This document shows, in pieces, positions 1 to 64,000 of a stretch of 64,000 nucleotides of DNA; within the stretch, counting starts at the first letter, position 1, and each line of letters begins with the position of its first letter. The notes below the pieces were generated by a model that saw nothing but the letters and a program-made list of their open reading frames with translations, ran no database searches and was not told the DNA's origin. The translations under genes were made by a program, and so were the position numbers. The stretch is from Patescibacteria group bacterium. GTDB taxonomy: Bacteria; Patescibacteriota; Patescibacteriia; 2-02-FULL-49-11. Location: assembly GCA_041645165.1 (NCBI GenBank), contig JBAZQN010000011.1, positions 1,254 to 65,253 on the forward strand. The letters are read 5' to 3'.

Positions 1-798
1 AAAATAAGCCCGGGAGGGAAATTATTAGGCATTGACCTGGATGATGAGGCTATCGCGCGCGCCAGGGAACGGCTTCGCCGATTCGGGAACAGGGTAATCC
101 TTGCACAGGGTAATTTTCGCGAACTCGCCGCATTGCGCCAGAAATTTTTCCCCTATCCTGTCTGTGCCGTGCTCCTTGACCTAGGGCTTTCAAGCGACCA
201 GTTGGATAATCCCCGTCGTGGTTTCTCCTTTCTCACGGAAGGGCCGCTCGATATGCGCCTTCGAGGGACAGGAGATGCTTCGACAATCTCTGCGCGCGAG
301 GTGGTCAATACCGCCCCCGAAGCGGATCTTGCACGCATCTTTAGGCAGTACGGTGAAGAACGATTTGCGAACGCGATTGCACATACTCTCGTAGTCGCCC
401 GGGAGCGCAAGCCCATCGAGACGACTCAGGCACTCGCTTCGCTCATTGTAAGCGCCGTACCTCCCCATGCTCGTCGTGTCTCGCGGGTTCATCCCGCAAC
501 GAGAATTTTTCAAGCGTTGAGGATTGCCGTGAATCAAGAACTCGGCTCACTCGAGGAGACCTTGCCGCAAGCGGCAGGTCTCCTCGAGCCTCAAGGCCGA
601 TGCGCGGTCATATCGTTCCATTCTTTGGAAGATCGGATCGTGAAGCACGGGTTCAATGCGCTCGCGCGAAAAAAGATCGTGCGCATCATCACTAAAACCC
701 CCCGCGTTCCCGCATCAGATGAAGTCATAAGAAATCCCCGCGCGCGGAGCGCAAAATTAAGAGTGATTGAAAGATTGGGAGAAAATTATCAATTATAA
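1..798 (+). CDS. rsmH: 16S rRNA (cytosine1402-N4)-methyltransferase RsmH/MraW, 5'-truncated at window edge
   Basis: The open frame runs from nt 1 with no stop. The translation (…GIDLDDEAIARARERL… LLDLGLSSDQLDNPRRGFSF…) matches the RsmH SAM-methyltransferase core. It sits at the head of the dcw cluster before ftsL-ftsI-murF. Confidence 0.85.
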   Translation, partial: KISPGGKLLGIDLDDEAIARARERLRRFGNRVILAQGNFRELAALRQKFFPYPVCAVLLDLGLSSDQLDNPRRGFSFLTEGPLDMRLRGTGDASTISAREVVNTAPEADLARIFRQYGEERFANAIAHTLVVARERKPIETTQALASLIVSAVPPHARRVSRVHPATRIFQALRIAVNQELGSLEETLPQAAGLLEPQGRCAVISFHSLEDRIVKHGFNALARKKIVRIITKTPRVPASDEVIRNPRARSAKLRVIERLGENYQL

Positions 799-799
799 A

Positions 800-930
800 A
801 TCTTGGAAGATTATCTGCGTTGATCTACGTTCGGCCCCGTCATTCGACGGGGTAAACCGCTTAAGTATATTGCGCTTGCCAGGTCGGATGACCTGGGCCG
901 AATATCTGCGTAGATCAGCGTGGAAACTCG
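800..930 (+). repeat. composite palindromic spacer between rsmH and ftsL
   Basis: atctgcgttgatctacg … ccgtcattcgacgg … ccaggtcggatgacctgg … atctgcgtagatcagcg. The cCGTCATTCGACGg hairpin motif recurs at 7140 and 29315. Confidence 0.6.
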
Positions 931-985
931 TCTTGTTGATTATCCATGAATCTCAAAAAATAAAAAGTGCGTCGAGAGGCTTACC

Positions 986-1363
986 ATGCTCCATGCCCAA
1001 ACGGTTACGTTAGAGCGTTTCACACCCACACGCGCCACTCAACGGCGTGCGCATGGTCGCACACGGACTGTGTCCTTGCCCTCTGCCATAGGGCTCTTGC
1101 TTGGATGCATTTCTGTAGGCATTGCCTATCTGGTTTCAGTGAGTGCGCAATCAACTACAGGATACGCCTTGCATACGCTGGAGAAGAATTATATTGTTCT
1201 TACCGATGAAGTGCGTACTTTAGAAAGGAGCATCCAAGAGCTTTCTTCCATCAGCGTAATCGAAACCGCCGCGCGGTCCATGGACCTCACAAGTATCGAT
1301 GATCCGCGTTACTTGACTCCTGATACAGGTGTGGCAGTTGGGGAGGGCGTGCAGAAACCGTGA
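986..1363 (+). CDS. ftsL: cell division protein FtsL-like (one TM helix plus coiled coil)
   Basis: 125 aa. It has an N-terminal basic region, one hydrophobic helix (LLLGCISVGIAYLV) and then a coiled-coil segment. It lies between rsmH and ftsI. Confidence 0.6.
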   Translation: MLHAQTVTLERFTPTRATQRRAHGRTRTVSLPSAIGLLLGCISVGIAYLVSVSAQSTTGYALHTLEKNYIVLTDEVRTLERSIQELSSISVIETAARSMDLTSIDDPRYLTPDTGVAVGEGVQKP

Positions 1364-1540
1364 GGAGAATAAATTAAGCTTTGCACTTTAGTGGCGTAAA
1401 CTGGCGTTGTTCTGGCGTATATTGGCTTCTATATAATGGCCATAGAAGCTATTTCGGGCTACATTGTCATCAAGATATGGCGAAGCCATACACGCTACTT
1501 TACGCTATACTATTGAAATTTCGATACGATAAAATAAGGT

Positions 1541-3304
1541 ATGGCTCGTCTCATTTCAGTTCGCTCCCGCAAGTCAGAGGATAAACGGTTGACAATATTG
1601 AAAACCGTTTTTTTTCTTTTTGGTTTGATATTAATAGGCAGGCTCTTTGAGCTTCAAGTGCTTAAAGGCAAAGCCTATTCCCTGAAGGCTGATGAGCAAT
1701 ATTCTGTGCGCAGGACCGTGGAGGCGCCGCGGGGGCTCATTTTTGTCCATGAGCGCACCCAAGAGGATGCAGATGATGAGTTGTTCCCCATCGCCCGAAA
1801 CGTAAACCGCCATTTGATTTACGCGGTTCCTAAGGATATTGAAAATCCGGAGGAAACCATCGGCATATTAAGCCCCCTCTTGGGATTATCGGCTGATGAG
1901 CTATCCAGAAAACTTAATAAACCGCTTGATCCGTTTGAGCCGCTCCTTCACGGGGCCAGTGACGAGATGTGGGCATTGCTGCAAGAGCGCAACATCACGG
2001 GAATCGGCGCACAGGTTGAATATGCCCGGGATTATCCTGAAGGGCTGCTCTTTGGGACGATTACAGGATTTATGCAAGGGGAAGGGGAGGACCGCCGCGG
2101 ACAATACGGCATCGAGCAGGCTTATGAGGATGCCCTGAAGGGCATAAGAGGATTATTTGACGTAGAGCAGGACGCAAATGGGAATGTCATTCCTATCGGA
2201 CGTGAGGATTCATACGCCGCAGTGCCGGGGAGCGATATTATCCTCACCATCGATCATGCGATCCAATATCGCGCCTGTGAGCGGCTTGACCACGCGGTAA
2301 AGCTTCATGGAGCAAAGGGAGGTTCTCTCTTGATTCTTGATCCTGTGACAGGCGCGGTACGCGCACTCTGCGTGACGCCTCGTTTTGATCCGAATAGTTA
2401 CGGATCTGTGAAAGATTTGAGCGTATACCTTAATCAGATAATTACAGCTCCATGGGAGCCAGGATCCATATTTAAAGCGATTACCATGGCTGCGGCATTG
2501 GAACATGAGGTAGTGACTCCTGATACGACGTATGTGGATATCGGGAGCGTGACCTTGGACAAAGAAACGATTAAAAATGCTGACAATAAGGTATATGGCG
2601 AACAGACCATGACGCAGGTGCTTGCGAATTCTATCAACACGGGCGCGGTGTATGCGCAGCGAAAGGTGGGAAAAGATATTTTCCGCACCACAGTGGAAGC
2701 GTTTGGGTTTGGGCGCAAGACCGGCATTGAGCTGCCTGCGGAAAATTCGGGCAATATATCTTCGCTTACCAAACGCGGAGAAATTTATGCCGCCACTGCC
2801 TCATTCGGGCAAGGCATTACCGTGACTCCCCTGCAGATGGCAGCGGCGTTTGGCGCCATTGCAAATGGCGGCGTGCTTATGAAGCCTTATATTGTCGAAG
2901 AAGTGATTGATGCGGACGGGAAAAAAATAAAAACTGCGCCGCAAGAGGTCGGGCGTGTGATTTCACAACGCACTGCGATTGTGCTGCGCGCAATGCTGGT
3001 GAACGTGGTCGAAGAAGGGCATGGCAAGCGCGCAGGCGTGCAAGGGTACTGGGTCGCGGGGAAAACCGGCACGGCCCAGGTCGCGCGGAAAGGCGGAAAG
3101 GGGTATGATCCGTACAAGACGATAGGCTCGTTTATCGGGTTTGGCCCGGTGGATGCGCCGCGATTTGTGATGCTGGTGAAGATAGACGAACCTTCCAGCG
3201 TAAAGTTTGCGGAGAGCACTGCGGCGCCGGTATTCGGCGAAATGGCAAATTTTTTGTTCCAGTATTACCGCATAAAACCGACACGTGAGGTGGTGAAGAA
3301 GTAA
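1541..3304 (+). CDS. ftsI: peptidoglycan D,D-transpeptidase FtsI / class B penicillin-binding protein
   Basis: 587 aa with the transpeptidase motifs SIFK (SxxK), NSINTG (SxN) and KTGTA (KTG), and an N-terminal membrane anchor. Confidence 0.9.
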   Translation: MARLISVRSRKSEDKRLTILKTVFFLFGLILIGRLFELQVLKGKAYSLKADEQYSVRRTVEAPRGLIFVHERTQEDADDELFPIARNVNRHLIYAVPKDIENPEETIGILSPLLGLSADELSRKLNKPLDPFEPLLHGASDEMWALLQERNITGIGAQVEYARDYPEGLLFGTITGFMQGEGEDRRGQYGIEQAYEDALKGIRGLFDVEQDANGNVIPIGREDSYAAVPGSDIILTIDHAIQYRACERLDHAVKLHGAKGGSLLILDPVTGAVRALCVTPRFDPNSYGSVKDLSVYLNQIITAPWEPGSIFKAITMAAALEHEVVTPDTTYVDIGSVTLDKETIKNADNKVYGEQTMTQVLANSINTGAVYAQRKVGKDIFRTTVEAFGFGRKTGIELPAENSGNISSLTKRGEIYAATASFGQGITVTPLQMAAAFGAIANGGVLMKPYIVEEVIDADGKKIKTAPQEVGRVISQRTAIVLRAMLVNVVEEGHGKRAGVQGYWVAGKTGTAQVARKGGKGYDPYKTIGSFIGFGPVDAPRFVMLVKIDEPSSVKFAESTAAPVFGEMANFLFQYYRIKPTREVVKK

Positions 3305-3349
3305 GATAATAACTGCTCATCTATCACCCATTTTCTGCAGGAACGCTTC

Positions 3350-3437
3350 GGGAACTGACAATTTTGTTCGGCGTCGCGATCAAGCAGCTTGATACGCCTT
3401 TCCGCCTCAAAAATTGCAGTCCCCTCGCTTTTCCATC
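3350..3437 (+). repeat. structured ~85-nt repeat family S (acaattttgttcggcgtcgcgatcaagcagcttgatacgcctttccgcctcaaaaattgc), copy 1
   Basis: Four copies lie in this window (3350, 15723, 34155, 57767). The outer inverted repeats differ between copies but stay complementary. Confidence 0.8.
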
Positions 3438-3526
3438 AAGTCTGTGTGCAGTTATTTAAGATTAGGGTAGAAAAGATTGATGGTTTGAGGTACAATTATT
3501 CTGTTCCATGTTCCATATTTTAACCT

Positions 3527-4822
3527 ATGTCACTGAAACGTAAATTAATACAACGAATCTTGGGTTGGTTCGCCCGTAAAATAATCCATAAATATCAGCC
3601 AAGGGTGATAGGGATTACGGGAAGCGTCGGCAAGACGTCAGCGAAGGAGGCGGTCGCCAAAGTGCTTGAGGGGAGTTTTGCGGTGCGCAAAAATGAGAGG
3701 AATTATAATACGGAAATCGGCATCCCGCTTGCCATTATTGGCTATGCAGGGCAGCCGAAATCTTTTTTTAATTGGCTAGAGGTGCTTCTGAATGCGATTG
3801 AGCTGCTGCTTTTTAAAGACCGCGGCTATCCCACTGTACTCGTGCTTGAGATGGGCGCTGACCATCCCGGCGATATTCGGACGCTCACAAAAATTGCGCC
3901 TTGCGATATCGGCGTCGTAACCGCAGTGGGGCCCACGCACTTGGAATATTTTAGTACGGTGGAAGAAGTGCTGAAGGAAAAATCCATCCTCGTTTCACAT
4001 TTACGAAAAGGGGGAACGGCGATACTCAATCACGATGACGCGCTTGTGTATCCCTTGCGGCACAGAACACAAGCGCAGGTGTTTACCTATGGCTATGCGG
4101 CATCCGCATCGGTACAAGCGGTCGAGGCGAAGACCTCACTTGATCCTTGGCTTCAAAATAAAAAGAGCGATTATTTGGGCGGCGTGACGTTCAAGCTGGT
4201 TTTTCAAGGCGCGACCGTGCCCATCCGTCTCCAAGGGCTTATCGGTAACCCGCCCGTGTATGCCGCACTCGCCGCTGCGGCCGTCGGCATCAACCTCGGC
4301 CTCAATCTCCATACGATCGCAGAGCGGTTGAGTGCATTGAAAGGATTGCCTGGACGGCTCACACTCATCCGTGGCGTGCGCGGCACGCTTATTATTGATG
4401 ATACCTATAATTCCTCGCCCGTAGCTGCAGTGGAGGCGTTGTCGCTCCTGCGGGATTTGGCGCCTTCTGGACATCGCACGTGGGCGGTATTGGGCGATAT
4501 GCTTGAATTGGGCGCATACACAAAAGAAGCGCATGAGGAGGTGGGGAGCGCGGTGGTGGCGAAAGCGAACGCCAGTATGCTCATAACCGTGGGAGAACGG
4601 GCACGCGATATTGCGCGCGCAGCAATGAAAGCGGGGTTAAGCAGTAATATGGTGTTTAGTTTCGCCACCCCAGAGGAGGCGGGACGATTTATCCAAAATA
4701 GACTCCAGGAGGGAGATGTGTTGCTGGTGAAGGGCTCGCGGGGAATGCATATGGAAACCGTGGTAAAAGAGCTTATGGCAGAACCCTTAAGGGCGGATGA
4801 ATTGCTTGTGCATGAGCATTGA
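3527..4822 (+). CDS. murF: UDP-N-acetylmuramoyl-tripeptide--D-alanyl-D-alanine ligase
   Basis: 431 aa with the Mur-ligase P-loop ITGSVGKTSAKE and the overall MurF domain order. Confidence 0.9.
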   Translation: MSLKRKLIQRILGWFARKIIHKYQPRVIGITGSVGKTSAKEAVAKVLEGSFAVRKNERNYNTEIGIPLAIIGYAGQPKSFFNWLEVLLNAIELLLFKDRGYPTVLVLEMGADHPGDIRTLTKIAPCDIGVVTAVGPTHLEYFSTVEEVLKEKSILVSHLRKGGTAILNHDDALVYPLRHRTQAQVFTYGYAASASVQAVEAKTSLDPWLQNKKSDYLGGVTFKLVFQGATVPIRLQGLIGNPPVYAALAAAAVGINLGLNLHTIAERLSALKGLPGRLTLIRGVRGTLIIDDTYNSSPVAAVEALSLLRDLAPSGHRTWAVLGDMLELGAYTKEAHEEVGSAVVAKANASMLITVGERARDIARAAMKAGLSSNMVFSFATPEEAGRFIQNRLQEGDVLLVKGSRGMHMETVVKELMAEPLRADELLVHEH

Positions 4823-4859
4823 GGGTGTATGCGCACATTGGGGATGTATATTCCTACAC

Positions 4860-4945
4860 AAAACCCCCTCTTTAGTCTCCCCCTTTCAGGGGGAGAACAT
4901 CCATCAATCGTCCTCCCCTTAAAAAGGGGGAGGATGAAGGTGGGG
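4860..4945 (+). terminator. pair of GC-rich hairpins downstream of murF (tctccccctttcagggggaga; cctccccttaaaaagggggagg)
   Basis: Two perfect 7-8 bp stems with no U-tract. Related C-rich palindromes occur inside the MITE-A copies. Confidence 0.4.
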
Positions 4946-5022
4946 GTGTCGATGGCCGGTGAGCATGTGCTTAAAGGTATCTTGACTTTAAAGTTATAAA
5001 CTGGTAACTCATTATTACGCAC

Positions 5023-5094
5023 GGCCTCTTCGTCTAGCGGCTAGGACATCTGGTTCTCAGCCAGAGAACAGGGGTTCAATTCCCCTAGAGGCTA
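5023..5094 (+). tRNA. tRNA-Glu (anticodon CUC)
   Basis: Manual cloverleaf: acceptor GGCCTCT/AGAGGCT (G1-U72 wobble), D arm GTCT-AGCGGCTA-GGAC, anticodon stem TCTGG/CCAGA with loop TTCTCAG, T arm AGGGG-TTCAATT-CCCCT, discriminator A. No encoded CCA. Confidence 0.8.
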
Positions 5095-5107
5095 ATTTCT
5101 AATTTAG

Positions 5108-5200
5108 GGTCAGCCATAGAACCCGGGTTCAAATCCCGGTGGCGGTAGTTGGTGCGGGGTCAGCGCAGGGACACCGGTTCAAATCCGATTGGGGCTGCCA
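5108..5200 (+). other. two tandem tRNA 3'-half fragments (anticodon-loop TCAG onward: variable region, T arm GGTTCAAATCC, acceptor 3' strand; the second ends in CCA)
   Basis: Fragment 1 is about 5108-5147 (…TCAGCCATAGAAC-CCGGG-TTCAAAT-CCCGG-TGGCGGT-A). Fragment 2 is about 5156-5200 (…TCAGCGCAGGGAC-ACCGG-TTCAAAT-CCGAT-TGGGGCT-G-CCA). No matching 5' acceptor strand, D arm or anticodon stem lies upstream of either. Confidence 0.6.
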
Positions 5201-5356
5201 TTTGAGAAAGGTCAAATTCACAGAAATCGCCTTGCTTCGCTCGACAATCAAATTATAAGGAATAATAGGCTTAAAAATCAGTTGGCGATTCTGGATTAGA
5301 AATAAAAGAAAATTTTTCATAGTTTTTATAAATTAATTTTTTAATTTACAAAATAT

Positions 5357-6130
5357 ATGTCATCTGAATTCGGACTGTCTCTCGAACAAATGGGAATAAA
5401 ACCGGAAGAAGTCAAAACTGAAACGCCAAAACAAGTTATTTATTCACCCACTTCTGTTGATAATCAACCTGACCATCGACAAGAAGAAATAGAAGTGAAA
5501 CAACGACAGGATACAGAAAAAATTAGAGAAAGTTTGAAAATAACTGAACCTACCGCGAAAATTGGTAATGCTGAAGAAAAAGGAGGTAATTCTGCAGAAA
5601 TACAAAAAGTTGATATAGCGCAAGCCACAGCTGATCTCGAACAGCAGTTTAATGATTTTCTTGAATCTTTTGCTAAGGAAAATGGGTTGGATGATTATAA
5701 TATTCATCAACTTCAGGAAGCTGCTCAAAAAATGCGGCTTAAAGGAGAAGCTGCGCTAGTAGAAAACAATATTAGAGAAAGAGATAAAGTGGAACAAATG
5801 CGCGTGGATGAGGCCACGGTTAATGAAAAAACTGAGCAACTTAATAGTATTGTTGGTAGGTGTAACAATGGATTAGATGAAATTGATGGCATAGAATTTA
5901 GGGGCAAGGTTCAGGCATTAAATGATGAGCTAAAGAAAGTAAATGAAGCTGCTGAAAGACAGGGCGAAAAGAAAATTCGGTCTTTTCTGTCAGCTGATTA
6001 TGGTGACGATTCATTTGTAAGGAAAATTTTTCGTGATAGAGACATGGCTAATGTAGCTCTCGAATCACTAAGAACAACTGTACAAAAAATTGCTGAAGGC
6101 ATAAAGCGAGGTTCGCGGTATGGTTATTAA
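5357..6130 (+). CDS. hypothetical Glu/Lys-rich coiled-coil protein (low GC)
   Basis: 257-aa ORF with AT-rich codon usage unlike its neighbours. No recognisable motif. Confidence 0.45.
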   Translation: MSSEFGLSLEQMGIKPEEVKTETPKQVIYSPTSVDNQPDHRQEEIEVKQRQDTEKIRESLKITEPTAKIGNAEEKGGNSAEIQKVDIAQATADLEQQFNDFLESFAKENGLDDYNIHQLQEAAQKMRLKGEAALVENNIRERDKVEQMRVDEATVNEKTEQLNSIVGRCNNGLDEIDGIEFRGKVQALNDELKKVNEAAERQGEKKIRSFLSADYGDDSFVRKIFRDRDMANVALESLRTTVQKIAEGIKRGSRYGY

Positions 6131-6305
6131 CTCATAAAGAATTTGCCGTCATAGAAAAACTAAAAATTGTCATCCCCGCGGCGAAGCCGCGTCAGAATTA
6201 TCAGATTTGGCGTGGTTCGGATGGCCGCCGCCTTCGGTGGCGAAATGAGTTCAAACTAATTTAAGAATACTCTATTTATAATTATAAATATTATTCACTA
6301 ATGTA

Positions 6306-7076
6306 TTGCTTATGATTATAGTATGGTCTATTCTCGGTTTTGCGTTATTATTGCTCATATCAGGTCTGCGGGTGATTGATCAGTATGAGCGGGGAGTAGT
6401 GCTTACCCTTGGAAAATATACGAGCACGCGAGTTCCTGGATTGAGATGGATATTTCCTGTGATCCAGCGGATGATCAAGATAGATCTTCGGATTACGACG
6501 ATTGACATTCCCCAGCAGGAAGTGATTACCAGAGACAACGTGCCGGTGGGGATCAATGCAGTGGTGTACTTCCAGGTAGAGGTGGCGGAAAATGCGATTT
6601 TGAATATCAAGGATTATACTCTTGCGGTGTCCCAGTACGCCCAGGCTGCTTTGCGGGATGTCATTGGCGGGATAGAGCTTGATTCGCTCCTGACGGAGCG
6701 GGAAAAGACCGCGGAGGTGATTAAAAAAATCGTGGACGAGGCCACGAAAGTATGGGGCATCAATGTCACTGACATCAAGATTCAGGATATTGAGCTGCCT
6801 GCGGATATGAAGCGCGTGATGGCCAAGCAGGCAGAAGCCGAGCGTGAACGCCGCGCCATTATCATTAAGGCAGAAGGGGAGTATTCCGCGTCAGAAAGGC
6901 TCGCACAGGCGGCAGAGCGCTTGAGCAGCGCCCCTGGCGGCATATCGCTGCGCACGCTTTCGACTATTGAAAAATTAAATCCTGATCCTTCGAAGATGGT
7001 CATCTTCACGCTGCCGGTAGAATTTTTTGAAGGTATCAAGACGCTCTCGTCATTCCTTCGCGACAAAAAGAAGTAG
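6306..7076 (+). CDS. SPFH/band-7 (stomatin/prohibitin-like) membrane protein
   Basis: 256 aa. N-terminal TM helix followed by the SPFH core (RVIDQYERGVVLTLGKY… QEVITRDNVPVGINAVVYFQV…) and a C-terminal coiled coil. Confidence 0.8.
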   Translation: MLMIIVWSILGFALLLLISGLRVIDQYERGVVLTLGKYTSTRVPGLRWIFPVIQRMIKIDLRITTIDIPQQEVITRDNVPVGINAVVYFQVEVAENAILNIKDYTLAVSQYAQAALRDVIGGIELDSLLTEREKTAEVIKKIVDEATKVWGINVTDIKIQDIELPADMKRVMAKQAEAERERRAIIIKAEGEYSASERLAQAAERLSSAPGGISLRTLSTIEKLNPDPSKMVIFTLPVEFFEGIKTLSSFLRDKKK

Positions 7077-7185
7077 AGGGGTTTATTCAAGCGTAGAGTA
7101 GCGTGGCAGTTTATCTGCCACCCACCATGTCGCAGACATCCCAGTCATTCGACGGGATAAAAGCTGCGACGCTACAGAGAGCTAA

Positions 7186-7285
7186 GGCGCCGTAAAAAAA
7201 TAACATATCCCGCCATCTACGCCGTACGTCAACAAAATAAGGACAAACCTATGGGACAAGTGAAATGTTATTTTTTTAAGCGCCC
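7186..7285 (+). repeat. ~100-bp dispersed repeat (ggcgccgtaaaaaaataacatatcccgccatctacgccgtacgtcaacaaaataaggacaaacctatgggacaagtgaaatgttatttttttaagcgcc), copy 1
   Basis: A near-identical copy lies at about 52324-52426, nested inside a MITE-A copy. Both copies generate the same spurious ORF start MGQVKCYFFKRP. Confidence 0.85.
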
Positions 7286-7301
7286 TAATGTGCTGAAGGG
7301 C

Positions 7302-8063
7302 TTATTTGATCACTTTCAAGAATCCCTCGACAAGGCTTGCCGTTTCTTCGGTGCTCTGGAATACCGATTTCCAGACCACGACAATGTCAGCGTCGTTGAA
7401 GATGACGCTCTGCGCTTCGCGGAGGGTGTCGCCGCCTGCGACCGCGATAAGCACGTCATAGTTCCCTTTGATCCTCCTGATCTCATGCAAGGGGAGCATC
7501 TTTTGCCTGTTAATCCGCTCTTCATCCACGCCGCGGTGGAGGATAACCACCGGCGGTATTTTTTTAAGCGCGCGCAGCACGGTGAGGGGAAATTCCACGT
7601 TCATCATGTCCACCATGGCGTCGAGCCCGAGCGATTGGCAGGTATCGATAAATGCATTAAGTGTTTCCACTGGCGCGTTTCCCAGTGCTACCGCGGCGCT
7701 CGCGCCGGCACGCGCCGCCATTTCGACTTCCGTGGATCCTCTGTCCATGGTTTTTAAGTCAGCAATGATATAAGGAATTTCAGTTATTTCATTTTGGAGT
7801 TGGAGAGGATGAGAGAGGGAGGAAAGTGCAAACCGGGGGTTAATCGTAAAGCGTCCGTATAATTTTTCGCTCCACCAATATACGATTTTTCTGATGCCCT
7901 CCTCGCCATACTGCTTGATAAGGGGTGTGCCCGCCTCTATCAAAATGCGGTTATCAGGAGGCAGCTGTTCAATAATACTGCGGGCTTCTTCAAGCGTATT
8001 GTTGAGCGCCACTTGCAGATAGCGCTTTTTATGGTCAAGTTTTGACTTATTCTTATTCATCAT
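7302..8063 (-). CDS. 3-hexulose-6-phosphate synthase-like protein (OMP-decarboxylase/KGPDC family)
   Basis: 253 aa. Motifs LQVALN…IEAGTPLIK…IIADLKTMDRG…GAS match the HPS/KGPDC TIM-barrel signature (LQVALD…EVGTPLI…ADxKxxDxG). Confidence 0.6.
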   Translation of the reverse strand: MMNKNKSKLDHKKRYLQVALNNTLEEARSIIEQLPPDNRILIEAGTPLIKQYGEEGIRKIVYWWSEKLYGRFTINPRFALSSLSHPLQLQNEITEIPYIIADLKTMDRGSTEVEMAARAGASAAVALGNAPVETLNAFIDTCQSLGLDAMVDMMNVEFPLTVLRALKKIPPVVILHRGVDEERINRQKMLPLHEIRRIKGNYDVLIAVAGGDTLREAQSVIFNDADIVVVWKSVFQSTEETASLVEGFLKVIK

Positions 8064-8104
8064 ACCTCATTAGTATACCAGCATTTGAATGAAAAAATAA
8101 TAGA

Positions 8105-8264
8105 GATGCATATATACGCTCACTGGCCATCGACACCCCTACCACGCCACTCCCTTTTTACGGGGAGGACATAATCGTTGTTCTCCCCCTCCGGTAGGGG
8201 GAGAATCACGAGAGGGGGTTTCATTCGGGAATACATATCCCCCCAGTGAGCGAGTACAGATGCA
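8105..8264. repeat. MITE-A copy 1: ~160-bp element with imperfect terminal inverted repeats (gatgcatatatacgctcactgg / ccagtgagcgagtacagatgcat)
   Basis: A 12-bp direct repeat gcatttgaatga flanks it. The interior contains the C-rich palindrome tctccccctccggtagggggaga. A second, larger copy lies at 52209-52502. Confidence 0.7.
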
Positions 8265-8482
8265 TTTGAATGAGAATTTAGTTTTCTTAAGAAGACGTTA
8301 AATTGTCGATCGATGATTTAACGTCATTCACTTTTATGGAATATTTGTAGGATAGTTGGTAGATGAGTGAGTTGAATGCAAAAAATCCCGTACTTGAATG
8401 TATATAAGCCGGGATTTTTTATAAGTTGACCCATATTTGGGCACCTCCTTTCCTAGGTTGAGATTAGAGGCAGTGGTCGTAG

Positions 8483-8665
8483 TTACGACCGTTTATTTTT
8501 TCTTTCTGGGTGGGCACAGGTGACTGAAGCACCCACCAATTCTTCGTAAACTGTCAAATTTTTTTTATATCGACAGTTTACCCTTTTTTGCTGCCAAAAG
8601 AACTCCCTAGTCTGCGCCGATTTCATCTCAACCAGCGGACATTTTTCTGAATGGCAGATTTCCAT
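8483..8665 (-). CDS. small Cys-containing peptide A (about 60 aa, MEICHSEKCPLVEMK…)
   Basis: Perfect SD aaaggaggtg 6 nt upstream of the ATG. Four Cys residues (C-x4-C … C … C). Paralogous to peptide B immediately upstream. Confidence 0.4.
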   Translation of the reverse strand: MEICHSEKCPLVEMKSAQTREFFWQQKRVNCRYKKNLTVYEELVGASVTCAHPERKNKRS

Positions 8666-8686
8666 GATACTCACCTCCTTTCAGGT

Positions 8687-8854
8687 TTATTTTTCATTCT
8701 TTTTTGGGAGGGGCAGTCGCTTGCACTCCCCATTCCCAGTAGGATTTGGAATACGATGTTTACATTTATTCCAAATCCACATCCACCCAACCTCTCCTTT
8801 CCCCTCAATAACAAGAGGGCAAGGCAACGAATGGCAATTTCCATACCTAGTCAA
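8687..8854 (-). CDS. small Cys-containing peptide B (about 55 aa, TTG start, …YGNCHSLPCPLVIEGK…)
   Basis: Perfect SD gaaaggaggtg 7 nt upstream of the TTG. Shares the CHSxxCPLVxE.K motif with peptide A at DNA and protein level. Its stop overlaps the SD of peptide A. Coordinates are good to about 1 nt. Confidence 0.35.
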   Translation of the reverse strand: MTRYGNCHSLPCPLVIEGKGEVGWMWIWNKCKHRIPNPTGNGECKRLPLPKKNEK

Positions 8855-8962
8855 TTTTATTCACCTCCTTTCATGGAGTTTTTAGGAGAACATTTTTTAC
8901 GCTCACACCATAGCATTGAAATCCCTGTATGTAAAGTGGTTCTGTGCAATATGGGATAGAAT

Positions 8963-9559
8963 TTGGTATACTGTTTAGAGAAGGAAGATACAAGGTACAA
9001 GAAACAAGTAACAAGAAATTTGATGTTGGATAAAAAGAGTATGCAAATTTCAGGGATAAGCGAAAAAGAATTACAAAAGAAATTGCGGGTGGGGTGGTTT
9101 ACGTTTACCTGCTGCGAGGATTCGACCATTATCATGACGGAAGTCATGAATGAGCATTGGGAAGAATGGAAGCGGTTTATTGATTTCCGCCACGCGCGGG
9201 TGTTGCGGACGGATAATATCCTCGATGAGCTTGACGTGGCGTTTGTGGAAGGCGCCATTTCGTCAGACCGTCAAGCGGCGCGCCTGAAGGAGATCCGCGA
9301 GAAAGCGAAACGCCTCGTGGCAGTAGGGGCGTGCGCGGTCATAGGGATGCCCTCATCCCAGCGCAATTTATTTGACGAGTCCACAAAGCGCGCCATCCAA
9401 TTCCTCGTGGACCGGTTTGGGCAGAAGGAATTGGTGAGGACGGTGAAGGAGCTTGTAAAGGTAGACGCAGAACTACCCGGTTGCCCGATGAATGAACAGA
9501 AATTTCTAGAAGTGTTGGAGAGGTATCTTAAGGAGTTTAATATTATCAAGGGATCATAA
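8963..9559 (+). CDS. [NiFe]-hydrogenase small subunit (NuoB-like Oxidored_q6 fold)
   Basis: Motifs WFTFTCCEDS … GACAVIGMP … GCPMNE match the proximal-cluster Cys ligands of hydrogenase small subunits. The likely true start is the ATG at 9041 (MQISGISEKEL…). It pairs with the large subunit at 11178. Confidence 0.7.
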   Translation: MVYCLEKEDTRYKKQVTRNLMLDKKSMQISGISEKELQKKLRVGWFTFTCCEDSTIIMTEVMNEHWEEWKRFIDFRHARVLRTDNILDELDVAFVEGAISSDRQAARLKEIREKAKRLVAVGACAVIGMPSSQRNLFDESTKRAIQFLVDRFGQKELVRTVKELVKVDAELPGCPMNEQKFLEVLERYLKEFNIIKGS

Positions 9560-9594
9560 CTCACCCCAGCCCTCTCTTATCCTAAGAGAGGGAG
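9557..9594 (+). repeat. HP1 palindromic element TAActcaccccagCCCTCTCTTAtccTAAGAGAGGGag, copy 1 (its TAA is the stop codon of the upstream gene)
   Basis: Perfect 10-bp stem with a 3-nt loop. Identical copies begin at 10514, 10627 and 11077. Three variant hairpins in reverse orientation lie at 14040-14165. Confidence 0.9.
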
Positions 9595-9634
9595 GTTGTC
9601 ATTCTTCATTGGTGTTTTATTAAGGAGAATTATT

Positions 9635-10516
9635 ATGAGACATAAAGGACACAATAGACCTCATGATGTAGCAAGCGAGAAACGCACCGCATGGAAACGT
9701 TCTCACCCGATAACTAAAGAATTGCTGGCCAAGGGCGCACAAAAATTTATGTCGAAAGAAAGACACCCTCAAATCGATAAGGCATTTTCCCCAAAAGTAC
9801 ATTGCGTATGCTGCATGGATGAAGGGACGGCGCATATGGAAAGAGGCAGTAAGCTGTTCATGGCAGGGAGCGGGATATTGTATCCCGCGGCAAGCTGGGA
9901 TGATCGACTTAATCGCGTGGCAGATTTGTTTATTGATTTGCATATCACAGAAATTACCAGCCATGACGGGTGCGGCGCCGCCGGCATTGCGTTTAAGCGG
10001 GATGGGGGGGGAGAAGGCACTGGATGCAAAACAGCTGATGAGTATGGGGAAAAATGGTGCAGTGATTTGCAGGCTATAATGGATACAAAGCTGGACGTGC
10101 CGGAAAATGTGGAGGGTGTACAAAACGTCCATATTCACGAACATGAAATGGAAAGGCCGGGAGAGTTCCATATCGCGAGAGTGGTCTGGTTTGATGCCAC
10201 CGGTGAATTTACCAAACCCGATATGTTGGGGGAGGAGATTCCAAAGGGATTTGCGATAAATTATCATGCGTTCGCTTCACGGGAGATGGGCGGCTATCCG
10301 CTTAGTGAATTGGAAGTGGCTATAAAAATCGCGTTCAGCGATCATGGGTTTGACAAAGAATTTACCAAAGGCCATCCTTTCGTCATTATCGTTATTGCCA
10401 AGGACGAGGATCAGAAGAAAGAAGTAACGGAATTGATTGGTGGAATCATGCAAGAGAAAGAAGAGATCTCGCAATACAAACACAGAATTCGTATTGATGG
10501 TTTTATTCATGAATAA
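9635..10516 (+). CDS. hypothetical Cys-rich protein inserted between the hydrogenase subunit genes
   Basis: SD aaggag 8 nt before the ATG at 9635 (the ORF track opens at an upstream TTG, 9596). Motifs VHCVCCMDEGTAH and SHDGCGAAG. No recognisable family. Bounded by HP1 copies. Confidence 0.5.
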   Translation: MRHKGHNRPHDVASEKRTAWKRSHPITKELLAKGAQKFMSKERHPQIDKAFSPKVHCVCCMDEGTAHMERGSKLFMAGSGILYPAASWDDRLNRVADLFIDLHITEITSHDGCGAAGIAFKRDGGGEGTGCKTADEYGEKWCSDLQAIMDTKLDVPENVEGVQNVHIHEHEMERPGEFHIARVVWFDATGEFTKPDMLGEEIPKGFAINYHAFASREMGGYPLSELEVAIKIAFSDHGFDKEFTKGHPFVIIVIAKDEDQKKEVTELIGGIMQEKEEISQYKHRIRIDGFIHE

Positions 10517-10551
10517 CTCACCCCAGCCCTCTCTTATCCTAAGAGAGGGAG
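10514..10551 (+). repeat. HP1 copy 2
   Basis: Same 38-nt element; its TAA is the stop codon of the 9635..10516 gene. Confidence 0.9.
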
Positions 10552-10664
10552 CCATTATTCCTCCTCGTGGTAAAGACCAATCTCTATGGAGTTCTGGAGA
10601 CAATTCTGCACATTCTTAAGGATTCGTAACTCACCCCAGCCCTCTCTTATCCTAAGAGAGGGAG
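10552..10664 (+). repeat. remnant of a tandem duplicate of the HP1-linker-DUF559 unit (linker stub, last 61 nt of the DUF559 ORF, HP1 copy 3)
   Basis: 10569-10629 is identical to the 3' end of the DUF559 gene (11019-11079). It is followed by a complete HP1, then the linker hairpin HP2 plus SD plus ATG of the intact gene. Confidence 0.8.
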
Positions 10665-10707
10665 CCATTATTCCTCCTCTTAAGGTAAGAGGAGGTAAGG
10701 AGGAGTT

Positions 10708-11079
10708 ATGAAGGCAACAAATCGGACATATAATGATCGAGAATTGAAATCGTTAAGAAGAACATTACGGAAGAATTTTACCGATCAAGAGAGATTATTG
10801 TGGAGTAAATTGCGCAATAGGCAATTAGACGGACATAAGTTTTATCGGCAATACGGTGTTGGTCGTTATGTGGTAGACTTTTATTGTCCTGAAAAACGAA
10901 TTGTAATTGAATTAGACGGAGGGCACCATACCGAGAAGACGAACCTTCAGCTTGATGCTGAAAGGGATAAGGCATTGAACACCCTCAACATTCGAGTATT
11001 AAGATTTTGGAACCATGAGGTAAAGACCAATCTCTATGGAGTTCTGGAGACAATTCTGCACATTCTTAAGGATTCGTAA
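10708..11079 (+). CDS. DUF559 / Vsr-like endonuclease-domain protein
   Basis: 123 aa with C-terminal motifs …VDFYCPEKRIVIELDGGHHTEK…DAERDKALNTLNIRVLRFWNHEV typical of the DUF559 restriction-endonuclease-like fold. Preceded by HP2 (cctcctcttaaggtaagaggagg) plus SD ggaggagtt plus ATG. Confidence 0.7.
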   Translation: MKATNRTYNDRELKSLRRTLRKNFTDQERLLWSKLRNRQLDGHKFYRQYGVGRYVVDFYCPEKRIVIELDGGHHTEKTNLQLDAERDKALNTLNIRVLRFWNHEVKTNLYGVLETILHILKDS

Positions 11080-11160
11080 CTCACCCCAGCCCTCTCTTAT
11101 CCTAAGAGAGGGAGCCATTATTTCTCCTCTTAAGGTAAGAGGAGGTAAGGAGGAGTTATG
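11077..11160 (+). repeat. HP1 copy 4 plus HP2-SD-ATG linker, exact duplicate of 10627-10710
   Basis: The 84-nt identity supplies an SD and ATG at 11158, opening a 10-codon mini-ORF that overlaps the large-subunit start at 11178. Confidence 0.9.
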
Positions 11161-11177
11161 ATTTATAACGTTACGTT

Positions 11178-12488
11178 ATGCATAAAATAGATTTTGATCT
11201 CTCATTGGAAGAGGTTACCAAAATAGAGGGCGCAGCGACTTTGAGCGTGAAAGTGCGGGATGCAAAGGTGGAGGAGTGCAAGTTCGGCATCGCCGAGTAT
11301 AAAAGGTTTTATACGCAGGCGATGGTGGGAAAGCCCGCCTCTGCGCTCCCGCAGCATTTGGCGCGCATCTGCGGCACCTGCTCAAACGCCCATATCATGG
11401 CGTCGCTCGATGCAGTGGAGCACGCACTGGGCATTGTCCCTTCGGCGCAAACGAAGGTGTTGCGCGCGCTTACGATGGATGGGCTCATGATCCGCGACCA
11501 TGCGCTTCATCTTTATCTTTTTTCCTTACCTGACCTTTTAGGAAAAGACTCGATTCTCGCATTGGATGAAAATGATCCGGAAGAACACCAGCTGCTCCAT
11601 GACGCGTTTGACGTCAAGGCCGCGGGTAATCACTTGTCGCAGCTTGTGGCAGGCAGGAGCGTGCATGCGCCGATGCCGGTGGTGGGAGGTTTTTTGAAAA
11701 TACCAGATTCCGCGGGCATTGAGAAATCTCGGCGGGAACTCGAGCAAATAAGGCCTGCTCTACTGCGGCTGATAGGCGTATACGGGAAAAGTACATTTAT
11801 TCTTCTTTCCAAGACCAATTATGTGGCGCTTACCGCCAATCCGTACAGTTTCTTGCAGGGAGATCTTTGCGCGAGCAATGTTGCGTGCATTCCGGAAGAG
11901 CAGTTTATGGAGCATTTAAGCCATGTGGTGGTGCCTTATTCGCAGGCCTCCGCCTACGCGTTCCAGGGAGAGCTTTATCGGGTTGGCGCTTTGGCTCGCT
12001 TGAATTTGAACAAAGATGCGCTCAATCCCCGCACGAAAGCGGACGCTGCCCAATATCTTGCACGGTTCCCTTCAGATAACGCATATGATAACAATCTCGC
12101 GCAGGCAATCGAAATCCTGCACTGCATAGATGAGGCGCTGGAGATGCTCTCTACCCATTCATTCCATGCAGAGACGCCGCAAAAGGCGAACCCTCATGCG
12201 GGCGAGGGCATTGGCGTGATTGAGGCTCCCCGCGGCACGCTCTACCATAAGGTGGAGCTGGATGAAAAGGGGATAGTCACGCACGGCGACATCGTGGTGC
12301 CCACGGGGCAGAACCAGCTCGCCATTGAATGGGATATCAAGCAGTTAGTGGAGCAGTGGTTGAAGGAGGGGAAGGAGATTGGGAATAAAAAAGCGCTCGA
12401 ACATGAAATCGAGCAGCTTATCCGCGCGTACGACCCTTGCATGAGCTGCGCGGCGCATTTTTTGGAAGTTACGTGGGATGAAGCATAG
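11178..12488 (+). CDS. [NiFe]-hydrogenase large subunit
   Basis: N-terminal RICGTCSNAH (RxCGxCxxxH, L1) and C-terminal DPCMSCAAH (DPCxxCxxH, L5) Ni-Fe ligand motifs. 436 aa fits a group-3-type enzyme. Confidence 0.85.
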   Translation: MHKIDFDLSLEEVTKIEGAATLSVKVRDAKVEECKFGIAEYKRFYTQAMVGKPASALPQHLARICGTCSNAHIMASLDAVEHALGIVPSAQTKVLRALTMDGLMIRDHALHLYLFSLPDLLGKDSILALDENDPEEHQLLHDAFDVKAAGNHLSQLVAGRSVHAPMPVVGGFLKIPDSAGIEKSRRELEQIRPALLRLIGVYGKSTFILLSKTNYVALTANPYSFLQGDLCASNVACIPEEQFMEHLSHVVVPYSQASAYAFQGELYRVGALARLNLNKDALNPRTKADAAQYLARFPSDNAYDNNLAQAIEILHCIDEALEMLSTHSFHAETPQKANPHAGEGIGVIEAPRGTLYHKVELDEKGIVTHGDIVVPTGQNQLAIEWDIKQLVEQWLKEGKEIGNKKALEHEIEQLIRAYDPCMSCAAHFLEVTWDEA

Positions 12489-12852
12489 CCGCAATTTCTT
12501 CAACGACGCGGCCATTGTCTTCGGGAGGCACACCAATAATCCGGACTTCAAGGTCCGGATTTATTTTTTTAAGCAGAAGCAGGTGGAGCCCAAGGTCGAA
12601 ATCGTGAAGGCTTACGTTGCTGCGTGTTTTTAGCGCGGCGGCAAAAGCATCAAGCGATTCGAAGCAGGACACGTCCTTGATCCCTTTCACCGTGTCAATG
12701 ATCCACCAGGGGTTTTCCGGCGGTATACATTCCTCGGTTGGGTCTTTTACTTCAAAGGTAATTTCTGGGAAACGTTTTTGAAGTTCTGGAAGAATTCTCA
12801 AGGGAAGCGAATCTTCTTCAAGAAGTGGATTGCCAAAAACAGTAATGGTCAT
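12469..12852 (-). CDS. hydrogenase maturation protease (HycI/HoxW-like)
   Basis: 127 aa. N-terminus ITVFGNPLLEEDSLPLRI matches the GNxLxxDDGxG signature. It is convergent with and overlaps the large-subunit gene by about 20 nt. Confidence 0.5.
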   Translation of the reverse strand: MTITVFGNPLLEEDSLPLRILPELQKRFPEITFEVKDPTEECIPPENPWWIIDTVKGIKDVSCFESLDAFAAALKTRSNVSLHDFDLGLHLLLLKKINPDLEVRIIGVPPEDNGRVVEEIAAMLHPT

Positions 12853-12964
12853 AGTCTTGACGGATAGCTATTTTTCTGTTAAATTTCTCTGTTTAAAAAG
12901 TCAGATGAGACTGAAAGGGCAAAAAAGTTTTCAGTCGCATCTTAAATGAAAGAGAGGAGAGGAG

Positions 12965-13162
12965 GTGAAGAAGATGAAGAAGAAAGTAAGCCTCTCATTT
13001 CAGTATAAGCATGAGCGTAAACCTTCATCAGTGAGGTTTATCGAGCTTATACCATATGGGTCGCCGGAGTTCGTTCTCTCGAAGATCGAAAGTGCATTAA
13101 GAATAATGCAAGAAACCGGTGATGAAATACTTACAATCTCCCAGGATGGGTGGTTGAGGTAG
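12965..13162 (+). CDS. small hypothetical protein (65 aa)
   Basis: SD ggaggtg 7 nt upstream of the ATG. Lys-rich N-terminus. No similarity recognised. Confidence 0.3.
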   Translation: MKKMKKKVSLSFQYKHERKPSSVRFIELIPYGSPEFVLSKIESALRIMQETGDEILTISQDGWLR

Positions 13163-13200
13163 TGTGGATGGGAGATTAGTCATAGCCCGGCTAATCTCTT

Positions 13201-14010
13201 TTATATTAATGAAAATTGTAACGAGAGTTTTGTATAATGTATCAAATTTTTAAGCTGCTGAGGATTTAATATTTCGCAGGGCATATCCCAGTGGATGGAA
13301 ATCGTGTCACCCTCCTTTACCTCTTCCATAAGCGAATCATCGTCCAGCCTGCGGGTGATGCGGTAGGGGTTGGGGGAGCCGAGGATTAAACGATTGGGAT
13401 TCCCTTTTAGTTTTTTTTGCCTGGATCCCGCATCAAGTGCGGGATGACAATGAGAAAGGATAAGCGGTTGCCGTGATACTGTGATAAATGGCCCGTCTAT
13501 GAGTATGACCTTCCCCCAGCTCACACGGCATTTGTCCATGCTTTCGAGTGTGTGTTCCGTTTCTGCGTGCCCCGTGCGCTGCCACACATTGAACACATGG
13601 AAATTATGATGAGGGAGCGGGTGATATTGTAGCGTCGCCGTGAGATGGTCGAAATTACGCGCGGTGAGGCGCTTTTTTAATTTCAGCGCGTCAGTGAAAT
13701 GGGTCAGGAGCATTTGTGGGGTGATGGGAGTGAGCAGTTCGTTGCCGAGCCAGTAGGATTCGACGATGCGTTCGTCAAAAGGATCCGCAATGCCGTTCGC
13801 ATGCGCAATCATCTCTAGGTAGGGATAGAGCGTTTTGAATTTATGGAGCAGGTTTTCAAGCCCTTGGCCGCTTTCTTTCGCGGTGAGGTAGGCGAGCACT
13901 TCGCGGTTCGCGTCAGGCCCGCACAGGTGCAGGCGATTGGGGCCGAAAGAATAACGCGCGCAGCGCGACACGCCGTCAACAGGCACAGAGGTGGATAAAG
14001 GCTGAACCAT
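13201..14010 (-). CDS. hypothetical protein (269 aa) carrying an in-frame copy of the ccgcatcaagtgcggg hairpin element
   Basis: Long ORF with no recognised motif. Nucleotides 13420-13453 (ctggatcccgcatcaagtgcgggatgacaatgag) match repeats at 25362 and 25941. Confidence 0.45.
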   Translation of the reverse strand: MVQPLSTSVPVDGVSRCARYSFGPNRLHLCGPDANREVLAYLTAKESGQGLENLLHKFKTLYPYLEMIAHANGIADPFDERIVESYWLGNELLTPITPQMLLTHFTDALKLKKRLTARNFDHLTATLQYHPLPHHNFHVFNVWQRTGHAETEHTLESMDKCRVSWGKVILIDGPFITVSRQPLILSHCHPALDAGSRQKKLKGNPNRLILGSPNPYRITRRLDDDSLMEEVKEGDTISIHWDMPCEILNPQQLKNLIHYTKLSLQFSLI

Positions 14011-14039
14011 ACGCGGAGAAATACGGTTCGTAACTCCTC

Positions 14040-14165
14040 CCCGCCTCCTCTTATCCTAAGAGGAGGAGTCGATTTTGGCCTTCCCTCTTATTTTAAGAGG
14101 GAAGATTTGATGCATCACCCTCTCTTAAAGTAAGAGAGGGATGGGGTGAGTTACGAGAAACGAGG
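14040..14165 (-). repeat. three HP1/HP2-type hairpins in reverse orientation (cctcctcttatcctaagaggagg, ccctcttattttaagaggg, ccctctcttaaagtaagagaggg) plus cgtaactcacccca
   Basis: This is the reverse complement of the ctcaccccag-hairpin unit. The DMT transporter ORF reads through it for about 23 codons. Confidence 0.8.
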
Positions 14166-15049
14166 GGAGTTATGAGTTTTCGCGTGCCCCAGATGAGGAG
14201 AGTGGAACCAAGAACGACCAATACGCCGTTATATACTTGAGGCAGCGTGATTGAATGGGTGATAAATATTCCACTCATGACGTTTGTTATGAGCGTCGCA
14301 GGCACCAGAAGCGCCGTGGCAACGGTGACGGGCAATTTTTTAAGCGCGCTATACCACGTGGTGACATACCCCAAGAGCAGCAGTGCGGTGAGCAAGGTCC
14401 ATCCCCATTGCATAGCATTCAGATGCACTATGGCGCCGCTGCCGTCCTTGAGCGCAAGAATAAGGAAAAGGAAGAGCGATCCTACTGCCATGCGCGCGCC
14501 CGCAACCGTGAGGCTTGAGATATTGGCCAATGCCTTTTTGGCAACGACATTCTCAAGCGCCCAAAATACGGTCGCCATCAGCACCAGCGCCTCACCTATG
14601 TTGAAATTAAATTTAGGAAATCCCAATGCGAGGTTACCGCCGAAAAGCAGAAGGAGGGCGGCTATCTGGGTAATGCCTATATGTTCTTTTAATAGAGGAA
14701 CAGCAAAAATGGCAGCCCAGAGGAAGAGGGTTTTATGGATGAATGCGGCACTGAGGGCGGGTATCATGGAGAGGCCTGTGAAGTAGAGGATAAAGGGCAC
14801 GCATCCGCCGATGACCGCAATGAAGAGCAGTTGGAGCGCTTGAGAAGATTTTAGTGAAATTAATTCTTTCCATCTCTTCGTGAGAAGAATAATTCCTACA
14901 AGCGTCGCGCCCACAAGCGCATTTCGTAGAGTGGTGGAGAGTATGGGATCCTTGAGCGCGGTCACTGCGATCTTTGTTAAAAAATTATTGGTGCCGGAAA
15001 AGAATGCGGTAGCAAGCGCGAGCATGATACCCTTGGTAGCATTGTTCAT
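14093..15049 (-). CDS. DMT-superfamily (EamA-like) transporter, 10 TM
   Basis: Two repeated 5-TM halves with hydrophobicity typical of EamA. The C-terminal ~23 aa are encoded by the repeat cluster. Confidence 0.7.
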   Translation of the reverse strand: MNNATKGIMLALATAFFSGTNNFLTKIAVTALKDPILSTTLRNALVGATLVGIILLTKRWKELISLKSSQALQLLFIAVIGGCVPFILYFTGLSMIPALSAAFIHKTLFLWAAIFAVPLLKEHIGITQIAALLLLFGGNLALGFPKFNFNIGEALVLMATVFWALENVVAKKALANISSLTVAGARMAVGSLFLFLILALKDGSGAIVHLNAMQWGWTLLTALLLLGYVTTWYSALKKLPVTVATALLVPATLITNVMSGIFITHSITLPQVYNGVLVVLGSTLLIWGTRKLITPLVSRNSPHPSLTLREGDASNLPS

Positions 15050-15198
15050 AGAATTGCTAGAGTTTTATCATGAATAAATTTTGATCTTCATTCTTAGGAG
15101 ACCTCCCCTCACGTGTCCCCTCCCCGTGATAAACACGGGGCAGGCTCTTAGTAGGGAGGGGATGGGGTGGTTTCCGTAATTTAAGTATTGACAGTATA

Positions 15199-17661
15199 TC
15201 ACTTTTTTAAATATACAAACACTTTTGTGGAACCAATCGTTGCCGTGTGGTCTGCGTCAAGAGAAGCGCGTGCGGATATCTTTTCTGCATCAAGCCAGTA
15301 AGAGTTAAGGACAAAATATGCGCGCGTGACACCCACAAGATCCATGGCGTTTTCCATTGTTACGCGAGATGCTTTTTGGTACACCATGTTGAGGTAGAAT
15401 TGATAGAGAGGTGAAGAGGTGGGAATGGGGTAATAGAATATAGTTTGACAGTCTGCAGTTTGGCAGTTTTTCAGTTTAAAGTATTTTTTAAAGCCGAATT
15501 CTTGCAGGGCGGCGGCGGCTATGGATTGGTTGGAAAGGACGATATGCGGCTCGTTCCCCGCGTTGGCTTCTATCCAATGCGCCGTGTCTATATCCGTTTG
15601 GGAGACAGAAAAGCCGCGGCTTTTGGAAAAGGCATCGACGCGGGGGTACGTGTAGTAGAAAGAAATGGTGATGAGGCAGGTGAATATTACGAGAGAAAGA
15701 ATTATCGATTTTGTTCCCGTTTGGGGATGGACAATTTTGTTCGGCGTCGCGATCAAGCGACCCTCGCGCCTTTCCGCCTCAAAAATTGCCATCCCCTCAC
15801 TGTCATTAATTATGACAGAATATAGTTCTCTACAGGAAAAGAGGGAGGAGATAGATCGATATAGTGTAATAATAAAGAGGGGAAGTATGGTGAGTCCTAT
15901 AAGGTCGAGGATACGTTCGGTAAACTCTGGGCGCTCATATGCGATCATCGCGGTGAGGGGAAGTGTGCGGATAAAAAGGTAATTGATGAAGAGGACCAGC
16001 GCAGTGAGCCATAAAGCGAGTGGGTATTTGTTTTCTTTGCGACGCAATAGCAGGTACGTCCCTGCCAAGGCGCCGATGAAGAAAAGGAGAGGGAGCGCTC
16101 GCATCCAGAGCTCGCTTGTGTGTGCGAGGGAGAGGAAAGGTAGGTAGTGGGGAATGAGATTGGGAAGTGGGAGCGCGTCAGCATATAAGGGTGCAATGCC
16201 CCCGTAGAGCTTGTTTGCCACCATAATCGCGGCAGGAAGCCCAAGCGAGCTCAATATGCTGATTATAATAGTTAAAACACGGGAGATACGTGGAGAAGTA
16301 TTATTCTGCACGGTTATATATGAAAGGAGCATGAGGGCAGGAATACCGGTGATGGGATGGATAAATATTATGCAAAACGCAATACCCCAGAGCAAGGATA
16401 GTGGTAAGTGGCGATGAAGGCATGATAAGGAAAGCAAAACGAGGATGAGATAAAAAAGGTTCGCAAGCGATTGCGGCACCGTGGCGATAAAAAGCGAGGG
16501 GGGGATGATGAGGAGCGAAAGAATTGTAATGAGTAAAAGATGTGTTTTTTGAAAATATTTTTTCAGTGTGAAAATTCCAATAATGGGAATGAGAATGCTT
16601 GCGAGGACAGGCAGAAGCCAGAGGTCAATGAGCGGAAGGGGAATCAGCATCACTTTTGAGAGAAAGACTACAAGGACATATTGCCCAAGATATGACAAAG
16701 GAGGCGGGGTGAGCAAGCCAGTTTCGAAGATAATTTTTTCAGTCGCACGGTGGATAAACGGATCAAAGCCATATCCGATGCGGTAGATGAGGAGCGCGAG
16801 AGAGAGGGTGAAGAAAAAATGAAATAATAGGAGTATTAGTTTGATCGAAGAAAAGGACGCGGGATCCGCTCGGGATGGTTCTCGGCGAACACGCGTCCCC
16901 GCCTCCTGCCCCGCCATGCGGGGCTCCGCCTCACCAGTCCCACTCCCGATAGTATCGGGAGACCATGCTGGGGCTGGCTCCGGAGGGTTCGCCAGAGAAC
17001 CAATCCCTCGCTGAGAGGTCAAGAACGGAAACTTCCTAGATGCTTTTATCCCCGACCAAGCCTCTTCTTTACGGGAGAAAAGAAATAAGAGAATAAAGGT
17101 AGCAAGTGCATAGAGATAAAGGAGCGAGTGGGGAAGGACTTCCCATGGTGTGCGTATTGAGGCGTCGGTGCGATGGTCGAGAATGAGGTTTATGGATATA
17201 GCGAAGAGGGTGAGATATGCAAAGGTAAGGAGTGTGGGGACAAGATATTTATTGAGCGGCAGTCGAGTATGTATTGGCTGTGATTCCGGTTTAGTATCAG
17301 CAGGGGGCTGGCGCTTGGTGCGAAGAAATAGGATTACATAACCGGCAAGAGGGATGAAGAACGTTATTGCGGTAATAGCGTACTCATTGAATGCCGCGAG
17401 GCGAAAATATGTGGATCCAGCGAGAATAACGAGCACAAGAACCGAGAGGAAGCCAAGAGTGTATTGTTCAATCCTTTCGCGGGAAGGCGCAAAAATGTTG
17501 CCCCAAAGCACGCACGAAACAACGAGCCAGAGGATGCTAAATGTAATCCCAATAATGAGAGAGTGGAAAAAGAAAAGGTTGAGCGCGAGTCCTGCAGGGA
17601 GCAGAAGCAAAATGGCGATTTTCGTAGCACGAGATTTTGTTAATATGTGGTAAGGGCGCAT
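15199..17661 (-). CDS. large polytopic membrane protein (possible GT-C-type glycosyltransferase) with two in-frame repeat insertions
   Basis: 820 aa, more than 12 predicted TM helices, soluble C-terminal domain. Repeat S copy 2 (15723-15804) encodes …INDSEGMAIFEAERREGRLIATPNKIVHPQTG…. A GC-rich composite palindrome (about 16878-17001) encodes a Pro/Gly-rich loop. Confidence 0.5.
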   Translation of the reverse strand: MRPYHILTKSRATKIAILLLLPAGLALNLFFFHSLIIGITFSILWLVVSCVLWGNIFAPSRERIEQYTLGFLSVLVLVILAGSTYFRLAAFNEYAITAITFFIPLAGYVILFLRTKRQPPADTKPESQPIHTRLPLNKYLVPTLLTFAYLTLFAISINLILDHRTDASIRTPWEVLPHSLLYLYALATFILLFLFSRKEEAWSGIKASRKFPFLTSQRGIGSLANPPEPAPAWSPDTIGSGTGEAEPRMAGQEAGTRVRREPSRADPASFSSIKLILLLFHFFFTLSLALLIYRIGYGFDPFIHRATEKIIFETGLLTPPPLSYLGQYVLVVFLSKVMLIPLPLIDLWLLPVLASILIPIIGIFTLKKYFQKTHLLLITILSLLIIPPSLFIATVPQSLANLFYLILVLLSLSCLHRHLPLSLLWGIAFCIIFIHPITGIPALMLLSYITVQNNTSPRISRVLTIIISILSSLGLPAAIMVANKLYGGIAPLYADALPLPNLIPHYLPFLSLAHTSELWMRALPLLFFIGALAGTYLLLRRKENKYPLALWLTALVLFINYLFIRTLPLTAMIAYERPEFTERILDLIGLTILPLFIITLYRSISSLFSCRELYSVIINDSEGMAIFEAERREGRLIATPNKIVHPQTGTKSIILSLVIFTCLITISFYYTYPRVDAFSKSRGFSVSQTDIDTAHWIEANAGNEPHIVLSNQSIAAAALQEFGFKKYFKLKNCQTADCQTIFYYPIPTSSPLYQFYLNMVYQKASRVTMENAMDLVGVTRAYFVLNSYWLDAEKISARASLDADHTATIGSTKVFVYLKK
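15723..15804 (+). repeat. repeat family S copy 2, in-frame inside the 15199..17661 gene
   Basis: The outer stem ggggatgg…ccatcccc covaries relative to the other copies. Confidence 0.8.
16878..17001. repeat. GC-rich composite palindrome (ggttctcggcgaac … ccccgccatgcgggg … ctcccgatagtatcgggag … gttcgccagagaacc) inside the coding sequence
   Basis: Nested perfect palindromes. GC far above the host gene. It encodes a low-complexity PPEPAPAWSPDTIGSGTGEAEP segment. Confidence 0.55.
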
Positions 17662-17867
17662 AAAAAATTACTATTTCAAGGTAATCATCATAGAATTGTC
17701 ACATTACGGTATTAATCTCATTATACATTAAAGTGGTGAATATGTTATTTTACAGCGCCTAAATGTAGCAGTACTGTGCATTCATGCAAATAGGTTTATT
17801 GATAATAAAATGAGCCCTCATAAAGGGCACATGGTGTTTAATTGTGAAATATACTAATTTGCCAACC

Positions 17868-18038
17868 CAATTCCGATTGTCATTCCAGACCGAGATCTGG
17901 AATCCAGACATAAAACAAACAAAAAGATCAATTTTCTTTTGGTTTTCCCCGATCTCGGTCGAGGACGGCGTCTGGATTCCCGCTGGAGCTTGCCCCGTAC
18001 CTTGATACGGGGCGGGAATGACGATGGAATCGGAATTG
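17868..18038 (+). repeat. MITE-B copy 1 (~170 bp, long internal inverted repeats gtcattccagac…gtctggattcc…gggaatgac)
   Basis: About 90% identical, in reverse orientation, to 53324-53497. Confidence 0.85.
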
Positions 18039-18064
18039 AATAGCAATTGAGTATAAATGATTAA

Positions 18065-18715
18065 TTATTTTATTAAAAAAACATAGTAGCCGCTTGTTTG
18101 TTTTGACTTTTGTTTTTTTAACAGGATATCGGTAGTTCTTGCGAGCGTATTGAGGAGAGTAAAGCGGCCCAAGGGGCTCAAGTGTACCCATGTCTCGAGC
18201 GGCCCTCTTACTTTTTGTATTTCTAGAGAAGAGAAATTGCGGCTTAAATACTTTAGTGAATCTTCCGTATATCTCCAAAAGTCGCCATAATATCCCGGCT
18301 GCGCGTGGTAATAGTAGAGAAATGGGACATAGAGGAAGCAATAGCCGCCTTTTTTCAGCACGCGGTGCATTTCTTCAAAAGCCTTGAACGGGTTTTCAAT
18401 GTGTTCCAAAACTGCGATACAAATAATCGCATCGGTCGATGCGTCGCCCAGTGGCATGCGATGGATGTCCCCGATAATGTCAGGGTGGTAGTCCGGCACG
18501 GGATCAAGGATTTTATAATTTACCGCATTGAGATATTGTTTTATCCACGCGCGGTGCGGGTCATACCGGTTTCCTTTTGTGTCAGAAATTCTCAATCCTC
18601 CGCCAATGTCAATAATATCCTTTTTTTGCTCAAAGATTTGTCTTATCTTTTCGTAGAAGAAAGTATCCCAGGGAGTCATACGAAGAGCATTACCAAGAGG
18701 CGCATGTATCGCCAA
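18065..18715 (-). CDS. class I SAM-dependent methyltransferase
   Basis: Motif I DIGGG, and LEHIENPFKAFEEMHRVLKKGG (Methyltransf_11-like). Confidence 0.75.
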   Translation of the reverse strand: MAIHAPLGNALRMTPWDTFFYEKIRQIFEQKKDIIDIGGGLRISDTKGNRYDPHRAWIKQYLNAVNYKILDPVPDYHPDIIGDIHRMPLGDASTDAIICIAVLEHIENPFKAFEEMHRVLKKGGYCFLYVPFLYYYHAQPGYYGDFWRYTEDSLKYLSRNFSSLEIQKVRGPLETWVHLSPLGRFTLLNTLARTTDILLKKQKSKQTSGYYVFLIK

Positions 18716-18784
18716 AGAGCCGCACTTGAACCAGAACGGTTGCTGTTGTTATTAATTGACCCCATGGCTATAGCATATTGAAAT

Positions 18785-19738
18785 TTATTTTGAAATTTTT
18801 CGCTGTCGGGTTCTATTTTTAAGGTATCGCTCGATTGCCTCTTTTGAAGTTAACCAATTCCTGCCTTCTTTGTATGCTTCGAGTTTTCCTTGTCTCGCAA
18901 GTAAGTTTAGATATTTGGCGGAAAATGGGGTATTTTTAGATATCTCTGCCAATGTTACGAACTTTTCTTGTTTTTGTGTTGCCGGAGTTAAAGTTTTTAG
19001 ATAAATATCAAGGGAGCGCTCTATGGATTGAGCGATAAATTTCACCAATGGTTCATATTTTCCACTGTCTGCCTTGTCCAACACATCGTAATATTTTTTG
19101 TGGTCATTTTTCAAAATAATAACCAGCGGATAGCCAGTTTTCATCAGCAATACATTCATGGCTAAACGTGCGGTCCTGCCATTGCCGTCAAAAAATGGAT
19201 GAATATGTGTTAGTTTATGATGCAGTAAAGCTGAAAGCTCAATGATATTAATCTTATTTTTTTGTGAATTAAGCCAGTTGATTAAATCTCTCATTTTTTG
19301 GGGCACTTGCAATGCGTCGGGTGGTGTATGTTTCGCTCCGCCAATAATTACGTTAGCGTTCCTGTATTTCCCGGCCCACTCTTTGTCAGTTTCCCGTATA
19401 ATAATTTGGTGTAAATTTCGTATGAGCATTTCAGAGATGGTGTGTTTTTTATTTTTATCTATTAAGTCATACAGATATTCCAGCGCGGCATGATGGTCTT
19501 TTGCTTCCAAATGGTCTTTTAAAGGTTTTCCCTTTACTGTTATGCCTTCGTTAATAACTAAAAATGTCTCTTTTAAAGTTAAGGAATTGCCTTCAATGGC
19601 ATTTGAGTTGTAGGTCATTTCTATTTGAAATTTTTCCCGCAGTTTTTGTACCGCAGATTTTGGTAGGGGACGAAGTTTATTTAGTTTAATGAGTTTTTCT
19701 TCCAGTCGGGTTTTTATAATTGGCGATAGATAAGTCAT
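18785..19738 (-). CDS. Fic-family protein (AMPylation/Doc fold)
   Basis: Canonical Fic motif HPFFDGNGRTARL. 317 aa with a C-terminal HTH-like tail. Confidence 0.85.
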   Translation of the reverse strand: MTYLSPIIKTRLEEKLIKLNKLRPLPKSAVQKLREKFQIEMTYNSNAIEGNSLTLKETFLVINEGITVKGKPLKDHLEAKDHHAALEYLYDLIDKNKKHTISEMLIRNLHQIIIRETDKEWAGKYRNANVIIGGAKHTPPDALQVPQKMRDLINWLNSQKNKINIIELSALLHHKLTHIHPFFDGNGRTARLAMNVLLMKTGYPLVIILKNDHKKYYDVLDKADSGKYEPLVKFIAQSIERSLDIYLKTLTPATQKQEKFVTLAEISKNTPFSAKYLNLLARQGKLEAYKEGRNWLTSKEAIERYLKNRTRQRKISK

Positions 19739-19924
19739 AGGATAATACTTAATATGGTTTAGTTAATTATTTAGAGTATACCATATTAAGGAATTGGGTC
19801 AATTTCAGATATAAATTTGTCGTTTTTGGAGCTCCGCATCAAGTGCGGGGTAAACTCCGCGGAAAAAACACTATATTTCCCCTCTAAAAATAAAAAAGAA
19901 AAAATTTTATAAAAAATAATATTT

Positions 19925-20040
19925 CACATAACATTTGCGTATATCTGATGTTTTGTGGAGCGTAGCGGAGCAAAATATGGGTGTAGGCTCACGAAAGAGC
20001 CGTAGCCAGATATACGTTGTTAGCTGATGTATATGTTTTT
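19925..20040. repeat. attC-like palindrome A (gcgtatatctg … cagatatacg, then tGTTAGCTgatgtatatg)
   Basis: Its core gcgtagc…aaatatgggtg is shared with element C at 21588. Confidence 0.45.
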
Positions 20041-20095
20041 CCTTGTCGTTTATCCACCTCCGCCGAATACTCTGCAGTTCCGCTCGAGGAGGGGT

Positions 20096-20413
20096 TCATT
20101 TTTTGATTTTGTTGAACAATGCGGCAAACAACCAAACAGCAAGAATCGTCACAATGTTCCAGATAACTAAACCTGAAATAAAGTAGCCAAAGCTAAGAAA
20201 ATCTGATTTAAAAGATACATCGGTATGCAGAGAAAATTTCATAAATAGTTCCCTGCTTGGTGGATAGATTGCTACGCCGACATAACAGATTGTATAAACT
20301 ATACTTACCCACGCTGAGGCGATTTTTATCAAATGTTTTGAATTTATCATATTTTTAAAATTAATTACCATGTAAAATAATAGTTTTTTAATTTTGTTCG
20401 CGTTTGCTGGCAA
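20096..20413 (-). CDS. hypothetical small membrane protein
   Basis: 105 aa, three hydrophobic helices, AT-rich. Overlaps the next ORF by 26 nt. Confidence 0.45.
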   Translation of the reverse strand: MPANANKIKKLLFYMVINFKNMINSKHLIKIASAWVSIVYTICYVGVAIYPPSRELFMKFSLHTDVSFKSDFLSFGYFISGLVIWNIVTILAVWLFAALFNKIKK

Positions 20414-20966
20414 GATTAATGATGCAAACGTAGAAAATGTAAGACAGAATAGTAGCGGGAATATTGATAATGTTATAGACCAAATTATTTAGCTCATTTG
20501 GATTCAAATAATGCAACCTTTGAATTATTGGTGATGTTTCTCCTGTAAGATTTACAAGTTTGAGAGCTAATAGGATAATCACACCAATTAGCACAATCAG
20601 GATAAATTTTATTATCCATCTATAAACAAAAAGGTTGATAATATTTTTAAGTGTAAGAGATCTATGAAATAATTTCAGGATCAGTTTAGTGGCCAATATA
20701 ACTATAGTGACAATAACAAGAACACTTAGTAGCATCAACAATATAGCAACAACACCACCAAATAGTTTTGTCCCTAAACCAATGTGTGCATACTGAATAT
20801 TAAATTCTGCTATTTGGTTTAGTAGTTTGCTATAACCCGTAAACAAATTTAGTAGTATGGTTATCAAATAAAAGCCGACCAACCAGAGAATTAGTTTGAT
20901 AGATATTTTATTGTCGGGCAGTTGGTGAATAAATTGTTTAGGATGGAAGAGTAGCTTTATGTTCAT
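20388..20966 (-). CDS. hypothetical polytopic membrane protein
   Basis: 192 aa, five or six TM helices, AT-rich. Confidence 0.45.
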   Translation of the reverse strand: MNIKLLFHPKQFIHQLPDNKISIKLILWLVGFYLITILLNLFTGYSKLLNQIAEFNIQYAHIGLGTKLFGGVVAILLMLLSVLVIVTIVILATKLILKLFHRSLTLKNIINLFVYRWIIKFILIVLIGVIILLALKLVNLTGETSPIIQRLHYLNPNELNNLVYNIINIPATILSYIFYVCIINLASKREQN

Positions 20967-21050
20967 ATTTTTTTCGGTCTTTAAAAAATTAAAAAGGGCT
21001 CTTATAATAAAAAAGAAAAAATTTAATAAATGAAAACCGAGTAATATGTC

Positions 21051-21127
21051 GCCTAACGTTTCGGGATCAAGCGAAGTATTTTCGCTAGAAAATATTTTGC
21101 TTATCCCGTGTTATCGGATGTAATTTT
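21051..21127. repeat. attC-like palindrome B (GCCTAAC-gtttcgggat … atcccgtg-GTTATCG-gatgtaatttt)
   Basis: 77 bp. Follows the TAA stop of the 21133..21561 ORF by 6 nt on the coding strand. Confidence 0.5.
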
Positions 21128-21132
21128 ATTTT

Positions 21133-21561
21133 TTAACGAATAAATTTACAATAAGACTTAGAGCAATCAACGTTTGTCAATTTATTTGGATAATTAGAAT
21201 ATTCTTTTTTTACGTAATTAAAATAACGATTTAGTATGGTACGTCTTGCTTCTAATGCATTTTTTGAATAATCTGGATTATGTGGTTTGCCGGGATTATT
21301 TGTATCTTCTTCGTATATTAAAATATATTCATCATCATTAATTAATCCTAATTTTTTTGCATTAGAGAAGAAGGTTGGGCATCTAGATGTGTTATGATCA
21401 AAACAACTGTCATAAGAATCATGTTCACTGGCAATTAAAAAATCAACTTTTTTCTTGTCTTGCTCAGACAATTGTTCATAATTGGAATAAGATAAGTTAT
21501 TAGCAGAGCATCCTGATAGCAAGATTGTCACTAAAATAAAAATGAGTTGTTTGTTAAGCAT
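21133..21561 (-). CDS. hypothetical lipoprotein
   Basis: Signal peptide plus lipobox LLSGC. 142 aa. Confidence 0.5.
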   Translation of the reverse strand: MLNKQLIFILVTILLSGCSANNLSYSNYEQLSEQDKKKVDFLIASEHDSYDSCFDHNTSRCPTFFSNAKKLGLINDDEYILIYEEDTNNPGKPHNPDYSKNALEARRTILNRYFNYVKKEYSNYPNKLTNVDCSKSYCKFIR

Positions 21562-21587
21562 AAGTAAAAATTAGGATTAAATAATAT

Positions 21588-21681
21588 TATTTCCGATAAC
21601 GTCCGCGTGTATGCGATGTTTGCGTAGCAAATATGGGTGGAGCGACCGTAGGGAGCGTAACCGCATACACGCTGTTAGGCG
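21588..21681. repeat. attC-like palindrome C (cGATAAC-gtccgcgtgtatgcg … cgcatacacgc-tGTTAGGC)
   Basis: 94 bp. On the coding strand the TAA stop of the 21675..22493 ORF lies inside the GCCTAAC box. Confidence 0.55.
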
Positions 21682-22493
21682 ATGTAAATTTTAGACTTTT
21701 TTAATCTCGCAACAAATTCATCTTTTGTCATCACCACTTGTCTTACCTCTGGCTTTTCTCCCGTTGTCAAATATTTTTCCAGAGATCTCTTGTTGTATTG
21801 TAATGCTAAGTGTTGAACGGCTACAACGTCGCTATCGTCTGGCAAAGTATCTTCTATTGAAATTTCATCACCCAAGAGCAGTCTGGCTTTCCCTTCCATT
21901 TTTTTATTAAGTAGCCAAGATTTCATCATAATTCTGTCTGCCGTGATTTCTCCCGTTTCTAATTTAGCACCTATCGTTTGAAAGCCATCTATGATTTTAG
22001 AAATTAATTCTGCGCTTTTCACTCCCGTTGGTCTAATATGTAATGAAATTTCATCATCACCAGCTTTTTTGTATGCGATAACATCATTGACATGAACCAT
22101 GCCAGATCCTTCCTCAACCTCATCCGCTTTTCTGTTCCATTCAGCGAAAAATAGATTGGCAATTGGTGAAGAGGCTAATCTGTTGGCGAAGTTATCTCTG
22201 GAAAAATTATTTTCTTGACATTCCTGCAGGGCGGAATTAATTATTTGATATAATTCTTGTTTTGCTTCGGAATGTTGAATCTCTTCGCCTGAGCTACCCA
22301 ATCTAGAAACATAAAGATCAGCCATTCTTTCTGTAATTGCGCTTTTGTTTTCAGCGCCCTCGGCATGGAGTAAGTTTTGATATAGTTCAAATCCACCAGC
22401 AAATCTAATAAACGCAGGGTTTGATAAAACCATCTCCTTTGTTTTTTCTATTCCTTCTTGATGAATTTGTTGCGGTTGTTCGTTTTCTCCCAT
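21675..22493 (-). CDS. hypothetical protein (272 aa)
   Basis: Long AT-rich ORF with no recognised motif. Its stop is embedded in the repeat box. Confidence 0.45.
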   Translation of the reverse strand: MGENEQPQQIHQEGIEKTKEMVLSNPAFIRFAGGFELYQNLLHAEGAENKSAITERMADLYVSRLGSSGEEIQHSEAKQELYQIINSALQECQENNFSRDNFANRLASSPIANLFFAEWNRKADEVEEGSGMVHVNDVIAYKKAGDDEISLHIRPTGVKSAELISKIIDGFQTIGAKLETGEITADRIMMKSWLLNKKMEGKARLLLGDEISIEDTLPDDSDVVAVQHLALQYNKRSLEKYLTTGEKPEVRQVVMTKDEFVARLKKSKIYIA

Positions 22494-22504
22494 ATTTAAA
22501 AAAG

Positions 22505-22722
22505 TCTAAAATTTATTTCGCCTAACGTATCTGTGTATGAGAAGTCCCGCGCCATTGTAAAACGATTAATTCGTGGAACTTCTTACACAGTTATTTTATC
22601 AAATTAAATGTGGTATTAGCAATAGCGGGATTTGGGTGAAAAAAATATGGCGACCTTAAAATTTATATAAATGCCATATTTTTTGAACCTCATACACAGT
22701 GTTGTGCGATGTAAATTTTTTA
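22505..22722. repeat. attC-like palindrome D (aaaatttatttc-GCCTAAC-gtatctgtgtatgag … ctcatacacag-tGTTGTGC-gatgtaaatttt)
   Basis: About 215 bp with an unusually long central region. Its end motifs match B and C and the attI-like site. Confidence 0.45.
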
Positions 22723-22878
22723 TCCTCGTTTTTAATGGTATAAGCTTTATCTGTTCTAAAAGAAAATTTGATTTTTTGTCTTGGCTCAAAAAAGAGGGGT
22801 TAGGGGTGAATTTTTTGAGCCAAGACACATTAAAGAATTTTTATTTCAACTGCTTTTAGGATGTAACGATAACACAAC

Positions 22879-23430
22879 TTAGTCTTTAAAATCAAATTCA
22901 ATTTGGCTATCGCCGGGACGGATATATTGGGGATGAGGCCCGGTAAGATCAAAGCTTGCTTCGCAATATACTGTGGAGTTTTTTTCTTGAGATAAACGAG
23001 GAAAAGTAGCTGTTTGGACATGAGAGACAACAACATGCCACTGACTGTATAGTATATTTTGGTTTAGTAGTTTTTTTACCTTGCCCAAGCGTTCAAAATG
23101 CATGTTAACTATTGTTCCGTCGATAGTAATTGGCTGTTGAAATTTCATATTAAACTTGGTGGTATAAAATCTATTCTCTAATCCTGCTTTAGCAATATGT
23201 TTTAAAAATGCCTCACCTATATAACCCTGTAATTTATAACCACCGACATGGTCATCCTTATCTGGATGCATATGAGTTTTAATTTGTTCATCAAACTCAC
23301 TAAACTCAGATGAAGGTAAAACTTCGCTGGCCCGATTAAACGCAAGATCTACCTTCTTCTGATGTTCAGGGGTTTTGAGTACCTGGTCCCTAGTTGAACC
23401 GTAAAAATTTTCAGTATATTCTTTTGTCAT
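22879..23430 (-). CDS. hypothetical protein (183 aa)
   Basis: AT-rich ORF. The HMHPDKDDH segment is only loosely MBL-like, so no call is made. Confidence 0.4.
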   Translation of the reverse strand: MTKEYTENFYGSTRDQVLKTPEHQKKVDLAFNRASEVLPSSEFSEFDEQIKTHMHPDKDDHVGGYKLQGYIGEAFLKHIAKAGLENRFYTTKFNMKFQQPITIDGTIVNMHFERLGKVKKLLNQNILYSQWHVVVSHVQTATFPRLSQEKNSTVYCEASFDLTGPHPQYIRPGDSQIEFDFKD

Positions 23431-23450
23431 ATAAGAAAAATTACTATTTT

Positions 23451-24320
23451 TTAATTTTTACGAAATAAATTATGCCGAAATTCCGTACAAAGAGGCAGTT
23501 TAGTTTTATTAATTAAGTCAAGATTATCAGCTGTACAAATTCTGGCCTTAATACCGAATTTATGAAAGGCATTGATTAACCTTTGAAACGCTAGAATTCT
23601 TTTTCTAAATGGTAAAGTATAACCAAGTTTGGTTGTTACTTGTCTGACGGCAGTCATTTTGCTAATGGCTTTCAAAATCAACTTATCATTTAAATCAACG
23701 ATCCGTTGTTTCTGTGGCTCCGGTAATACGCCGGTACCAATGATGCATCGTTTTACTCCAATCCCGCTTAATACCCGTGGAAGATCTTCAATACTTTCAT
23801 TTTTTTCATAAATATCAAACCACGGCATCACCACGACGATAACTGGTACGCCGCCTCTAATTAATTTTCTTATTATTTCCAGTCTTTTGATAATTGGAGC
23901 CGCACCGGGCTCTAAAAGAGAAAGAAGTCTCTGGTTTAGACTCGGTAATGATATTTGAACAACAACGCGATGTTTATTTGTTATTAACAATTTGATAGAT
24001 TTATTAGGAATCACTTGTTTAGTGACTATTAATGGCACAAAATCTTCTTTTCTTTTCCAAACATGTTCTAACAGATAATGGGTCAGGTCGCAATTGGCGG
24101 GCAAAAAACAGTCAGCGACGGCGCTAAAGTAAGTTCCCTTAAACTTCTGTAAATTTTTCAAAACCTCTTTCCGGCCAGAGACGATTATTTGATCACTATC
24201 AAATTGTTTCCGGTGAAGATCACAATACAAACAGGGTTTTGGACAACGTTTCCCGAAGACCACCACTGGTACAGCCTGACAAGGATACATTGGTTTCACT
24301 AATATAATATCGTTTGTCAT
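23451..24320 (-). CDS. radical SAM domain protein (SplB-like CxxxCxxC)
   Basis: Motif CPKPCLYC near the N-terminus. 289 aa, AT-rich. Confidence 0.55.
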   Translation of the reverse strand: MTNDIILVKPMYPCQAVPVVVFGKRCPKPCLYCDLHRKQFDSDQIIVSGRKEVLKNLQKFKGTYFSAVADCFLPANCDLTHYLLEHVWKRKEDFVPLIVTKQVIPNKSIKLLITNKHRVVVQISLPSLNQRLLSLLEPGAAPIIKRLEIIRKLIRGGVPVIVVVMPWFDIYEKNESIEDLPRVLSGIGVKRCIIGTGVLPEPQKQRIVDLNDKLILKAISKMTAVRQVTTKLGYTLPFRKRILAFQRLINAFHKFGIKARICTADNLDLINKTKLPLCTEFRHNLFRKN

Positions 24321-24435
24321 ACTATAATTTGTAAAATTAAGTCTTTAATTTGTTCCCCTCTTAAATAAAATAAAAAATCAAATTTTCTTCGTGGTTAATG
24401 GATTAAAACTTGGAATTAATAGAAAAGATAAAAAA

Positions 24436-24475
24436 TTTATTTCGTACAACTGGTTAATATGTGGAAAGATATATG
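24436..24475. promoter_or_regulatory. attI-like half-site (aaaatttatttcGTACAACtggttaat) between the recombinase gene and the first cassette
   Basis: On the cassette strand it reads GTTGTAC-gaaataaatttt, the same extended 3' box as the attC-like elements (GTTAGGC-gaaataaatttt), with no partner 5' box. Confidence 0.4.
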
Positions 24476-24494
24476 ATTAGTATACCAAATTTGT

Positions 24495-25346
24495 ATGATA
24501 TGTGGAGTGTATGATATTCTAATTGTAGATTCTATGGCTAATCTACTGGATATTTTAACTCGGGAGATGGTATTGCGCAATTATAGCCGGAAAACCATTG
24601 CGGCGTATACCAGCGCGGTCAAAGGCCTGTTTACTTTTTACAGAAAACCATTGCGTGATTTGTCATTGGAAGAGATTAAGGAATACTTGTACATCAAGCA
24701 GCAAAAGAAATTTTCCAGCCAGACGATCGCGCTCGCGGCCAATGCCATTAATTTCCTCTATACTCAGATTTACAAGAGACCTAACTTTGAAAAAATTCGG
24801 CATCCCAAACGAAGCCAGAGGTTGCCGGAAGTATTGAGCCGCATTGAAATTGAAAAAATATTGGAGCAGATTGAGAACATCAAGCATCGTTTGCTTATCG
24901 CCTGCGCCTATGGAGCGGGATTGCGGGTAAGCGAGGTGGTGCGGCTGCGCGTACAGGATATTGATATGGCAGATAAAACGATCACGGTCAGACAGGGCAA
25001 AGGCAGAAAAGACCGGCTGACCGTGTTATCAGGAAAGATCGTTAGTGACTTGGAAAAGTTCCTTGTTGGCAAAGAAGGACGAGATTGGGTGTTTGAGAGC
25101 GAACGCGGCGGACGGCTGACCGAAGCCACGGCGCAAAAAGTATTTTATGCCGCTCTTAAGAGAGCGGGGATTAAAAAGCATGCGACATTCCATTCTCTGC
25201 GGCATAGTTTTGCCACGCACCTTTTGGAAAACGGGGTAGACGTGCGTTATGTGCAGGAACTTTTGGGGCATGCGAATATCAGGACCACGCAGATTTACAC
25301 CAAAGTGACGAATCCAAGTCTGAAGAATATAAGAAGCCCGTTGTGA
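24495..25346 (+). CDS. tyrosine site-specific recombinase (XerC/XerD/integrase family)
   Basis: Catalytic residues R (AGLRVSE), K (KGRKDR), HSLRHSF, GHANIRTTQIY with the nucleophile Tyr. The likely start is the ATG at 24534 (MANLLDILT…), giving about 271 aa, which is too short for a canonical IntI. Confidence 0.85.
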   Translation: MICGVYDILIVDSMANLLDILTREMVLRNYSRKTIAAYTSAVKGLFTFYRKPLRDLSLEEIKEYLYIKQQKKFSSQTIALAANAINFLYTQIYKRPNFEKIRHPKRSQRLPEVLSRIEIEKILEQIENIKHRLLIACAYGAGLRVSEVVRLRVQDIDMADKTITVRQGKGRKDRLTVLSGKIVSDLEKFLVGKEGRDWVFESERGGRLTEATAQKVFYAALKRAGIKKHATFHSLRHSFATHLLENGVDVRYVQELLGHANIRTTQIYTKVTNPSLKNIRSPL

Positions 25347-25361
25347 TCGTGAAATTTCATT

Positions 25362-25403
25362 GTTTGTTTCTGGATCCCGCATCACGTGCGGGATGACATG
25401 AAA
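25362..25403 (+). repeat. hairpin-element family H (ttgtttctggatcccgcatcacgtgcgggatgaca), copy at the recombinase 3' end
   Basis: Perfect palindrome atcccgcatca(a/c)gtgcgggat. Other copies lie at 13420 (in-frame), 25941 (in-frame) and a partial one at 19828. Confidence 0.85.
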
Positions 25404-25410
25404 CGCATCA

Positions 25411-27114
25411 TTGGCACGCATTATGAAGCGATATTATTTCATTATTTTGCTTTGCGGCATAGGGGCTCTCTTTTTCCTGCTCTCGATCTTAAGCGCTCCC
25501 GAGCGGAAAGGGGATCCGATGTTTGATTCTCCCGACGAGACTGCGAATTATTTTTGGGCCCAAAGGGTGGCGAAGGGCGAGCCGCTGTGGTACAGCGAGC
25601 CGCTGGAAGTTGTGGGGAATTCTCTTCTCAAACCCCGGAGCATGAATGTGATCGGCACAAGGGTAGTGCCGGGGAGTTTCCTCGGCCTTCCATTGTTATA
25701 TGGTTACATGGCTCAATGGTTTGGCATATGGTTAATCCCATATCTCACGCCGTTATTTGCTTCGCTCGCAGTAATTGCGTTTGGGTTATTGATGAGAAGG
25801 TTATTCGGCGCTTCTATGGGGTTGTTGAGCGCAGCGCTGCTCGCTTTTTTGCCACCATGGTGGTATTACGCGAGCAGGGGGATGTATCATAACGTGCTGT
25901 TTGTGAGTTTGGTGATCATCGGCATGAGTTTGCTGATGTGTGCTTGTTTCTGGATCCCAAGCATCTCGGTGCGGGATGACAATAAAGCGAGGGTATTTAT
26001 ACGACAAGCGATAAGGCTGATTGCGTATGGCATCGCAGGTTTATGCATTGGATTTTCTCTCGTGGTACGTTCATCGGAATTGGTTTGGGTAGCCTTCCTG
26101 ACTGTTTTTTGTTTCATATCTGGGTGGCGGAGGGTAAGAGTATCGGGCGCGTTGTTATTTATAGCGTGCGGCCTATTCGCTTTTTTGCCGTTGTTTACCA
26201 CTAACATTGAATTATACGACGCGCCGATATCCATCGGGTATCGCGGCGTACAAGGGATGGAGTTGGGTGAGTTTATAACCAAATTGCCTGATGCGCAATT
26301 CCGCAATCTTTTCTTTGCGCCATTCGGTATTAATTTTTCACAAACGGTATTGGCGATGCAGCAATTCCTGGTCATCTATTATTGGTGGTGGTGCGCGTTG
26401 GGTGCGGCAGGCATACTCCTTATGGTTATCAGGTTTTTTAGCACTTCTCGAGATGAAAAAATGAAATGGGCAGGGTATAGCGCGTCTGCCGCGGCAGTCA
26501 CCATCTTGCTGGTGATCTATTATGGCTCGTGGGCGTTTTCAGACCGTATTGACCGGAACACGATATCGCTCAACACGTCTTTTTTCCGTTATTGGCTGCC
26601 TATTTATATGTTGGGAATACCCTTCGTGGCATATGCAATTCTTGCATTGAGCAGGTTATTGCGCCGATCGCGTATGCGTAATGCGGCGGCGTGCATGGCA
26701 GTGTGCATGCTGGCATTTTTCTCAGCGCGTTTGGCGCTTTTAGATACTGATGAAAGCCTTATGTCAGTGCGCATGAGGCTCTCTGCAGCTCATTTTGAGC
26801 TTCAAGCAGCGAAGAGCCATATGCAACCACAGGCAGTCATTATAATTTTCCCGCAAGCGGATAAAATACTTTTCCCTGCATACCGGAGGCTCATTACCGC
26901 AATGGTGACGCCTGATGATTTCCGTGCGGCAAGGAGATTGGCGGAATTGCTGCCGGTGTATTACTATACGTATGCGCCTCCGGAATATATTGGGCAAATA
27001 ATTACACCGCTATTCAAGAAATATAATCTGCAAATCGTAAACGGTAAGAAAGTGTATGCGAATCACTGGGTTTGGCAGATATTGCCGCTCACGGAAGCTT
27101 TAGTTCGTTTTTAA
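25411..27114 (+). CDS. polytopic membrane protein, GT-C-like (ArnT/PMT-type) glycosyltransferase candidate, with an in-frame family-H insertion
   Basis: 567 aa, more than 10 TM helices, acidic DSPDE motif in the first loop. Nucleotides 25941-25988 (tgtttctggatccc…gcgggatgac) encode CFWIPSISVRDDNK. Confidence 0.5.
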   Translation: MARIMKRYYFIILLCGIGALFFLLSILSAPERKGDPMFDSPDETANYFWAQRVAKGEPLWYSEPLEVVGNSLLKPRSMNVIGTRVVPGSFLGLPLLYGYMAQWFGIWLIPYLTPLFASLAVIAFGLLMRRLFGASMGLLSAALLAFLPPWWYYASRGMYHNVLFVSLVIIGMSLLMCACFWIPSISVRDDNKARVFIRQAIRLIAYGIAGLCIGFSLVVRSSELVWVAFLTVFCFISGWRRVRVSGALLFIACGLFAFLPLFTTNIELYDAPISIGYRGVQGMELGEFITKLPDAQFRNLFFAPFGINFSQTVLAMQQFLVIYYWWWCALGAAGILLMVIRFFSTSRDEKMKWAGYSASAAAVTILLVIYYGSWAFSDRIDRNTISLNTSFFRYWLPIYMLGIPFVAYAILALSRLLRRSRMRNAAACMAVCMLAFFSARLALLDTDESLMSVRMRLSAAHFELQAAKSHMQPQAVIIIFPQADKILFPAYRRLITAMVTPDDFRAARRLAELLPVYYYTYAPPEYIGQIITPLFKKYNLQIVNGKKVYANHWVWQILPLTEALVRF

Positions 27115-27188
27115 ATGTCGGAGACCCCAAGTAGTAGAAACTTCGTTTCACTACGGGGCAGGCAAGCTCCGACGCTACAATTATAAAT

Positions 27189-28391
27189 ATGTTCATACCC
27201 CCTCGGCATATATTAGAAAAGTACGCTAAAGTCCTTATACGTTTCGCGCTCAATTCAGGCAAAGGCATCAAGAAGGGGGATGTTGTGCTTTTGCAGGTTT
27301 CGGAATCAGCCAAGCCTCTCTATGTGGCGTTGAGGAATGAGGTGCTGCGTGCGGGAGGAACCTTTATTTCACAGTATGCGCCGGATGACGTTGCCCGCGA
27401 TTATTATAAGCTCGCATCTCCGGAGCAGTTGCGCGCGTTTCCCACACAATACTACCGCGGGCTTATAGACCAGATAGACCATTCGGTATTCGTGGCGGCG
27501 GAGAGCGATATGCATGAGTTGGAAGGCATACCTCCGAAAAAAATAATGCTGCGCCATCTTTCTCTGAAACCCTATCAGCTCTGGCGGGAAGACAAGGAGA
27601 ATAAAGGCAGATTTACCTGGACCATCGGCCTTTACGGCACCGAGGCAATGGCGCGAGAGGCGCATATGAGCACAAAGGAATACTGGCGACAGATTATCAA
27701 AGCCTGTTTCCTCGATTATGCGGATCCTGTGGCGCAATGGAAAAAGGTATTTTTGAAGGTGGAAAAGACGCAACGCGCGCTCAATCGTTTGCGCATTGAA
27801 TCGCTTGAGGTGAAAGGCGAAGGAGTTGATTTAAGCGTCCGTCTGGGGAAGGGGAGACGGTGGCTTGGAGGGAGCGGAAGGAATATTCCCAGCTTTGAAT
27901 TGTTCATTTCACCCGATTGGAGAGGGGTTGAGGGCACCATACGGTTTAATCAGCCATTGTACCGCTATGGGAACCTCATGGAAGGCGTTTCTTTGGTTTT
28001 CAAAAATGGCGAAGTGGTGAGTGCGCGTGCGCAGAAGAATGGAAAATTGTTGAGGGAAATGATCCGGACTGACCGCGGCGCGAAAAGGGTAGGCGAGTTT
28101 TCGCTAACCGACCGCAGGATGTCCCGCATCACAAAATTTATGGCAGAGACATTGTATGACGAGAACAGGGGCGGCAGGTATGGCAATATGCACATTGCGC
28201 TCGGGAAGGCATATAAGGATTCCTATCCCGGCAATGCGGCCAATCTTTCGAAAGCCGCGTGGCGGGCGCTCGGATATAACGAATCAGCGATTCATACCGA
28301 TGTGGTGAGCACGACGAAAAGAGTGGTGACTGCGGTGCTCAAAGGCGGGAAGAAGAAAGTGATTTATAAGGACGGGGAATTTTTAATGTAA
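27189..28391 (+). CDS. M29-family aminopeptidase (AmpS/PepS-like)
   Basis: 400 aa, matching M29 aminopeptidases in length and in the pattern of conserved acidic and His residues in the C-terminal half. This is a pattern-level call. Confidence 0.5.
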   Translation: MFIPPRHILEKYAKVLIRFALNSGKGIKKGDVVLLQVSESAKPLYVALRNEVLRAGGTFISQYAPDDVARDYYKLASPEQLRAFPTQYYRGLIDQIDHSVFVAAESDMHELEGIPPKKIMLRHLSLKPYQLWREDKENKGRFTWTIGLYGTEAMAREAHMSTKEYWRQIIKACFLDYADPVAQWKKVFLKVEKTQRALNRLRIESLEVKGEGVDLSVRLGKGRRWLGGSGRNIPSFELFISPDWRGVEGTIRFNQPLYRYGNLMEGVSLVFKNGEVVSARAQKNGKLLREMIRTDRGAKRVGEFSLTDRRMSRITKFMAETLYDENRGGRYGNMHIALGKAYKDSYPGNAANLSKAAWRALGYNESAIHTDVVSTTKRVVTAVLKGGKKKVIYKDGEFLM

Positions 28392-28404
28392 AATCTCAAT
28401 GACC

Positions 28405-28500
28405 AAATCCTCCCGCCTCAGCGGGATCCCGCTTACCTTAAGAAAATAGAATCAAGGTGCGGGACAATGACCAATGAAATTCCAAATCCCAAATTCAAAA
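28405..28500. repeat. MITE-C copy (gcgggatcccgcttaccttaagaaaatagaatcaaggtgcgggac) plus an aaatcccaaat heptamer tract
   Basis: The reverse complement recurs at 54284-54340. The tract overlaps the start of ORF 28474. Confidence 0.75.
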
Positions 28501-29076
28501 TCCAAAGTGGTAATAATTGTGACGAGGAAGATTTTCTTAAGTGTTATCATCCTATTTTTTCTTTATTTTTTTATCCGCGATTTGAATCCTTCTGGGGCAC
28601 GAGATATAAAATATGATTTTTGCAGGCCTTCCCCGTATGTCTCTGAACTCTCGCCGCTGGGAAGAGTGCTTGCTATAGAAAAGACAGAAGATTTTTGTTA
28701 CCAACGCATGGTGATAGATCCGGTGTACGTAGATGTGCGCCTGCCGCAGTCATATGATGCAGTGACCGTGAGCGCGGTATATAAAAAACCCAGGAGCCAA
28801 ACGTTGTCGCTCGGGGTGAGAGCTTCGCTCTACGAGTGGCAATGGAAGATGGAAACGCTTATCAGTGCCGTACACAATGATTGGCAAACGCAGGAGGTCC
28901 ATTTTGATATAACTGCGCTGCCGCTTGAGCGTCGCCGTATCCGTTTTATTATCTCATCCCCCGGTTTGGGGGATTCAGGCAAGGAAATTGAATTTCGTGA
29001 ATTGACATTTAAATTTAATAAGCAGCCGTTTAACTTAGGCATGGTTAAGAGATGGCTTAAGTCGTTTGTGCGATAA
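28474..29076 (+). CDS. hypothetical membrane-anchored protein
   Basis: 200 aa with an N-terminal TM helix. The annotated start lies in repeat DNA, so the true start is uncertain. Confidence 0.4.
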   Translation: MKFQIPNSKSKVVIIVTRKIFLSVIILFFLYFFIRDLNPSGARDIKYDFCRPSPYVSELSPLGRVLAIEKTEDFCYQRMVIDPVYVDVRLPQSYDAVTVSAVYKKPRSQTLSLGVRASLYEWQWKMETLISAVHNDWQTQEVHFDITALPLERRRIRFIISSPGLGDSGKEIEFRELTFKFNKQPFNLGMVKRWLKSFVR

Positions 29077-29368
29077 GACAGATAGGTTGGATAAGACACA
29101 TAAGTCGGATAAATGAATTATGGCAAGTATTTTACTTCACGAATTCACCCGTGCGCTCGGCGTTTTCACATTAGGAGGATTTGTGTTGGAGTTTATCAAA
29201 GAAGGGTTAGTGTCAAATTCCTTTGATTTGCATATCGCTGTTTTAGCCCTGATTCCTTTGCTTCTCCTTGATATTTTCTTTATACTACATAACAGCAGTT
29301 AGATTCATCCGGTCATTCGACCGGATGCCCGATCGGATGATCGGGCAGATTCTAAATTCTTCACAGGT

Positions 29369-30253
29369 ATGACTATTGTACTGTGCGCGAGCATGAGTTT
29401 TGCCAAAGAGGTGACCGAGACGGCCCTTGCGCTTGAGCGTGCAGGGCATAACGTGCTTCGCCCTTTAAGCCATGAATTGTGGCTTGAGCATGGGATGGAA
29501 AAGGGGAAAGAGGGGGAACTGGAATTTATGCGCGAGTATGATCTCATGCGGAAGCATTATGAGCATATGAAGCGCACAGATGCGCTGGTGGTATTGAATT
29601 ATGAAAAAAGAGGGACCCCGGGCTATATCGGAGGAGGCGTGTTAATGGAAATGGGATTTGCACATGTGCTCCATAAGCCAATCTATCTTTTGCAGCCTTT
29701 GCCTGAAGCGCCTTACCGTGATGAAATTGAGGTAATGAATCCCATACTCCTTCATGGGAATTTGAAAAATATTCCAATAGAGACCACCCCTCCTCTTCTC
29801 CTTACTAAGGAGGGAATCATGGGGGAGGTGAAAGGAGGGCAGATGAAGCGAGTAGCCACGTATGGCCAAAATGACAAAGAGAATGGCTTTTTAATGGAAT
29901 TATTAAAGGAGGGGAGGTTTACGAAAGCGTACCTCACCTCGGTGTTCCCTGAATCATTTAAAGGGTATCACCTCCATAGGGTGCGGGAGACCAACTATGC
30001 GGCAGTGCGCGGTAAAATGCATGTAGTACTTTATGCGATACATGGGCAAGGATGGCGCCGTACCGAATACGTGCTCGACAGCGCCCAGGGCGATACACTC
30101 CATATACCCGTAAATGTGGCGACAGGTTTTGAAAGCGCCACGAAGGAGGAGGCATGGATGATTAATTTTCCCGAACCTGCTTATGACCCGGAACTGAAAG
30201 ATGAGCAAGTTGAATATTCTCAGGAGGAGTTAATACAAGGTATAGTAAAATGA
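29369..30253 (+). CDS. hypothetical two-domain protein (N-terminal Rossmann-like; C-terminal FdtA/WxcM-like cupin)
   Basis: The C-terminal segment KGYHLHRVRETNYAAVRGKMHVVLYAIHGQ…GDTLHIPVNVATGFE resembles sugar 3,4-ketoisomerase cupins. This is a weak call. Confidence 0.35.
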   Translation: MTIVLCASMSFAKEVTETALALERAGHNVLRPLSHELWLEHGMEKGKEGELEFMREYDLMRKHYEHMKRTDALVVLNYEKRGTPGYIGGGVLMEMGFAHVLHKPIYLLQPLPEAPYRDEIEVMNPILLHGNLKNIPIETTPPLLLTKEGIMGEVKGGQMKRVATYGQNDKENGFLMELLKEGRFTKAYLTSVFPESFKGYHLHRVRETNYAAVRGKMHVVLYAIHGQGWRRTEYVLDSAQGDTLHIPVNVATGFESATKEEAWMINFPEPAYDPELKDEQVEYSQEELIQGIVK

Positions 30254-30284
30254 TATTGTTAAAATTTTTCAGTAATATTATTTT

Positions 30285-30400
30285 ATAAGCCCCAAACCCC
30301 AATACCCAATGACCAATAAAATCCCAAATCCCAATATTTCAAATTGGTTATTTGGATTTTGAGTTTTATTGGAAATTGGGATTTGGACATTGGGATTTAA
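30285..30400. repeat. heptamer-periodic quasi-palindrome (ccccaaa/ccccaat/acccaat/gaccaat/aaaatcc… mirrored by …ttgggatttgg)
   Basis: Same family as 59150-59262 (shared string ggattttattggaaatt.gggatttgg) and the tracts at 28450 and 54215. Confidence 0.8.
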
Positions 30401-30403
30401 TCA

Positions 30404-30823
30404 ATGCCTATGCCCGACTGTCTTTTTTGCAAAATCGGCACACACGAAATCCAATCGAAAGTGGTGCACGAGGATAGCGAGACGATTGCATTCCTCGACA
30501 TTCATCCCTTGTCTGCGGGGCACACCGTGCTTGTTTCGAAAACCCACACGCCTACGGTGACGACCTTACCCTCGCATGCGCTTTCTCCGCTCATCGTGGC
30601 GGTGCAGCGCGTCACCCATATTATAGAATCAGCCCTCAAACCTGACGGCTTTAATATCGGATGGAATCATGGTGAAGCAGGAGGGCAGACTATAGGGCAT
30701 CTGCATATCCACATAATCCCCCGGTGGCAGGGCGACGGCGGAGGGTCCATCCATACCATCGTGCACAATCCGCCCGCGGAAGATTTGGAGTCGATTTATA
30801 AAAAATTAAAATCAGTCACATGA
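30404..30823 (+). CDS. HIT-family (histidine triad) hydrolase
   Basis: Histidine triad HLHIHIIP and N-terminal CLFCKI. Confidence 0.85.
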   Translation: MPMPDCLFCKIGTHEIQSKVVHEDSETIAFLDIHPLSAGHTVLVSKTHTPTVTTLPSHALSPLIVAVQRVTHIIESALKPDGFNIGWNHGEAGGQTIGHLHIHIIPRWQGDGGGSIHTIVHNPPAEDLESIYKKLKSVT

Positions 30824-30921
30824 GGTATTAGGCATTATGTATCAGGTATTAGGGAGTTGAAGTGCATAATACGTAATACGAAATACGTGATACGAAACCT
30901 TTGTACTATTAATATTTTAAT

Positions 30922-32175
30922 ATGCATTCTCATATAAAGGATATATCGTTCGCGCCTCAAGGGAAACGCCGCATTGAATGGGCTTCCCGCGAAATGCCCG
31001 TATTGAAGCTGATCGCGTCGCGTTTCCAAAAAGAGCAGCCTTTGAAAGGCGTGCGTGTTTCCGCGTGCCTGCATGTGACTGCGGAAACTGCTAATTTAAT
31101 GAAAACATTGCGCGCGGGCGGCGCTGAAGTGCTCCTCTGCGCTTCCAATCCGCTCTCGACCCAAGATGATGTGGCGGCAGCGCTTGTGAAAGAGGGGATG
31201 CCGGTGTTTGCCAAACGGGGGGAGGATCGCGCATCATTCTATCGCCATCTGGTGGCGGCGCTTGACCATCATCCTCAAATCACCATGGACGATGGGGGCG
31301 ACCTTATCTACCTTCTCCATACGAAACGCAAGTCGCAGCTGAAACAGGTTGCCGGCTCGTGCGAGGAAACGACAACCGGGGTGATACGGCTGCGCGCCAT
31401 GGAGAAAGAGGGAAAGCTACGCGTGCCGGTCATTGACGTGAATGATGCCAAAACCAAGCATTTTTTTGATAACCGATATGGCACCGGGCAATCTACCGTG
31501 GACGGCATTGTGCGCGCGACTAACGTGCTCCTCGCAGGCAAGGTTTTTGTGGTTGCGGGATATGGATGGTGCGGAAGGGGGCTTGCCATGCGCGCGCGCG
31601 GCATGGGTGCCCGCGTGGTGGTGACGGAAGTGGATCCGGTTGCCGCGATTGAAGCGGTGATGGACGGATATGAAGTGAAATCCATGGCAGCAGTGGCGGC
31701 GGAAGGAGACATTTTTGTAACCGCGACCGGCGATGTGAGCGTGGTGCGCAAAGAGCACATGCTGCGCATGAAAGACGGGGCGATCCTTGCGAACACGGGG
31801 CATTTCAATGTGGAAATTGACGTCCAAGACCTTGAGAAAATAACGAAAGCGAAGAAGGCAGTGAGGGAGAACGTAGTTGAATTTACATTAAAATCAGGCA
31901 TGCGGCTCAATCTTATTGCAGAGGGCAGGCTTGTCAATTTAGCCGCTGCCGAAGGGCACCCTTCCGCAGTCATGGACATGAGCTTTGCCAATCAGTCTTT
32001 ATCAGCAGAATACCTTTGGCTTCATCGGGGCACGCTCCTGCCGAAGGTGTACCATGTGCCGCAAGAAATAGACGAACGCATTGCTACATTGAAGTTGAAG
32101 GCGATGGGAGTCAGGATAGATACCTTGACTGCTAAACAGGAGAGGTATCTCCAGAGTTGGAGAGAGGGAACTTAG
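30922..32175 (+). CDS. ahcY: adenosylhomocysteinase
   Basis: 417 aa with full-length SAH-hydrolase architecture (substrate domain, NAD domain [11 protein letters not shown]). Confidence 0.9.
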
Positions 32176-32251
32176 TTGTTTTCGTATTAGTGAACGGCTT
32201 GATTAAGAAATGTCAATCCGTAATACGTGATACGTAATACTTAATACCCCA

Positions 32252-33115
32252 ATGATCGACCTCCACACCCACTCGCTCCACTCCGACGGCACGGAGACGC
32301 CGCGGCAGCTGGTGGAGCGCGCAGAAAAAGCGCATCTTGCCTTATTTGCCATTGCAGACCATGATACGGTTGCAGGACTTGAGGAAGCGGTGGCTGTCGC
32401 GCGTGAGCTTCAAGTGCGGCTGCTGCCCGCGATTGAGCTCACGGTTGACCTTCATGGCGGCCACGTGCACATACTAGGTTACGGGATTGACTGGCAGAAC
32501 AAGGAATTGCGAGAAGCGCTTGTATGGCGGCAAGAAGGGCGGCGCGTGCAATTTTATGAGAAGGTGCGGCTCGCCAATGAACGGTTGCGCGCTGACGGCA
32601 AAAGCCACTTGGACGCAGAAGCACTCTTAAAAACCATTCAGGGGATTCCGGGAAGGCCCCACATCGCGCACGCGATTGTAGCCAAAGGGTGGGAACCGCA
32701 TTTCCGTCCTGCATTTGATAAGTATTTACTTGACTATGTGCCTGAGACCACCGCGTTTAAATCCCAGCAGGCGATTGAGCTCATCCATCGCGCAGGCGGC
32801 ATTGCGTCACTTGCCCATCCGGGTTCGAGTGAGATAGGATTGGGGAGATTTGCGAAGACCGAAAAAGAGGTAAGTGGTGCGCTTAAGGAATTGATCGCGC
32901 AAGGAATTGATGGAGTAGAAGCTTGGACTCCCGCGCATACGTTTGAAACGCGCGTATTCTATGAAAAGCTGGCGCAGGAGTTGCATCTCATCATAACCGG
33001 CGGCACCGACTGGCACGGACCCACGTTTGACGCGCCGGCGCCGGGGGAGTTTGAGATACCGGATGAGGTATGTAATAAATTAAAGAGCGCACTGAAGATT
33101 GATAATCCTTTTTAA
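32252..33115 (+). CDS. PHP-domain metal-dependent phosphoesterase
   Basis: N-terminus MIDLHTHSLHSDG (HxH) plus later His/Asp ligands. Confidence 0.8.
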   Translation: MIDLHTHSLHSDGTETPRQLVERAEKAHLALFAIADHDTVAGLEEAVAVARELQVRLLPAIELTVDLHGGHVHILGYGIDWQNKELREALVWRQEGRRVQFYEKVRLANERLRADGKSHLDAEALLKTIQGIPGRPHIAHAIVAKGWEPHFRPAFDKYLLDYVPETTAFKSQQAIELIHRAGGIASLAHPGSSEIGLGRFAKTEKEVSGALKELIAQGIDGVEAWTPAHTFETRVFYEKLAQELHLIITGGTDWHGPTFDAPAPGEFEIPDEVCNKLKSALKIDNPF

Positions 33116-33119
33116 GTAT

Positions 33120-34130
33120 ATGCGCATTTTTGTCACAGGCGGAGCAGGATTCATGGGATCGAATTTTGTTCATTACCTCCTCGGGAAATATCCGGGGTAT
33201 GAAGTATTGAATTTTGATAAATTGACCTATGCGGGAAATTTGGAAAATGTGCGTGATCTTGAAACCGATAAGCGCTACCAATTCATCAAGGGAGACATTG
33301 CAGACGAGAAAGCGGTAAGAGGCGCAATGGAGGCTTTTAAGCCAGACGCGGTGATAAATTACGCCGCGGAAACGCATGTGGACCGCTCGATCCAAGCACC
33401 GCGCGATTTTTTATTCACCGATGTGATTGGCACCTACACGCTCCTTGAAGCGGTGAGAGAATTTAACGTGACCCGTTTTATCCAGATTTCCACCGATGAG
33501 GTGTATGGCAGCACCACGCAGGGGAAATTCAGCGAAGAGAGCAGTTTTAATCCTTCAAGCCCTTATTCGGCATCAAAGGCGGGAGGGGATCACATGGTGA
33601 TGGCGTATTGGAGGACGTATAAGGCGCCCGTCATCCGCACTCACTCGTGCAATAATTTTGGCCCCTTTCAGTATCCGGAAAAAATTATTTCATTGTTCAT
33701 CACCAATATCTTGGAAGGCAAGAAGGCACCCTTGTACCAAGGCGGAGAAAAAAATGTGCGCGAATGGATTTATGTGGAAGACCATTGCCGCGCCATTGAC
33801 CACATCCTCCATTATGGGGAATTGGGCGAGGTGTATAATATCGGATCCGGCGATGAGATCGCCAATATTGACCTCACTAAGCGTCTTCTGCAGTTATTGC
33901 ATGTGGGCGAGGAGATGATAGAATATGTGACTGACCGTCCGGGGCATGATTACCGCTATGCCTTAGACTCGAACAAATTGCGCGAGCTTGGCTGGGCGCC
34001 GAAATGGTCGTTTGAGGAGGCGTTAGCGGAGACCGTGGAGTGGTATAAAACACATGCAATCTGGTGGAAGAAATTAAAAAATAAGGATTTTGATAAGTAT
34101 TATAAAAAGCAGTATGGAGAGAGAGTTTGA
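33120..34130 (+). CDS. rfbB: dTDP-glucose 4,6-dehydratase
   Basis: MRIFVTGGAGFMGSNF…, YxxxK and a TDE-type catalytic triad region. The ORF track starts at 33099, and the ATG at 33120 is the likelier start. Confidence 0.9.
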   Translation: MRIFVTGGAGFMGSNFVHYLLGKYPGYEVLNFDKLTYAGNLENVRDLETDKRYQFIKGDIADEKAVRGAMEAFKPDAVINYAAETHVDRSIQAPRDFLFTDVIGTYTLLEAVREFNVTRFIQISTDEVYGSTTQGKFSEESSFNPSSPYSASKAGGDHMVMAYWRTYKAPVIRTHSCNNFGPFQYPEKIISLFITNILEGKKAPLYQGGEKNVREWIYVEDHCRAIDHILHYGELGEVYNIGSGDEIANIDLTKRLLQLLHVGEEMIEYVTDRPGHDYRYALDSNKLRELGWAPKWSFEEALAETVEWYKTHAIWWKKLKNKDFDKYYKKQYGERV

Positions 34131-34154
34131 AATTATTGTGTGTAAAAATGCTCG

Positions 34155-34240
34155 TGATGGGACGATTTTATTCGGCGTCGCGATCTAGCAGCTTGATGCG
34201 CCTTTCCGCCTCAAAAATCGCCCATCCCTCGCTTCATAGG
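34155..34240 (+). repeat. repeat family S copy 3
   Basis: Outer stem gatggg…cccatc. The internal acgatttt/aaaatcgc change is compensated on both arms. Confidence 0.8.
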
Positions 34241-34245
34241 TTTTT

Positions 34246-35289
34246 ATGCCTATTTTAGATAAGGGGATATTACAAAAATATAAGAAAGGGGATGAGTGGC
34301 GTTGGTTGTGGAAACTCCATCCCGGGCATTTGCGGTGGAATGGAGGAGGGAAGAATAGCGTGCTAAGGGATCGAAACGCGTATCCCTGGTGGCAGCGTGT
34401 TGCCCATTGGTTTATTCCTCATGAACGAAACGGCTTCAGGCCCCATGCGGTGCGGCACAACGCGTTAATCGGCTATTCGTTTATTCTCATTGCGGCAAAA
34501 GTGGGATTAACGCTCACGCTCTTCTTGAGCGTTCCCAATGAAGCGTATTTTTCTACACTAACCGCCCAGCGGGTGATAGATCTTACCAACCAGGCGCGGG
34601 TGGAAATCGGTATCGCACCCTTGACGGTGAATCCGCTTCTTGAACGGTCTGCTGGCTTGAAAGTGGAAGATATGGCGAAGATGGGTTATTTCACGCATAC
34701 GAATCCTAAAGGAGAAAGCCCGTGGGAGGATTTCAAGCGGGCAGGGTATGAATATACGTATGCCGGAGAAAACCTCGCAATGGATTTTCGGGAAGCGGAA
34801 GAAGTTGTACAGGCATGGATGGAGAGCCCGAAACACCGCGAAAATATACTTAATCCAAAATATCAAGAAATCGGCATTGCGGTGACTACGGGCACGGTGA
34901 AGGGGAGGACGGTGAGTTTGATTGTGCAGCATTTTGGCACGTCGTATCTTGCGGGAACAAAACGCGAATTTGCGCCTGCCGCGCTTGGCGCGGCCACGCA
35001 GAGCCCCCAGGGAGAGCCTGCGCTTGCCGCCGCAGCCACCCAAGTCACGCTTACCCAAGGCGCCACGCCATTTTCCCTGAATAAGCTCATGAACGTGGCA
35101 TTATGGACTTTCGCGGTGTTTGCGCTCGGGATGATCGTACAGCTCTTGCTCACCATTGTCATCCATATAAAAATACAGCACCGCGGGACGATTTATGCGT
35201 GCCTCGCGGTGATTGCGCTCGCGGTAGGGTTGCTCTATACGAATGTCCACTTCTTGGAGCGTCTGGGCAGCGTGCCGATTATATTTTAA
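34246..35289 (+). CDS. CAP/SCP/PR-1-domain protein with a C-terminal membrane anchor
   Basis: Motifs GYFTHTNPKGESPWED … GENLA … HRENILNPKYQEIGIAV match the CAP-domain signature. Confidence 0.75.
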   Translation: MPILDKGILQKYKKGDEWRWLWKLHPGHLRWNGGGKNSVLRDRNAYPWWQRVAHWFIPHERNGFRPHAVRHNALIGYSFILIAAKVGLTLTLFLSVPNEAYFSTLTAQRVIDLTNQARVEIGIAPLTVNPLLERSAGLKVEDMAKMGYFTHTNPKGESPWEDFKRAGYEYTYAGENLAMDFREAEEVVQAWMESPKHRENILNPKYQEIGIAVTTGTVKGRTVSLIVQHFGTSYLAGTKREFAPAALGAATQSPQGEPALAAAATQVTLTQGATPFSLNKLMNVALWTFAVFALGMIVQLLLTIVIHIKIQHRGTIYACLAVIALAVGLLYTNVHFLERLGSVPIIF

Positions 35290-35423
35290 TGGTATCAGCT
35301 TTTTAATACTATTGCGTAAAGTAGCGTATCATGTAGCGCGAAGTAGCTTCTATGCCCTATCAGTAGAAGCCACTTTTCGCCAGCACATGGGCCAGTGTGC
35401 GCCACTAACGTGAAGAGTTTAAT

Positions 35424-36821
35424 TTATCGTCCTGCGCCGGAGAGAACGGTTTTAATCGTCCGCAGGAGAATTGCCGTATCGAGGACAAACGAGCGGTTCT
35501 TGATGTAGTAAAGGTCATATTGCAATTTTTCCATGGTATCTTCCGGCGAAGCACTGTGGTACGTACCCGAGATTTGATCCCATCCCGTGAGCCCTGGTTT
35601 AACCACCAGGCGTTCTTTGTAAAATGGGATTTTATCGCTTAATGCTTCCACAAATTCCGGCCTTTCCGGCCGCGGACCCACGAAACTCATATCCCCCTTG
35701 AGCACATTGATAAGCTGGGGAAGCTCGTCAAGCCTTGTTTTCCGCAGGAAGCGACCCACTTTTGTAACGCGGGGATCGCCCTGGGTCGCCCATTGCGGCC
35801 CGTTTTTTTCCGCGTGTATATCCATGGAGCGGAATTTCATGGCAAGGAACACTTTGCCATTTTTACCAACGCGGTGCTGCATGAAGAATCCTGATCCGGG
35901 AGATTCAAGCTTTATGGCAGCATAGATGAAAGGGGCAAGCGGCGCGGCCACGATAAGCGAGAAAAGAGAGAGCACAATATCGGAAGTGCGTTTGAATATC
36001 TCATAGAGCGGTTTGTGCGCGCCAGTCGCATGTTTCATGAACCACAGTTCGCCAATGCTCTCGACAGGCACTTTTCCCGTAGCTGTTTCATAGAGGGTGG
36101 GCAGATCAGTGATTTGAGTTCTTAAATTCCGATGCATAAAGAGCGCCTGTAAAAGCGTTGGGCTCATGTGCTGATCCGTGGCAGCGACAATAAGTTCGAC
36201 GCGTTCGTTCATGATGAGGGGCGCGATCTCTTCGAGCGTAGCGGTTGTTTTTACGGGCATGCCCATTCGGCGCAGCCGTTCAGTCTCCTCAAGCGAACAT
36301 TCATCAGAATTAATTACCCAATATACCAGAAGGTAGCCGAGCTGGGGGTTATGCTGAAGCGTGCTGCTTAAAGCAAAAGCATCTTTGGAATATCCAAGGA
36401 TGAGGGTGCGGATAAGGAGCGCGGTCCCCAAAATATGGTTAAGCAAACGCCGCCAGAGTGTAATTAAAAGTGCGGTAAGTGCGACAAATAGTATGAGGTT
36501 CAAGCGCGGGGTAATGCCAGGACGCACGACATAGAAAAATATGGCCGCAAGCGCGGTAGCGCCAACCATTGCCTGGATAAGAGCGCTTGAGAAGATTTTC
36601 GAATTGCGCGCAATCGAAAGCTGATAAAGTCCAGTAATGGCAAAACTCACTAAATAAATTATAAAGACGAGAGAGAAAGGGAAGAAGTGCTGCTGCCACC
36701 GTTCGGCGCTGGGAATGCTTCCATAGCGGATAAGGAGCGTAAAAAAAAGGGCGGAATACAGGACGACGATATCACCTGCGAATAACGTTAGGGTGCGCCA
36801 GCGGTGGGTAGAATAAGTCAT
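35424..36821 (-). CDS. undecaprenyl-phosphate sugar phosphotransferase (WbaP/ExoY-type bacterial sugar transferase)
   Basis: Five N-terminal TM helices. C-terminal motifs PRPERPEFV… KPGLTGWDQISG. Confidence 0.85.
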   Translation of the reverse strand: MTYSTHRWRTLTLFAGDIVVLYSALFFTLLIRYGSIPSAERWQQHFFPFSLVFIIYLVSFAITGLYQLSIARNSKIFSSALIQAMVGATALAAIFFYVVRPGITPRLNLILFVALTALLITLWRRLLNHILGTALLIRTLILGYSKDAFALSSTLQHNPQLGYLLVYWVINSDECSLEETERLRRMGMPVKTTATLEEIAPLIMNERVELIVAATDQHMSPTLLQALFMHRNLRTQITDLPTLYETATGKVPVESIGELWFMKHATGAHKPLYEIFKRTSDIVLSLFSLIVAAPLAPFIYAAIKLESPGSGFFMQHRVGKNGKVFLAMKFRSMDIHAEKNGPQWATQGDPRVTKVGRFLRKTRLDELPQLINVLKGDMSFVGPRPERPEFVEALSDKIPFYKERLVVKPGLTGWDQISGTYHSASPEDTMEKLQYDLYYIKNRSFVLDTAILLRTIKTVLSGAGR

Positions 36822-36906
36822 AGAACAAATGAGAATACCTTAATTCTGACTCATTGTCCATTGTTTTTCAAGTGCATGCGATTATGGTATTATAGTAGCA
36901 CTGTCC

Positions 36907-37138
36907 TATGCCCCGCAATACAACATCCAAGAGGGAGGCAGAGACATTAGCGCAGAGAATGGATAATATAAGGGAATCTGCATGAGTGCGCTAATAGGTA
37001 TTTTTATGGCCTCCCTCACCGATCGCCAAACGTTTTCTCCCATCATAATTATGCATCACTACTCCAAGGTCGCATTCATTCTAGGTATTTATACCATGCC
37101 AGCCGCGTTTGGCGTTGGATGTTGATATACGGGGTATG
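36907..37138 (+). promoter_or_regulatory. conserved ~230-nt structured 5' leader L, copy 1 (upstream of the Wzy-like gene)
   Basis: Shares tatgccccgYaatacaacatccaagagggaggca … gcctccctcaYcgatcgcca … ggcgttggatgttgatatacggggt(ATG) with 50649-50876. The 5' end is complementary to the segment covering the start codon. Confidence 0.6.
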
Positions 37139-39421
37139 ACTCAAAAATTGCCACACGATAAGGCCGTGCTTCATCCTCTTGCGTGGGGGGTTCTCATACC
37201 GCTTGCGCTGTGTTTGGTGACGCCGCTGTTGGTGCATTCTTCATTTATTTTCCCCTTTATCTCGACGAAGACTTTTTGGTTCCGCAGCTGGGTGGAAGTG
37301 GCCGCCGCATGCTACGCGATCCTCGCATTTAAAGTACCCGGTTACCGTCCGCGCTTTACGCCGGTCATGAAAGCGATTGCCGGATATTTTACAGTTGCGG
37401 TGATCGCGAGTTTGTTTGGAGAAAATCTCTATCGCAGTTTTTGGGGGAACATCGAACGCGGCGAAGGGCTCCTGACACTGATGCATGTATTTGTGTACGG
37501 ATTCTTATGTGCGCAGACTTTAAGGACCAAGAAGCTCTGGGAATATTTTTTTGCGGGCAGCCTAATCGTTGCTATCCTTGTGTCGCTCTATGGCATCGGC
37601 CAGCGTATGGGCGTGAGTTGGGTATTGCATTCAGGCGACACCAGGCTATCGGCGACTATCGGCAATGCATCGTTCCTTGCCGGGTACCTCCTTATGCATA
37701 CCTTCATAGCGCTTTGGTTCGCGCTGACCCCCCGTCATATCGTGTGGCAGATCACCGCGGGGATCGCGTATGTGTTTTTGTGGTACGTGACATATAATAC
37801 CGGCACGCGCGGCGCACTGATTGCAGGAATTATCGTCACCTCTCTTATGGGCTGCGTACTTGCATTCCGCGCGCGAACACGTAAAAGAGCAATACGATTA
37901 GCGACTATTGCTGCCGTGATGGTTGTTATCGGCATCACTGCAAGTATTTTTGTAAAGCGCGATGCGCCCTGGGTGCAGCAGAGCCCGACTCTGAGACGCA
38001 TAGCTTCCATATCCTTTTCAGATATAACCACGCAGTCCCGGTTGCTCACCTGGGAATCTTCGCTGAAAGGCCTGCGCGACCGTCCGCTCTTGGGATACGG
38101 CTATGAGAATTATAATATCGCGTTCAACCGTTATTTCAATCCGCTTATTTATCGGGATGCCGGTTCACAGGTGTGGTTTGATAGGGCGCATAATGTCATT
38201 TTTGATATTGCGCTTACTTCTGGCATAGTCGGTCTCCTTGCTTACTTTTTAATGTTTGGCATGGCGCTTCGCGCGGCGTGGCAATGCGCGCGGCGTGAAG
38301 AACTCGAATCCTCCGTGACAGGCGTGTTATTTGCAAGCCTCCTTATCGCGCACCTTCTCCAGAATCTTTTTGTGTTTGACATTCTCGCTACCTATATCCC
38401 TCTCATGTTGGTATTCGGATTTTTAGATGCAGTGAGCAGCAGGATCCCGTACTCAACGCAAGGCGCGATCGTACCCTCTGGCATGCCGAAATCGGGAGCA
38501 GCTCCCGCAGTGGCAACGATTATCGTGTTAATATTTACATGGTACCATTTTAACTATTTGCCTGCGTCAGTGAATCGCGAGGGGCTGGATGCGATGCGTA
38601 TGAGGATGGAAGGAAGGGGCGCAGAAGCGACTGATAAGTTTAAGAAAGTGATCGGGAGAGACACGTATCAGGCAGGCGAGATTCGGTTAAAGCTTGCCGA
38701 ACACGCGCTCGATATAAGGGCAGGCACGGGTTCAGTGACTGATGAAATTGCGGCAAATACCTTTAACGATGCGATTGATGAAGTTTTGAAAAATATTGAA
38801 GTTTCTCCCAAGGATGCACAGCTTTATTTATACCTCATGAATTTATATTATGCGGGGGGCAAGTATCAGTCAGATCGATTAGGCTTAATAGAGCGCGTAG
38901 GCAAGGAAGCGCTTGCGCTTACTCCCACAAGGCCGCAAACGTATTACCTCCTCGGTCAAGGCGCAGCGGGGAGGGGAGAGTATGAAAAAGCGGCGGATTA
39001 TTTTAAAACTGCAGTTGATTTAAACCCTGCAGTGGTTGAATCGCACTGGAACCTGTCGGTGGCATACCGCCTTGCTAACCGGAAAGACGACGAGCGGAAG
39101 GAATATGAGATCCTCGAAGGCATGGGAATGGGCTATGCGCAGAGAGAAAACCTTGCCGACATTGATCTTATGCGCCTTACGCAAGGCTATGCATCCCTTA
39201 GCGAATATGCGCGCCTTGCAGGCGTATATGAAGTGTTGGCGAGCCGTTATCCCACCAATGCGGAATATATCGCGAAACTGGCTGCCGCATACAAATCAGC
39301 AGGGGATTACCCGCGCGCGCGCGCCATTGCGGCCAAAATGCTTGAGCTTAAACCCGACATGAAAGCTGACGTAGAATCATTTCTCGCGGAAATTGAACAG
39401 GCGGAAAAGGGCAGCCAATAG
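37136..39421 (+). CDS. O-antigen ligase/polymerase-like (Wzy_C) membrane protein with C-terminal TPR repeats
   Basis: Multi-TM. Loop motif RAHNVIFDIALTSGIVGL. C-terminal TPR-like repeats. The ORF track opens inside the leader at 37109. Confidence 0.7.
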   Translation: MTQKLPHDKAVLHPLAWGVLIPLALCLVTPLLVHSSFIFPFISTKTFWFRSWVEVAAACYAILAFKVPGYRPRFTPVMKAIAGYFTVAVIASLFGENLYRSFWGNIERGEGLLTLMHVFVYGFLCAQTLRTKKLWEYFFAGSLIVAILVSLYGIGQRMGVSWVLHSGDTRLSATIGNASFLAGYLLMHTFIALWFALTPRHIVWQITAGIAYVFLWYVTYNTGTRGALIAGIIVTSLMGCVLAFRARTRKRAIRLATIAAVMVVIGITASIFVKRDAPWVQQSPTLRRIASISFSDITTQSRLLTWESSLKGLRDRPLLGYGYENYNIAFNRYFNPLIYRDAGSQVWFDRAHNVIFDIALTSGIVGLLAYFLMFGMALRAAWQCARREELESSVTGVLFASLLIAHLLQNLFVFDILATYIPLMLVFGFLDAVSSRIPYSTQGAIVPSGMPKSGAAPAVATIIVLIFTWYHFNYLPASVNREGLDAMRMRMEGRGAEATDKFKKVIGRDTYQAGEIRLKLAEHALDIRAGTGSVTDEIAANTFNDAIDEVLKNIEVSPKDAQLYLYLMNLYYAGGKYQSDRLGLIERVGKEALALTPTRPQTYYLLGQGAAGRGEYEKAADYFKTAVDLNPAVVESHWNLSVAYRLANRKDDERKEYEILEGMGMGYAQRENLADIDLMRLTQGYASLSEYARLAGVYEVLASRYPTNAEYIAKLAAAYKSAGDYPRARAIAAKMLELKPDMKADVESFLAEIEQAEKGSQ

Positions 39422-39425
39422 CTTT

Positions 39426-41600
39426 ATGGCGATTTTTATGGTTCATAAAATAAAATTAAAAATAATAGCCTGCTTTTTTGTTTTTACCATTTGCATCGGC
39501 ATTGATGGGTCAGGCACATCGCAATCAAGTTTAATGCATGACGAGCAGGAGGGGGTCATCCGCATGGCAGCAATTGCGGAAATCACTTCATCCGTCACGC
39601 GGACGCAAGCGACGGGTACCGTGGTCCCCAATGATCCTGATTTTTTTAAACAGGAATATTTGCAACGAATCAATGCGCCTGAAGCATGGGCGAGGAGCAC
39701 GGGCGCAGAGAGCATTATTGCCGCGGTCATTGATTCCGGCATTGACATCGCTCATCCGGATTTGAAGGACAATATTTGGGTTAATTACCGGGAAATACCG
39801 GGTAATCACGTTGATGACGACGTCAACGGTTATGTGGACGATGTGAACGGTTGGGATTTTATCACCAACACATCAGATCCTAGCCCGAAGTTTACCGAGC
39901 CGTATTCAAAATTAGGAATTAATCACGGCACTATAGTGGCAGGAGTGCTTGCCGCGCGGGGAAACAACAGCATGGGCATCGCAGGCATCGCATGGAAGAC
40001 GAAAATCATGGCGTTGAGAGTGCTTGATGGCGTCGGTGAAGGGCGCACTGATCAGGTAGCGGCCGCCATCAATTATGCGAGGGCAAACGGCGCACGTATT
40101 ATCAACTTGAGCTTCGTCGGACATGATTCCAGCGTGACTATGACCCAGGCGATTTCTGATGCATGGAAAGCAGGCATTCTCATAGTCGCCGCGGCCGGTA
40201 ATGAAGTGAGAGAAGGCATCAATCTTGACGTGACCCCTGCGTACCCCGTATGCCAGTCAGGCACGAATGGGGAGAATTGGGTATTTGGCGTGACCTCAGT
40301 CGATTTGGCGGACCGGCGCGCAAATTTTTCAAATTATGGCAGGCGCTGCGTGGACGTGGCAGCACCGGGCATGTCTGTGTATTCTACGGTGGTGTTTAGG
40401 CCATCGATCATGGGTTATGATGAACCTTACTCGGGCTGGTGGACAGGCACGTCTGTGGCGGTGCCGCAGGTCTCCGGTCTTGCGGCCCTTATTTGGTCCA
40501 TAAAACCTACTTTTACTCTGAGTCAGGTTCAGGATATCATAAAAGAACAGGCGCAGGATATTGATAATAATAATCCGGAAATCGGCGGCCTTTTGGGGCG
40601 CGGAAGGGTGGATATGTATGCATCGCTTGAAAAAGCGATAGCGACCACCCCTGGGTCTAGAGAGGATTATCCCAAGATTTCATCAGGTCCTGCCCCCTCA
40701 TTTATCATTGTGGCACAAAAGTCAGTGGAAGCGCCTGAGGTAAAGGTTTATAATAATAAGACAGAGCTTATAAAAAGTTTTTACGCCTACAATAAGGCAT
40801 CACGCATCGCCGTCAACATTGCGGCCGCTGACCTAGACGGTGACCGTGAGCTTGATGTGGTGACAGGGGTAGGGAAAGGCGGCGCGCCGCAGGTGAATAT
40901 TTTTTCGCTCCAAGGTGTCCTTAAGTCATCCTTTTATGCGTATAACCCGACCTATCTGCGGGGATTCAGCGTCGCCGCAGGCGATGTGGACGGTGACGGG
41001 TATAAGGAAATCGTGACCGCTCCCATGCCCGGCGGCGGGCCGCATATAAGGATTTTTTCTTTTGATGGGAGGCTGAAGAGCCAATTTTTCGCTTTTGAGG
41101 AAAGTACGCGGTATGGGACGAGTGTCGCGACTGGCGATATGGATGGCGATGGTGTGGATGAAATTATTGTGGGTTCTGGCCAGGGCAGGTCTGCAGCAGT
41201 GCGGGTGTTTACCTGGAAAGGGATTTTGAAGCGAGAACTCATTGTGTTCCCTGAATCTTTCGCGGGAGGTGTTTCTGTAGCCACTATCGATTTAGAAGGT
41301 GATAACAAAAAAGAGATTGTCGTGGGCGCGGGACCAGGCGGAGGTCCGCAGGTGAGGATCATCAATCAGGATGGCGGCGTTTTGATGCAATTTTTCGCAT
41401 TTGCGCGGGCGTTTAAAGGGGGAGTACAGGTCGCAAGCGGCGATGTGAATCAGGACCGCCGTGATGAAATAATTGTAGGCGCAGGGACGGGTGGGGGACC
41501 GCAGGTGAGGGTATTTAATTCTTATGGTTCACTCATGACCCAATTTTTTTCTTTTGCGTCTAGTTATCGCGGCGGAGTAAACGTGGCCAGCGGGCAGTGA
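39426..41600 (+). CDS. secreted S8 subtilisin-like protease with C-terminal FG-GAP/VCBS repeats
   Basis: Catalytic D (AVIDSGID), H (HGTIVAG), S (GTSVAVPQVSG). Six or more DxDGDG repeat units. Signal peptide from the M at 39426. Confidence 0.85.
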   Translation: MAIFMVHKIKLKIIACFFVFTICIGIDGSGTSQSSLMHDEQEGVIRMAAIAEITSSVTRTQATGTVVPNDPDFFKQEYLQRINAPEAWARSTGAESIIAAVIDSGIDIAHPDLKDNIWVNYREIPGNHVDDDVNGYVDDVNGWDFITNTSDPSPKFTEPYSKLGINHGTIVAGVLAARGNNSMGIAGIAWKTKIMALRVLDGVGEGRTDQVAAAINYARANGARIINLSFVGHDSSVTMTQAISDAWKAGILIVAAAGNEVREGINLDVTPAYPVCQSGTNGENWVFGVTSVDLADRRANFSNYGRRCVDVAAPGMSVYSTVVFRPSIMGYDEPYSGWWTGTSVAVPQVSGLAALIWSIKPTFTLSQVQDIIKEQAQDIDNNNPEIGGLLGRGRVDMYASLEKAIATTPGSREDYPKISSGPAPSFIIVAQKSVEAPEVKVYNNKTELIKSFYAYNKASRIAVNIAAADLDGDRELDVVTGVGKGGAPQVNIFSLQGVLKSSFYAYNPTYLRGFSVAAGDVDGDGYKEIVTAPMPGGGPHIRIFSFDGRLKSQFFAFEESTRYGTSVATGDMDGDGVDEIIVGSGQGRSAAVRVFTWKGILKRELIVFPESFAGGVSVATIDLEGDNKKEIVVGAGPGGGPQVRIINQDGGVLMQFFAFARAFKGGVQVASGDVNQDRRDEIIVGAGTGGGPQVRVFNSYGSLMTQFFSFASSYRGGVNVASGQ

Positions 41601-41700
41601 GGTAATTGAAAATCAAAATGTAAAATTCAAAACTCAAAATTATGGAGTCCCGCATTAGCGGGACGTAATACCATCATTTTGATTTTTGATTTTTGGATTT
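41600..41700. repeat. heptamer-periodic quasi-palindrome (aaaatca repeats) around the hairpin gagtcccgcattagcgggac
   Basis: Mirror arms aatcaaaatgtaaaattcaaaactcaaaat / attttgatttttgatttttggatttt. Related to 45565-45660. Confidence 0.75.
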
Positions 41701-42730
41701 TAACTTTATTTATATGTCCGTATTTTACGTTTCAGGGAGGCCAAATATTATTGTGACCGGCGCGGCAGGGTTTTTGGGATCGCATCTTGTCGAGATGCTT
41801 CTCAAAAGCGCGAACGTGATCGGCATAGATAATTTTATCACCGGAGACGAACGAAATATCGACACCTTCCTTTCTGACCCTCATTTTGAATTTATCCGCC
41901 ATGATCTGACCGTGCCCATTGATGTGCGGGTATTGCCAGAGCTTAAAAAATTTAAAGCAGCGGTTCAAGGAATCCAGCAGGTCTATCACCTCGCATGCCC
42001 GACCTCGCCAAAAGAATATAACCGCATACCGATTGAGACGCTTAATGCCAATGCCTATGCCACTAAAAATATGCTTGACTTGGCACAGCAGCATAAGGCA
42101 AGATTCCTGTTCACCTCCTCGAGTGCGGTCTATGGCGAACCGAGCGAAAATGCCCCGGTGCCGGAGAAGTGGTGGGGGTACGTCGACCCTGTCGGGCCTC
42201 GTTCGGCGTATAATGAGGGAAAGCGTTTTGCCGAAGCGATCTGCGCCAATTACCGGAATACCTACAGCATGGAGGTGGTAATTGTGAGGATTTTCAATAC
42301 GTTCGGGCCGCGGATGAAGCTCAATGACGGCCGTTTAATTCCTGATCTTATACGGGCGGCATTCAGGAACGAGCCGTTGGTGATCAATGGAGATAAAAAT
42401 GCGATTTCGACATTTTGTTATGTCACCGACATGATCGATGGCATATTGAAAGCGATGGAGGCGAATATGAATCAGCCGGTGAATCTGGGAAGCGATGACC
42501 CAAAACCGATCCGTGAAGTCGCAGAGATGATAGTGCGCCTTGCGAAGTCTACATCTATCATTGAATATCAACCGCACTTGCCCTATACCTCCCGCCAGCT
42601 TACCCCTGATATTGGGGTTGCGCGCAATGAATTAAGCTGGTGGCCCATGGTGGCGCTGGAGGAGGGATTGAGCCAAACAGTCGAATATATGCGCTCCATG
42701 ACGCATGTGTATGATATTGAAAGAGAGTAG
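41693..42730 (+). CDS. UDP-glucuronate decarboxylase (UXS-type NAD-dependent epimerase/dehydratase)
   Basis: VTGAAGFLGSHL, FEFIRHDLTVP, YHLACPTSP, YGEP…YNEGKR match UXS closely. The start may be the ATG at 41714. Confidence 0.8.
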   Translation: MDFNFIYMSVFYVSGRPNIIVTGAAGFLGSHLVEMLLKSANVIGIDNFITGDERNIDTFLSDPHFEFIRHDLTVPIDVRVLPELKKFKAAVQGIQQVYHLACPTSPKEYNRIPIETLNANAYATKNMLDLAQQHKARFLFTSSSAVYGEPSENAPVPEKWWGYVDPVGPRSAYNEGKRFAEAICANYRNTYSMEVVIVRIFNTFGPRMKLNDGRLIPDLIRAAFRNEPLVINGDKNAISTFCYVTDMIDGILKAMEANMNQPVNLGSDDPKPIREVAEMIVRLAKSTSIIEYQPHLPYTSRQLTPDIGVARNELSWWPMVALEEGLSQTVEYMRSMTHVYDIERE

Positions 42731-42734
42731 AAGG

Positions 42735-42875
42735 AAAATATAAATCGAAGTTCTAAATCCGAAACCCTAAACCCTAAACACCCCATCGACTCGGCTCAGG
42801 GTGACAAAGCGGTTGTCATGGTGAGCCGAGTCGAACCATGTTTAGAGTTTAGAGCTTAGAATTTAGAGTTTATTC
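42735..42875. repeat. heptamer-periodic quasi-palindrome (ctaaatc/cgaaacc/ctaaacc… mirrored by gtttaga repeats) with central hairpin cgactcggctca…tgagccgagtcg
   Basis: Arms homologous to 55305-55445. Sits upstream of metK. Confidence 0.8.
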
Positions 42876-42878
42876 AAT

Positions 42879-44060
42879 ATGCAAAAGTCAAAACATTATA
42901 TCTTTACTTCAGAATCAGTAACCGAGGGGCATCCGGACAAAGTCTGCGACCAGGTGTCTGACGCCGTGCTCGACGCGATTTATAAAAATGATCCCTATGC
43001 GCGCGTGGCGTGCGAATGTTTGACTACGACCGGGCTGTTGGTGGTCGCGGGAGAAATCACGACGACCACGTATGTAGATGTCCCCGGCATCGCGCGCAAA
43101 GTTATCCGTGATATCGGCTACAACGATCCTGCCTACGGATTCGATGCTGATTCTTGCGGCGTGATTACCTCCATACATGAGCAAAGCCCAGATATCGCGC
43201 AAGGCGTGGTGGACGGCGAAGGGAAAAAAGGAGAAGGCGCCAGGGAAGTGAAAGGCGCCGGCGACCAAGGGTTGATGTTTGGATATGCCATCAGGGAAAC
43301 AAAAGAGCTTATGCCCCTTCCTATCATGCTCGCGCACAAGCTCGCGCGCCGCTTGGCGCAGGTGAGGAAGGAAGGAGTGCTTCCCTATTTGCGGCCTGAC
43401 GGCAAGACAGAGGTGGCGGTTGAATATGTCAATGGTAAAGCAGTGCGACTTGCCTCGGTTGTCATTGCGGCGCAGCACAATCCCGAGGTGGATGAGTTTA
43501 CCGTGCAGAATGATGTGGTGCAGAAAGTCATTAAGCCTGTATGCGGGAAATTGTTTGACCGAAAAACGCAAGTATTTGTAAATGCCACGGGAAAATTCGT
43601 GATTGGAGGCCCTGCGGGCGATACCGGTCTCACCGGAAGAAAAATCATCGTGGACACCTACGGCGGGCACGGGGCGCACGGCGGCGGTTGCTTCTCGGGC
43701 AAAGACCCTTCCAAGGTGGATCGCTCCGCTTCCTATATGGCGCGTTACGTTGCCAAGAATATCGTAGCCGCACGGCTCGCGGACCGCTGTGAAGTGCAGT
43801 TGGCCTATGTGATAGGGGTAAAAGACCCGGTGAGCATACTCGTGGATACCAAAGGAACAGGAAAAGTGCCTGATGAGAAACTCGCAATGGCAGTGCGCGA
43901 AGTGTTTCCCTTGGATCCCGCGGGGATTATCAAGCATCTCAAACTTCGCCGTCCCATATACCTCAAAACCGCTGCCTACGGCCACTTCGGCCGCTTGGAA
44001 CCTACGTTTACATGGGAAAAGACGGATAAGGTTAATCAATTAAAGAAGAGGTTAAAATAG
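42879..44060 (+). CDS. metK: S-adenosylmethionine synthase
   Basis: Motifs [45 protein letters not shown]-type. Confidence 0.95.
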
Positions 44061-44064
44061 ATTT

Positions 44065-44640
44065 ATGTCTAAGCAAGAGATTCCAGACGGCGGAACTTAC
44101 GAGGAAGACATAGAAAAAAAAGAGCTGGAAAAACCAGTGATTCACTTTGTTTGTCAGCAAGGTAGTTCATCAGGTGAACTATGTAGAAAAGTGGAAGATA
44201 ATATGGAAAGAAATATGGCAGAATTGAAGAAATTAATAAAGTTTAAGGTAGATCCATCTGACGAAATAGGTTTATACCCCACATTACAATATGTTATGAA
44301 ATTATTAGACTCAAATCCAAATGACATTGTTGTTTTTTCCATAGGTAATATTTATGATGTTTTAAAAAAGGTAGAATCGTATAAATCCGATAAAGTCTGG
44401 TTGTCAAGTGTTGAAGAAATGGAGATTATTATTGAAAGGCTTCGTGCCGAATTGGCAAAAGAGCATAGCAGGCTTCTAAGTCTTCCAAAGTTTTATCCTA
44501 TACTAACAGGAGCAGAAGAAGAAGAAGAAAAAGAGATACAATTATTGGCGGAGAAGATAGTAAATTTAGCTGAATTTTTAGCATCACAAAAAGTGCAGAT
44601 ACTGAAGGAAGAGGGGGATACACTCAAGATCAAAGAATAA
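44065..44640 (+). CDS. hypothetical acidic protein (191 aa)
   Basis: AT-rich ORF with no motifs. Begins 4 nt after metK. Confidence 0.4.
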   Translation: MSKQEIPDGGTYEEDIEKKELEKPVIHFVCQQGSSSGELCRKVEDNMERNMAELKKLIKFKVDPSDEIGLYPTLQYVMKLLDSNPNDIVVFSIGNIYDVLKKVESYKSDKVWLSSVEEMEIIIERLRAELAKEHSRLLSLPKFYPILTGAEEEEEKEIQLLAEKIVNLAEFLASQKVQILKEEGDTLKIKE

Positions 44641-44652
44641 AATTTAAAATTT

Positions 44653-45597
44653 ATGGAAATAATTGTCACCGGCGGAGCGGGGTTTATCGGATCGCATGTT
44701 GTGGATGCGCTGATTGGGCGTGGATTTCAGGTAACGGTGATTGATAATCTTATTACTGGCAAGCGGGCAAACGTGCACAAAATAGCTAAGCTGATTAGGT
44801 TGGATGTCAGAAACCCTAAACTTAATAATTTATTTAAAACAATAAAACCTGTATACGTTTTTCATCTTGCAGCGCAAATGGACGTGAAAAAATCATTGAG
44901 AGAGCCGCTTTTTGACGCGAGTGTGAACATATTAGGATCGCTCAACGTGATTAAATCAGCTGCTGATGTTGGGGTGAAAAAATTTATCTTTACCTCAACT
45001 GGCGGCGCAGTCTACGGCGACACATCAATTATTCCCACACCCGAAACAGTACCCGAGGCGCCCATTTCACCATATGGGGTGGCAAAGCTCGCGGTAGATA
45101 AATACCTCCATCAATTTTGGCACGTTGCAGGCATGCCCTATGTGAGCTTGAGATTTGGCAACGTGTATGGACCGCGCCAGCGTGCTGACGGCGAGGCGGG
45201 CGTGGTGGCAATCTTTGCAGGAAGGCTCGTACGCGGATTGCCCTGCGCGATAAATGGGAGCGGTAAACAAACGCGCGATTTCGTATATGTGGGCGATGTA
45301 GTAGATGCGGCTATGAAGGCAATGTATAAACCTTTTGTGGGCACGGTCAACATTGCAACAGGGAAGGAATCATCGGTAAATACGGTATATATGTTGTTGG
45401 CGAAAAACATACAGACGCGTTTGAAGGCCACACATAATCCTGCGATTCAGGGGGAGCAAATGCGCAGCGTGCTAGATTGGAAAAAAGCGAAAAAAGTGCT
45501 AGGATGGAAGCCGAAGGTGAATTTAGAGGAAGGATTGAGGAGAACTATTGCATGGCATTGTCATAATGCAAAAATCAAAAATCAAAAATCAAAATGA
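44653..45597 (+). CDS. NAD-dependent epimerase/dehydratase (GalE-like)
   Basis: VTGGAGFIGSHV, YGVAK (YxxxK). 314 aa. Confidence 0.8.
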   Translation: MEIIVTGGAGFIGSHVVDALIGRGFQVTVIDNLITGKRANVHKIAKLIRLDVRNPKLNNLFKTIKPVYVFHLAAQMDVKKSLREPLFDASVNILGSLNVIKSAADVGVKKFIFTSTGGAVYGDTSIIPTPETVPEAPISPYGVAKLAVDKYLHQFWHVAGMPYVSLRFGNVYGPRQRADGEAGVVAIFAGRLVRGLPCAINGSGKQTRDFVYVGDVVDAAMKAMYKPFVGTVNIATGKESSVNTVYMLLAKNIQTRLKATHNPAIQGEQMRSVLDWKKAKKVLGWKPKVNLEEGLRRTIAWHCHNAKIKNQKSK

Positions 45598-45660
45598 TAG
45601 ATCAAAATTTATAAATTTTGTATTCTCATTTTGCATTTTGAGATTTACATTTTGATTTAT
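45565..45660. repeat. heptamer-periodic quasi-palindrome ((aaaaatc)n … attttgatttt)
   Basis: Overlaps the epimerase C-terminus (…KIKNQKSK). Confidence 0.75.
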
Positions 45661-46336
45661 GACTGTGGTAGTTGTAATTCCCGCTTTTAACGAATCTCGG
45701 ACCATTGCCGAAGTTATCCATGGCTGTTTGCAGCACGCGAGTGAGGTCATGGTCATAAATGACGGTTCGTGCGATGATACTGCGCTGCGCGCGCGTCAGG
45801 CAGGCGCTGCTGTTTTTGAGCATATGGTGAACAGGGGATATGGCGCGGCATTGCAAACCGGCATACAGGCGGCGCTTATGCGCGGTGCGGACATCATCGT
45901 GACCATTGATGCGGACGGCCAGCATGAGCCGGAAGAGATCATAAAGGTTATTGAGCCGCTCCAAAAAGGCGAAGCTGATATCGTGATAGGCGACAGGTTC
46001 GGTACGCAGTCAAAGCGCGAAGGAATGAGTTTATTAAGAAAAGCCTACATTACCGCGGGGAACCTCCTCACATGGATCCTCTACGGCGTATGGCTCTCTG
46101 ATACCCAGTCGGGATTCCGCGCTTATACGCGCAATGCGTTAAGAAATTTGCAGACTCATGCACAGGGTATGGAATTTTCTTCTGAAATCATTGGAGAAGC
46201 GGCTAGACTGGGTTTGAGAATTGCGACTATCCCCATCACAGTGCGCTATACTGACTATTCGATAGGAAAGGGGCAGAATATATCTACAGGTATTGGGACT
46301 GCATTTCGGCTGTTCTTAAGAAGAATTTTGAGATAA
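45659..46336 (+). CDS. GT2 glycosyltransferase (polyprenol-phosphate sugar synthase/DPM1-like)
   Basis: VVIPAFNESRTI … VINDGSCDDT … DADGQH. Confidence 0.8.
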   Translation: MTVVVVIPAFNESRTIAEVIHGCLQHASEVMVINDGSCDDTALRARQAGAAVFEHMVNRGYGAALQTGIQAALMRGADIIVTIDADGQHEPEEIIKVIEPLQKGEADIVIGDRFGTQSKREGMSLLRKAYITAGNLLTWILYGVWLSDTQSGFRAYTRNALRNLQTHAQGMEFSSEIIGEAARLGLRIATIPITVRYTDYSIGKGQNISTGIGTAFRLFLRRILR

Positions 46337-46337
46337 T

Positions 46338-46450
46338 ATAAAGCGTCGAGGTATAAGAAACAAGATACAAGAAACAAACATCAAGCTACAAGATACAATA
46401 ACCAATATTGGTGTTTGTGAGTTGGTTATTGGTGATTATTTGATGATTGT
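46338..46450. repeat. heptamer-periodic quasi-palindrome (aagaaac/aagatac … mirrored gtttcttgg)
   Basis: A related tract lies at 8985-9020. Confidence 0.7.
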
Positions 46451-46453
46451 TTC

Positions 46454-46858
46454 TTGGTAATTGATTATTTACATATGGTTTTCCAGATCATCGCGTGCGC
46501 GTTAATCATATTGATTGTGGGGCGGATCGCATGGCAATTCCGCCGAGGCACGATCAGCGGGAAAGAATTTTTCTTTTGGTCGTTTTTTTGGGTGCTTGCC
46601 GCGGCGGCCATACTCGTGCCCAACGCCTTAACCATGATCGCGAATATATTAGGCATCGGGCGGGGGACTGACCTCGCATTTTACGGCTCATTCGTCATCG
46701 TCGCCTATGTGCTCTTCAGAATTGTGGTACGGATGGATAAGATGGAAAGGGATATCACAAAAGTAGTGAGACATTTGGCGCTTGATGATACGCATCAGGT
46801 ATCACGTATTAAGTATCAGGGGACTGACCGCGATACGCTTGAGAATCGTGATACGTAA
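46454..46858 (+). CDS. small 4-TM membrane protein (DUF2304-like, GT2-associated); the C-terminal ~25 aa are encoded by a taatac heptamer repeat
   Basis: Hydrophobic profile. Nucleotides 46775-46875 are the cgtgatacgtaatacctaatacc repeat. Confidence 0.4.
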   Translation: MVIDYLHMVFQIIACALIILIVGRIAWQFRRGTISGKEFFFWSFFWVLAAAAILVPNALTMIANILGIGRGTDLAFYGSFVIVAYVLFRIVVRMDKMERDITKVVRHLALDDTHQVSRIKYQGTDRDTLENRDT

Positions 46859-46889
46859 TACCTAATACCTAATACTTACTATTATCACC

Positions 46890-48044
46890 ATGCCCCGCGT
46901 CGCCGTGATCATAGTCACCTATAATAGCGCCCGGTTCCTCCCGGAACTTTTCGTAAGCCTTAAGGCCATGCAGCATCCCGCCGGCGGGGTGCAGTTTATT
47001 TTTGTGGACAATGCTTCTGCCGATCACAGTCCAGAATTGGTACGCGAGGCAATGCCGGATGCGGCATTGGTTCGTGAAAAAGAAAATAGAGGATTTTCTG
47101 CAGGTGTGAATGCAGGCTTGAGGCACCCGTTGGCGCAAGGCGTGGAATTTATCGCGCTTCTCAATCCTGACACGGTGGTGCATCCGGATTGGCTCACGGC
47201 CCTCGTGAACGCGTTGGAAGGACAGCGTAAGGCTGTCTCTGCTCAATCTCTTATTCTTTACGCGCAGGATCGCGAGAAGGTAAATTCAGCGGGAAATAGT
47301 ATCCACTTTTTAGGGTTTGGTTTTAGTCAAGCTAACGGGCAGTCCCGATCTGTCATTCTGAACGAAGTCCCGATACCATCGGGACGGAATGAGGAATCGC
47401 CCACGAATGTGGGCTCGCATACGCGAGAGATCCTTCGTCCCGATGCGCTTGGGACTCAGGATGACGTTAAACTCAGCACACATTTCATCACCTACGCGAG
47501 CGGGGCTGCAGTGCTGTACCGACACAATGCGTTGAAGGAAATTGGTTTATTCGACGAAAACCTTTTTATGTACCATGATGATCTTGACGTGGGGTGGAAA
47601 TTTTTGTTACGCGGATACCAGAATATTTTAGTACCCTCCTCGATAGTTTATCATCATTACGAATTTTCACGCAGCATCCGGAAATATTACTGGATAGAGC
47701 GCAATAGGCTCTTGCTCCTGCTTACGCATTATAAATTCAGCACCCTGTTATTAATTTTACCCGCATTAATTATTCTTGAATTCGGGTTGATGTTTTTCGC
47801 GCTCTACCGCGGTTTTTTTGGCGCGCGACTGCGTGCGTACGTATGGATATTTGTTCATGTGCCTTTAATTATGAAAAAACATAAATACGTGCAGAATATA
47901 AGAACACAGCCTGATAAGGCCGTACTTGGATCATTTACCGGTGTCATTACTGACCAAGAGATAAGCAATCCTCTTGTGGAATATGTTATGAATCCGGTGT
48001 TTGCATTATATCTTGCCTTTCTCCGTTATGTTATACGATGGTAG
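46890..48044 (+). CDS. GT2 glycosyltransferase carrying an in-frame RPE-like palindromic insertion
   Basis: VAVIIVTYNSARFL … FVDNASAD … DxD region. Nucleotides 47345-47465 (gtcattctgaacgaagtcc…gggactcaggatgac) encode …SRSVILNEVPIPSGRNEESPTNVGSHTREILRPDALGTQDD…. Confidence 0.8.
   Translation: MPRVAVIIVTYNSARFLPELFVSLKAMQHPAGGVQFIFVDNASADHSPELVREAMPDAALVREKENRGFSAGVNAGLRHPLAQGVEFIALLNPDTVVHPDWLTALVNALEGQRKAVSAQSLILYAQDREKVNSAGNSIHFLGFGFSQANGQSRSVILNEVPIPSGRNEESPTNVGSHTREILRPDALGTQDDVKLSTHFITYASGAAVLYRHNALKEIGLFDENLFMYHDDLDVGWKFLLRGYQNILVPSSIVYHHYEFSRSIRKYYWIERNRLLLLLTHYKFSTLLLILPALIILEFGLMFFALYRGFFGARLRAYVWIFVHVPLIMKKHKYVQNIRTQPDKAVLGSFTGVITDQEISNPLVEYVMNPVFALYLAFLRYVIRW
47345..47465 (+). repeat. 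RPE-like palindromic element, copy 1 (gtcattctgaacg…cccacgaatgtgggctcgcatacgcgagagatccttc…ggtcaggatgac)
   Basis: Terminal arms are inverted-complementary. Copies lie at 48701-48794 and, reversed, at 50514-50573. Confidence 0.85.
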
Positions 48045-48078
48045 GGGCAGAAAATTTTCTGCCCCTACAAGTGAATTT

Positions 48079-49494
48079 ATGCCATACCGAATCGCGCATA
48101 TCACCCCCGTGTACCCGCCTTATGCAGGCGGTATTGGGGTTGTGGCGAAAAATATGGCGGGAGGGTTGGCAGGAAGAAGATGGCAAGTGGAAACGTTTAC
48201 GCCCACGTTGGATAACTCCACCCAACCTCCTCTTAAGTTAAGAGGAGGGGAAGGAGGAGTTATGGATAATAAAATAACGTATCTCAAACCATGGTTGCAT
48301 GTGGGCAATGCGGCGCTCGTGCCGCAATTAAGGAAATTAGAAGGATACGATATCATTCATCTGCATTATCCTTTTTTCGGCGGGGCTGAATTTGTTCTTC
48401 TGGGTATAATTTTTCAACGATTTAATTCCGCGTTTTTCAGCGATAAGGCCACGCGTGACGTTCCGCGTAAGTCAGCGTTCATTTTACAATACCATCATGA
48501 CGCAGACGCTAAAGGTTTGAAGGGGATGATGTTTAAACTTTATGACAGGATTGTGCTCCCGCGTTTGATCACGCGCGCCGACAGGGTGATCGTATCAGCG
48601 ATGGATTATGCGCAACATTCACGCATTGCGAAATACATAAGCGATAAGTTTGTCGAAATACCGTTTGGGGTTGATGCGAAACGATTTGAACCGTTAGGTA
48701 GTCATTCTGAACGTAGTGAAGAATCTCCCGTGCATACGGGCACACCGCTGGCATTCGCCAGAGATCCTTCCCCCGACTCGCGGGGTCAGGATGACAAATC
48801 CGTTATTGTTCTCTTCGTCGGTTCCCTCGACCGCGCGCATTGGTTTAAAGGGTTAGAGGTATTACTTCACGCGTTCGCCATACTGAAACAAGAAAATGAA
48901 CAAAATCGTTTAAAATCTACTCATTTAAACCCTACCCTAAATACCACGAGCCAACTTCGCCATAGTAGCCAAAGGCTACGTCGGCTGAATCGTGGTAATC
49001 CTGCCTGCGCAGGCAGGAGGGAGGGATTGAATTTGAAATGTTTGGTTATAGGCGAAGGTAATCTTAAAGAGAAATATAAAAAAATGGCACAAGATTTAGG
49101 GATTCAAGACCAAGTGCAGTTTTTTGGCAACGTGTCTCAAACGCAATTGCCTGATTATTACCGCAACGCGGACCTTTTTGTGTTTCCTTCGGTATCGCGC
49201 GCGGAAGCATTCGGATTGGTGGCGCTTGAAGCAATGGCGTCAGGTTTGCCCGTCATCGTAAGCGATCTGCCGGGAGTGCGGACGCTGGTGGAAGAGGGGA
49301 TAAACGGATTTAAGGTGCCTGTGAATGATCCACGTGCGTTGGCGCGACGCATTCAGGATCTGATTGAAGATAAGTCACTACGCGGCAGTATGGGACAAAA
49401 AAGCAGAGAAAAGGTTTTAGAGGGTTATACATGGGATAAGGCTATTGACAAGATAGAGAGAGTGTACTTAGATATGTTGGTAAATAAACCATGA
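48079..49494 (+). CDS. GT4 glycosyltransferase with three in-frame repeat-derived insertions
   Basis: N-terminus MPYRIAHITPVYPPYAGGIG. C-terminus EAFGLVALEAMASGLPVIVSD (Glycos_transf_1). Insertions: 48216-48273 (HP2 hairpin plus ggaggagttATG), 48701-48794 (RPE-like), about 48900-49030 (palindromes gccatagtagcc…ggctacg and cctgcctgcgcaggcagg). Confidence 0.75.
   Translation: MPYRIAHITPVYPPYAGGIGVVAKNMAGGLAGRRWQVETFTPTLDNSTQPPLKLRGGEGGVMDNKITYLKPWLHVGNAALVPQLRKLEGYDIIHLHYPFFGGAEFVLLGIIFQRFNSAFFSDKATRDVPRKSAFILQYHHDADAKGLKGMMFKLYDRIVLPRLITRADRVIVSAMDYAQHSRIAKYISDKFVEIPFGVDAKRFEPLGSHSERSEESPVHTGTPLAFARDPSPDSRGQDDKSVIVLFVGSLDRAHWFKGLEVLLHAFAILKQENEQNRLKSTHLNPTLNTTSQLRHSSQRLRRLNRGNPACAGRREGLNLKCLVIGEGNLKEKYKKMAQDLGIQDQVQFFGNVSQTQLPDYYRNADLFVFPSVSRAEAFGLVALEAMASGLPVIVSDLPGVRTLVEEGINGFKVPVNDPRALARRIQDLIEDKSLRGSMGQKSREKVLEGYTWDKAIDKIERVYLDMLVNKP
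48216..48273 (+). repeat. HP2-SD-ATG element (cctcctcttaagttaagaggagg ggaaggaggagttATG) inserted in-frame inside the GT4 gene
   Basis: Same module that precedes the DUF559 and hydrogenase-large-subunit starts. It creates an internal SD plus ATG at 48271. Confidence 0.8.
48701..48794 (+). repeat. RPE-like palindromic element, copy 2 (in-frame in GT4)
   Basis: gtcattctgaacgtagtgaagaatctccc…agatccttcccccgactcgcggggtcaggatgac encodes HSERSEESPVHTGTPLAFARDPSPDSRGQDD. Confidence 0.85.
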
Positions 49495-49532
49495 AATAGC
49501 ATTTTCACAAAATTTGAGAGGAGGTGAGGAAG

Positions 49533-49673
49533 TTGAAAAAGTTCCCACTTTTTCTAATATTTCTGTTGTTGCTAGGTGGTTGCAAGGAGGAGGAGAAGAA
49601 AGAAAAGCAGCAAGATCAGCAACAACAGCAAGAGAAGGAGCAGGAATATACGGGGAAAGAATTAGATGTGTAG
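49533..49673 (+). CDS. small lipoprotein (46 aa, TTG start)
   Basis: SD gaggaggtgagg 7 nt upstream. Signal peptide LKKFPLFLIFLLLLGGC (lipobox) followed by a Glu/Lys/Gln tail. Confidence 0.3.
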   Translation: MKKFPLFLIFLLLLGGCKEEEKKEKQQDQQQQQEKEQEYTGKELDV

Positions 49674-49886
49674 CTCCTTCTTTTAAAAATGCGGCAGGGG
49701 TAATTGACTTGCCGCGGCTTTCTTAGATGAGAATGCATTTATCCTTTAAGAAAGCTTAGGAACTTTGAAGTAGTGAGAGCTTCATGATGCAATTCAGGGG
49801 CTCTTTTATTTATGCACATTGTTGGATTATGAAGAGTGTTATAAGGTGAAGTAATAAACCAATGTAGTTGATATCGAACCTTTACA

Positions 49887-50402
49887 ATGGAGGTCATTAT
49901 GTCCCCGAGAGAGAAGATTGTTGTGAGGGGGATCGTAACATTAGTTTTATTAGTTGGGGGTGGTTGGTGTTTGGTATGTGATTACCTCATGCATAAGTAT
50001 GAGGAGTCACAAATTGGTACAACGTCGACATGGGTGGGGTCGACTGGTACCGTTAATTCACTAGATCTTCCTGAATTAGATAATTTCCAAGCACAGGAGG
50101 ATCTCGAGATGTTCATCCAGCGTCATGAGCTGGCGGACATCCTCCACCGACGGGAATGCTACAGGGTGGCGTTCCCTCATGGAGAGCGACCGGATAGTAC
50201 AGTCGAGTGGCGTGGGCACAGGTCCGATCGTGGCCTTTTCCTTCTTGGGCCACCAACGGGGAGGACCGAACTCTATGAGGAGGGCGGTGAGTGTTATTAT
50301 ATTTTCACCGTTACCTCATTTGCTTCACAACGTTACTTCCTCCCGGGAATAACGATATTCAACGGGTCGCTCTGGCCCGGAGATTACCTTTTCGTTTTTT
50401 AA
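49887..50402 (+). CDS. hypothetical protein with an N-terminal TM helix
   Basis: 171-aa ORF with no motifs. Confidence 0.4.
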   Translation: MEVIMSPREKIVVRGIVTLVLLVGGGWCLVCDYLMHKYEESQIGTTSTWVGSTGTVNSLDLPELDNFQAQEDLEMFIQRHELADILHRRECYRVAFPHGERPDSTVEWRGHRSDRGLFLLGPPTGRTELYEEGGECYYIFTVTSFASQRYFLPGITIFNGSLWPGDYLFVF

Positions 50403-50513
50403 ATCCCGCCGATTTTTTAAAGGAGGAAAACCATTTTCCTCCTTCTGCCCTAGGAGATAAGTTAATTTGTCTTTTAAGGCGGGATTTAGAGAGATGGAGA
50501 AGGTTATGGTATA

Positions 50514-50573
50514 CCGTCCTCGCGCATACGAGCCCACATTCGTGGGAGATTCTTCACTACGTTCAGAATGACG
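50514..50573 (-). repeat. RPE-like element, copy 3 (partial, intergenic)
   Basis: Reverse complement atcgtcattctgaacgtagtgaagaatctcccacgaatgtgggctcgtatgcgcgag. Confidence 0.8.
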
Positions 50574-50605
50574 ATAGGAAGGGTATAAGGGTGTTTTTAT
50601 AGAAG

Positions 50606-50632
50606 AGAGTGTAGTAAGACACTCTTTTTTGA
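50606..50632 (+). terminator. rho-independent terminator (agagtgtagtaagacactct tttttt)
   Basis: 7-bp perfect stem followed by a T6 run, downstream of the 49887..50402 ORF. Confidence 0.6.
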
Positions 50633-50648
50633 TATACAATGATAATGT

Positions 50649-50876
50649 TATGCCCCGTAATACAACATCCAAGAGGGAGGCATAAATTTGAAAAATAGAG
50701 AATGGATTTACTAGGGGAGTCTCGGCGAGTGCATTAAGTGGTTCTTTCCTCGCCTCCCTCATCGATCGCCATACTAATGCCAAGTTTTTTGCGTAACATT
50801 TCATCTTAATCTCATTTATCCATCATAATCATTTTACGCCGTTTGTGTGGCGTTGGATGTTGATATACGGGGTATG
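50649..50876 (+). promoter_or_regulatory. conserved structured 5' leader L, copy 2 (upstream of the GT4 gene)
   Basis: See copy 1 at 36907-37138. It ends …ggcgttggatgttgatatacggggtATG. Confidence 0.6.
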
Positions 50877-52193
50877 AAAGTATTACTTATTAATCATCTT
50901 TATCCCGAAGGCGGGGGCGCAGAAGCGGCGGCGAGAGGATTGGTGCAATTCCTTAAAGTACAAGGGCATGAGGTCGCGGCGCTTACCTTAGGTGATGATA
51001 CAGCAAAGGGTGGAATGAGCGGACGTGATGAAGGTGGCGTTCAAATATATTCTTATAAAACTTTAAGCCGCCGTTTTTCAGAGAAACTGATCGTTTGCTT
51101 ATTCTACGATCGCCCGCCTGCCGCCGCCTTTCATGAGGCTACTATATGTAATGATTTATCTAAAACAAAGCGTGTTAATAGAAGAACTAATAATAGGCTA
51201 TGGCGGGCAGGTAGTATATGCAAACGAGTATTTTTCAGAGCAGGGGCATTTTTGTGCGACTGGATTAATTTGAACGGCCCCTTAAAGGCTTTGCGATTAA
51301 TACAGAAATTAAAACCAGATGTGGTGCATACGCACAATCTGCGCGGGATGGGGATGCTCCTGCCTCTTTTTATCCGATTTGGCAAAGGTAATGCGCGGTG
51401 GATCCATACGCTCCATGATATCCAATTAGTTTATCCCAGCGGCGTGGTGAGGAATTCGAAGTCTGCGCAGATATATGAAATTATCAGAAAGATATATGAG
51501 CAACAGCAGAGGTTGGTTTGGGGTTCGCCGAATGTGGTGGCGTCGCCATCTGATTTTTTAAAAAAGTTTTACGCGGAAAGAGGATTTTTTAGGAAATCGA
51601 AATTTGAGGTAATTCCTAATGTGATAATGGGTGCGGCGCAAGGAGATGAAGAGATGGGGGAGGGGAAGAATTCTATTTCGTTCATTGGCGCGTTGGAGGA
51701 GAGTAAAGGAATACAGATTCTCCTTGAGGCTGCGCAAAGGGTGGGACAGGAATTTCAGCAACGCGCGTTTACCTTAGATATCGTTGGCGACGGGTCATTG
51801 AGGAACAAATTGGCAGCACAATATGCGCGATTCCCGTGGATTCGGTTTCGCGGTGCGTTAAAAGACAAATCATTAAAGGATATTTTTGCACGCGCTTTGG
51901 TCACCGTTATTCCCTCACTGACGCTGGAAAATGCGCCTATGGCAATCCTTGAGAGTTTTCATTTTGGCGTACCGGTTATCGCGAGCCGCATCGGCGGTAT
52001 TCCCGAATATGTGAAAGAAGGGGAGACGGGTTGGCTGTTTAACCTTGGGTCTGTTGATGAGTTAGCTGCATTGTTAAGAAAAATTATTAATGAAGGAGTT
52101 TCCGAAGAGATTTCCCGAAATTGCCAGCGCGTGTCGGTTGATTTGGGCGTACAGGCATATGCCGGCCATGCTGCGCTCTATAATTCGTCATAA
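50874..52193 (+). CDS. GT4 glycosyltransferase
   Basis: MKVLLINHLYPEGGGAE … E-x7-E region … FGVPVIASRIGGIPEYV. The ORF track begins inside the leader at 50847. Confidence 0.8.
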   Translation: MKVLLINHLYPEGGGAEAAARGLVQFLKVQGHEVAALTLGDDTAKGGMSGRDEGGVQIYSYKTLSRRFSEKLIVCLFYDRPPAAAFHEATICNDLSKTKRVNRRTNNRLWRAGSICKRVFFRAGAFLCDWINLNGPLKALRLIQKLKPDVVHTHNLRGMGMLLPLFIRFGKGNARWIHTLHDIQLVYPSGVVRNSKSAQIYEIIRKIYEQQQRLVWGSPNVVASPSDFLKKFYAERGFFRKSKFEVIPNVIMGAAQGDEEMGEGKNSISFIGALEESKGIQILLEAAQRVGQEFQQRAFTLDIVGDGSLRNKLAAQYARFPWIRFRGALKDKSLKDIFARALVTVIPSLTLENAPMAILESFHFGVPVIASRIGGIPEYVKEGETGWLFNLGSVDELAALLRKIINEGVSEEISRNCQRVSVDLGVQAYAGHAALYNSS

Positions 52194-52208
52194 TGCGTAT
52201 TTGGGAAG

Positions 52209-52502
52209 GTATCTCATACGTACGCGCTCACTGTCCATCAACACCCCCACCACACCTCCCCCTTTATATCATCAAGATATGGCGAAGCCATAGGGGGAGG
52301 ACAAGGCGTGTGGTCTCCCCCTTAGGCGCCGTAAAAAAATAACATATCCCGCCATCTACGCCGTACGTCAACAAAATAAGGACAAACCTATGGGACAAGT
52401 GAAATGTTATTTTTTTAAGCGCCCTTATCAAGGGGGAGATCAAGAGGGGGGTTTAAACCGCGAGGATGGCGATGCCCCCAGTGAGCGCGTACATCTCATA
52501 CC
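52209..52502. repeat. MITE-A copy 2 (TIRs ggtatctcatacgtacgcgctcactg / cagtgagcgcgtacatctcatacc) with nested 25-bp and 100-bp elements
   Basis: Its interior aligns with copy 1 except for the inserted catcaagatatggcgaagccata (also at 1466) and the 100-bp repeat (also at 7186). Confidence 0.75.
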
Positions 52503-52504
52503 TC

Positions 52505-52533
52505 TTGACAAGGGGTATAATGCTCAATATACT
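52505..52533 (+). promoter_or_regulatory. sigma-70-type promoter TTGACA-17 bp-TATACT for hrcA
   Basis: Consensus -35, 17-bp spacer and a near-consensus -10 immediately upstream of the CIRCE operator. Confidence 0.6.
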
Positions 52534-52537
52534 GCAA

Positions 52538-52564
52538 TTAGCACTCTAACCATGCGAGTGCTAA
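52538..52564 (+). promoter_or_regulatory. CIRCE operator (TTAGCACTC-N9-GAGTGCTAA), HrcA binding site
   Basis: Perfect match to the 9-N9-9 CIRCE consensus, about 50 nt upstream of hrcA. Confidence 0.9.
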
Positions 52565-52611
52565 TCCCTTAAAGAGTATAATATGCATAAGTATTTTGTT
52601 ATTTGACGGGT

Positions 52612-53298
52612 ATGGACGAACGGCAAGGCACACTTCTCTCGCATTTAATAGAAGAATATGTGGAGACCATCGAACCGGTGGGATCCAAACTGCTTGCAGA
52701 AAAATATGAGATGTCGGTAAGCCCCGCGACTATCCGCAATGACATGGCCGTGCTTGAAGAGGAAGGGTATCTCTCCCAGCCGCATATTTCTGCGGGAAGA
52801 GTGCCCACAGAACGGGCGTATCGCTATTGGATCACGCATGGGGAGGCTAAACCGGTTGAGAGAAAAGAACGGTCAATGTACGAGCGGGTATGGCATGAGG
52901 ATGGCGAAGCCGCAAGCTTCAAAGCAATCGCGCGTGCCCTGTCAGAGGTATCAGAGAATGCCGTAGTGGTCGCGTTTAGCCCCGAAGATTTTTATTATAC
53001 TGGTTTGAGCGCACTTTTTGCACAGCCGGAATTTGAAGAGCAAGGATATGCGGTGTCGCTTGCGAAAGTCATTGACCATTTGGACCAGATTTTAGGCAGG
53101 CTCGTGAAGGAGATGAGCGAACATCAGACGCTTTTGGGGAGCGATAATCCATTTGGCGATGCGTGCGGATTTGTCGGCACGTCATATTCGAGGAAGGCGA
53201 AACAGAAAGGATGTATCGGCATCTTAGGCCCTCTGCGCATGCATTATCCCAGAAATATTGCGCGGATTAGGCTGATATCGGAATTGATCAACAGTTAG
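52612..53298 (+). CDS. hrcA: heat-inducible transcription repressor HrcA
   Basis: MDERQGTLLSHLIEEYVETIEPVGSKLL… winged-helix N-terminus characteristic of HrcA. The ORF track starts at the TTG at 52603. Confidence 0.85.
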   Translation: MDERQGTLLSHLIEEYVETIEPVGSKLLAEKYEMSVSPATIRNDMAVLEEEGYLSQPHISAGRVPTERAYRYWITHGEAKPVERKERSMYERVWHEDGEAASFKAIARALSEVSENAVVVAFSPEDFYYTGLSALFAQPEFEEQGYAVSLAKVIDHLDQILGRLVKEMSEHQTLLGSDNPFGDACGFVGTSYSRKAKQKGCIGILGPLRMHYPRNIARIRLISELINS

Positions 53299-53323
53299 TA
53301 TTTTGTATAGTGCATTGCTATTC

Positions 53324-53497
53324 AGATTCCGATTTTCAACGTCATTCCCGCCCCGTATCGCGGTACGGGGCAAGCTCCGGCGGGAATCCAGACGCCGTCC
53401 TCGACCGAGATCGGGGAAAATCAAAAGAAAACACCGATTTTTTGTTTGTTTTTTGTCTGGATTCCAGATCAGGTCTGGAATGACATTATCGGAATTA
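53324..53497 (-). repeat. MITE-B copy 2, between hrcA and grpE
   Basis: Reverse complement of 17868-18038 at about 90% identity. Confidence 0.85.
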
Positions 53498-53524
53498 GGT
53501 TAACAATTTAGTATAATAAAAATT

Positions 53525-54079
53525 ATGGATGATGCACCATCTCAAAACGCAACACCACAGGCAGCTGCACAGCCGGACTCGGGCCACTCGCCATCGGACA
53601 TCATTACCATGAGCAATGAAGAATATGAAAAATTAAAAACGCAGGCCGTCGAATACCTTGACGGATGGAAACGCGCGAAAGCCGATTATATAAATTTTAA
53701 AAAAGAAACAGAGGAGCGCCAGAGTGAATTTATAAAATTTTCCGCCCAAGCCGCACTCATGGGGTTTATCCCCCTCTATGACCATTTGAAGGGCGCATTT
53801 GCGCATCTGCCGCCGGAACGGAATAAGGATCCATGGATTGACGGAGTGCTCAAGATTAAGCAGGAATTTGCTTCATATTTGCGCGATGCGGGCATAGAAG
53901 AAATTCTTACCATAGGTAAACCATTTGATCCGACTAAACATGAATCAGTAGGCATTGAGATTGAAAAAGAGGCGCCTGTCCATACGGTGGTCAAAGAAAT
54001 AAAAGGAGGTTATACCCTGTATGGGAAAGTGATTATTCCCGCGCAAGTGGTCATCAGCGAACAAGTACCGTTACCATAA
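53525..54079 (+). CDS. grpE: nucleotide exchange factor GrpE
   Basis: Coiled-coil N-terminus, …YINFKKETEERQSEF…, C-terminal beta domain. Position is upstream of dnaK. Confidence 0.9.
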   Translation: MDDAPSQNATPQAAAQPDSGHSPSDIITMSNEEYEKLKTQAVEYLDGWKRAKADYINFKKETEERQSEFIKFSAQAALMGFIPLYDHLKGAFAHLPPERNKDPWIDGVLKIKQEFASYLRDAGIEEILTIGKPFDPTKHESVGIEIEKEAPVHTVVKEIKGGYTLYGKVIIPAQVVISEQVPLP

Positions 54080-54214
54080 AGTTTTTATATAATCCTCTCC
54101 TGCAAATACCCAGTACACACTGCTTGTATGAAATGTGCCTCTCGTAAGAATTAAATGGTAACGGCACAAGGAGAGCGATCAGGCACTGCAACAACAAAGG
54201 CCGAAACAAATGAA

Positions 54215-54340
54215 AAATCCCAAACCTGAAATCCCAATATAAATTGGAATTTAAGATTTATTTGGAATTTGTCCCGCACCTTGAATCTTTTTTTCTAAGG
54301 TAAGCGGGATCCCGCCGGAGCGGGAGATATTAAGATTTGG
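54215..54340. repeat. aaatcccaa heptamer tract plus MITE-C copy (gtcccgcaccttgaatctttttttctaaggtaagcgggatcccgc)
   Basis: Reverse complement of 28405-28460. Mirror arms aaatcccaa…ttggaatttaagattt. Confidence 0.75.
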
Positions 54341-54423
54341 AATTTAATAAGGTATTTTTTCCAATTCAGTTTATTATTGAATAATCTCTCTGGCGTGCAC
54401 CAGTGAGAATTAAAGGAGGCAGT

Positions 54424-54852
54424 ATGACTCTTATTCCATGGCGTCCCATGGTCGAACCCTTCGACGATATGACGAGGTTTTTCGACGATATGTGGCCTAC
54501 GGGGACTTTTCGGTCCTTGGCAGGCATGGTTCCCGCGATCGATGTCTACGAGGATGTGGACAATGTGTATGTGGAGACACCGCTTCCCGGCGTGGATCCG
54601 GAAAAGGTTACGGTATCGGTAGAAAATGACGTCCTTACCATTGAAGGGAAATCTCAGCGCAAGACAGAGGTGGAGGATAAAAAGTTCTATCGTAAAGAGG
54701 TGAGCTATGGCAGTTTCCACCGTGCAGTGGCGCTTCCGTCCGCAGTAAAGGGCGAAGAGGCAAAAGCAACCTATGAGAAAGGCGTGCTGAAAGTTGCGAT
54801 TCCGAAAGAAGAGCGCGCGAAACCGAAGACGGTCAAGGTGGAGGTGAAGTAA
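54424..54852 (+). CDS. Hsp20/alpha-crystallin small heat-shock protein
   Basis: Alpha-crystallin domain (VDVYEDVDNVYVETPLPGVDPEKVTVSVENDVLTIEG…). SD aaaggagg 6 nt before the ATG at 54424. Confidence 0.85.
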   Translation: MTLIPWRPMVEPFDDMTRFFDDMWPTGTFRSLAGMVPAIDVYEDVDNVYVETPLPGVDPEKVTVSVENDVLTIEGKSQRKTEVEDKKFYRKEVSYGSFHRAVALPSAVKGEEAKATYEKGVLKVAIPKEERAKPKTVKVEVK

Positions 54853-54997
54853 TAGTGAGGGGTTGGAAGAGTAGAGAAGTTAGAATCTAGAAGCTGGAAT
54901 TTAGGATTTGAAATTTAATTTTCCTCGATTTCGATTTTGGCGTGCACTCTCGTGATATCCGCGGGAGTGACGGGAGGATCGAAAGAACATTTTATCA

Positions 54998-55324
54998 GTG
55001 ATCAGGCGTATGACACCAAAAGAAAACAATAAAAATGAAGCATTGATGCTTTTACGGGAATGCCCTTCATGCCGTTCGCGGTATACCCACACATCGGTAC
55101 AGGTGCTTTCTGCCAATGAGAAAGGGTCGCTGGTATCGTTTACCTGCGGTGAGTGCCGACTTGATGTCTTGGTAGCGGTATCGCCGATGCCTTTCGGGCT
55201 GGTGGGCACTGGGATGCCGACTGACTGCGCGACCGACGAAGTGATGAGATTTATGGATTCAAACGAAATTACCGAAGATGATGTGATAGAGGCGCATACG
55301 TTGCTTGAAAATCCGAAATCCTAA
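54998..55324 (+). CDS. hypothetical zinc-ribbon protein
   Basis: CPSCRS…CGECRL double CxxC. 108 aa. Confidence 0.4.
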   Translation: MIRRMTPKENNKNEALMLLRECPSCRSRYTHTSVQVLSANEKGSLVSFTCGECRLDVLVAVSPMPFGLVGTGMPTDCATDEVMRFMDSNEITEDDVIEAHTLLENPKS

Positions 55325-55445
55325 ATCCGAAATCCTAAACAAGCTCAAAACACAAAATTCGAAATATTCCTATCCCTTAATATTTCGATGATTTGAATCT
55401 CGAATTTTGGATTTGTTTAGGGTTTAGAGTTTAGAATTTAGTATT
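55305..55445. repeat. heptamer-periodic quasi-palindrome upstream of dnaK (ctaaatc/cgaaatc/ctaaaca … gtttagg/gtttaga/gtttaga)
   Basis: Homologous to 42735-42875. Confidence 0.8.
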
Positions 55446-55452
55446 TATATAT

Positions 55453-57363
55453 TTGAGTATGTCAAAAATTATAGGCATAGACCTCGGTACTACCAATTCA
55501 GCGGTTGCCGTCATTGAAGGCGGCAGCCCAAAAATATTAGAAAACAGCGAAGGCGCGCGCACCACGCCCTCCGTTGTGGCCGTCAATAAGAACGGCGAGC
55601 GGTTCGTGGGGATGACGGCGAAACGCCAGGCAGTCACCAATCCCCAAAATACCATTTACTCGGTAAAGCGCCTTATCGGGCGCAGATACGATGACCCCGA
55701 AGTGCAGCGTTCGCAAAAAACCCTGCCTTACAGAATCGTGAAGTCGGGTGAAGGCGTGAAAGTGGCCATGGCAGAGAAGGAATATTCCCCACAGGAGATT
55801 TCCGCAATGATTTTGCAGAAGATCAAGGCGGACGTGGAGGCAAGACTGGGCGAAAAGGTGACGGAGGCGGTGATCACCTGCCCGGCGTATTTTGACGATT
55901 CGCAGCGTAAAGCAACGAAAGAAGCAGGCGAGATCGCGGGATTTACCGTGAAAAGGGTGCTCAATGAACCTACGGCTGCGGCGCTGGCGTATGGATTCCA
56001 GAAGAAGAAGGATGAAAAGATCGCCGTGTATGATTTGGGCGGCGGCACCTATGACATTTCCATTCTAGAAGTATCCAGCGATACCGTGGAGGTAAAGGCC
56101 ACCAACGGGGACACGCACCTTGGAGGGGATGATTTTGACCAAAGGGTCATTGATTGGATTATTGCAGAATTCAAGAAGGATCAAGGCATCGACCTTTCGA
56201 AAGACACGCTCTCGCTCCAGCGCATCAAAGAGGCCGCGGAAAAGGCGAAGATCGAGCTGTCCACGGCCATGGAAACGGAAATTAACCAGCCGTTTATCAC
56301 CTCTGGCGCTGACGGCCCAAAGCATCTGCTCTTGAAGCTGACCCGGGCGAAATATGAGGATCTGGTGGGCGATCTGATTGAAAAAACCAAAGAGCCGATG
56401 AAGAAAGCATTGAGCGACGCAAAGCTCACCGTGAAGGACATTGATGAAATTGTCATGGTGGGAGGAATGACGAGAATGCCCAAAGTATTAGCGATGGTGG
56501 AAGAGTTTTTCGGGAAGAAGCCGCATATTGGCGTAAACCCCGATGAGGTCGTGGCGGCAGGCGCGGCGGTTCAAGCAGGCATCATGCAGGGTGAGGTGAA
56601 AGACGTATTACTGCTTGATGTGACTCCTCTTACGCTCGGCATTGAAACGCTGGGCAGCGTGGCCACGCCTATCATTCAGAGGAATACCACCGTCCCGACG
56701 AAAAAATCACAGGTCTTTTCGACCGCCGCTGACGGGCAAACCTCCGTGGAGGTGCACGTGGTGCAGGGAGAGCGCCCCTTAGCGCACGATAATAAGAGTT
56801 TGGGGAAATTCATTCTTGACGGCATTCCTCCCTCGCCGCGCGGGATCCCGCAGGTTGAGGTTACCTTTGACATTGACGCGAACGGCATACTCCATGTCAC
56901 CGCAAAAGATCGCGCCACGGGCAAAGAGCAGAAAATCACCATCACCGCGTCCACCGGCCTTTCCAAAGATGAGATTGAGCGGATGAAAAAAGAAGCGGAA
57001 GCGCATGCCGTTGACGACGCGAAAAAGAAAGAGCAGATCGAATTAAAGAATACTGCCGACAGCATGGTCTATACCACCGAAAAGACCTTGCGCGATGCGG
57101 GCGACAAGGTATCGGCAGAGGTGAAGAAGGGGATCGAGGAGAAGGTGGAGGCGCTCAAAAAGGTGAAAGACGGCGACGACACCGATGCGATAAAGAAGGC
57201 AACCGATGCTCTCTCTCAGGAAATCCAAAAGGTAGGCGAACAGCTTTATAAAGCCGCCGCGGAAGCGAAAGGAAATACGGAGGGAGAGGTGAAGGCAGAA
57301 GATAAACAGGAGGATAAAAAAACTGTAGATGCGGAGTACAAGGATGTGAAGGATGATAAATAA
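55453..57363 (+). CDS. dnaK: molecular chaperone DnaK (Hsp70)
   Basis: [18 protein letters not shown], and full-length Hsp70 domain structure. Confidence 0.95.
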
Positions 57364-57364
57364 T

Positions 57365-57450
57365 GACGTATCCCGTATTATGTATTACGTTATGTCGTGA
57401 TATCTATATACGTAATACCTAATACCTAATACCTAATACTTCAACCACTA
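57365..57450. repeat. heptamer repeat tract (cgtaatacctaatacctaatacctaatac)
   Basis: Same word family as 30835-30905, 32180-32250 and 46775-46875. Confidence 0.8.
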
Positions 57451-57755
57451 TGATTGATAATAAATCGGGACAAACACAGATTCAAATTCGTGCGTCAGAC
57501 GAGGTGTTGCGAGGCTTGTACGCCAACGCGATGCAGGTGGTGCATACTAAAGAAGAGTTCATAATTGATTTTCTTAATCTCTATCCGCACCAAGGGCTTG
57601 GAGTAGTGAATGCGCGGGTGTTGACCTCGCCGGGGCATGCGAAAAGGATTGTGGCCGCGCTCGCGGACAATATTAAGAAATATGAAGCGCAATTCGGCGC
57701 GATAGAGGCGGCGCAAGAGCCTGCGGAGGGCAAGGAGATGGGATTTAAGGCATAA
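57450..57755 (+). CDS. hypothetical small protein (DUF3467-like) between dnaK and dnaJ
   Basis: 101-aa ORF with operon position only. Confidence 0.4.
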   Translation: MIDNKSGQTQIQIRASDEVLRGLYANAMQVVHTKEEFIIDFLNLYPHQGLGVVNARVLTSPGHAKRIVAALADNIKKYEAQFGAIEAAQEPAEGKEMGFKA

Positions 57756-57766
57756 CTTCGTTCGTC

Positions 57767-57848
57767 CTGGACAATTTTCTCGGCGGCGCGATCTAGCAGC
57801 TTGATGCGCCAGACCGCCTCGTAAATTGCCAGGACTCACTTTTAGGGA
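57767..57848 (+). repeat. repeat family S copy 4
   Basis: Outer stem cctgg…ccagg. Confidence 0.8.
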
Positions 57849-58035
57849 GGATATATAGATCTCACACTATGACATGGCACTGCGCTTAAGGCAGACCGCG
57901 ATTCTTGTTGCGGAACTCGTCCCGCTATGCGGGACTCAAACAGTCCTCACGGCGAACACTGTCTCCCCGCCAAAATAAGGCGGGGAGAGTAGTTGGTGGA
58001 GGTACGATTCACAAGATTTTTAAGTGAAGTATTAT

Positions 58036-59130
58036 ATGGCAAAAGATTACTATAGTATTTTGGGTGTTTCTAAGAATGCCAGTCAAGAGGAGATCAAGAA
58101 GGCATTCCGCAAGCTCGCGCACCAGCATCATCCAGACAAGGGCGGCGGCAATGAAGAAAAGTTTAAAGAAATAAATGAGGCATATCAGGTGCTCTCTGAC
58201 ACACAGAAGAGAGAGCAGTATGACCAGTTTGGCACGACGTTTGAAGGAGGGACGGGGGGCGGTGCACAATGGCAGGATTTTGCGCAAGGAGGGCCTTTTG
58301 GAGGGTTCCGCACGAACGTGGATTTTAATGATATCGGCGACCTGTTCGGCGATATGTTCGGTTTCGGGTCTGGGGGGCGGGGAAAGCGGGGACGCAAGCG
58401 CAAGGAAGGAAGGGACTTGGAAATCGATACCACCATAGAATTCATAGATGCGGTGCGCGGAGTGACGAAGCGCATCACGCTTGAGAAATTGCAGGAATGC
58501 GAGTCGTGCCGCGGATCAGGGAGCGAGGGAAAGGGCGGAGTGAAAACCTGCAGCACATGCGACGGCGCAGGCGTGGTGGAGCAAGCCCAGCGTACCTTTT
58601 TTGGCACGTTCACTTCGCAATCAGTGTGCCCCGCGTGCCATGGCGAAGGAAGCGTCATAGAAAAGCCATGCGGCAAGTGCCGCGGTGAAGGCCGTGTGCT
58701 CAAAGAACATGCATTTGAAATAACCATTCCGCCGGGCGTGGCAGAAGGCACCACCCTGCGCATGGAAGGGAAAGGAGAGGCAGGCGTGCGGGGTGCCTCG
58801 GCGGGGAACCTTTTTATCACGGTGCATATAAAACCTGACAGCCGCTTCCGGCGGGAACATGACGATATCCACAGCGACGCGAGCATCACTTTGCCGCAGG
58901 CAGCGCTTGGCGATTCGATGAGAGTGCCTACCGTGGATGGGCTGGTGGAAGTGAAAATCCCTTCAGGCACGCAGTCAGCCACGGTGATACGCTTGAAAGG
59001 CAAAGGCATACCGCACCTTGAATCCGCGGGAAGGGGAGACCATTTATTGCATGTCACGGTTGCGGTACCCACGCGTTTAAACAGGAAACAGAAAGAGCTT
59101 TATGAGGCGCTTGCGAGGGAAGAGGAGTAA
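58036..59130 (+). CDS. dnaJ: molecular chaperone DnaJ
   Basis: J domain with HPD (HQHHPDKGG), G/F-rich linker, four CxxCxGxG zinc-finger repeats. Confidence 0.95.
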
Positions 59131-59149
59131 TACCTCGTAACTTAATGTC

Positions 59150-59262
59150 AAAATCCAAATGTCAAATAAATGTCCAATATTCAATTCCCAATGACCAATT
59201 TTCGGATTTGAGGGTTTGGATTTTATTGGAAATTTGAAATTGGGATTTGGGATTTAACGACA
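59150..59262. repeat. heptamer-periodic quasi-palindrome (aaatccaaat … cccaatgaccaat … ggattttattggaaatttgaaattgggatttggg)
   Basis: Homologous to 30285-30400. Confidence 0.8.
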
Positions 59263-59317
59263 CAGAGGAGACCATAATGATTTTGTACCTGTTATATTTT
59301 ATGGTATAATAATTATC

Positions 59318-59860
59318 GTGGACACTTTTATATCGTCACTTACCCAAGCGATACGCCAGATTGATTTAACCACGCCGTCGTGGGACGTGTTTGTACTCCT
59401 TTTTTTCCTCATAGGAGTTTTTTTGTATGGGATTGCGTTGGGGAGGAATAAGGTCATAATCATTTTGCTTTCCTTGTATTTTTCCTTGGCGATTTTCGAA
59501 GTGTCTTCATTTGTGCGGACTCTAGGCACTACGTTTTTCCATGATAATCCTTTTGGCGCGCTCTTCACCTTTTTTATCCTCTTTCTCCTTACGTTCCTCG
59601 TGGTCGGCCAGTCGGGCGCGGGCAGGTCGCTTGCAAACGATGCGGTGGGGTCATTCTGGCAGACGATTATTTTTTCAATACTCCAAGTGGGGCTTACCAT
59701 TTCCATCGCGCTGCTTCTTTTGCCTGCTTCGCTGCAGCTCAGATTCTCTCCTACGATCCTTAATGTTTTTATAAACCCTGTAGGGCAATTTTTATGGCTC
59801 TCACTTCCCATTGTGTGTCTGATTCTCACAAGAACCAAGAGCAGTGCATTGAAGGTGTAA
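59318..59860 (+). CDS. small 4-5-TM membrane protein (CvpA-like)
   Basis: Hydrophobicity profile and size only. Confidence 0.3.
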   Translation: MDTFISSLTQAIRQIDLTTPSWDVFVLLFFLIGVFLYGIALGRNKVIIILLSLYFSLAIFEVSSFVRTLGTTFFHDNPFGALFTFFILFLLTFLVVGQSGAGRSLANDAVGSFWQTIIFSILQVGLTISIALLLLPASLQLRFSPTILNVFINPVGQFLWLSLPIVCLILTRTKSSALKV

Positions 59861-59919
59861 ATTACTATTATAATAAATCTCCCCTCGTATGAGGGGAGAT
59901 TAGTATTTGTAATGAATGG

Positions 59920-61350
59920 TTACTTTCTTTTTATAACTTGTCCTTCAGGAGTATCCTCGATGATATAGCCTTTTGCAGTAAGAGTCTTCCTTAAAACGTC
60001 GGCATCGGCGAATTTTTTTTGTTGCCTTAAAAGTTCGCGTTGTGCCACCAGCTCTCTTATATCCTCTGGCAAATCCTTAAGGTCTATTCTCGCGCTTACT
60101 GCGTGTGCCAAGTCTAGTCCGAGTATAGCATCAAATTTAAGCAGGCTCGCTTTTTTCGCGGCAGCTGGATAGTCAGATTTTATAAGATCCCATACTACCG
60201 AAAGCGCTTGAGGGAGGTTCAAATCGTCATTTATCGCGTCCATAAAACGCTGCTCATATTCTGCACATCCGATTTTAGGCTCATCCAGTAGTGCTGTTGT
60301 TTCTTTTAGATTTTTAAGCGCGGTTGCAGCGGCATCGAGCGCTTCCCATGAAAAATTTAATTTCTGCCGGTAATGGGCTGTAAAGGTAAAGTAGCGGTAT
60401 ATGAGCGGATCGTAACCCTTATCTATGAGAGTCTGTAGCCGGAGGAGATTGCCTTCTGATTTTCCCATTCTCCCCTCGTTAATTTGCAAAAATTCTCCGT
60501 GCACCCACCAGCGCGCGAGGGGCTTTCCTGTAGCCGCTTCTGCTTGCGCGATTTCATTGGTGTGATGGACGGGAATATGGTCAATGCCGCCCGCATGGAT
60601 GTCAAACGTTTCCCCCAGGTATTTCATGCTCATGGCAGAGCACTCGATGTGCCAGCCGGGGAACCCTATGCCCCAGGGAGAGGGCCATTCCATTAACCTT
60701 TTGTGATGTTTTTCATTATCTGCGTTGATCTGCGTTTTCGATCTGCGTTGATCTGCGTCGTGTGAAAATTTCCACAATGCAAAATCGGTCGGATTTCTTT
60801 TGCCCTTTACCATCTCAATTCTTGCGCCCGCCCTAAGGCCTTCGATATCAAGCCGTGCCAGCGCGCCATAGTGGGGGAATTTTGAAGTGTCAAAATAGAC
60901 ACCATCGCCAGCCACATAGGTAAAACCTTTCTGCTCCAATTTTTGGATGAGCTCGATTTGTTCTTTAATATGGTCAGTCGCCTTGCACCAGATATTGGGC
61001 TCAATAATATTGAGGCTCTTCAGGTCTTCCTTGAACGCGTCCGTATAGTACGCGGCAATTTCCCAGACTGTCTTGCCTTCGCGTCGCGCCCCTTTCATCA
61101 TCTTATCTTCACCCTCATCTGCGTCTGACGTGAGGTGTCCCACATCAGTAATATTCATGACGTGGTTCATTTGGTAGCCATTTGCCGTTATGACCCTTTT
61201 AAGAATATCTTCAGTGATGTAGGTCCTCAAATTGCCGATATGCGCATAGTCATAGACCGTGGGGCCACAAGTATAAAGACCCACGTGAGGGGGATTAATG
61301 GGTTTGAATTCTTCTTTTTTACGCGTAAGGGTGTTGTAGAGCTTGAGCAT
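59920..61350 (-). CDS. cysS: cysteine--tRNA ligase with an in-frame tandem-palindrome insertion
   Basis: HIGN ([19 protein letters not shown]), KMGKSEGN (KMSKS), and [17 protein letters not shown] zinc site. Nucleotides 60718-60760 (atctgcgttgatctgcg twice) encode an extra [20 protein letters not shown] segment. Confidence 0.9.
60718..60760. repeat. tandem atctgcgttgatctgcg palindrome units inside cysS
   Basis: The same 17-mer family occurs at 818-834 and 906-922 in the rsmH-ftsL spacer. Confidence 0.75.
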
Positions 61351-61407
61351 GTATTTAAGAATAAAGAATTCAGAAGCTAGAATCTTGATACTATCATACC
61401 ACCATTT

Positions 61408-62592
61408 TTATAATTTATCTAAAGCCTGTTCTAGGTCCATAATAAGGTCCTTCATATCTTCAATCCCCACGGACATGCGGATAAGGGTGTCTGAAATGCC
61501 AAGCTGCGTGCGCAGTGCGGACGGGAGGGAAGCGTGCGTCATGCGCGCGGGGTGCTCGATAAGCGATTCCACCCCCCCGAGGCTTTCTGCCAGGGAGAAA
61601 ATGCGAAGCGATGACAAGAATTGCTTTGCATCGTCGAGGCCTCCTTTGAGTTCGAAAGAGATAATTCCGCCGAATCCTGTCATTTGCTTTTTGGCGAGTT
61701 CGTATTGCGGATGACTCGGAAGCCCCGGATAAATGACGCGGGCAATGTGAGAGTGGCGCGCTAACCGCAGCGCGATCTTCCGCGCATTTTTTTCATGCTT
61801 TTCCATACGGAGCGCGAGCGTTTTTATACCCCGCAGCACGAGCCAGCAATCGAAGGGAGAAGGCACGGCACCGGCGGCATTTTGGATAAATTTAAGCTGC
61901 TGATACACATCGCTGCGGTTCGTGATAACTGCGCCTCCTACTGCGTCACTATGCCCTCCGATGTACTTGGTGGTGCTATGGAGAGAAATATCCGCACCCA
62001 ATGAGAGCGGCTTTTGGAAATAGGGCGAGGCAAACGTATTATCCACTACCACGAGCGCGTCAGGATTTTGCTTCTTGGCGCACGCGGCGATCTTTTGGAT
62101 GTCGCAGAGTTTCAGGAGGGGATTGGTGGGTGTCTCCAACCATATCATTTTTGTTCGTTTCGAAATGAAATCCGTTATCGTTTCCGGCGATGAAAGATCC
62201 GCATAGGAAAATGTGATATCGAATTTAATGGCAATCATGTCAAACAGCCGCCGTGTGCCTCCATAGAGATCATCGCAGGCAATCGCCTCATCTCCGTGTT
62301 TTAAGAGTTTCATCACGCTATCAATCGCCGCAAGGCCTGAAGCGAAGGCAAGGCTGTGCGCGGCATATTCAAGGCTCGCAAGCACCAATTCAAGCGCATG
62401 GCGCGTGGGATTGCCTGTCCGGGAATATTCGTATCCCTGGGTAGGAGATTCCACCTCCTTGCGGGCGAACGTCGTTGCCATATGAATCGGCACCACGACA
62501 TCGCCGCTCCCTCCTTCTTTGAGGTTTGGTTCTTGGCCAATGTGTATTGCGCGGGTAGCAAATTGCATAGTGGGAGAAAGAGACCTCCCCAT
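61408..62592 (-). CDS. PLP-dependent cystathionine gamma-synthase/lyase-family enzyme (Cys/Met metabolism)
   Basis: Cys_Met_Meta_PP signature …STTKYIGGHSDAVGGAV… with the PLP lysine region. 394 aa. Confidence 0.8.
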   Translation of the reverse strand: MGRSLSPTMQFATRAIHIGQEPNLKEGGSGDVVVPIHMATTFARKEVESPTQGYEYSRTGNPTRHALELVLASLEYAAHSLAFASGLAAIDSVMKLLKHGDEAIACDDLYGGTRRLFDMIAIKFDITFSYADLSSPETITDFISKRTKMIWLETPTNPLLKLCDIQKIAACAKKQNPDALVVVDNTFASPYFQKPLSLGADISLHSTTKYIGGHSDAVGGAVITNRSDVYQQLKFIQNAAGAVPSPFDCWLVLRGIKTLALRMEKHEKNARKIALRLARHSHIARVIYPGLPSHPQYELAKKQMTGFGGIISFELKGGLDDAKQFLSSLRIFSLAESLGGVESLIEHPARMTHASLPSALRTQLGISDTLIRMSVGIEDMKDLIMDLEQALDKL

Positions 62593-62631
62593 CCCCTCCT
62601 TGCTAAGGAGGGGACTTGAGGGGCGGTTTCC

Positions 62632-63552
62632 TTAATTCGAATAGTAATTCTTTGTAAGATATGCGCGTCCTGAATCAGCGATGATAAATACGGCGAGATC
62701 ATCCTTGGCGAGCTTTCGCGCATATTGCCGTACGGCATACGCGACTGCGCCGCTCGAGGGACCCATGAGAAGCCCGAATTTTTTCGCCATCACTTTCAGC
62801 ATGCGAAGCGCCTGCTTATCAGTTATCGGTATCATTTTATCTATCACTTCAAGGTTAAGGATTGGCGTATCATGGTCTATTCCCATACCCTCGATTTGGT
62901 AGGGTTTCGGATTTCCTTTGGTAGAAAAATATGAGTGCGCCGCATCCACCCCGAACACTTTAACTTTCGGGTTTTTCTTTTTAAGATATTTTCCGGTACC
63001 GGAGATCGTGCCGGCAGTGCCTGCTGCCGCAAAAAAATGGGTAAGTCTGCCTCCTGTCTGCCGCCATACTTCCGGGCCGGTGGAGCGATAATGCGCTTCA
63101 ACATTAGTAAAGTTAAAATGCTGGTCAGGCATAAATGAGCCCGGGGTTTCGTGCGCAAGTCTTTTTGCCACAGCCCAACAGCCTTGAGGGTCGTCGTAGC
63201 GCTCTACGGCGGGGCACACCACTAATTCTGCGCCATAGGCAAGGATGGTGTTTTTCTTTTCCGCGCTTGCTTTTTCAGAGACCGTGATGATGACGCGGTA
63301 TTTTTTTATCGCGCCGATCATGGCGAGTGCGATTCCCTGGTTGCCCGAGGATGCTTCAATAATCGTTCCGTTTGGCCGCAACATTCCTTGCCTTTCGGCG
63401 TCCTCAATCATCGCAAGAGCGCTCCTGTCCTTGATGCTTCCGCCAGGATTGAGATATTCGAGCTTTGCGTATATTGCCGCACGGCTCTCAAAATTGATTT
63501 TTACAAGGGGAGTGTTGCCTATTATTGAGAGGATGTTGTCATGGTATTGCAT
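62632..63552 (-). CDS. cysK: cysteine synthase / O-acetylserine sulfhydrylase (PALP family)
   Basis: NPGGSIKDRSALAMI (PLP lysine), GNQGIALA, GTGGT-like loop. Confidence 0.85.
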   Translation of the reverse strand: MQYHDNILSIIGNTPLVKINFESRAAIYAKLEYLNPGGSIKDRSALAMIEDAERQGMLRPNGTIIEASSGNQGIALAMIGAIKKYRVIITVSEKASAEKKNTILAYGAELVVCPAVERYDDPQGCWAVAKRLAHETPGSFMPDQHFNFTNVEAHYRSTGPEVWRQTGGRLTHFFAAAGTAGTISGTGKYLKKKNPKVKVFGVDAAHSYFSTKGNPKPYQIEGMGIDHDTPILNLEVIDKMIPITDKQALRMLKVMAKKFGLLMGPSSGAVAYAVRQYARKLAKDDLAVFIIADSGRAYLTKNYYSN

Positions 63553-63730
63553 AATGGTATCAATTGGTATAAATAAAAAACACTCATTTTTAGAGTGTTC
63601 CCTTGAGAAACGGCGAGGTTCTTATCTTATGCGGGACAAGCGTTTACCTCACCCTTTTCCAAGGGAGCGCCGGAACAGCAACAGGATGAGGCTATGGGAT
63701 AATGCATAAGAGAGATCAAGCTGATGACAG
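63553..63730 (-). promoter_or_regulatory. candidate structured 5' leader with an intrinsic terminator (aacactctaaaaatgagtgtttttt) about 25 nt upstream of cysK
   Basis: On the minus strand there is a long-range stem tcttatgc/gcataaga, internal hairpins, and a terminator hairpin plus T-run immediately before the start codon. No SAM-I or T-box consensus was recognised by eye. Confidence 0.35.
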
Positions 63731-64000
63731 GTTAACACAAGTCGGGACAAGAGGCAAGCGCCGTGGTTGCATGTGTTCAGTATTTTCCAAAAAGAGCCAA
63801 ATGAAACCGCCCCTCAAGTCCCCTCCTTGCTAAGAGCTTGCCCCGTGTTTATCACGGGGAGGGGATGGGGAGGTCTCCTTTGAGAAAAGATGAATAGTTA
63901 CCTATGGTTTTAGAGCCATTTTCTTCGCTTGAAAAATACTAACATGAAGATTCCTAATACCGCCATGCCGCTGATGACATACCAAAACGCGTCGGGATGT

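Follow-up and report, generated by a model that had tools for sequence, protein, structure and literature searches.

Two similar sequences that directly precede two glycan-assembly genes in a 64-kb stretch of Patescibacteria DNA (the window) are, with a probability that we put at roughly 0.75, copies of a MITE-type mobile element that is small, non-coding and non-autonomous. The sequences are short (below about 600 bp) and non-coding, they carry terminal inverted repeats, a target duplication is evident by comparison with an empty site, and copies are dispersed over other genomes. Because independent copies lie at unrelated sites, the element has no connection to the glycan genes; if it affects regulation, this is a side effect of the place in which it has landed.

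The first-pass annotation had correctly located both copies, their shared blocks and the ATG that directly adjoins each 3' end. The copies have near-identical ends and a common internal block, and each of three conserved blocks occurs exactly twice in 64 kb (shuffle mean 0.00-0.01; no shuffle with two matches). A profile built from seven copies recovers copy 1 with an nhmmer E of 7e-66 and copy 2 with an E of 1e-59. The features are as follows, P1 being the helix that closes the element and P2 and P3 the helices inside it.

36865-36893, plus strand: native Wzy promoter, TTTTCA-17-TGgTATTAT, outside the element and kept at the empty sites of L124 and L126
36907-36910, plus strand: left TATG of copy 1; a single TATG lies between the same flanks at the L124 empty site
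36908-36985, plus strand: short ORF of 25 codons (translation MPRNTTSKREA...), starting at the duplicated ATG and spanning the 5' strands of P1 and P2
36911-37134, plus strand: element copy 1, 224 bp, an insertion that separates the Wzy promoter from the Wzy start codon
36911-36930, plus strand: P1 5' strand and left terminal inverted repeat of copy 1 (CCCCG, internal loop, AACATCCAA)
36931-36939, plus strand: P2 5' strand of copy 1, GAGGGAGGC
37009-37032, plus strand: internal conserved block of copy 1 (P2 3' strand GCCTCCCTC, junction ACCGAT, P3 5' strand CGCCAAACG)
37106-37134, plus strand: P3 3' strand of copy 1, CGTTTGGCG, then P1 3' strand and right inverted repeat, TTGGATGTT GATATA CGGGG
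37135-37138, plus strand: right TATG of copy 1, holding ATG 37136-38
37136-39421, plus strand: Wzy_C/TPR gene (Pfam Wzy_C, TPR), true start ATG 37136-38, where the orthologues P0055-P0057 begin
50649-50652, plus strand: left TATG of copy 2
50650-50685, plus strand: short ORF of 11 codons (MPRNTTSKREA), starting at the duplicated ATG of copy 2
50653-50872, plus strand: element copy 2, 220 bp, directly upstream of the GT4 gene
50673-50681, plus strand: P2 5' strand of copy 2
50752-50774, plus strand: internal block of copy 2 (P2 3' strand, junction ATCGAT, P3 5' strand CGCCATAC)
50845-50872, plus strand: P3 3' strand of copy 2, GTGTGGCG, and P1 3' strand with right inverted repeat
50873-50876, plus strand: right TATG of copy 2, holding ATG 50874-76
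50874-52193, plus strand: GT4 gene (Pfam GT4), true start ATG 50874-76; the closest orthologue (L002, 74% identical) begins MKILLINH at the equivalent ATG

At the orthologous locus L124, whose Wzy is 85% identical, the same promoter leads directly into TATG and the Wzy gene, and the sequence (...gattatggtattatagtagcactgtttTATGactcaaaaa...) equals the window flanks minus 228 bp. Since this exact empty site holds a single TATG, the two TATGs at copy 1 represent a 4-bp target duplication. A second relative (L126, Wzy 74% identical) is likewise empty, with a single TATG and the promoter kept, and the element is absent upstream of Wzy in L124, L125 and L126. The extended -10 noticed earlier upstream of copy 1 is indeed present (TTTTCA-17-TATTAT with TG, 36865-36893) and proves to be the native Wzy promoter, found also at the relative's empty site. 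The GT4 locus lacks the element in L002, L003 and L004, where the two GT4 genes abut or overlap; these relatives are without the whole 1.38-kb interval, and copy 2 hence has no exact empty site. The terminator proposed upstream of copy 2 fared less clearly: a hairpin with a T-run at 50603-50628 is plausible as such, but a terminator scan did not flag it.

The first-pass annotation had allowed that the pair might simply be a recent duplication with no other instances, and had suggested looking for further copies and for covariation. Both exist: at least five further copies, carrying the fold, lie in other Patescibacteria, and compensatory base-pair changes occur among them. Four of the further copies are independent, which brings the number of independent insertions to at least six; they belong to about four lineages, and the window holds two of them. 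One lies between priA and def (L018), one ahead of the gene for an 82-aa membrane protein (L026) and one 35 nt before dnaX (L024, identical to L044). The copy in Ca. Uhrbacteria (L006, identical to L092; strain variant L123) occupies a spacer between a minus-strand tRNA-Ser and a convergent ComF gene; no gene follows it, and it keeps the full fold and a -10-like hexamer upstream. The downstream genes thus comprise Wzy, GT4, def, a small membrane-protein gene, dnaX and none. Four of the six independent copies directly adjoin a start codon, from which no terminator separates them, and every copy has a -10-like hexamer 3-14 nt upstream. These loci came from a genome scan with one 18-mer (1 true match among 6) and a metagenome scan with another (at least five true loci, representing three distinct sequences, among the 111 matches listed); nhmmer with the seven-copy profile gave no further copies in the window and the collected loci. 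Across copies the element measures about 220-235 bp and holds no coding frame, with stops in every frame in most copies. A 46-aa profile of a spurious element ORF matched only P0053, which led to L123, and a search with a 55-aa minus-strand ORF against 1.84 billion representatives recovered nothing but the query.

Wherever both ends of the element are intact, a direct repeat of 4 bp stands on either side of it; this reads TATG/TATG in five copies and CAAG/CAAG in L006. Because CAAG is unable to extend helix P1, this repeat is a duplication lying outside the stem; alternatively, the duplication may span 3 bp and G be the first base of the element. At TATG, a target that is not palindromic, the five insertions all point the same way. 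Such a fixed orientation is unusual for a DDE transposase, and either a strand-specific mechanism or selection could be its cause. The genes of this lineage almost lack Shine-Dalgarno sites and nearly all begin with tATG; in the window, T occupies position -1 in 27 of 32 long ATG-ORFs, against 26% of all ATGs. Given such starts, an element that prefers TATG tends to hit start codons, and its duplication restores the ATG. We propose the following model for its spread. A transposase supplied in trans would make 4-bp staggered cuts with a preference for TATG, and in a compact genome the TATG sites at which insertion is tolerated would largely be start codons. With an ATG restored on both sides, the gene would stay intact and gain a 228-nt structured leader. 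The conserved fold would then serve the element itself, in transposition or in keeping insertions tolerable, rather than the sensing of a ligand by the host.

The complementarities reported between the ends and within the copies hold up: the terminal arms, their flanks counted in, show 77% complementarity over 31 nt, and GCCTCCCTC is the pairing partner of AGAGGGAGGC. The imperfect terminal inverted repeats, CCCCG(N6)AACATCCAA and TTGGATGTT(N6)CGGGG, are kept in all copies except for the degenerate left end of L024. Both window copies fold with their ends paired (z = -4.3 and -4.6), and in the minimum-free-energy fold of each P1 pairs the start codon, as the nested long-range structure proposed earlier would have it. 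The three-way junction is the minimum-free-energy structure of all seven sequences (z -2.0 to -6.3); P3 has the form CGCCAnAC / GTnTGGCG. The central stretch of some 70 nt said to have diverged between the window copies did diverge, although as two regions, the interiors of P2 and P3, rather than one, and the P3 helix had not been described. A local hairpin, CGCCA-N8-TGGCG, competes with P3 and is missing in L006; a conserved alternative fold was not seen.

In the seven-sequence alignment, pairing holds in 96.9% of cells. Both partners have changed in four pairs, compensatory changes falling in P1 and P3; in P3, position 6 is A-U, U-G or C-G, position 9 G-C or U-A, and position 10 U-A or C-G. 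Covariation scores 0.106, compared with 0.050 for shuffles (0 of 500 reach 0.106) and 0.005-0.041 for slid controls. The structure is thus conserved with covariation, for which seven sequences give modest support. Overall identity among copies is 58-75% (97-100% in the conserved blocks, about 50% in the remainder), and since compensatory changes and the three-way junction are kept despite it, the fold is under selection. The internal block pairs with both subterminal regions, an arrangement more elaborate than typical transposase-binding inverted repeats and one that weighs against a plain MITE.

What could the element do once inserted? Both genes probably carry it as a co-transcribed 5' leader; a predicted native promoter lies just upstream of copy 1. 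In such a leader, P1 would pair two start codons, the true and the duplicated one, with each other. The upstream ATG (36908-10 in copy 1, within the left TATG) stands in the native promoter context and would retain the native initiation context; it opens the short ORF, which passes through the 5' strands of P1 and of P2. Ribosomes on the short ORF would melt P1 and expose the true ATG, so that expression would remain tied to the rate of native initiation. A corresponding reading frame, open over 11-77 codons, is present in each of the five TATG-flanked copies. Alternatively, RNase III might cleave the P1 helix of about 20 bp and release an mRNA with a short leader. Either effect on translation is inferred from the logic of the sequence.

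Screening of the whole window against Rfam at the gathering score returned nothing except a tRNA, the two window copies matched nothing at E <= 10, and the Uhrbacteria copy L123 gave chance-level matches only at that threshold. Scans of viral contigs with four conserved blocks yielded one chance match in a coding region and otherwise none, and blastn against plasmid and phage collections found no match. Among all window ORFs of at least 180 aa, Pfam identified no transposase, only a Xer-like recombinase. The window and the collected loci hold no autonomous insertion sequence with the same ends. This absence of an autonomous partner or transposase gene, together with the small number of independent copies and lineages, weighs against the MITE reading. 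We found no published description of MITEs in the candidate phyla radiation, Parcubacteria or Patescibacteria, and nothing pertinent in the literature on leaderless translation in these groups.

Among other explanations, it is conceivable, if unlikely, that the element is not a classical MITE and instead moves by a strand-specific mechanism dependent on RNA or single-stranded DNA, either as a non-autonomous relative of IS200/IS605 elements (a PATE) or with its junction RNA acting as a cofactor of the omega RNA or bridge RNA type. The fixed orientation at TATG would be accounted for, as would selection on a one-strand fold that includes an internal block outside the terminal repeats, the G-U pairs present on the plus strand and the -10-like hexamer ahead of each copy. 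The plus strand has the more negative z-score in all seven sequences, but only slightly, and both strands fold well; as a sign of which strand is the structured one, folding energy is weak. Against this explanation, the subterminal hairpins of IS200/IS605 elements are local and their ends are not inverted repeats, neither of which fits here, and CAAG on both sides of L006 suits a target duplication but not an element-borne cleavage site. Neither TnpA, TnpB, IscB nor IS110 genes occur within the window, and no HEARO or other Rfam family matched. A guide function was considered for the variable loops, whose matches to their own flanks are no longer than those to the flanks of other copies. Adenine-specific differences of the kind made by diversity-generating retroelements were rejected by eye, as the differences between copies affect every kind of base and include indels.

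We also regard it as improbable that the three-way junction is itself a functional RNA of the transposon, whether as cofactor or guide for an RNA-dependent, strand-specific insertion or homing system encoded elsewhere or as a portable translation cassette. Such a cassette, were it real, would target tATG, recreate the start codon by duplication and let a short ORF unmask the real start, so that even essential genes such as def could be entered without killing the host.

A stand-alone family of trans-acting small RNA genes, duplicated beside other genes by chance, would explain why the Uhrbacteria copy retains the full fold and its upstream hexamer while leading no gene. We consider this very unlikely: the exact empty site and the 4-bp flanking repeats denote insertion, not an ancestral gene, most independent copies run into a start codon without an intervening terminator, and a terminator scan found none 3' of the element; nor is an outward promoter predicted inside it.

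Less probable still is the proposal with which the two sequences were originally put forward, that of a riboswitch-like leader through which a metabolite or second messenger would be sensed and glycan-assembly genes controlled, their start codons being sequestered. It could draw on the conserved fold with some covariation, on the paired start codon and on the glycan genes that follow both window copies. The empty site largely refutes it: the orthologous Wzy (85% and 74% identical) and GT4 loci of close relatives do without the leader, the other copies lie ahead of def, dnaX, a small membrane-protein gene or no gene, and target duplications flank the sequence. The first-pass annotation could not match it to a known riboswitch class by eye, and the Rfam searches gave no match either.

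That the 3' end is coding, the genes starting at TTG or GTG with an N-terminal MALDVDIRGM extension, has next to nothing to recommend it: a gene caller did choose GTG 50847 for the GT4 gene (P0001, 448 aa) and the frame is open in all copies, but element-free orthologues start at the ATG, the same nine residues, at 100% nucleotide identity, precede the unrelated Wzy, GT4, def and membrane-protein genes, and in L006 the same frame leads into no gene.

What is the relevance of a MITE-like element in this position? Its recognition removes a false riboswitch candidate and shows the route by which such false positives arise, as, where genomes are compact, a transposon whose ends pair and which inserts on start codons has precisely the appearance of a conserved structured leader. 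It also documents a MITE-like family in Patescibacteria that has no match in Rfam or in the phage and plasmid collections. The lineage itself displays a feature possibly worth a study of its own, namely tATG starts without Shine-Dalgarno sites close to -10-like boxes, and the element targets the same tetranucleotide. Should the fold be needed for mobility or for expression of the interrupted genes, the element would provide a natural and compact setting in which to study initiation independent of Shine-Dalgarno sites, in bacteria that are as yet hard to grow.

The element shares single features with several known systems. With riboswitches and structured 5' leaders it has in common a multi-helix junction whose closing helix pairs a start codon; unlike them, it is mobile and has no conserved gene association, no counterpart at orthologous loci and no Rfam match. 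As in MS2 coat-replicase coupling or leader-peptide control, an upstream ORF crosses the strand that pairs a downstream start codon, but here the upstream start codon is the product of a transposon's target duplication, and coupling serves only as a working analogy. The orientation-specific insertion by a fixed tetranucleotide (5 of 5 at TATG, which selection could produce as well) and the folding of one strand recall the IS200/IS605-derived PATEs. Those, however, form local hairpins in subterminal position and lack both terminal inverted repeats and a target duplication, whereas the present ends pair with each other, conserved local hairpins are lacking, and the tetranucleotide varies with the site and is duplicated even where atypical (CAAG). 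ERIC, RUP and BOX are likewise non-coding repeats in transcribed intergenic DNA, with a stable RNA fold and beside unrelated genes; they are confined to Enterobacteria or Streptococcus and show no sequence similarity to the present element, which is found in Patescibacteria with clear 4-bp duplications and an exact empty site.

The Correia repeat-enclosed elements (CREE) of Neisseria are bacterial MITEs of 100-155 bp with TA as their target duplication, with promoter hexamers and an IHF site, and with hundreds of copies; their RNA helix is a substrate of RNase III, which alters the fate of the mRNA. Our element differs in its size (about 224 bp), its 4-bp duplication (usually of TATG), its internal block that gives rise to a three-way junction, the lack of a predicted internal promoter and its count of at least six independent copies. 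Like the Correia elements, it is small and non-coding, has terminal inverted repeats and a short target duplication, and often lies between promoter and gene, where it is predicted to be co-transcribed and its paired ends would form a long RNA helix.

Our comparative and folding analyses of the leaders ahead of the Wzy and GT4 genes reveal an insertion, duplication of its target, a conserved fold, and a start-codon context. The two look-alike stretches described in the first-pass annotation are both present, at 36911-37134 and 50653-50872, each running into an ATG; the genes 3' of them encode a Wzy_C/TPR protein and a GT4 glycosyltransferase, within a polysaccharide gene cluster. Pairwise alignment bears out the claim of shared blocks: the copies are near-identical over 33 nt at the 5' end, 20 nt in the interior and 30 nt at the 3' end, and have diverged in between. 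Each block is found exactly twice in the window, while shuffles gave a mean of 0.00-0.01 matches, none with two. The proposed long-range structure was also recovered on folding, with the ends paired in both copies (z = -4.3 and -4.6), and the fold predicted for both is a three-way junction closed by helix P1:

P1: CCCCG..AACAUCCAA with UUGGAUGUU..CGGGG
P2: GAGGGAGGC with GCCUCCCUC
Junction: AYCGAU
P3: CGCCAnAC with GUnUGGCG

Homologues of the GT4 protein and of Wzy carry a Patescibacteria label, and the loci of the closest orthologues (74, 68 and 55% identity for GT4; 85, 83 and 74% for Wzy) were compared with the window. None of the three GT4 loci has the element; there the two GT4 genes adjoin directly or overlap (ATGA). 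Synteny is preserved at the Wzy loci, where Bac_transf is encoded on the minus and Wzy on the plus strand. The intergenic DNA of one of them, L124, reads ...ttcaagtgcatacgattatggtattatagtagcactgtttTATGactcaaaaaatgccacatgataaggc. The window's left flank equals L124 up to TATG (36907-10), followed by the 224-bp element and a second TATG (37135-38) with matching right flank; L124 preserves the uninterrupted target exactly, and the insertion in the window duplicated 4 bp of it. A second Wzy locus (L126) is likewise empty, and the third (L125) has different intergenic DNA and lacks the element. The extended -10 noted before the first copy is found by promoter prediction, but the relatives' empty sites identify it as the native Wzy promoter and not a part of the element, which inserted between promoter and start codon.

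About 1.15 kb between the two GT4 genes of the window (49497-50648) is missing from the three relatives and is flanked by direct ATGAAA (49491-96 and 50874-79); the 3' end of the first GT4 gene recurs in degenerate form (49457-72 compared with 50604-19), a hint of a more extensive duplication. This interval, which may be a separate, older insertion and later the target of the second copy, holds two ORFs with strong GGAGG sites, unlike the adjoining genes:

49534-49674: lipoprotein-like, Q/E/K-rich small ORF
49887-50402: 171-aa ORF, no Pfam match

The lipoprotein-like ORF also contains 10 nt (49646-49655) identical to the element's right end (ATATACGGGG), probably by chance, about 0.3 such matches being expected.

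The further copies that the annotation had proposed seeking exist in other Patescibacteria. Scanning one genome per species with an 18-mer yielded a single true copy, that of Ca. Uhrbacteria RIFCSPLOWO2_02_FULL_49_11 (L006). In metagenomes (loci L012-L122) the 18-mer CTCCCTCAYCGATCGCCA matched more than 100 unrelated contigs without the element's other blocks; among the 111 matches listed, five carry the other blocks too (L018, L024 = L044, L026, and L092 = L006), a lower bound on true copies. A strain variant of L006, L123, was reached via the profile of a spurious ORF, and a profile search found no further copies in the fetched loci or the rest of the window. The tetranucleotides flanking both window copies are TATG/TATG; those elsewhere are as follows:

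L018: between priA and def, abutting the def ATG; TATG/TATG
L026: downstream of ruvB, abutting the ATG of an 82-aa membrane protein; TATG/TATG
L024: in a divergent promoter region, 35 nt before the dnaX start; TATG/TATG
L006 and L123: between tRNA-Ser(GCU), minus strand, and the 3' end of a convergent ComF gene, no gene lying downstream on the element's strand; CAAG/CAAG

Since CAAG is unable to extend P1, the flanking repeat is a duplication of the target hit and not part of the stem.

What has been conserved in the element? The seven copies are 58-75% identical overall, identity rises to 97-100% in the blocks that form P1, P2, the junction and P3, and the minimum-free-energy fold is the same three-way junction in every one. 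Uniform neutral decay after insertion cannot yield conserved blocks amid diverged sequence. A covariation test, also suggested by the annotation, was positive: 96.9% of alignment cells are paired, four pairs changed on both sides, and the score is 0.106 versus 0.050 +/- 0.013 in shuffles (0/500 reach 0.106) and 0.005-0.041 in slid controls. Inspection by hand shows both C-G and A-U at P1a across the copies, and P3 varies at positions 6 (A-U/U-G/C-G), 9 (G-C/U-A) and 10 (U-A/C-G); one arm of P3 lies in the internal block and the other in the right subterminal region, so P3 is not a terminal repeat. The plus strand holds G-U pairs, and in 7/7 sequences it has the slightly lower z-score. The fold is under selection, with modest support from seven sequences, and since the Uhrbacteria copy keeps the full fold with no gene behind it, what is constrained is the element and not the regulation of a host gene.

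Individual copies differ in detail. In L024 (2480-2498, minus strand) the left CCCAG has been replaced by CAATACAAG, a partial duplication of the adjoining CAATACAAC, so that P1a cannot form; its z-score is the weakest (-2.0), and it looks like a decaying copy. Between the two strain variants from Uhrbacteria, identity is 98%; the differences cluster at the top of the P2 3' strand (CGAGTCTCCCTC at L006 273-285 versus CATGCCTCCCTC at L123 611-623), and one G-C pair has become G-U.

The element is a MITE-like non-autonomous transposon, as it is small and non-coding (most copies have stops in every frame), ends in inverted repeats, duplicates a short target, has an empty counterpart site, and occurs in dispersed copies by unrelated genes. 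A mobile element that is strand-specific or RNA-dependent (PATE-, omega-RNA- or bridge-RNA-like) would also fit the elaborate fold and the orientation, which is fixed at a non-palindromic target, but we consider this unlikely given the terminal pairing rather than local hairpins, the CAAG/CAAG duplication, and variable loops with no excess complementarity to their own flanks. The riboswitch, or glycan-linked regulatory leader, of the first-pass annotation should be dropped, being contradicted by the empty orthologous loci and the copies by unrelated genes; the association with glycan genes is incidental, and the recommended Rfam search matched no family, even at E <= 10. A trans-acting sRNA gene is contradicted as well, as is a coding extension, for an identical stretch of nine residues stands before Wzy, GT4, def and the membrane protein, and element-free orthologues begin at the ATG. 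The MALDVDIRGM N-termini are artefacts of gene calling: callers and ORF lists begin the downstream genes too early, at a GTG or TTG in the 3' end of the element, which gives MALDVDIRGM or MALDVDILGM, e.g., in the database GT4 protein P0001 (448 aa, called from GTG 50847):

Window 50847-50873: falsely extended start
Window 37109-37135: falsely extended start
L018 2162-2188, minus strand: falsely extended start
L026 1812-1838: falsely extended start

Shine-Dalgarno sequences are nearly absent in this lineage, an AGGAGG-type site occurring only at HSP20 and the gene starting at 62592 (minus strand). A T precedes the start codon in 36/39 called genes of five related loci (L001, L003, L004, L124, L126) and, in the window, stands at -1 in 27 of 32 long ATG-ORFs versus 26% of all ATG trinucleotides. 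Often -10-like hexamers lie 5-15 nt upstream of starts, positions that suggest short-leader or leaderless mRNAs. TATG occurs at about 9.6 sites per kb of the window, both strands counted; most sites are in coding sequence, where insertions would be lost, and start codons are a large share of those tolerated, the 4-bp duplication regenerating the ATG so that the reading frame survives. Four of the five TATG insertions are at start codons, which is not clearly above expectation, and hence we do not claim active start-codon targeting.

We propose that a trans-acting transposase makes 4-bp staggered cuts, preferably at TATG. Pfam finds no transposase among the window's ORFs of at least 180 aa; the sole recombinase is Xer-like, one of several features with no apparent tie to the element:

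24495-25346: Xer-like tyrosine recombinase (Phage_integrase + SAM-like N domain)
8963-12488: NiFe-hydrogenase-like genes (Oxidored_q6, NiFeSe_Hases)
5023-5094: tRNA

How do the interrupted genes remain expressed? In the predicted fold, P1 pairs the real AUG with the duplicated AUG in the leader, and the duplicated AUG retains the native upstream context. The short ORF from the duplicated AUG (25 and 11 codons in the Wzy and GT4 copies; 77, 21 and 31 in L018, L026 and L024) crosses the 5' strands of P1 and P2, and its translation would unwind P1, freeing a true start that in this lineage should require no Shine-Dalgarno site. Such unmasking is the route that we consider likeliest to keep these genes on, def among them, which is normally essential; cleavage of P1 by RNase III would be an alternative. 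In L018 (2159-2392, minus strand) a 1-nt deletion in the P2 5' strand opens the short-ORF frame through the whole element, and the ORF terminates on a TGA that shares bases with the start codon of def (ATGA), judged from its sequence a textbook translational-coupling arrangement.

No match to the element was found in phage and plasmid collections, and our literature search found no paper on MITEs in these phyla. What still makes it of interest is the selected three-way junction, together with a target matching the lineage's start signal. The closest known kinds are transcribed bacterial MITEs, the Correia elements among them.

Follow-up and report, generated by a model that had tools for sequence, protein, structure and literature searches.

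Two glycosyltransferase genes of an uncultured, ultra-small Patescibacteria member carry palindromic DNA elements inserted within their reading frames. These elements are probably, with a likelihood of about 70%, non-autonomous REPIN- or MITE-like doublets of NTS/SRM-type hairpins that stem from a unit encoding a GIY-YIG nuclease, with the encoded peptide carried along as a passenger. The analysis covered a stretch of 64,000 nucleotides, termed the window below, and compared it with related loci and with metagenome sequences.

A preliminary description of this DNA had placed in-frame palindromic elements in the GT2-family and GT4-family genes and a third, reversed and partial copy in an intergenic region. 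All three were recovered, the last as a 5′ half element, with coordinates that moved by a few bases when the bounds were set by the complementary ends GTCATTCTGA.../...TCAGGATGAC (Table 1). Three exact matches to the 13-mer GTCATTCTGAACG are present in the window, beginning with 47352(+) and followed by 48701(+) and 50572(−). The GT4 and intergenic copies have an exact stretch of 29 nt in common, and the GT2 and intergenic copies match at 91% across 34 nt. In a full element, one to three small hairpins are enclosed by a pair of inverted arms, and all five arms in the window fit the layout GTC-ATYCT-GA-(inner hairpin)-GA-AGRAT-C. The inner hairpin is most often GCGNAGC, which we take to be a DNA mini-hairpin. 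The 389 arm matches collected contained 150 distinct inner segments, in which G-C pairs switch to A-T pairs (e.g., GCGNAGC and ACGNAGT) and the terminal stem averaged 2.67 bp compared to 0.61 bp in shuffled sequences. The folds predicted for the two coding copies were far better than those of shuffled versions, of which none of 200 was equally good. The TGA inside GTCATTCTGA closes one frame per strand. As the GT4 copy is 95 nt long, which is not a multiple of three, the frame is kept by the insertion zone as a whole and not by the element alone; the length also is not a multiple of three in seven of ten coding copies of the subfamily in metagenomes.

Table 1. Coordinates of the host genes, composite elements and other hairpins in the window.
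Feature	Position	Strand	Description
GT2-family glycosyltransferase gene	46890..48044	+	384 aa; intact ORF; Pfam PF00535/PF13641; hosts the first element
GT4-family glycosyltransferase gene	48079..49494	+	471 aa; intact ORF; Pfam PF00534/PF13439; four insertion zones
Composite element in GT2	47352..47465	+	114 nt = 38 codons; in-frame; residues 155-192; fold z = -7.1
5′ arm of GT2 element	47352-47398	+	Enlarged inner hairpin GTCCCGAT..ATCGGGAC
Inner hairpins of GT2 element	within 47352..47465		CCCACGAATGTGGG and CTCGCATACGCGAG
3′ arm of GT2 element	47429-47465	read on minus strand	Arm pattern match at 47465-
Composite element in GT4	48701..48795	+	95 nt; in-frame; residues ~208-239; fold z = -3.75
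5′ arm of GT4 element	48701-48725	+	
3′ arm of GT4 element	48763-48795	read on minus strand	
Intergenic half element	50519..50572	-	5′ arm (50548-50572) and two inner hairpins; no 3′ arm
HP2 hairpin + Shine-Dalgarno-like + ATG module	48212..48273	+	In-frame in GT4; fold z = -4.95; families D2/D8/I15/I16
Insertion zone 2 in GT4 (..NSAFFSDKATRDVPRKSA..)	48420..48480 (approximate)	+	In window and L001; absent in L004 and L005
Insertion zone 4 in GT4	~48900..49030	+	Nested palindromes; fold z = -6.6
Canonical SRM hairpin (TGTCATCCCGCACTTGATGCGGGATCCAG)	13421..13449	-	Matches published SRM pattern; in-frame in DUF6390 gene
Second canonical SRM hairpin	25370..25398	-	Intergenic; adjoins integrase-like gene; matches published SRM pattern
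SRM-like hairpin (TGTCATTCCAGACCTGATCTGGAATCCAG)	53457..53485	-	Narrowly misses published SRM pattern; family D5

In sequence, the arms resemble the class of NTS/SRM hairpins linked to SsnA-type GIY-YIG nucleases. SsnA of Neisseria is a single-domain nuclease of 94 aa with no activity on RNA; it binds the NTS hairpin exclusively in single-stranded DNA and cuts just upstream of it (Chenal et al., Nat Commun 2025, PMC11893778). All five window arms have GTC directly 5′ and C directly 3′ of the palindrome, the positions critical for cleavage and binding by Nm SsnA (PMC11893778). Three of the five arms, those with longer inner stems, were predicted to fold as DNA in register with the NTS; for the shortest arm (ACGTAGT core) the predicted fold was no better than that of its shuffles (-0.8 kcal/mol, z = +0.33). 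Also in common with the published system are hundreds of dispersed copies, a wide spread across phyla, motif copies on one or both sides of a GIY-YIG gene whose product has ~94 aa, and motif subtypes that co-vary with the nuclease gene (PMC11893778). However, the arms described here differ from published SRMs in the tandem GA within the stem, the inner mini-hairpin and the arrangement as inverted doublets with extra inner hairpins. Moreover, they are located in-frame inside conserved genes, of which text searches of PMC11893778 found no case, and in a Patescibacteria lineage that is not named there. The published SRM pattern, HGTCWYN(0-2)YYVSBRHN(0-5)WNVSBRGN(0-2)RNCYNB, was compiled manually from 29 genomes in four phyla (PMC11893778). 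It fails to match any of the five arms of these elements, which escape it through their inner mini-hairpin and the tandem GA that interrupts the stem. The pattern misses a very widespread variant: the arm 25-mer was found across many bacterial phyla.

The arms are accompanied elsewhere by genes for small GIY-YIG proteins. At loci L008 and L153, genes for proteins of 93-96 aa (PF01541, E ~5e-17) lie between arms, and a separate arm subtype flanks each of the two such genes of L153. GIY-YIG genes also adjoin arms or full elements at L137, L143, L135, L147, L102, L033 and L018. A distance of ≤150 nt between GIY-YIG gene and arm was observed in 4/4 cases in the genome set and 12/14 in the metagenome set compared to 15-27% with random placement; no GIY-YIG gene is located within the 64-kb window itself. 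The proteins have PF01541 as their only domain and their nearest solved structures are UPF0213 proteins (E = 1e-5). In the 93-aa protein of L008, Tyr7, Tyr17 and Glu64 are the counterparts of Y6, Y17 and E64 at which Nm SsnA was mutated (PMC11893778). We infer that these are true Ssn-family enzymes which cut the arms. The autonomous form would be the 93-96-aa GIY-YIG gene between two arms, and the ORF-less doublets would derive from this unit and have spread within these genomes. The nuclease presumably cuts at hairpins that extrude from single-stranded DNA, after which the DNA is copied or repaired. A coding copy would survive only if it leaves the frame open and adds a disordered surface loop that the protein can accommodate. 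The published layout is NTS-ssnA-NTS, and the mobility of that unit was put forward there solely as a hypothesis, Ssn proteins not being known to carry out transposition (PMC11893778).

Inverted doublets of short hairpins, dispersed as units that lack ORFs, also characterize REPINs and BIMEs with their RAYT transposases as well as the dRS3/NIME arrays of Neisseria, and a single-copy enzyme gene flanked by the same repeat is a further likeness. The Ssn authors themselves liken their system to REP/REPIN-type elements (PMC11893778). This common doublet architecture might indicate that the palindromes are of REP/REPIN or IS200/IS605 type and moved by a Y1 (HUH) transposase, or that they are MITEs of a DDE insertion sequence, but there is at most a slight chance that either is correct. 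No transposase was found between widely spaced arm pairs, those of L081 flanking groES-groEL instead, and the ORFs that do lie between arms are GIY-YIG genes. Although the ends are inverted as in classical MITEs, they are without the GTAG or CGTC tags of the REP super-families, and no target duplication was visible where no clean empty site was available for comparison. Unlike REPINs, which are extragenic, the elements also are located within genes, and a GIY-YIG nuclease would take the place of the Y1 transposase as partner.

The identical 20-mer core was detected in 55 metagenome stretches, and at least nine unrelated gene families act as its hosts. Among unique full copies of the subfamily in metagenomes, 10/32 were inside long ORFs, in both orientations relative to the ORF, with hosts that include UvrA, UvrB, PcrA/UvrD, Mfd, RsmA and the CCA-adding enzyme. 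Many intergenic copies are positioned directly after genes, as at L081. The data support wide tolerance of such in-frame inserts in this lineage. Searches for previously catalogued relatives were negative: Rfam returned only tRNA and chance matches, with the whole window at gathering thresholds and with 47300-49100 at E ≤ 10; the consensus element had no blastn match in PLSDB plasmids; and full-text literature searches with the DNA strings of the arms, with typical translated peptides, and on the candidate phyla radiation combined with in-frame palindromic repeats produced nothing relevant.

The reading frames of both glycosyltransferase genes are uninterrupted despite the inserts, and all conserved motifs are in frame. 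Core omega (dN/dS) was ~0.11-0.22 between lineages that have the inserts in common, and 0.19-0.22 for the window compared with L004 (0.185 for GT2). An AlphaFold2 model of GT2 had a mean pLDDT of 91.1 with residues 165-193 as the sole zone below 50, whereas the GT4 model (pLDDT 86.2) had low zones at residues ~43-62, 120-130, 205-240 and 281-318. In these models the inserts occupy loops of low confidence that connect fold elements predicted with confidence. Judged by purifying selection and by the confident models, the host genes look functional, in agreement with the original proposal. It is hardly credible that they are decaying pseudogenes or that the inserts are assembly chimeras. The presence of four separate inserts in GT4, one of which has an internal SD-ATG module, might evoke decay, but the frames and motifs are intact, the predicted folds are confident and core omega has stayed at 0.1-0.2 while a dS of 0.55-0.77 accumulated after acquisition of the inserts. 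Furthermore, the same inserts recur in independent assemblies from ENA, JGI and NCBI and therefore an assembly artefact, one of the alternatives named in the preliminary description, is excluded.

Alignment with orthologues revealed a patchy distribution. The GT2 insert is common to an orthologue with 81% identity and is absent from those with 72-66% identity; the GT4 insert is common to an orthologue at 66-73%, persists as a remnant in another and is absent at 54-59%. Both the window and L004 carry the inserts. The more distant GT2 orthologues L006 and L003 possess a different arm subtype at exactly the same codon, which is not predicted by simple random insertion. An element at this identical codon would be accommodated readily if the segments were ancestral, fast-evolving loops of low complexity and not inserted DNA, as would the variability of the loops at both host sites in all orthologues and the restriction of zone 4 of GT4 to the orthologous site. 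Nevertheless, the same core of 20-40 nt recurs in unrelated genes and in intergenic DNA, both in the window and in the 55 metagenome stretches, the segments are strongly palindromic, and the orthologues at 72-66% identity lack them. In addition, the arm subtype of the window is unlike that of L006 and L003, a difference in sequence that fits replacement better than descent. Ancestral loops are a very improbable source of the segments, and for the two SRM-type elements this explanation is largely refuted, although the same does not apply to zones 2 and 4 of GT4. The original view that the segments are repeated palindromic inserted DNA is borne out by the patchy presence and dispersed cores.

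The spacer between GT2 and GT4 in the sister loci L003 and L132/L002 is filled by a GIY-YIG gene and an element of the same subfamily. The GIY-YIG copies next to the glycosyltransferase genes in relatives bear nonsense or frameshift changes and are decaying. In GT2, L132 and L004 are 98.6% identical, but the GIY-YIG cassette is missing from L004. With a unit that is present or absent between strains so similar in the neighboring gene, decaying nuclease genes, and ORF-less doublets within genes, the locus offers natural evidence on the role of Ssn outside Neisseria and on whether the NTS-ssnA-NTS unit is mobile. Neither a clean empty site nor a target duplication could be defined in the orthologue comparison because the element-free orthologues have unrelated, variable loops. 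The loop at the element-free site of L005 consists of a TTGCAGA tandem repeat.

Between orthologues the encoded peptide and even the internal frame change, and the hairpins are kept through compensatory substitutions. The GT2 element diverges by p = 0.153 compared to 0.27 at 4-fold sites, and insert omega (0.4-0.6) is above that of the core. The conserved feature would be the palindrome in the nucleic acid and the peptide would be a passenger. Thus, of the earlier suggestion that this genome tolerates or selects for peptide-encoding palindromes, tolerance is upheld by the metagenome copies in long ORFs, whereas selection for peptides is not supported in view of the changes in peptide and frame, the insert omega and the coding copies with lengths that are not multiples of three. 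Compensatory changes at paired positions, divergence slower than at 4-fold sites, RNA folding far better than in shuffles, and the many copies directly after genes also would be expected if the palindromes were mRNA structures retained for stability, pausing or local translation, with an incidental link to a DNA nuclease. This is unlikely in view of the absence of an Rfam family even at E ≤ 10, the two orientations of coding copies, the tight linkage to GIY-YIG genes and the assumed DNA mini-hairpin nature of GCGNAGC. Compensatory changes also can arise by intra-strand templated repair of palindromes in the absence of selection. Moreover, SsnA is inactive on RNA (PMC11893778).

In coding sequence, the hairpin doublets behave like the RPEs of Rickettsia. 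The latter, from Ogata et al. in 2000 and 2002, reportedly are palindromic repeats of ~100-150 bp located in-frame in unrelated housekeeping genes in a manner compatible with fold and function. The likeness drawn in the preliminary description holds for behavior, as palindromes are inserted in-frame at surface positions of unrelated functional genes in a small-genome bacterium dependent on other cells, but probably does not extend to family membership. NCBIfam, which presumably holds RPE domain models such as TIGR01045, yielded no family over the inserts of the two glycosyltransferases and eight other insert-bearing proteins at E ≤ 1e-5. The elements probably belong to a different sequence family from RPEs, and a candidate partner enzyme is available for them. 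The assertion that in-frame insertion is rare outside Rickettsia was overstated: insertions of ERIC, BOX, Coxiella QMITE1 and Anabaena MITEs in-frame in host ORFs have been reviewed (PMC10969869). These intragenic MITEs similarly are small, non-autonomous repeats that form in-frame fusions (PMC10969869), but they either stem from DDE-type insertion sequences or lack a known partner, and none ranges beyond a narrow taxon whereas the arm described here occurs in many phyla.

Rickettsia is among the genomes with >300 SRMs (PMC11893778) and therefore a deeper link between RPEs and SRMs is possible. More broadly, we suggest tentatively, as a doubtful but tangible possibility, that SsnA-type GIY-YIG nucleases, together with their hairpins, constitute a selfish mobile system akin to REPINs, a GA-bulged arm variant of which is present in most bacterial phyla, that this variant colonizes essential coding sequences in ultra-small Patescibacteria (UvrA, UvrB, PcrA, Mfd, RsmA and others) where it adds surface loops, and that RPEs may be the same system. 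The proposed link to the long-unexplained RPEs is concrete and testable and, if true, would give these elements a candidate enzyme 25 years after they were discovered. Essential, constrained genes can carry hairpins of this class in-frame, which should be expected in annotation and protein-family alignments of candidate-phyla bacteria.

Two further inserts had been proposed in GT4. The HP2 module is indeed a member of a repeat family, different from that of the composite elements, with ~6 copies in the window (others at 10673, 11124 and 14044); at the GT4 site it is specific to the window, which has 10 codons there that L004, L005 and L001 lack. Zone 4 is palindromic as claimed and is common to L004 and L005, differing among these orthologues by the gain or loss of modules, but its copies were found only at the orthologous site and nowhere else in the DNA compared. 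Zone 2 likewise had no second copy in the window or in the other DNA compared. Zones 2 and 4 are not designated as mobile elements because no dispersed copies were found. Outside the glycosyltransferase genes, the published SRM pattern matched two sites in the window compared to 0.17 expected. The DUF6390 gene that hosts one of these hairpins (13201-14010, minus strand; PF19927, E = 1.3e-56) encodes ~22 residues beyond the profile span.

The 13-mer GTCATTCTGAACG occurs at exactly three sites in the window, 47352 (+), 48701 (+) and 50572 (-), which correspond to two full copies of a near-palindromic element within GT2 and GT4 glycosyltransferase genes and to an intergenic half copy. Element bounds were set by the complementary ends. 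Folding of the full copies compared to shuffled sequences gave z values of -7.1 for the GT2 copy and -3.75 for the GT4 copy. The arms are arranged as GTC-ATYCT-GA-(inner hairpin)-GA-AGRAT-C, and the small hairpins CCCACGAATGTGGG and CTCGCATNCGCGAG sit between them. In all DNA analyzed up to that count, 389 arm matches comprised 150 distinct inner segments, most frequently GCGCAGC, GCGAAGC, GCGTAGC and ACGAAGT. The mean terminal stem of the inner segment was 2.67 bp in these matches versus 0.61 bp after shuffling. The sequence d(GCGAAGC) and its GNA-loop relatives form exceptionally stable DNA mini-hairpins. When folded as DNA, arms with longer inner stems adopt the register of the Neisseria NTS hairpin, and the shortest arm type folded no better than shuffles with standard parameters.

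Features of the element, its hosts and other repeats (window positions unless a related stretch is named)
Feature	Position	Details
GT2 gene	46890-48044 (+)	384 aa
GT4 gene	48079-49494 (+)	471 aa
Full element in GT2	47352-47465	114 nt = 38 codons; complementary ends
Full element in GT4	48701-48795	95 nt; complementary ends
Half element, intergenic	50519-50572 (minus strand)	5' half only
Arms of the three copies (n=5)	47352+, 47465-, 48701+, 48795-, 50572-	
GT4 zone 1 (HP2 module)		window only
GT4 zone 2		window, L001
GT4 zone 3 (element)		window, L004; remnant in L005
GT4 zone 4		window, L004, L005; nested modules gained or lost
GIY-YIG + element cassette	L003 5128-5560	
GIY-YIG + element cassette	L132 ~1600-1974 (reverse)	
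GIY-YIG + element cassette	L002 1490-1673	
Repeat family D1	3348, 15721, 34152, 57760	
Repeat family D4	7182/52321	
Repeat family I1	17932/53334	
Repeat family I2	28410/54241	
Repeat family I3	30286/59183	
7-nt tandem repeat spacers	46851-46890, 46341-46399, 45560-45663, 42746-42873, 55314-55462	

In several matching stretches from other genomes and metagenomes, an ORF of 93-96 aa with a GIY-YIG domain (PF01541, E ~5e-17) begins ~5-20 nt after an arm. In L008 (Saccharibacteria) and L153, the ORF is bracketed exactly by a 5' and a 3' arm; L153 possesses two GIY-YIG genes, each paired with a different arm subtype. In L137, L143, L135 and L147, the ORF has an arm on one side and a full element on the other. 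The ORFs of L137 and L143 stop at the TGA in the arm (..CTG TCA TTC TGA), so the nuclease gene takes its 3' end from the arm. Among detected genes, an arm was situated ≤150 nt from the GIY-YIG gene in 4/4 cases in the genome set and 12/14 in the metagenome set, compared to 15-27% within 150 nt of an arm for random placement in the same loci. No GIY-YIG gene is present within the 64-kb window. In the sister strains represented by L003 and L132/L002, the GT2-GT4 spacer is filled by a GIY-YIG gene with an element of the same subfamily after it. L132 and L004 are 98.6% identical across 1.6 kb of GT2, yet L004 lacks this cassette; GT2 abuts GT4 in L004 and in the window. The spacer GIY-YIG copies contain nonsense codons (L132) or frameshifts (L002, L003). 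This pattern fits a scenario in which the cassette invaded and then decayed and was lost.

The generalized form of the Neisseria NTS (CGTCATTCCCGCGMAVGCGGGAATCYRG) is the SRM. It flanks the gene ssnA, whose product is a 94-aa single-domain GIY-YIG nuclease (Chenal et al., 2025, PMC11893778). The hairpin is bound by SsnA solely in single-stranded DNA, and the cut falls a few bases upstream; cleavage depends most on the three bases before the palindrome, and binding on the C after it (PMC11893778). The authors likened NTS-ssnA-NTS to an insertion sequence, mobility not being demonstrated there, and Rickettsia is among the SRM-rich genomes (PMC11893778). Judged from sequence, the arms and the GIY-YIG gene match this system, and the GIY-YIG proteins are putative members of the Ssn family. 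The arms retain the GTC and the C, and Tyr7, Tyr17 and Glu64 of the L008 protein correspond to the positions mutated in SsnA (Y6, Y17, E64). The published degenerate SRM pattern has no match in the element arms, as their stem is interrupted by the tandem GA. In the window the pattern was matched at 13421-13449 (-) and 25370-25398 (-) versus 0.17 matches expected. The first of these is a single canonical SRM hairpin that is in-frame (..SHCHPALDAGSRQ..) in a DUF6390 ORF (13201-14010, minus strand; PF19927, E = 1.3e-56) whose protein span exceeds the profile span by ~22 residues; this gene would be the third in the window whose coding sequence includes a hairpin repeat.

The window belongs to a genome of the uncultured Patescibacteria (candidate phyla radiation), and the closest named relatives in database comparison are from Uhrbacteria. 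The host genes are part of a cell-envelope sugar locus (epimerase, GT2, DUF2304, GT2, GT4, GT4) whose order is kept in the related contigs L001, L003, L004 and L005. Both ORFs are open, and the expected Pfam domains flank the inserts on either side. In columns common to all sequences, dN/dS between the window and L004 was 0.185 for GT2 and 0.221 for GT4, at a separation of dS = 0.55-0.77 with elements in both. Values for the GT cores were 0.11-0.22 in all pairs with estimable dS; within inserts, dN/dS was 0.4-0.6. The AlphaFold2 model of GT2 has a mean pLDDT of 91.1, and the sole stretch <50 (residues 165-193) is inside the insert (residues 155-192). In the GT4 model (mean 86.2), the low zones at ~43-62, 120-130, 205-240 and 281-318 are the four insertion zones of the protein. 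As low confidence is confined to the inserts, the models indicate that these are loops tolerated by intact folds. The preliminary description regarded the host genes as probably functional, a view which the low core dN/dS and confident folds support.

Codon alignments with syntenic loci revealed that the GT2 element is common to the window, L004, L002 and L132 (81% protein identity), but absent from L005 (72%) and L001 (66%). A short TTGCAGA tandem array stands in place of the element in L005. At the codon identical to window 47352, the more distant L006 (58%) and L003 (56%) possess an element of another arm subtype, GTCATTTCGAGCG...GGCTCGGGATGAC. This subtype has ATTTC/GAAAT, not ATTCT/AGAAT, and nearer orthologues have no element there. 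A hot spot, a sole permissive site or conversion between elements are each possible origins for two subtypes at one codon. The presence of the four GT4 insertion zones is patchy among orthologues. Zone 4 (window 48841-49008) is 94-98% identical to L005, the maximum for the locus, against a surrounding gene that is 72-92% identical with differences at 39% of 4-fold sites; recent exchange or recombination, or strong nucleotide-level constraint, may underlie this identity. Separately, ~1.35 kb (49495-50846) separates two GT4 genes that abut in L004 and L001, and contains the half element, small ORFs without a family match and a segment (50649-50774) with a second copy at 36907-37031. Compared to the related loci, the region resembles an insertion.

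Within the GT4 element, the inner hairpins display paired changes between the window and L004, CCCGTGCATACGGG versus CCCACGAATGTGGG and, in a second case, CTGGCATTCGCCAG versus TCGCATCCGCGA, and a shifted internal frame leads to unrelated peptides. The GT2 element diverges at 15% of sites between the two, compared to 27% of host 4-fold degenerate sites. These comparisons argue that the element is conserved as DNA rather than as peptide. Selection for the peptides was raised previously, but no sign of it was seen, as peptide and frame changed and hairpins were kept. The GT4 copy is 95 nt, so its frame depends on the whole insertion zone rather than the element by itself. Among the 10 coding copies, 7 have lengths indivisible by three. 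The TGA in GTCATTCTGA closes one frame per strand; for the remaining frames, 38-62% of copies are open versus 25-29% of shuffles. Given these lengths and openness, frame preservation looks like survivorship plus mild intrinsic openness rather than design.

A degenerate arm 25-mer was detected in at least 120 stretches of bacterial contigs sampled at one genome per species. Hosts among the matches listed include Nitrospirota, Chloroflexota, Acidobacteriota, Bacteroidota, Clostridia, Planctomycetota, Verrucomicrobiota, Omnitrophota, Gemmatimonadota, Saccharibacteria and Gracilibacteria, and the 25-mer often is in plus/minus pairs spaced by 40-250 nt in these matches. At least 120 IMG/VR contigs (L182-L301), which are classed as viral and may be phages or host fragments, also carry the 25-mer; among the matches listed, these showed no GIY-YIG gene like the three queries at E < 1e-5. 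The subfamily-specific core GAATCNCCCACGAATGTGGG was found in 55 metagenome stretches. Ten of 32 unique full subfamily elements (83-124 nt) are within long ORFs, in both orientations, and 14 distinct ORFs bear a copy when partial and duplicate copies are counted. NCBIfam hosts are PcrA/UvrD, FemX-like transferase and RsmA/KsgA (two copies each), Mfd, UvrB (990 bits, cut-off 743), UvrA (1433 bits, cut-off 1147), CCA-adding enzyme and GT4 enzymes, with profile matches split around the insert. The earlier analogy with Rickettsia palindromic elements (RPE) is apt as behavior, namely in-frame palindromic inserts in open ORFs, but in-frame repeat insertion is commoner than the rarity outside Rickettsia that was stated (PMC10969869). 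The inserts had no NCBIfam match (E ≤ 1e-5), and nothing in these profiles marks them as RPE.

Other repeats are scattered in the window. The HP2 family (TAACTC..CCCTCTCTTA..TAAGAGAGGG, often then GGAGG and ATG) has ~6 copies (9557-14156, 48212-48273): a cluster of five intergenic copies at 9.5-14.2 kb, and a single in-frame copy in GT4 that introduces a Shine-Dalgarno-like site and an ATG into the gene. A further GTCATTCGAC...GTCGGATGAC palindrome of 54 nt at 839-892 is flanked by copies of the ATCTGCGTTGATCT repeat (810-922; also 60715-60759). Several further dispersed families of 74-108 nt, some 94-98% identical, are nearly all intergenic; the D1 copy at 15721 falls within a long stop-to-stop ORF (15199-17667, minus strand). 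Tandem repeats of 7 nt (e.g., AATACCT, AAGATAC, AAATCAA, TTTAGAG) occupy many intergenic spacers.

Follow-up and report, generated by a model that had tools for sequence, protein, structure and literature searches.

Short palindromic repeats that occur in many near-identical copies, and with the same sequence in distant taxa, have been described in bacteria as BoxC, PIT or TMECO elements (Bachellier 1990s; Hoyne et al. 2000; Holder et al. 2015, PMC4666352). Their unit of about 35 nt, present singly or in inverted pairs, is made up of a pyrimidine (Y) arm, a loop, a purine (R) arm, a second loop and a third arm mirroring the R arm (class II purine motif), and the repeats are tied to local rearrangement. 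In vitro, triplex formation by single-stranded DNA has been shown only for the TMECO of E. coli; no triplex was seen in vivo, the E. coli TMECO included, and the paper characterising these abundant repeats reported no linked mobility function (PMC4666352). BoxC/PIT repeats have lacked an explanation since the 1990s. REP and REPIN repeats and their RAYT gene (REPtron) combine one small nuclease-type gene between inverted cognate hairpin repeats with many gene-less copies, co-variation of enzyme and repeat, and no obvious target-site duplication. Rickettsia palindromic elements (RPE), of about 100-150 bp and restricted to Rickettsia, lack a triplex-type arm; they lie in-frame in housekeeping genes of a reduced genome, where they are tolerated as extra surface peptide, and we know of no nuclease gene linked to them. 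MITEs with expression signals, such as the Correia elements of Neisseria, have terminal inverted repeats and can bring signals near host genes. The repeat described below shares with BoxC/PIT/TMECO the three-arm anatomy, the unit size, the single or paired arrangement, the many near-identical copies in distant taxa and the tie to local rearrangement, with REPtrons the features just listed, with RPE the in-frame position in a reduced genome, and with Correia-type MITEs the short form with terminal inverted repeats able to carry expression signals.

The window, the whole stretch of 64,000 nt of Patescibacteria DNA that was analysed, contains a GT4 glycosyltransferase gene interrupted in-frame by a palindromic repeat (Table 1). 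This site is likely to be one solo copy of a BoxC/PIT/TMECO-type repeat with the class II purine motif, belonging to a family linked to DUF559 genes. The ITxF definition (PMC4666352) prescribes arms of 6-15 nt with at most one mismatch, loops of 1-6 nt and a 3' third arm forming an antiparallel mirror through G.GC, A.AT or T.AT triplets; the site has arms of 9 nt with no mismatch, loops AAGTT (5 nt) and GGAA (4 nt), and nine triplets out of nine. As a Y arm, a complementary R arm and a mirroring third arm of G, A and T are thus combined, single-stranded DNA could fold into these triplets, and might do so in vivo. Because third-arm flanks sit on both sides, the palindrome spans 52 nt, and its C-rich flank pairs with the G-rich flank in predicted RNA and single-stranded DNA folds.

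Table 1 Features of the repeat family in the window, with one candidate oligonucleotide
Feature	Position	Strand	Remarks
GT4 glycosyltransferase gene, 471 aa	48079..49494	+	hosts the insertion and two more repeat-derived in-frame inserts
Palindromic repeat, complete, 52 nt, ATAACTCCACCCAA-CCTCCTCTTAAGTTAAGAGGAGG-GGAAGGAGGAGTTAT	48212..48263	.	in-frame in GT4, residues ~45-62 (D)NSTQPPLKLRGGEGGV(M)
C-rich flank AACTCCACC	48214..48222	+	complement of minus-strand third arm GGTGGAGTT
Pyrimidine (Y) arm CCTCCTCTT	48226..48234	+	
Purine (R) arm AAGAGGAGG	48240..48248	+	Watson-Crick partner of Y arm
Third (reverse-Hoogsteen-type) arm GGAGGAGTT	48253..48261	+	exact R-arm mirror, 9/9 G.GC / A.AT / T.AT; initially read as Shine-Dalgarno sequence
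ATG in conserved terminus GTTATGA	48262..48264	+	Met62 of GT4
Two-hairpin composite	10627..10710	+	TAACTCACCCC flank, hairpin 10640-10662, spacer, hairpin 10673-10695, third arm 10699-10707, ATG 10708
DUF559 (Vsr-like PD-(D/E)XK) putative nuclease gene	10708..11079	+	start = ATG of element; stop = TAA of next element
Two-hairpin composite, second copy	11077..11160	+	ATG 11158 opens 10 codons only
Truncated composite 10514-10566 joined to 57-nt DUF559 3'-end copy 10570-10626	10514..10626	+	
Single unit, same repeat family, flank TAACTCACCCC and hairpin	9557..9592	-	TAA = stop of upstream Oxidored_q6 gene
Three-hairpin composite, outward flanks 14031-14155	14031..14174	.	extra third-arm-like GAGGGGAGTTATG 14161-14174
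TTA-dialect sequence, third arm intact (candidate triplex oligonucleotide) CCTCCTCTTAAGTTAAGAGGAGGGGAAGGAGGAGTT			

With small corrections of position, the unit of hairpin, Shine-Dalgarno-like stretch and ATG reported in the initial annotation was found, as CCTCCTCTTAAG(G/T)TAAGAGGAGG followed by (T/G...)AAGGAGGAGTTATG, at 10673-10710, 11123-11160 and 48226-48264. Its perfect 10-bp stem was as described except at 11123-11160, where the first stem base is T and the stem is therefore 9 bp. It had gone unnoticed that GGAGGAGTTAT and the (C)ATAACTC... flank 5' of related hairpins are reverse complements of each other. The hairpin pattern was found at five sites in the window and in none of 100 shuffles, and 14 intrastrand triplex motifs were counted against none in 20 Markov simulations; every copy in the window has 8-9 perfect triplets. 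A local duplication of 143 nt (10569-10711 / 11019-11161) holds two of the three unit copies, which had been named as a possible source of the whole set; the repeat nevertheless occurs at no fewer than 120 loci elsewhere.

The mirror rule was examined in 416 distinct units, among which 54 different purine arms occur. A was mirrored by A or T at 96% of positions and G by G at 97.7%, and the third-arm score was 7.77 out of 8 with a unit's own arm, 6.46 with a swapped arm and 6.65 when the arm was read directly instead of as a mirror. The copies in the window, with the consensus CCYCYCTTA-N3-TAAGRGRGG and GGRGRGTTA in place of CCCTCNCCC...GGGNGAGGG, do not match the strict TMECO/BoxC pattern CCCTCNCCC N3-6 GGGNGAGGG N3 GGGNGAGGG; they are of the same class and of a different sequence family. 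The three-arm class itself had been described before (Holder et al. 2015, PMC4666352), and the TTA...TAA version is a new sequence dialect of it. A literature match on the strings GGGAGAGGG and GGGTGAGGG pointed to the triplex paper (PMC4666352), while the raw TTA-dialect string retrieved nothing useful. Rfam searches, with gathering thresholds as well as with permissive E-values, returned only a tRNA and noise.

The initial annotation had taken the unit for a mobile module that provides whatever lies downstream with a hairpin, a Shine-Dalgarno sequence and an ATG, and the GT4 copy for an internal start that could give a truncated isoform, a reading we consider unlikely. It agrees with the presence of AAGGAGG 4 nt 5' of the ATG of the GT4 copy, a plausible Shine-Dalgarno sequence, and with the start of DUF559 genes at the ATG of the element, in the window as well as at loci L024, L053, L100, L124, L150 and L157. 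Two host genes, encoding HsdR (L049) and a SufD-like protein (L068), apparently start there too. Apart from these, the ATG is usually no gene start: an ORF of at least 60 codons follows only 10 of 62 such ATGs (the other 52 being shorter), against 26% of random ATGs, and a general supply of initiation signals is not supported. A gene starts at the ATG of the element at one of four sites in the window. The ATG at 11158 had been taken for the start of the hydrogenase large subunit, but the NiFe large-subunit ORF begins at 11178 in another frame, and the weaker relative noted at 14161 does carry a third-arm-like sequence but has an ATG (14172) that opens only 22 codons. Both orientations of the element are about equally frequent, and the supposed Shine-Dalgarno sequence varies together with the hairpin in the manner of a mirror repeat, following the triplex rule and not an anti-Shine-Dalgarno rule. 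In the predicted RNA folds, moreover, the Shine-Dalgarno-like arm, along with the beginning of the AUG, pairs with the other flank; the arm is paired in the minimum free energy fold (-28.7 kcal/mol, z = -4.6), and the whole AUG is paired in the composites at 10620-10720 and 11070-11170. On the preferred reading, as a triplex-type repeat, the "Shine-Dalgarno plus ATG" would be the third arm together with the conserved terminus GTTATGA, which in a gene-carrying form would serve as ribosome-binding region and start codon of the DUF559 gene.

The in-frame reading ...QPPLKLRGGEGGVMDNK... in GT4 was given correctly; the ATG placed at 48271 lies at 48262-48264 and is that of Met62. A protein starting at Met62 would be without the beta1-alpha1-beta2 elements of the Rossmann fold and the invariant PPY.GG.G loop, which makes an N-terminally truncated isoform unlikely. 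With a third arm that is a plausible Shine-Dalgarno sequence, and an ATG that apparently serves as start of two host genes, a degree of internal initiation within GT4 could still take place. The closest homologs have some 10 residues fewer at the position of the repeat, and because they are only 66-67% identical, the exact boundaries of the insertion are not fixed by this comparison. In the AF2 model (pLDDT 81.8), values below 50 were obtained only at residues 51-61 and at the two other repeat inserts; the repeat falls in a loop, modelled as disordered, that connects two beta strands. The repeat may have landed, or been retained, in the only stop-free frame and within a variable surface loop, where it would add about 17 disordered residues that are tolerated and would have no role in translation. 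The GT4 site by itself stands as a tolerated repeat insertion and not as a new route to protein isoforms. That the palindrome is an assembly artefact or has arisen by chance hardly merits belief: the source is a metagenome-assembled genome, in which repeats can misassemble, but the frame is kept, the insert has GT4 sequence to its left and right, an identical full-length protein is on record at NCBI (P0001), in-frame copies of the same kind are present in eight other genes from independent assemblies, and zero matches are expected by chance.

In the hydrogenase operon, copies of the repeat fill the intercistronic spacers and adjoin stop and start codons. Together with the high predicted stability of the RNA hairpins, this would suit an RNA-level cis element, REP-like, acting on operon transcripts as a stabiliser, attenuator or terminator. 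We consider such a role very unlikely, as copies occur in both orientations and also within coding regions, no match to Rfam was obtained, and the mirror third arm is without a Watson-Crick rationale, purine-motif triplexes not being formed by RNA (PMC4666352). The suggestion of a terminator hairpin in particular fails on the sequence that follows the hairpins, G-rich arms with no T-run, and the PIT elements of E. coli were found to act neither as promoters nor as terminators (PMC4666352). As a preferred stop codon, the left-flank TAA was not enriched (13% vs 9%).

The TTA dialect, with termini TCATAAC... and ...GTTATGA, was found at a minimum of 120 loci, and the phyla represented include Nitrospirota, Desulfobacterota, Patescibacteria, Chloroflexota and Pseudomonadota. 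In other Patescibacteria, in-frame copies lie in the genes for ThrRS, PrmC, MurB, a Mur ligase, Fmt, MutM and transketolase, whereas the TMECOs of E. coli are reported to be always intergenic. The pairs in the window also differ from an inverted pair of strain O157:H7 Sakai (Holder Table S8) in having their third arms outward instead of inward.

A further difference from the published BoxC/PIT/TMECO repeats, which were described without an associated mobility gene, is the consistent adjacency of DUF559 (Pfam PF04480), the sole recurrent family in a clustering of neighbouring genes. It was present at 9 of the 120 loci selected by pattern. Strict TTA-N3-TAA hairpins lie beside only about 13 of 80 DUF559 genes, so that the triplex rule was needed for wider detection. 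When 80 metagenome loci selected by protein were surveyed with it, the motif was found on the coding strand upstream of DUF559 in 38 of 77 cases and inverted downstream in 46 of 75 (background 0.097 per kb). Inverted copies around DUF559 genes are hence about 50-fold over background, with some 40-50% of the genes lacking the motif on a given side under strict criteria. The same dialect was found on both sides at 30 of 33 loci (13 expected), and DUF559 proteins that share a dialect are 55% identical, those of different dialects 46%, a result not reached in any of 1000 permutations; shared host phylogeny could account for this co-variation. Repeat and gene form a discrete unit of 430-470 nt, since nucleotide similarity between unrelated contigs ends at the outer edges of the repeats, and in the TTA-dialect units examined the start codon of DUF559 is the ATG of the element. 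In E. coli, ycjD has one TMECO and one degenerate TMECO beside it. Literature searches on DUF559 with repeats or hairpins, on ycjD and on in-frame palindromes in Patescibacteria gave no link between DUF559 and repeats. A partial duplicate of the DUF559 3' end was seen at only 3 of 87 loci and is not a general signature.

The TAAC/GTTA termini and the cassette-array-like topology, with ORFs bounded by an upstream GTTATG and a downstream TAAC, recall a site for site-specific recombination, attC-like as in integrons or dif-like, with DUF559 as the gene cassette. This is highly improbable: TCATAAC and GTTATGA miss the attC core consensus (RYYYAAC / GTTRRRY), the hairpins have a spacer of 3 nt, no integrase or recombinase gene occurs in those parts of the window that were surveyed, and it is DUF559, not an integrase or recombinase, that recurs near the elements. 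The mismatch of the core sites and the lack of a recurrent recombinase led to rejection of the integron reading.

The initial annotation also called the repeat mobile, and its portability is evident from the distribution described above; because neither a clean empty site nor a target-site duplication was found in the comparisons examined, transposition is put forward as a proposal. No duplication was visible at the intragenic copies or at the ends of the DUF559 units. In ThrRS, the boundaries of the insertion are not clean because the two Uhrbacteria sequences compared differ across the whole variable region, and presence or absence in the yjdP-phnP spacer of E. coli resembles deletion at short CCCTC repeats, without duplication. 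As in a MITE, the terminal inverted repeats of the solo copies (TCATAAC... / ...GTTATGA) are common to a gene-carrying element, for they also bracket DUF559. To our knowledge, DUF559 is not among the known transposases. Unlike Correia-type MITEs, the element shows no visible TA or other duplication and has no known DDE partner, and its RBS-like arm is accounted for by the mirror rule. Its gene encodes a Vsr-like PD-(D/E)XK protein and not a HUH Y1 transposase as in REPtrons; a GTAG-type tetranucleotide is absent, the mirror third arm is present and one dialect crosses phyla. Membership of REP/RAYT was rejected, as neighbour clustering gave only DUF559 and no HUH Y1 (RAYT) gene beside the repeats.

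A DUF559 gene bracketed by two inverted copies would be the gene-carrying form of the element, and solo copies such as that in GT4 are probably its non-autonomous, MITE- or REPIN-like derivatives. The putative nuclease may be what spreads the repeats, by recognising or mobilising them. More broadly, BoxC/PIT-type repeats might represent the terminal repeats, and derivatives without the gene, of a selfish element found throughout bacteria. Its enzyme would be DUF559 (YcjD-family, Vsr-like), recognising the hairpin-plus-third-strand fold, the elements would also have colonised essential genes of Patescibacteria in-frame, and the solo "Shine-Dalgarno plus ATG" would be the fossil start of the nuclease gene; this is a tentative proposal, possible but short of probable. 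Counts of TMECOs per E. coli strain are available in the tables of Holder et al. (PMC4666352). The ycjD gene is reported to be present in phylogroups A, B1 and C, while the locus in B2 has eefRABCD instead; ST69 and ST182 also have ycjD. The tabulated strains that we take to belong to phylogroups A, B1 and C have 13-30 TMECOs (almost all 19-30), and those presumed to be B2 have 1-2. These counts point the same way, toward a link with ycjD, in a comparison confounded by phylogeny.

The main interest lies beyond the single GT4 site, in the consistent presence of the repeats beside DUF559 genes. This oriented, co-varying link with one small nuclease family provides a testable candidate both for the recogniser or spreader of the repeats and for the function of DUF559/YcjD. 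With in-frame copies in their ThrRS, Mur enzymes, Fmt, transketolase and GT4, Patescibacteria offer a second case, after Rickettsia, of palindromic repeats shaping the proteins of a reduced genome, and the stereotyped peptide ...HN(P/S)xQP(P/S)LxLRGG... can be expected in annotation.

The hairpin arms CCTCCTCTTA and TAAGAGGAGG, followed by AAGGAGGAGTTATG, are present at the three places described in the initial annotation. The element is real and far from chance: its hairpin core occurs at five sites in the window and at none in 100 shuffles. GGAGGAGTTAT is the reverse complement of a (C)ATAACTC(C/A)... flank that is located upstream of related hairpins at 9557, 10514, 10627, 11077, and 14031; the order of the element is, thus, flank, one to three hairpins, and inverted flank. 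In the copy inside the glycosyltransferase gene GT4, a single hairpin between both flanks makes up a 52-nt palindrome. The loci listed share the consensus TCATAAC-TCCCCC-n-CCCCTCTTA-nnn-TAAGAGGGG-n-GGGGGA-GTTATGA. The flank co-varies with the stem as the mirror image of its purine arm: GAGGGG goes with GGGGAG, GGGAGG with GGAGGG or GGTGGG, GAGAGG with GGTGAG, and GAGGAGG with GGAGGAG. Watson-Crick pairing does not explain this relation while, judged from the sequences, a purine-motif triple helix (G.GC, A.AT, T.AT) can.

A sequence-string search led to the study of Holder et al. (2015; PMC4666352), the rules of which were used to write a triplex-motif finder for this analysis. It detected 14 motifs in the window and none across 20 simulated windows, and all window copies contained 8-9 perfect triplets. 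The triplet rule was obeyed at 96-98 % of the positions in a set of 416 distinct units (54 purine arms), outperforming arm-swapped and non-mirror controls. By its sequence, the window repeat is a member of the BoxC/PIT/TMECO class II intrastrand triplex motifs, which are abundant in prokaryotes and consist of a pyrimidine arm, a loop, a purine arm, a loop, and a mirror arm (PMC4666352). Single-stranded DNA of the E. coli element forms a stable triplex in vitro, while none is detectable in vivo, and RNA does not support triplexes of the purine motif (PMC4666352). The E. coli element has neither promoter nor terminator activity, marks variable regions, and has had no transposase or integrase found in its neighbourhood (PMC4666352). 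The window repeat lies outside the TMECO sequence pattern and represents the same class in a different dialect. Moreover, the E. coli elements are intergenic without exception (PMC4666352), whereas the GT4 copy is intragenic. To a known repeat class, the window feature adds a new dialect and a novel, intragenic location.

Repeats and host genes in the window
Feature	Position	Remarks
Hairpin followed by AAGGAGGAGTTATG	10673-10710, 11123-11160, 48226-48264	
Direct 143-nt duplication	10569-10711 / 11019-11161	Takes in the final 57 nt of DUF559
Intercistronic spacers, [NiFe]-hydrogenase operon	8963-12488	DUF559 unit and four repeat copies
Oxidored_q6, same operon	8963-9559	
Unknown ORF, same operon	9596-10516	
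NiFeSe_Hases, same operon	11178-12488	
GT4 gene	48079-49494	471 aa, identical to NCBI 'Patescibacteria group bacterium' GT4
GT4 palindrome	48212-48263	52 nt
Other-dialect triplex-type composites (TCTCCCCCT.., TCCCCTCCTT..)	4862-4945, 8130-8220, 62582-62628	First: immediately upstream of tRNA-Glu (5023-5094); second: diverged, inverted relative of the first
Separate 83-nt repeat family	3348-3430, 15721-15803, 34152-34234, 57760-57842	4 copies
Separate 108-nt repeat pair	7182-7289 / 52321-52428	98 % identity
Heptamer arrays (ATACGTA/ATACCTA-type units)	30869, 32216, 46851, 57408	Directly upstream of several ORFs

The suggestion that the repeat is portable was borne out by a species-level scan (one genome each) with the pattern CCYCYCTTANNNTAAGRGRGG, which gave at least 120 loci in Nitrospirota, Desulfobacterota/Geobacter, many Patescibacteria, Chloroflexota, Pseudomonadota, and others. 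On a contig labelled Methanoregula, an archaeon (L106), a unit was seen together with its flank (TAACTCACCCCGCC-CCTCTCTTAATTTAAGAGAGG); this could reflect bin contamination or transfer. In several phyla, a second hairpin type, CCTGCC..GGCAGG, adjoins or lies within triplex-type units (loci L006, L043, L050, L077, L105, and L121), in L121 between the element hairpin and the third arm.

The mechanism put forward initially, a mobile module supplying translation-initiation signals to downstream genes, appears to be mostly wrong. The ATG at 11158, taken as the start of the hydrogenase large subunit, opens only 10 codons, the NiFe-hydrogenase ORF starting at 11178 in another frame, and the ATG at 14172 of a weaker relative opens an ORF of 22 codons, so that the DUF559 start at 10708 is the sole real gene start. 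One local duplication of 143 nt holds two of the three hairpin-AAGGAGGAGTTATG copies. In three cases in the operon, the TAA of the repeat flank terminates the ORF upstream. Among the 120 loci listed, the ATG of 62 GTTATG termini opened a median of 16 codons, and ORFs of at least 60 codons followed in 10 of the 62, as against 26 % for random ATGs. The long ORFs fall into three groups: DUF559 genes, internal methionines of longer ORFs, and two host genes apparently starting exactly at the terminal ATG, namely HsdR, a type I restriction R subunit (L049, ATG ~4223), and a SufD-like gene (L068, ATG ~2060). Start use is thus occasional and exceptional. What stands of the original proposal is that the DUF559 start is truly carried by the element. 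The flank is about equally frequent on either side (53 and 46 units; both flanks in 27). In predicted RNA folds, the opposite flank pairs with the Shine-Dalgarno (SD)-like arm and also reaches the AUG, pairing with its initial bases and, in the composites at 10620 and 11070, with all of it. Predicted energies were -28.7 kcal/mol (z = -4.6) for the GT4 site and -46 and -43 for the composites.

The internal ATG of GT4 is located at 48262-48264 (Met62) instead of at 48271. A functional truncated isoform, as had been envisaged, is unlikely because a start at Met62 would remove beta1-alpha1-beta2 and the invariant P13 P14 Y15 G17 G18 G20 loop. The element is located in a loop of variable length that joins the strands VEVFTP and ITYLKP; homologs with 66-67 % identity have ~10 residues fewer there. 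In the AlphaFold model (pLDDT 81.8, pTM 0.82), pLDDT falls below 50 solely at residues 51-61, encoded by this element, and at 208-237 and 288-315, which are other repeat-derived inserts. In the DNA, the two further in-frame inserts of GT4 lie at 48700-48800 and 48890-49040 (...SERSEESPVHTG...GQDDK; ...NPACAGRREG with hairpin CCTGCCTGCGCAGGCAGG); they are predicted to be disordered by AF2 and partly common to the homologs P0002 and P0003. GT4 reads the element in the one frame, of three, that contains no stop. Complete elements occur in the same frame within genes for ThrRS, PrmC, MurB, Mur ligase, Fmt, MutM, and transketolase (twice) of other Patescibacteria, and the in-frame copies encode a stereotyped peptide, (H)N(P/S)xQP(P/S)LxLRGG.... 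In an Uhrbacteria genome (L110, 3644-5314, minus strand), a PDDEXK_3 nuclease domain and MurB share a single open frame with in-frame repeat copies also within the MurB part.

Among ORFs within 60 nt of hairpins in the loci listed, DUF559, a Vsr-like PD-(D/E)XK family of putative nucleases, was the only recurrent family, present in 9 of 120 pattern-selected loci. In the window and most of these nine, the gene is bracketed directly by a hairpin plus third arm upstream and an inverted flank plus hairpin downstream. When loci were selected by protein only (80 loci retained from 570 relatives), the coding-strand motif was present just upstream in 38/77 and the inverted motif just downstream in 46/75; with a background of 0.097 per kb elsewhere in these loci, this is a roughly 50-fold enrichment. 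Inspection revealed many additional loci with imperfect-arm motifs and varied dialects (...TTT/AAA..., CCCTCTCCC/GGGAGAGGG/GGGTGAGGG, and others). Both sides of the gene carry the same dialect in 30 of 33 loci (13 expected), and DUF559 proteins are 55 % identical within a dialect versus 46 % otherwise, a difference reached in 0 of 1000 permutations, part of which could stem from host phylogeny. Between unrelated contigs, nucleotide similarity is restricted to the 430-470 nt of repeat, DUF559, and repeat, starting at the outer boundary of the upstream pyrimidine arm. In the aligned and translated units of the TTA dialect, that of the window (window, L024, L053, L100, L124, L150, and L157), the ATG of GTTATGA is the DUF559 start (MKF... 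or MKA...). Repeat, DUF559, and repeat bear the marks of a discrete unit that is probably mobile, and the 'SD + ATG' of solo copies would then be a piece inherited from its end. The association had no match in the literature searched and is the part worth following up; of the DUF559 relatives, only one has a solved structure (3HRL, from structural genomics).

Neither an empty site nor a target duplication was detected for the intragenic copies, the unit ends, the ThrRS genes of two Uhrbacteria, or the E. coli yjdP-phnP spacer. In this spacer (L202-L205), K-12 carries a motif pair and an extra 70-nt segment, O157 one motif, and strain 131 and MCJCHV-1 none, CGCCCCTCACC being retained in MCJCHV-1. 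The sequences of these variants suggest that rearrangement or deletion took place at short CCCTC repeats, without clean target duplication. A degenerate motif lies at the stop codon of E. coli ycjD, the type DUF559 gene, and a TMECO follows after another ~170 nt. Between the gene and a TMECO lies a partial duplicate of the gene's 3' end (L201); such copies after DUF559 are rare (3/87 loci). TMECO counts per strain are available (Holder et al. 2015, Tables S1/S7; PMC4666352), and ycjD, replacing eefRABCD, is present in phylogroups A, B1, and C and in ST69 and ST182 (PMC12817139). In B2, eefRABCD occupies the ycjD locus and 1-2 TMECOs are found. With Holder's strains assigned to what we take to be their phylogroups, A/B1/C have 13-30 TMECOs (almost all 19-30), B2 1-2, and D/E/F 6-15. 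The match between TMECO count and ycjD presence across phylogroups is suggestive, albeit confounded by phylogeny.
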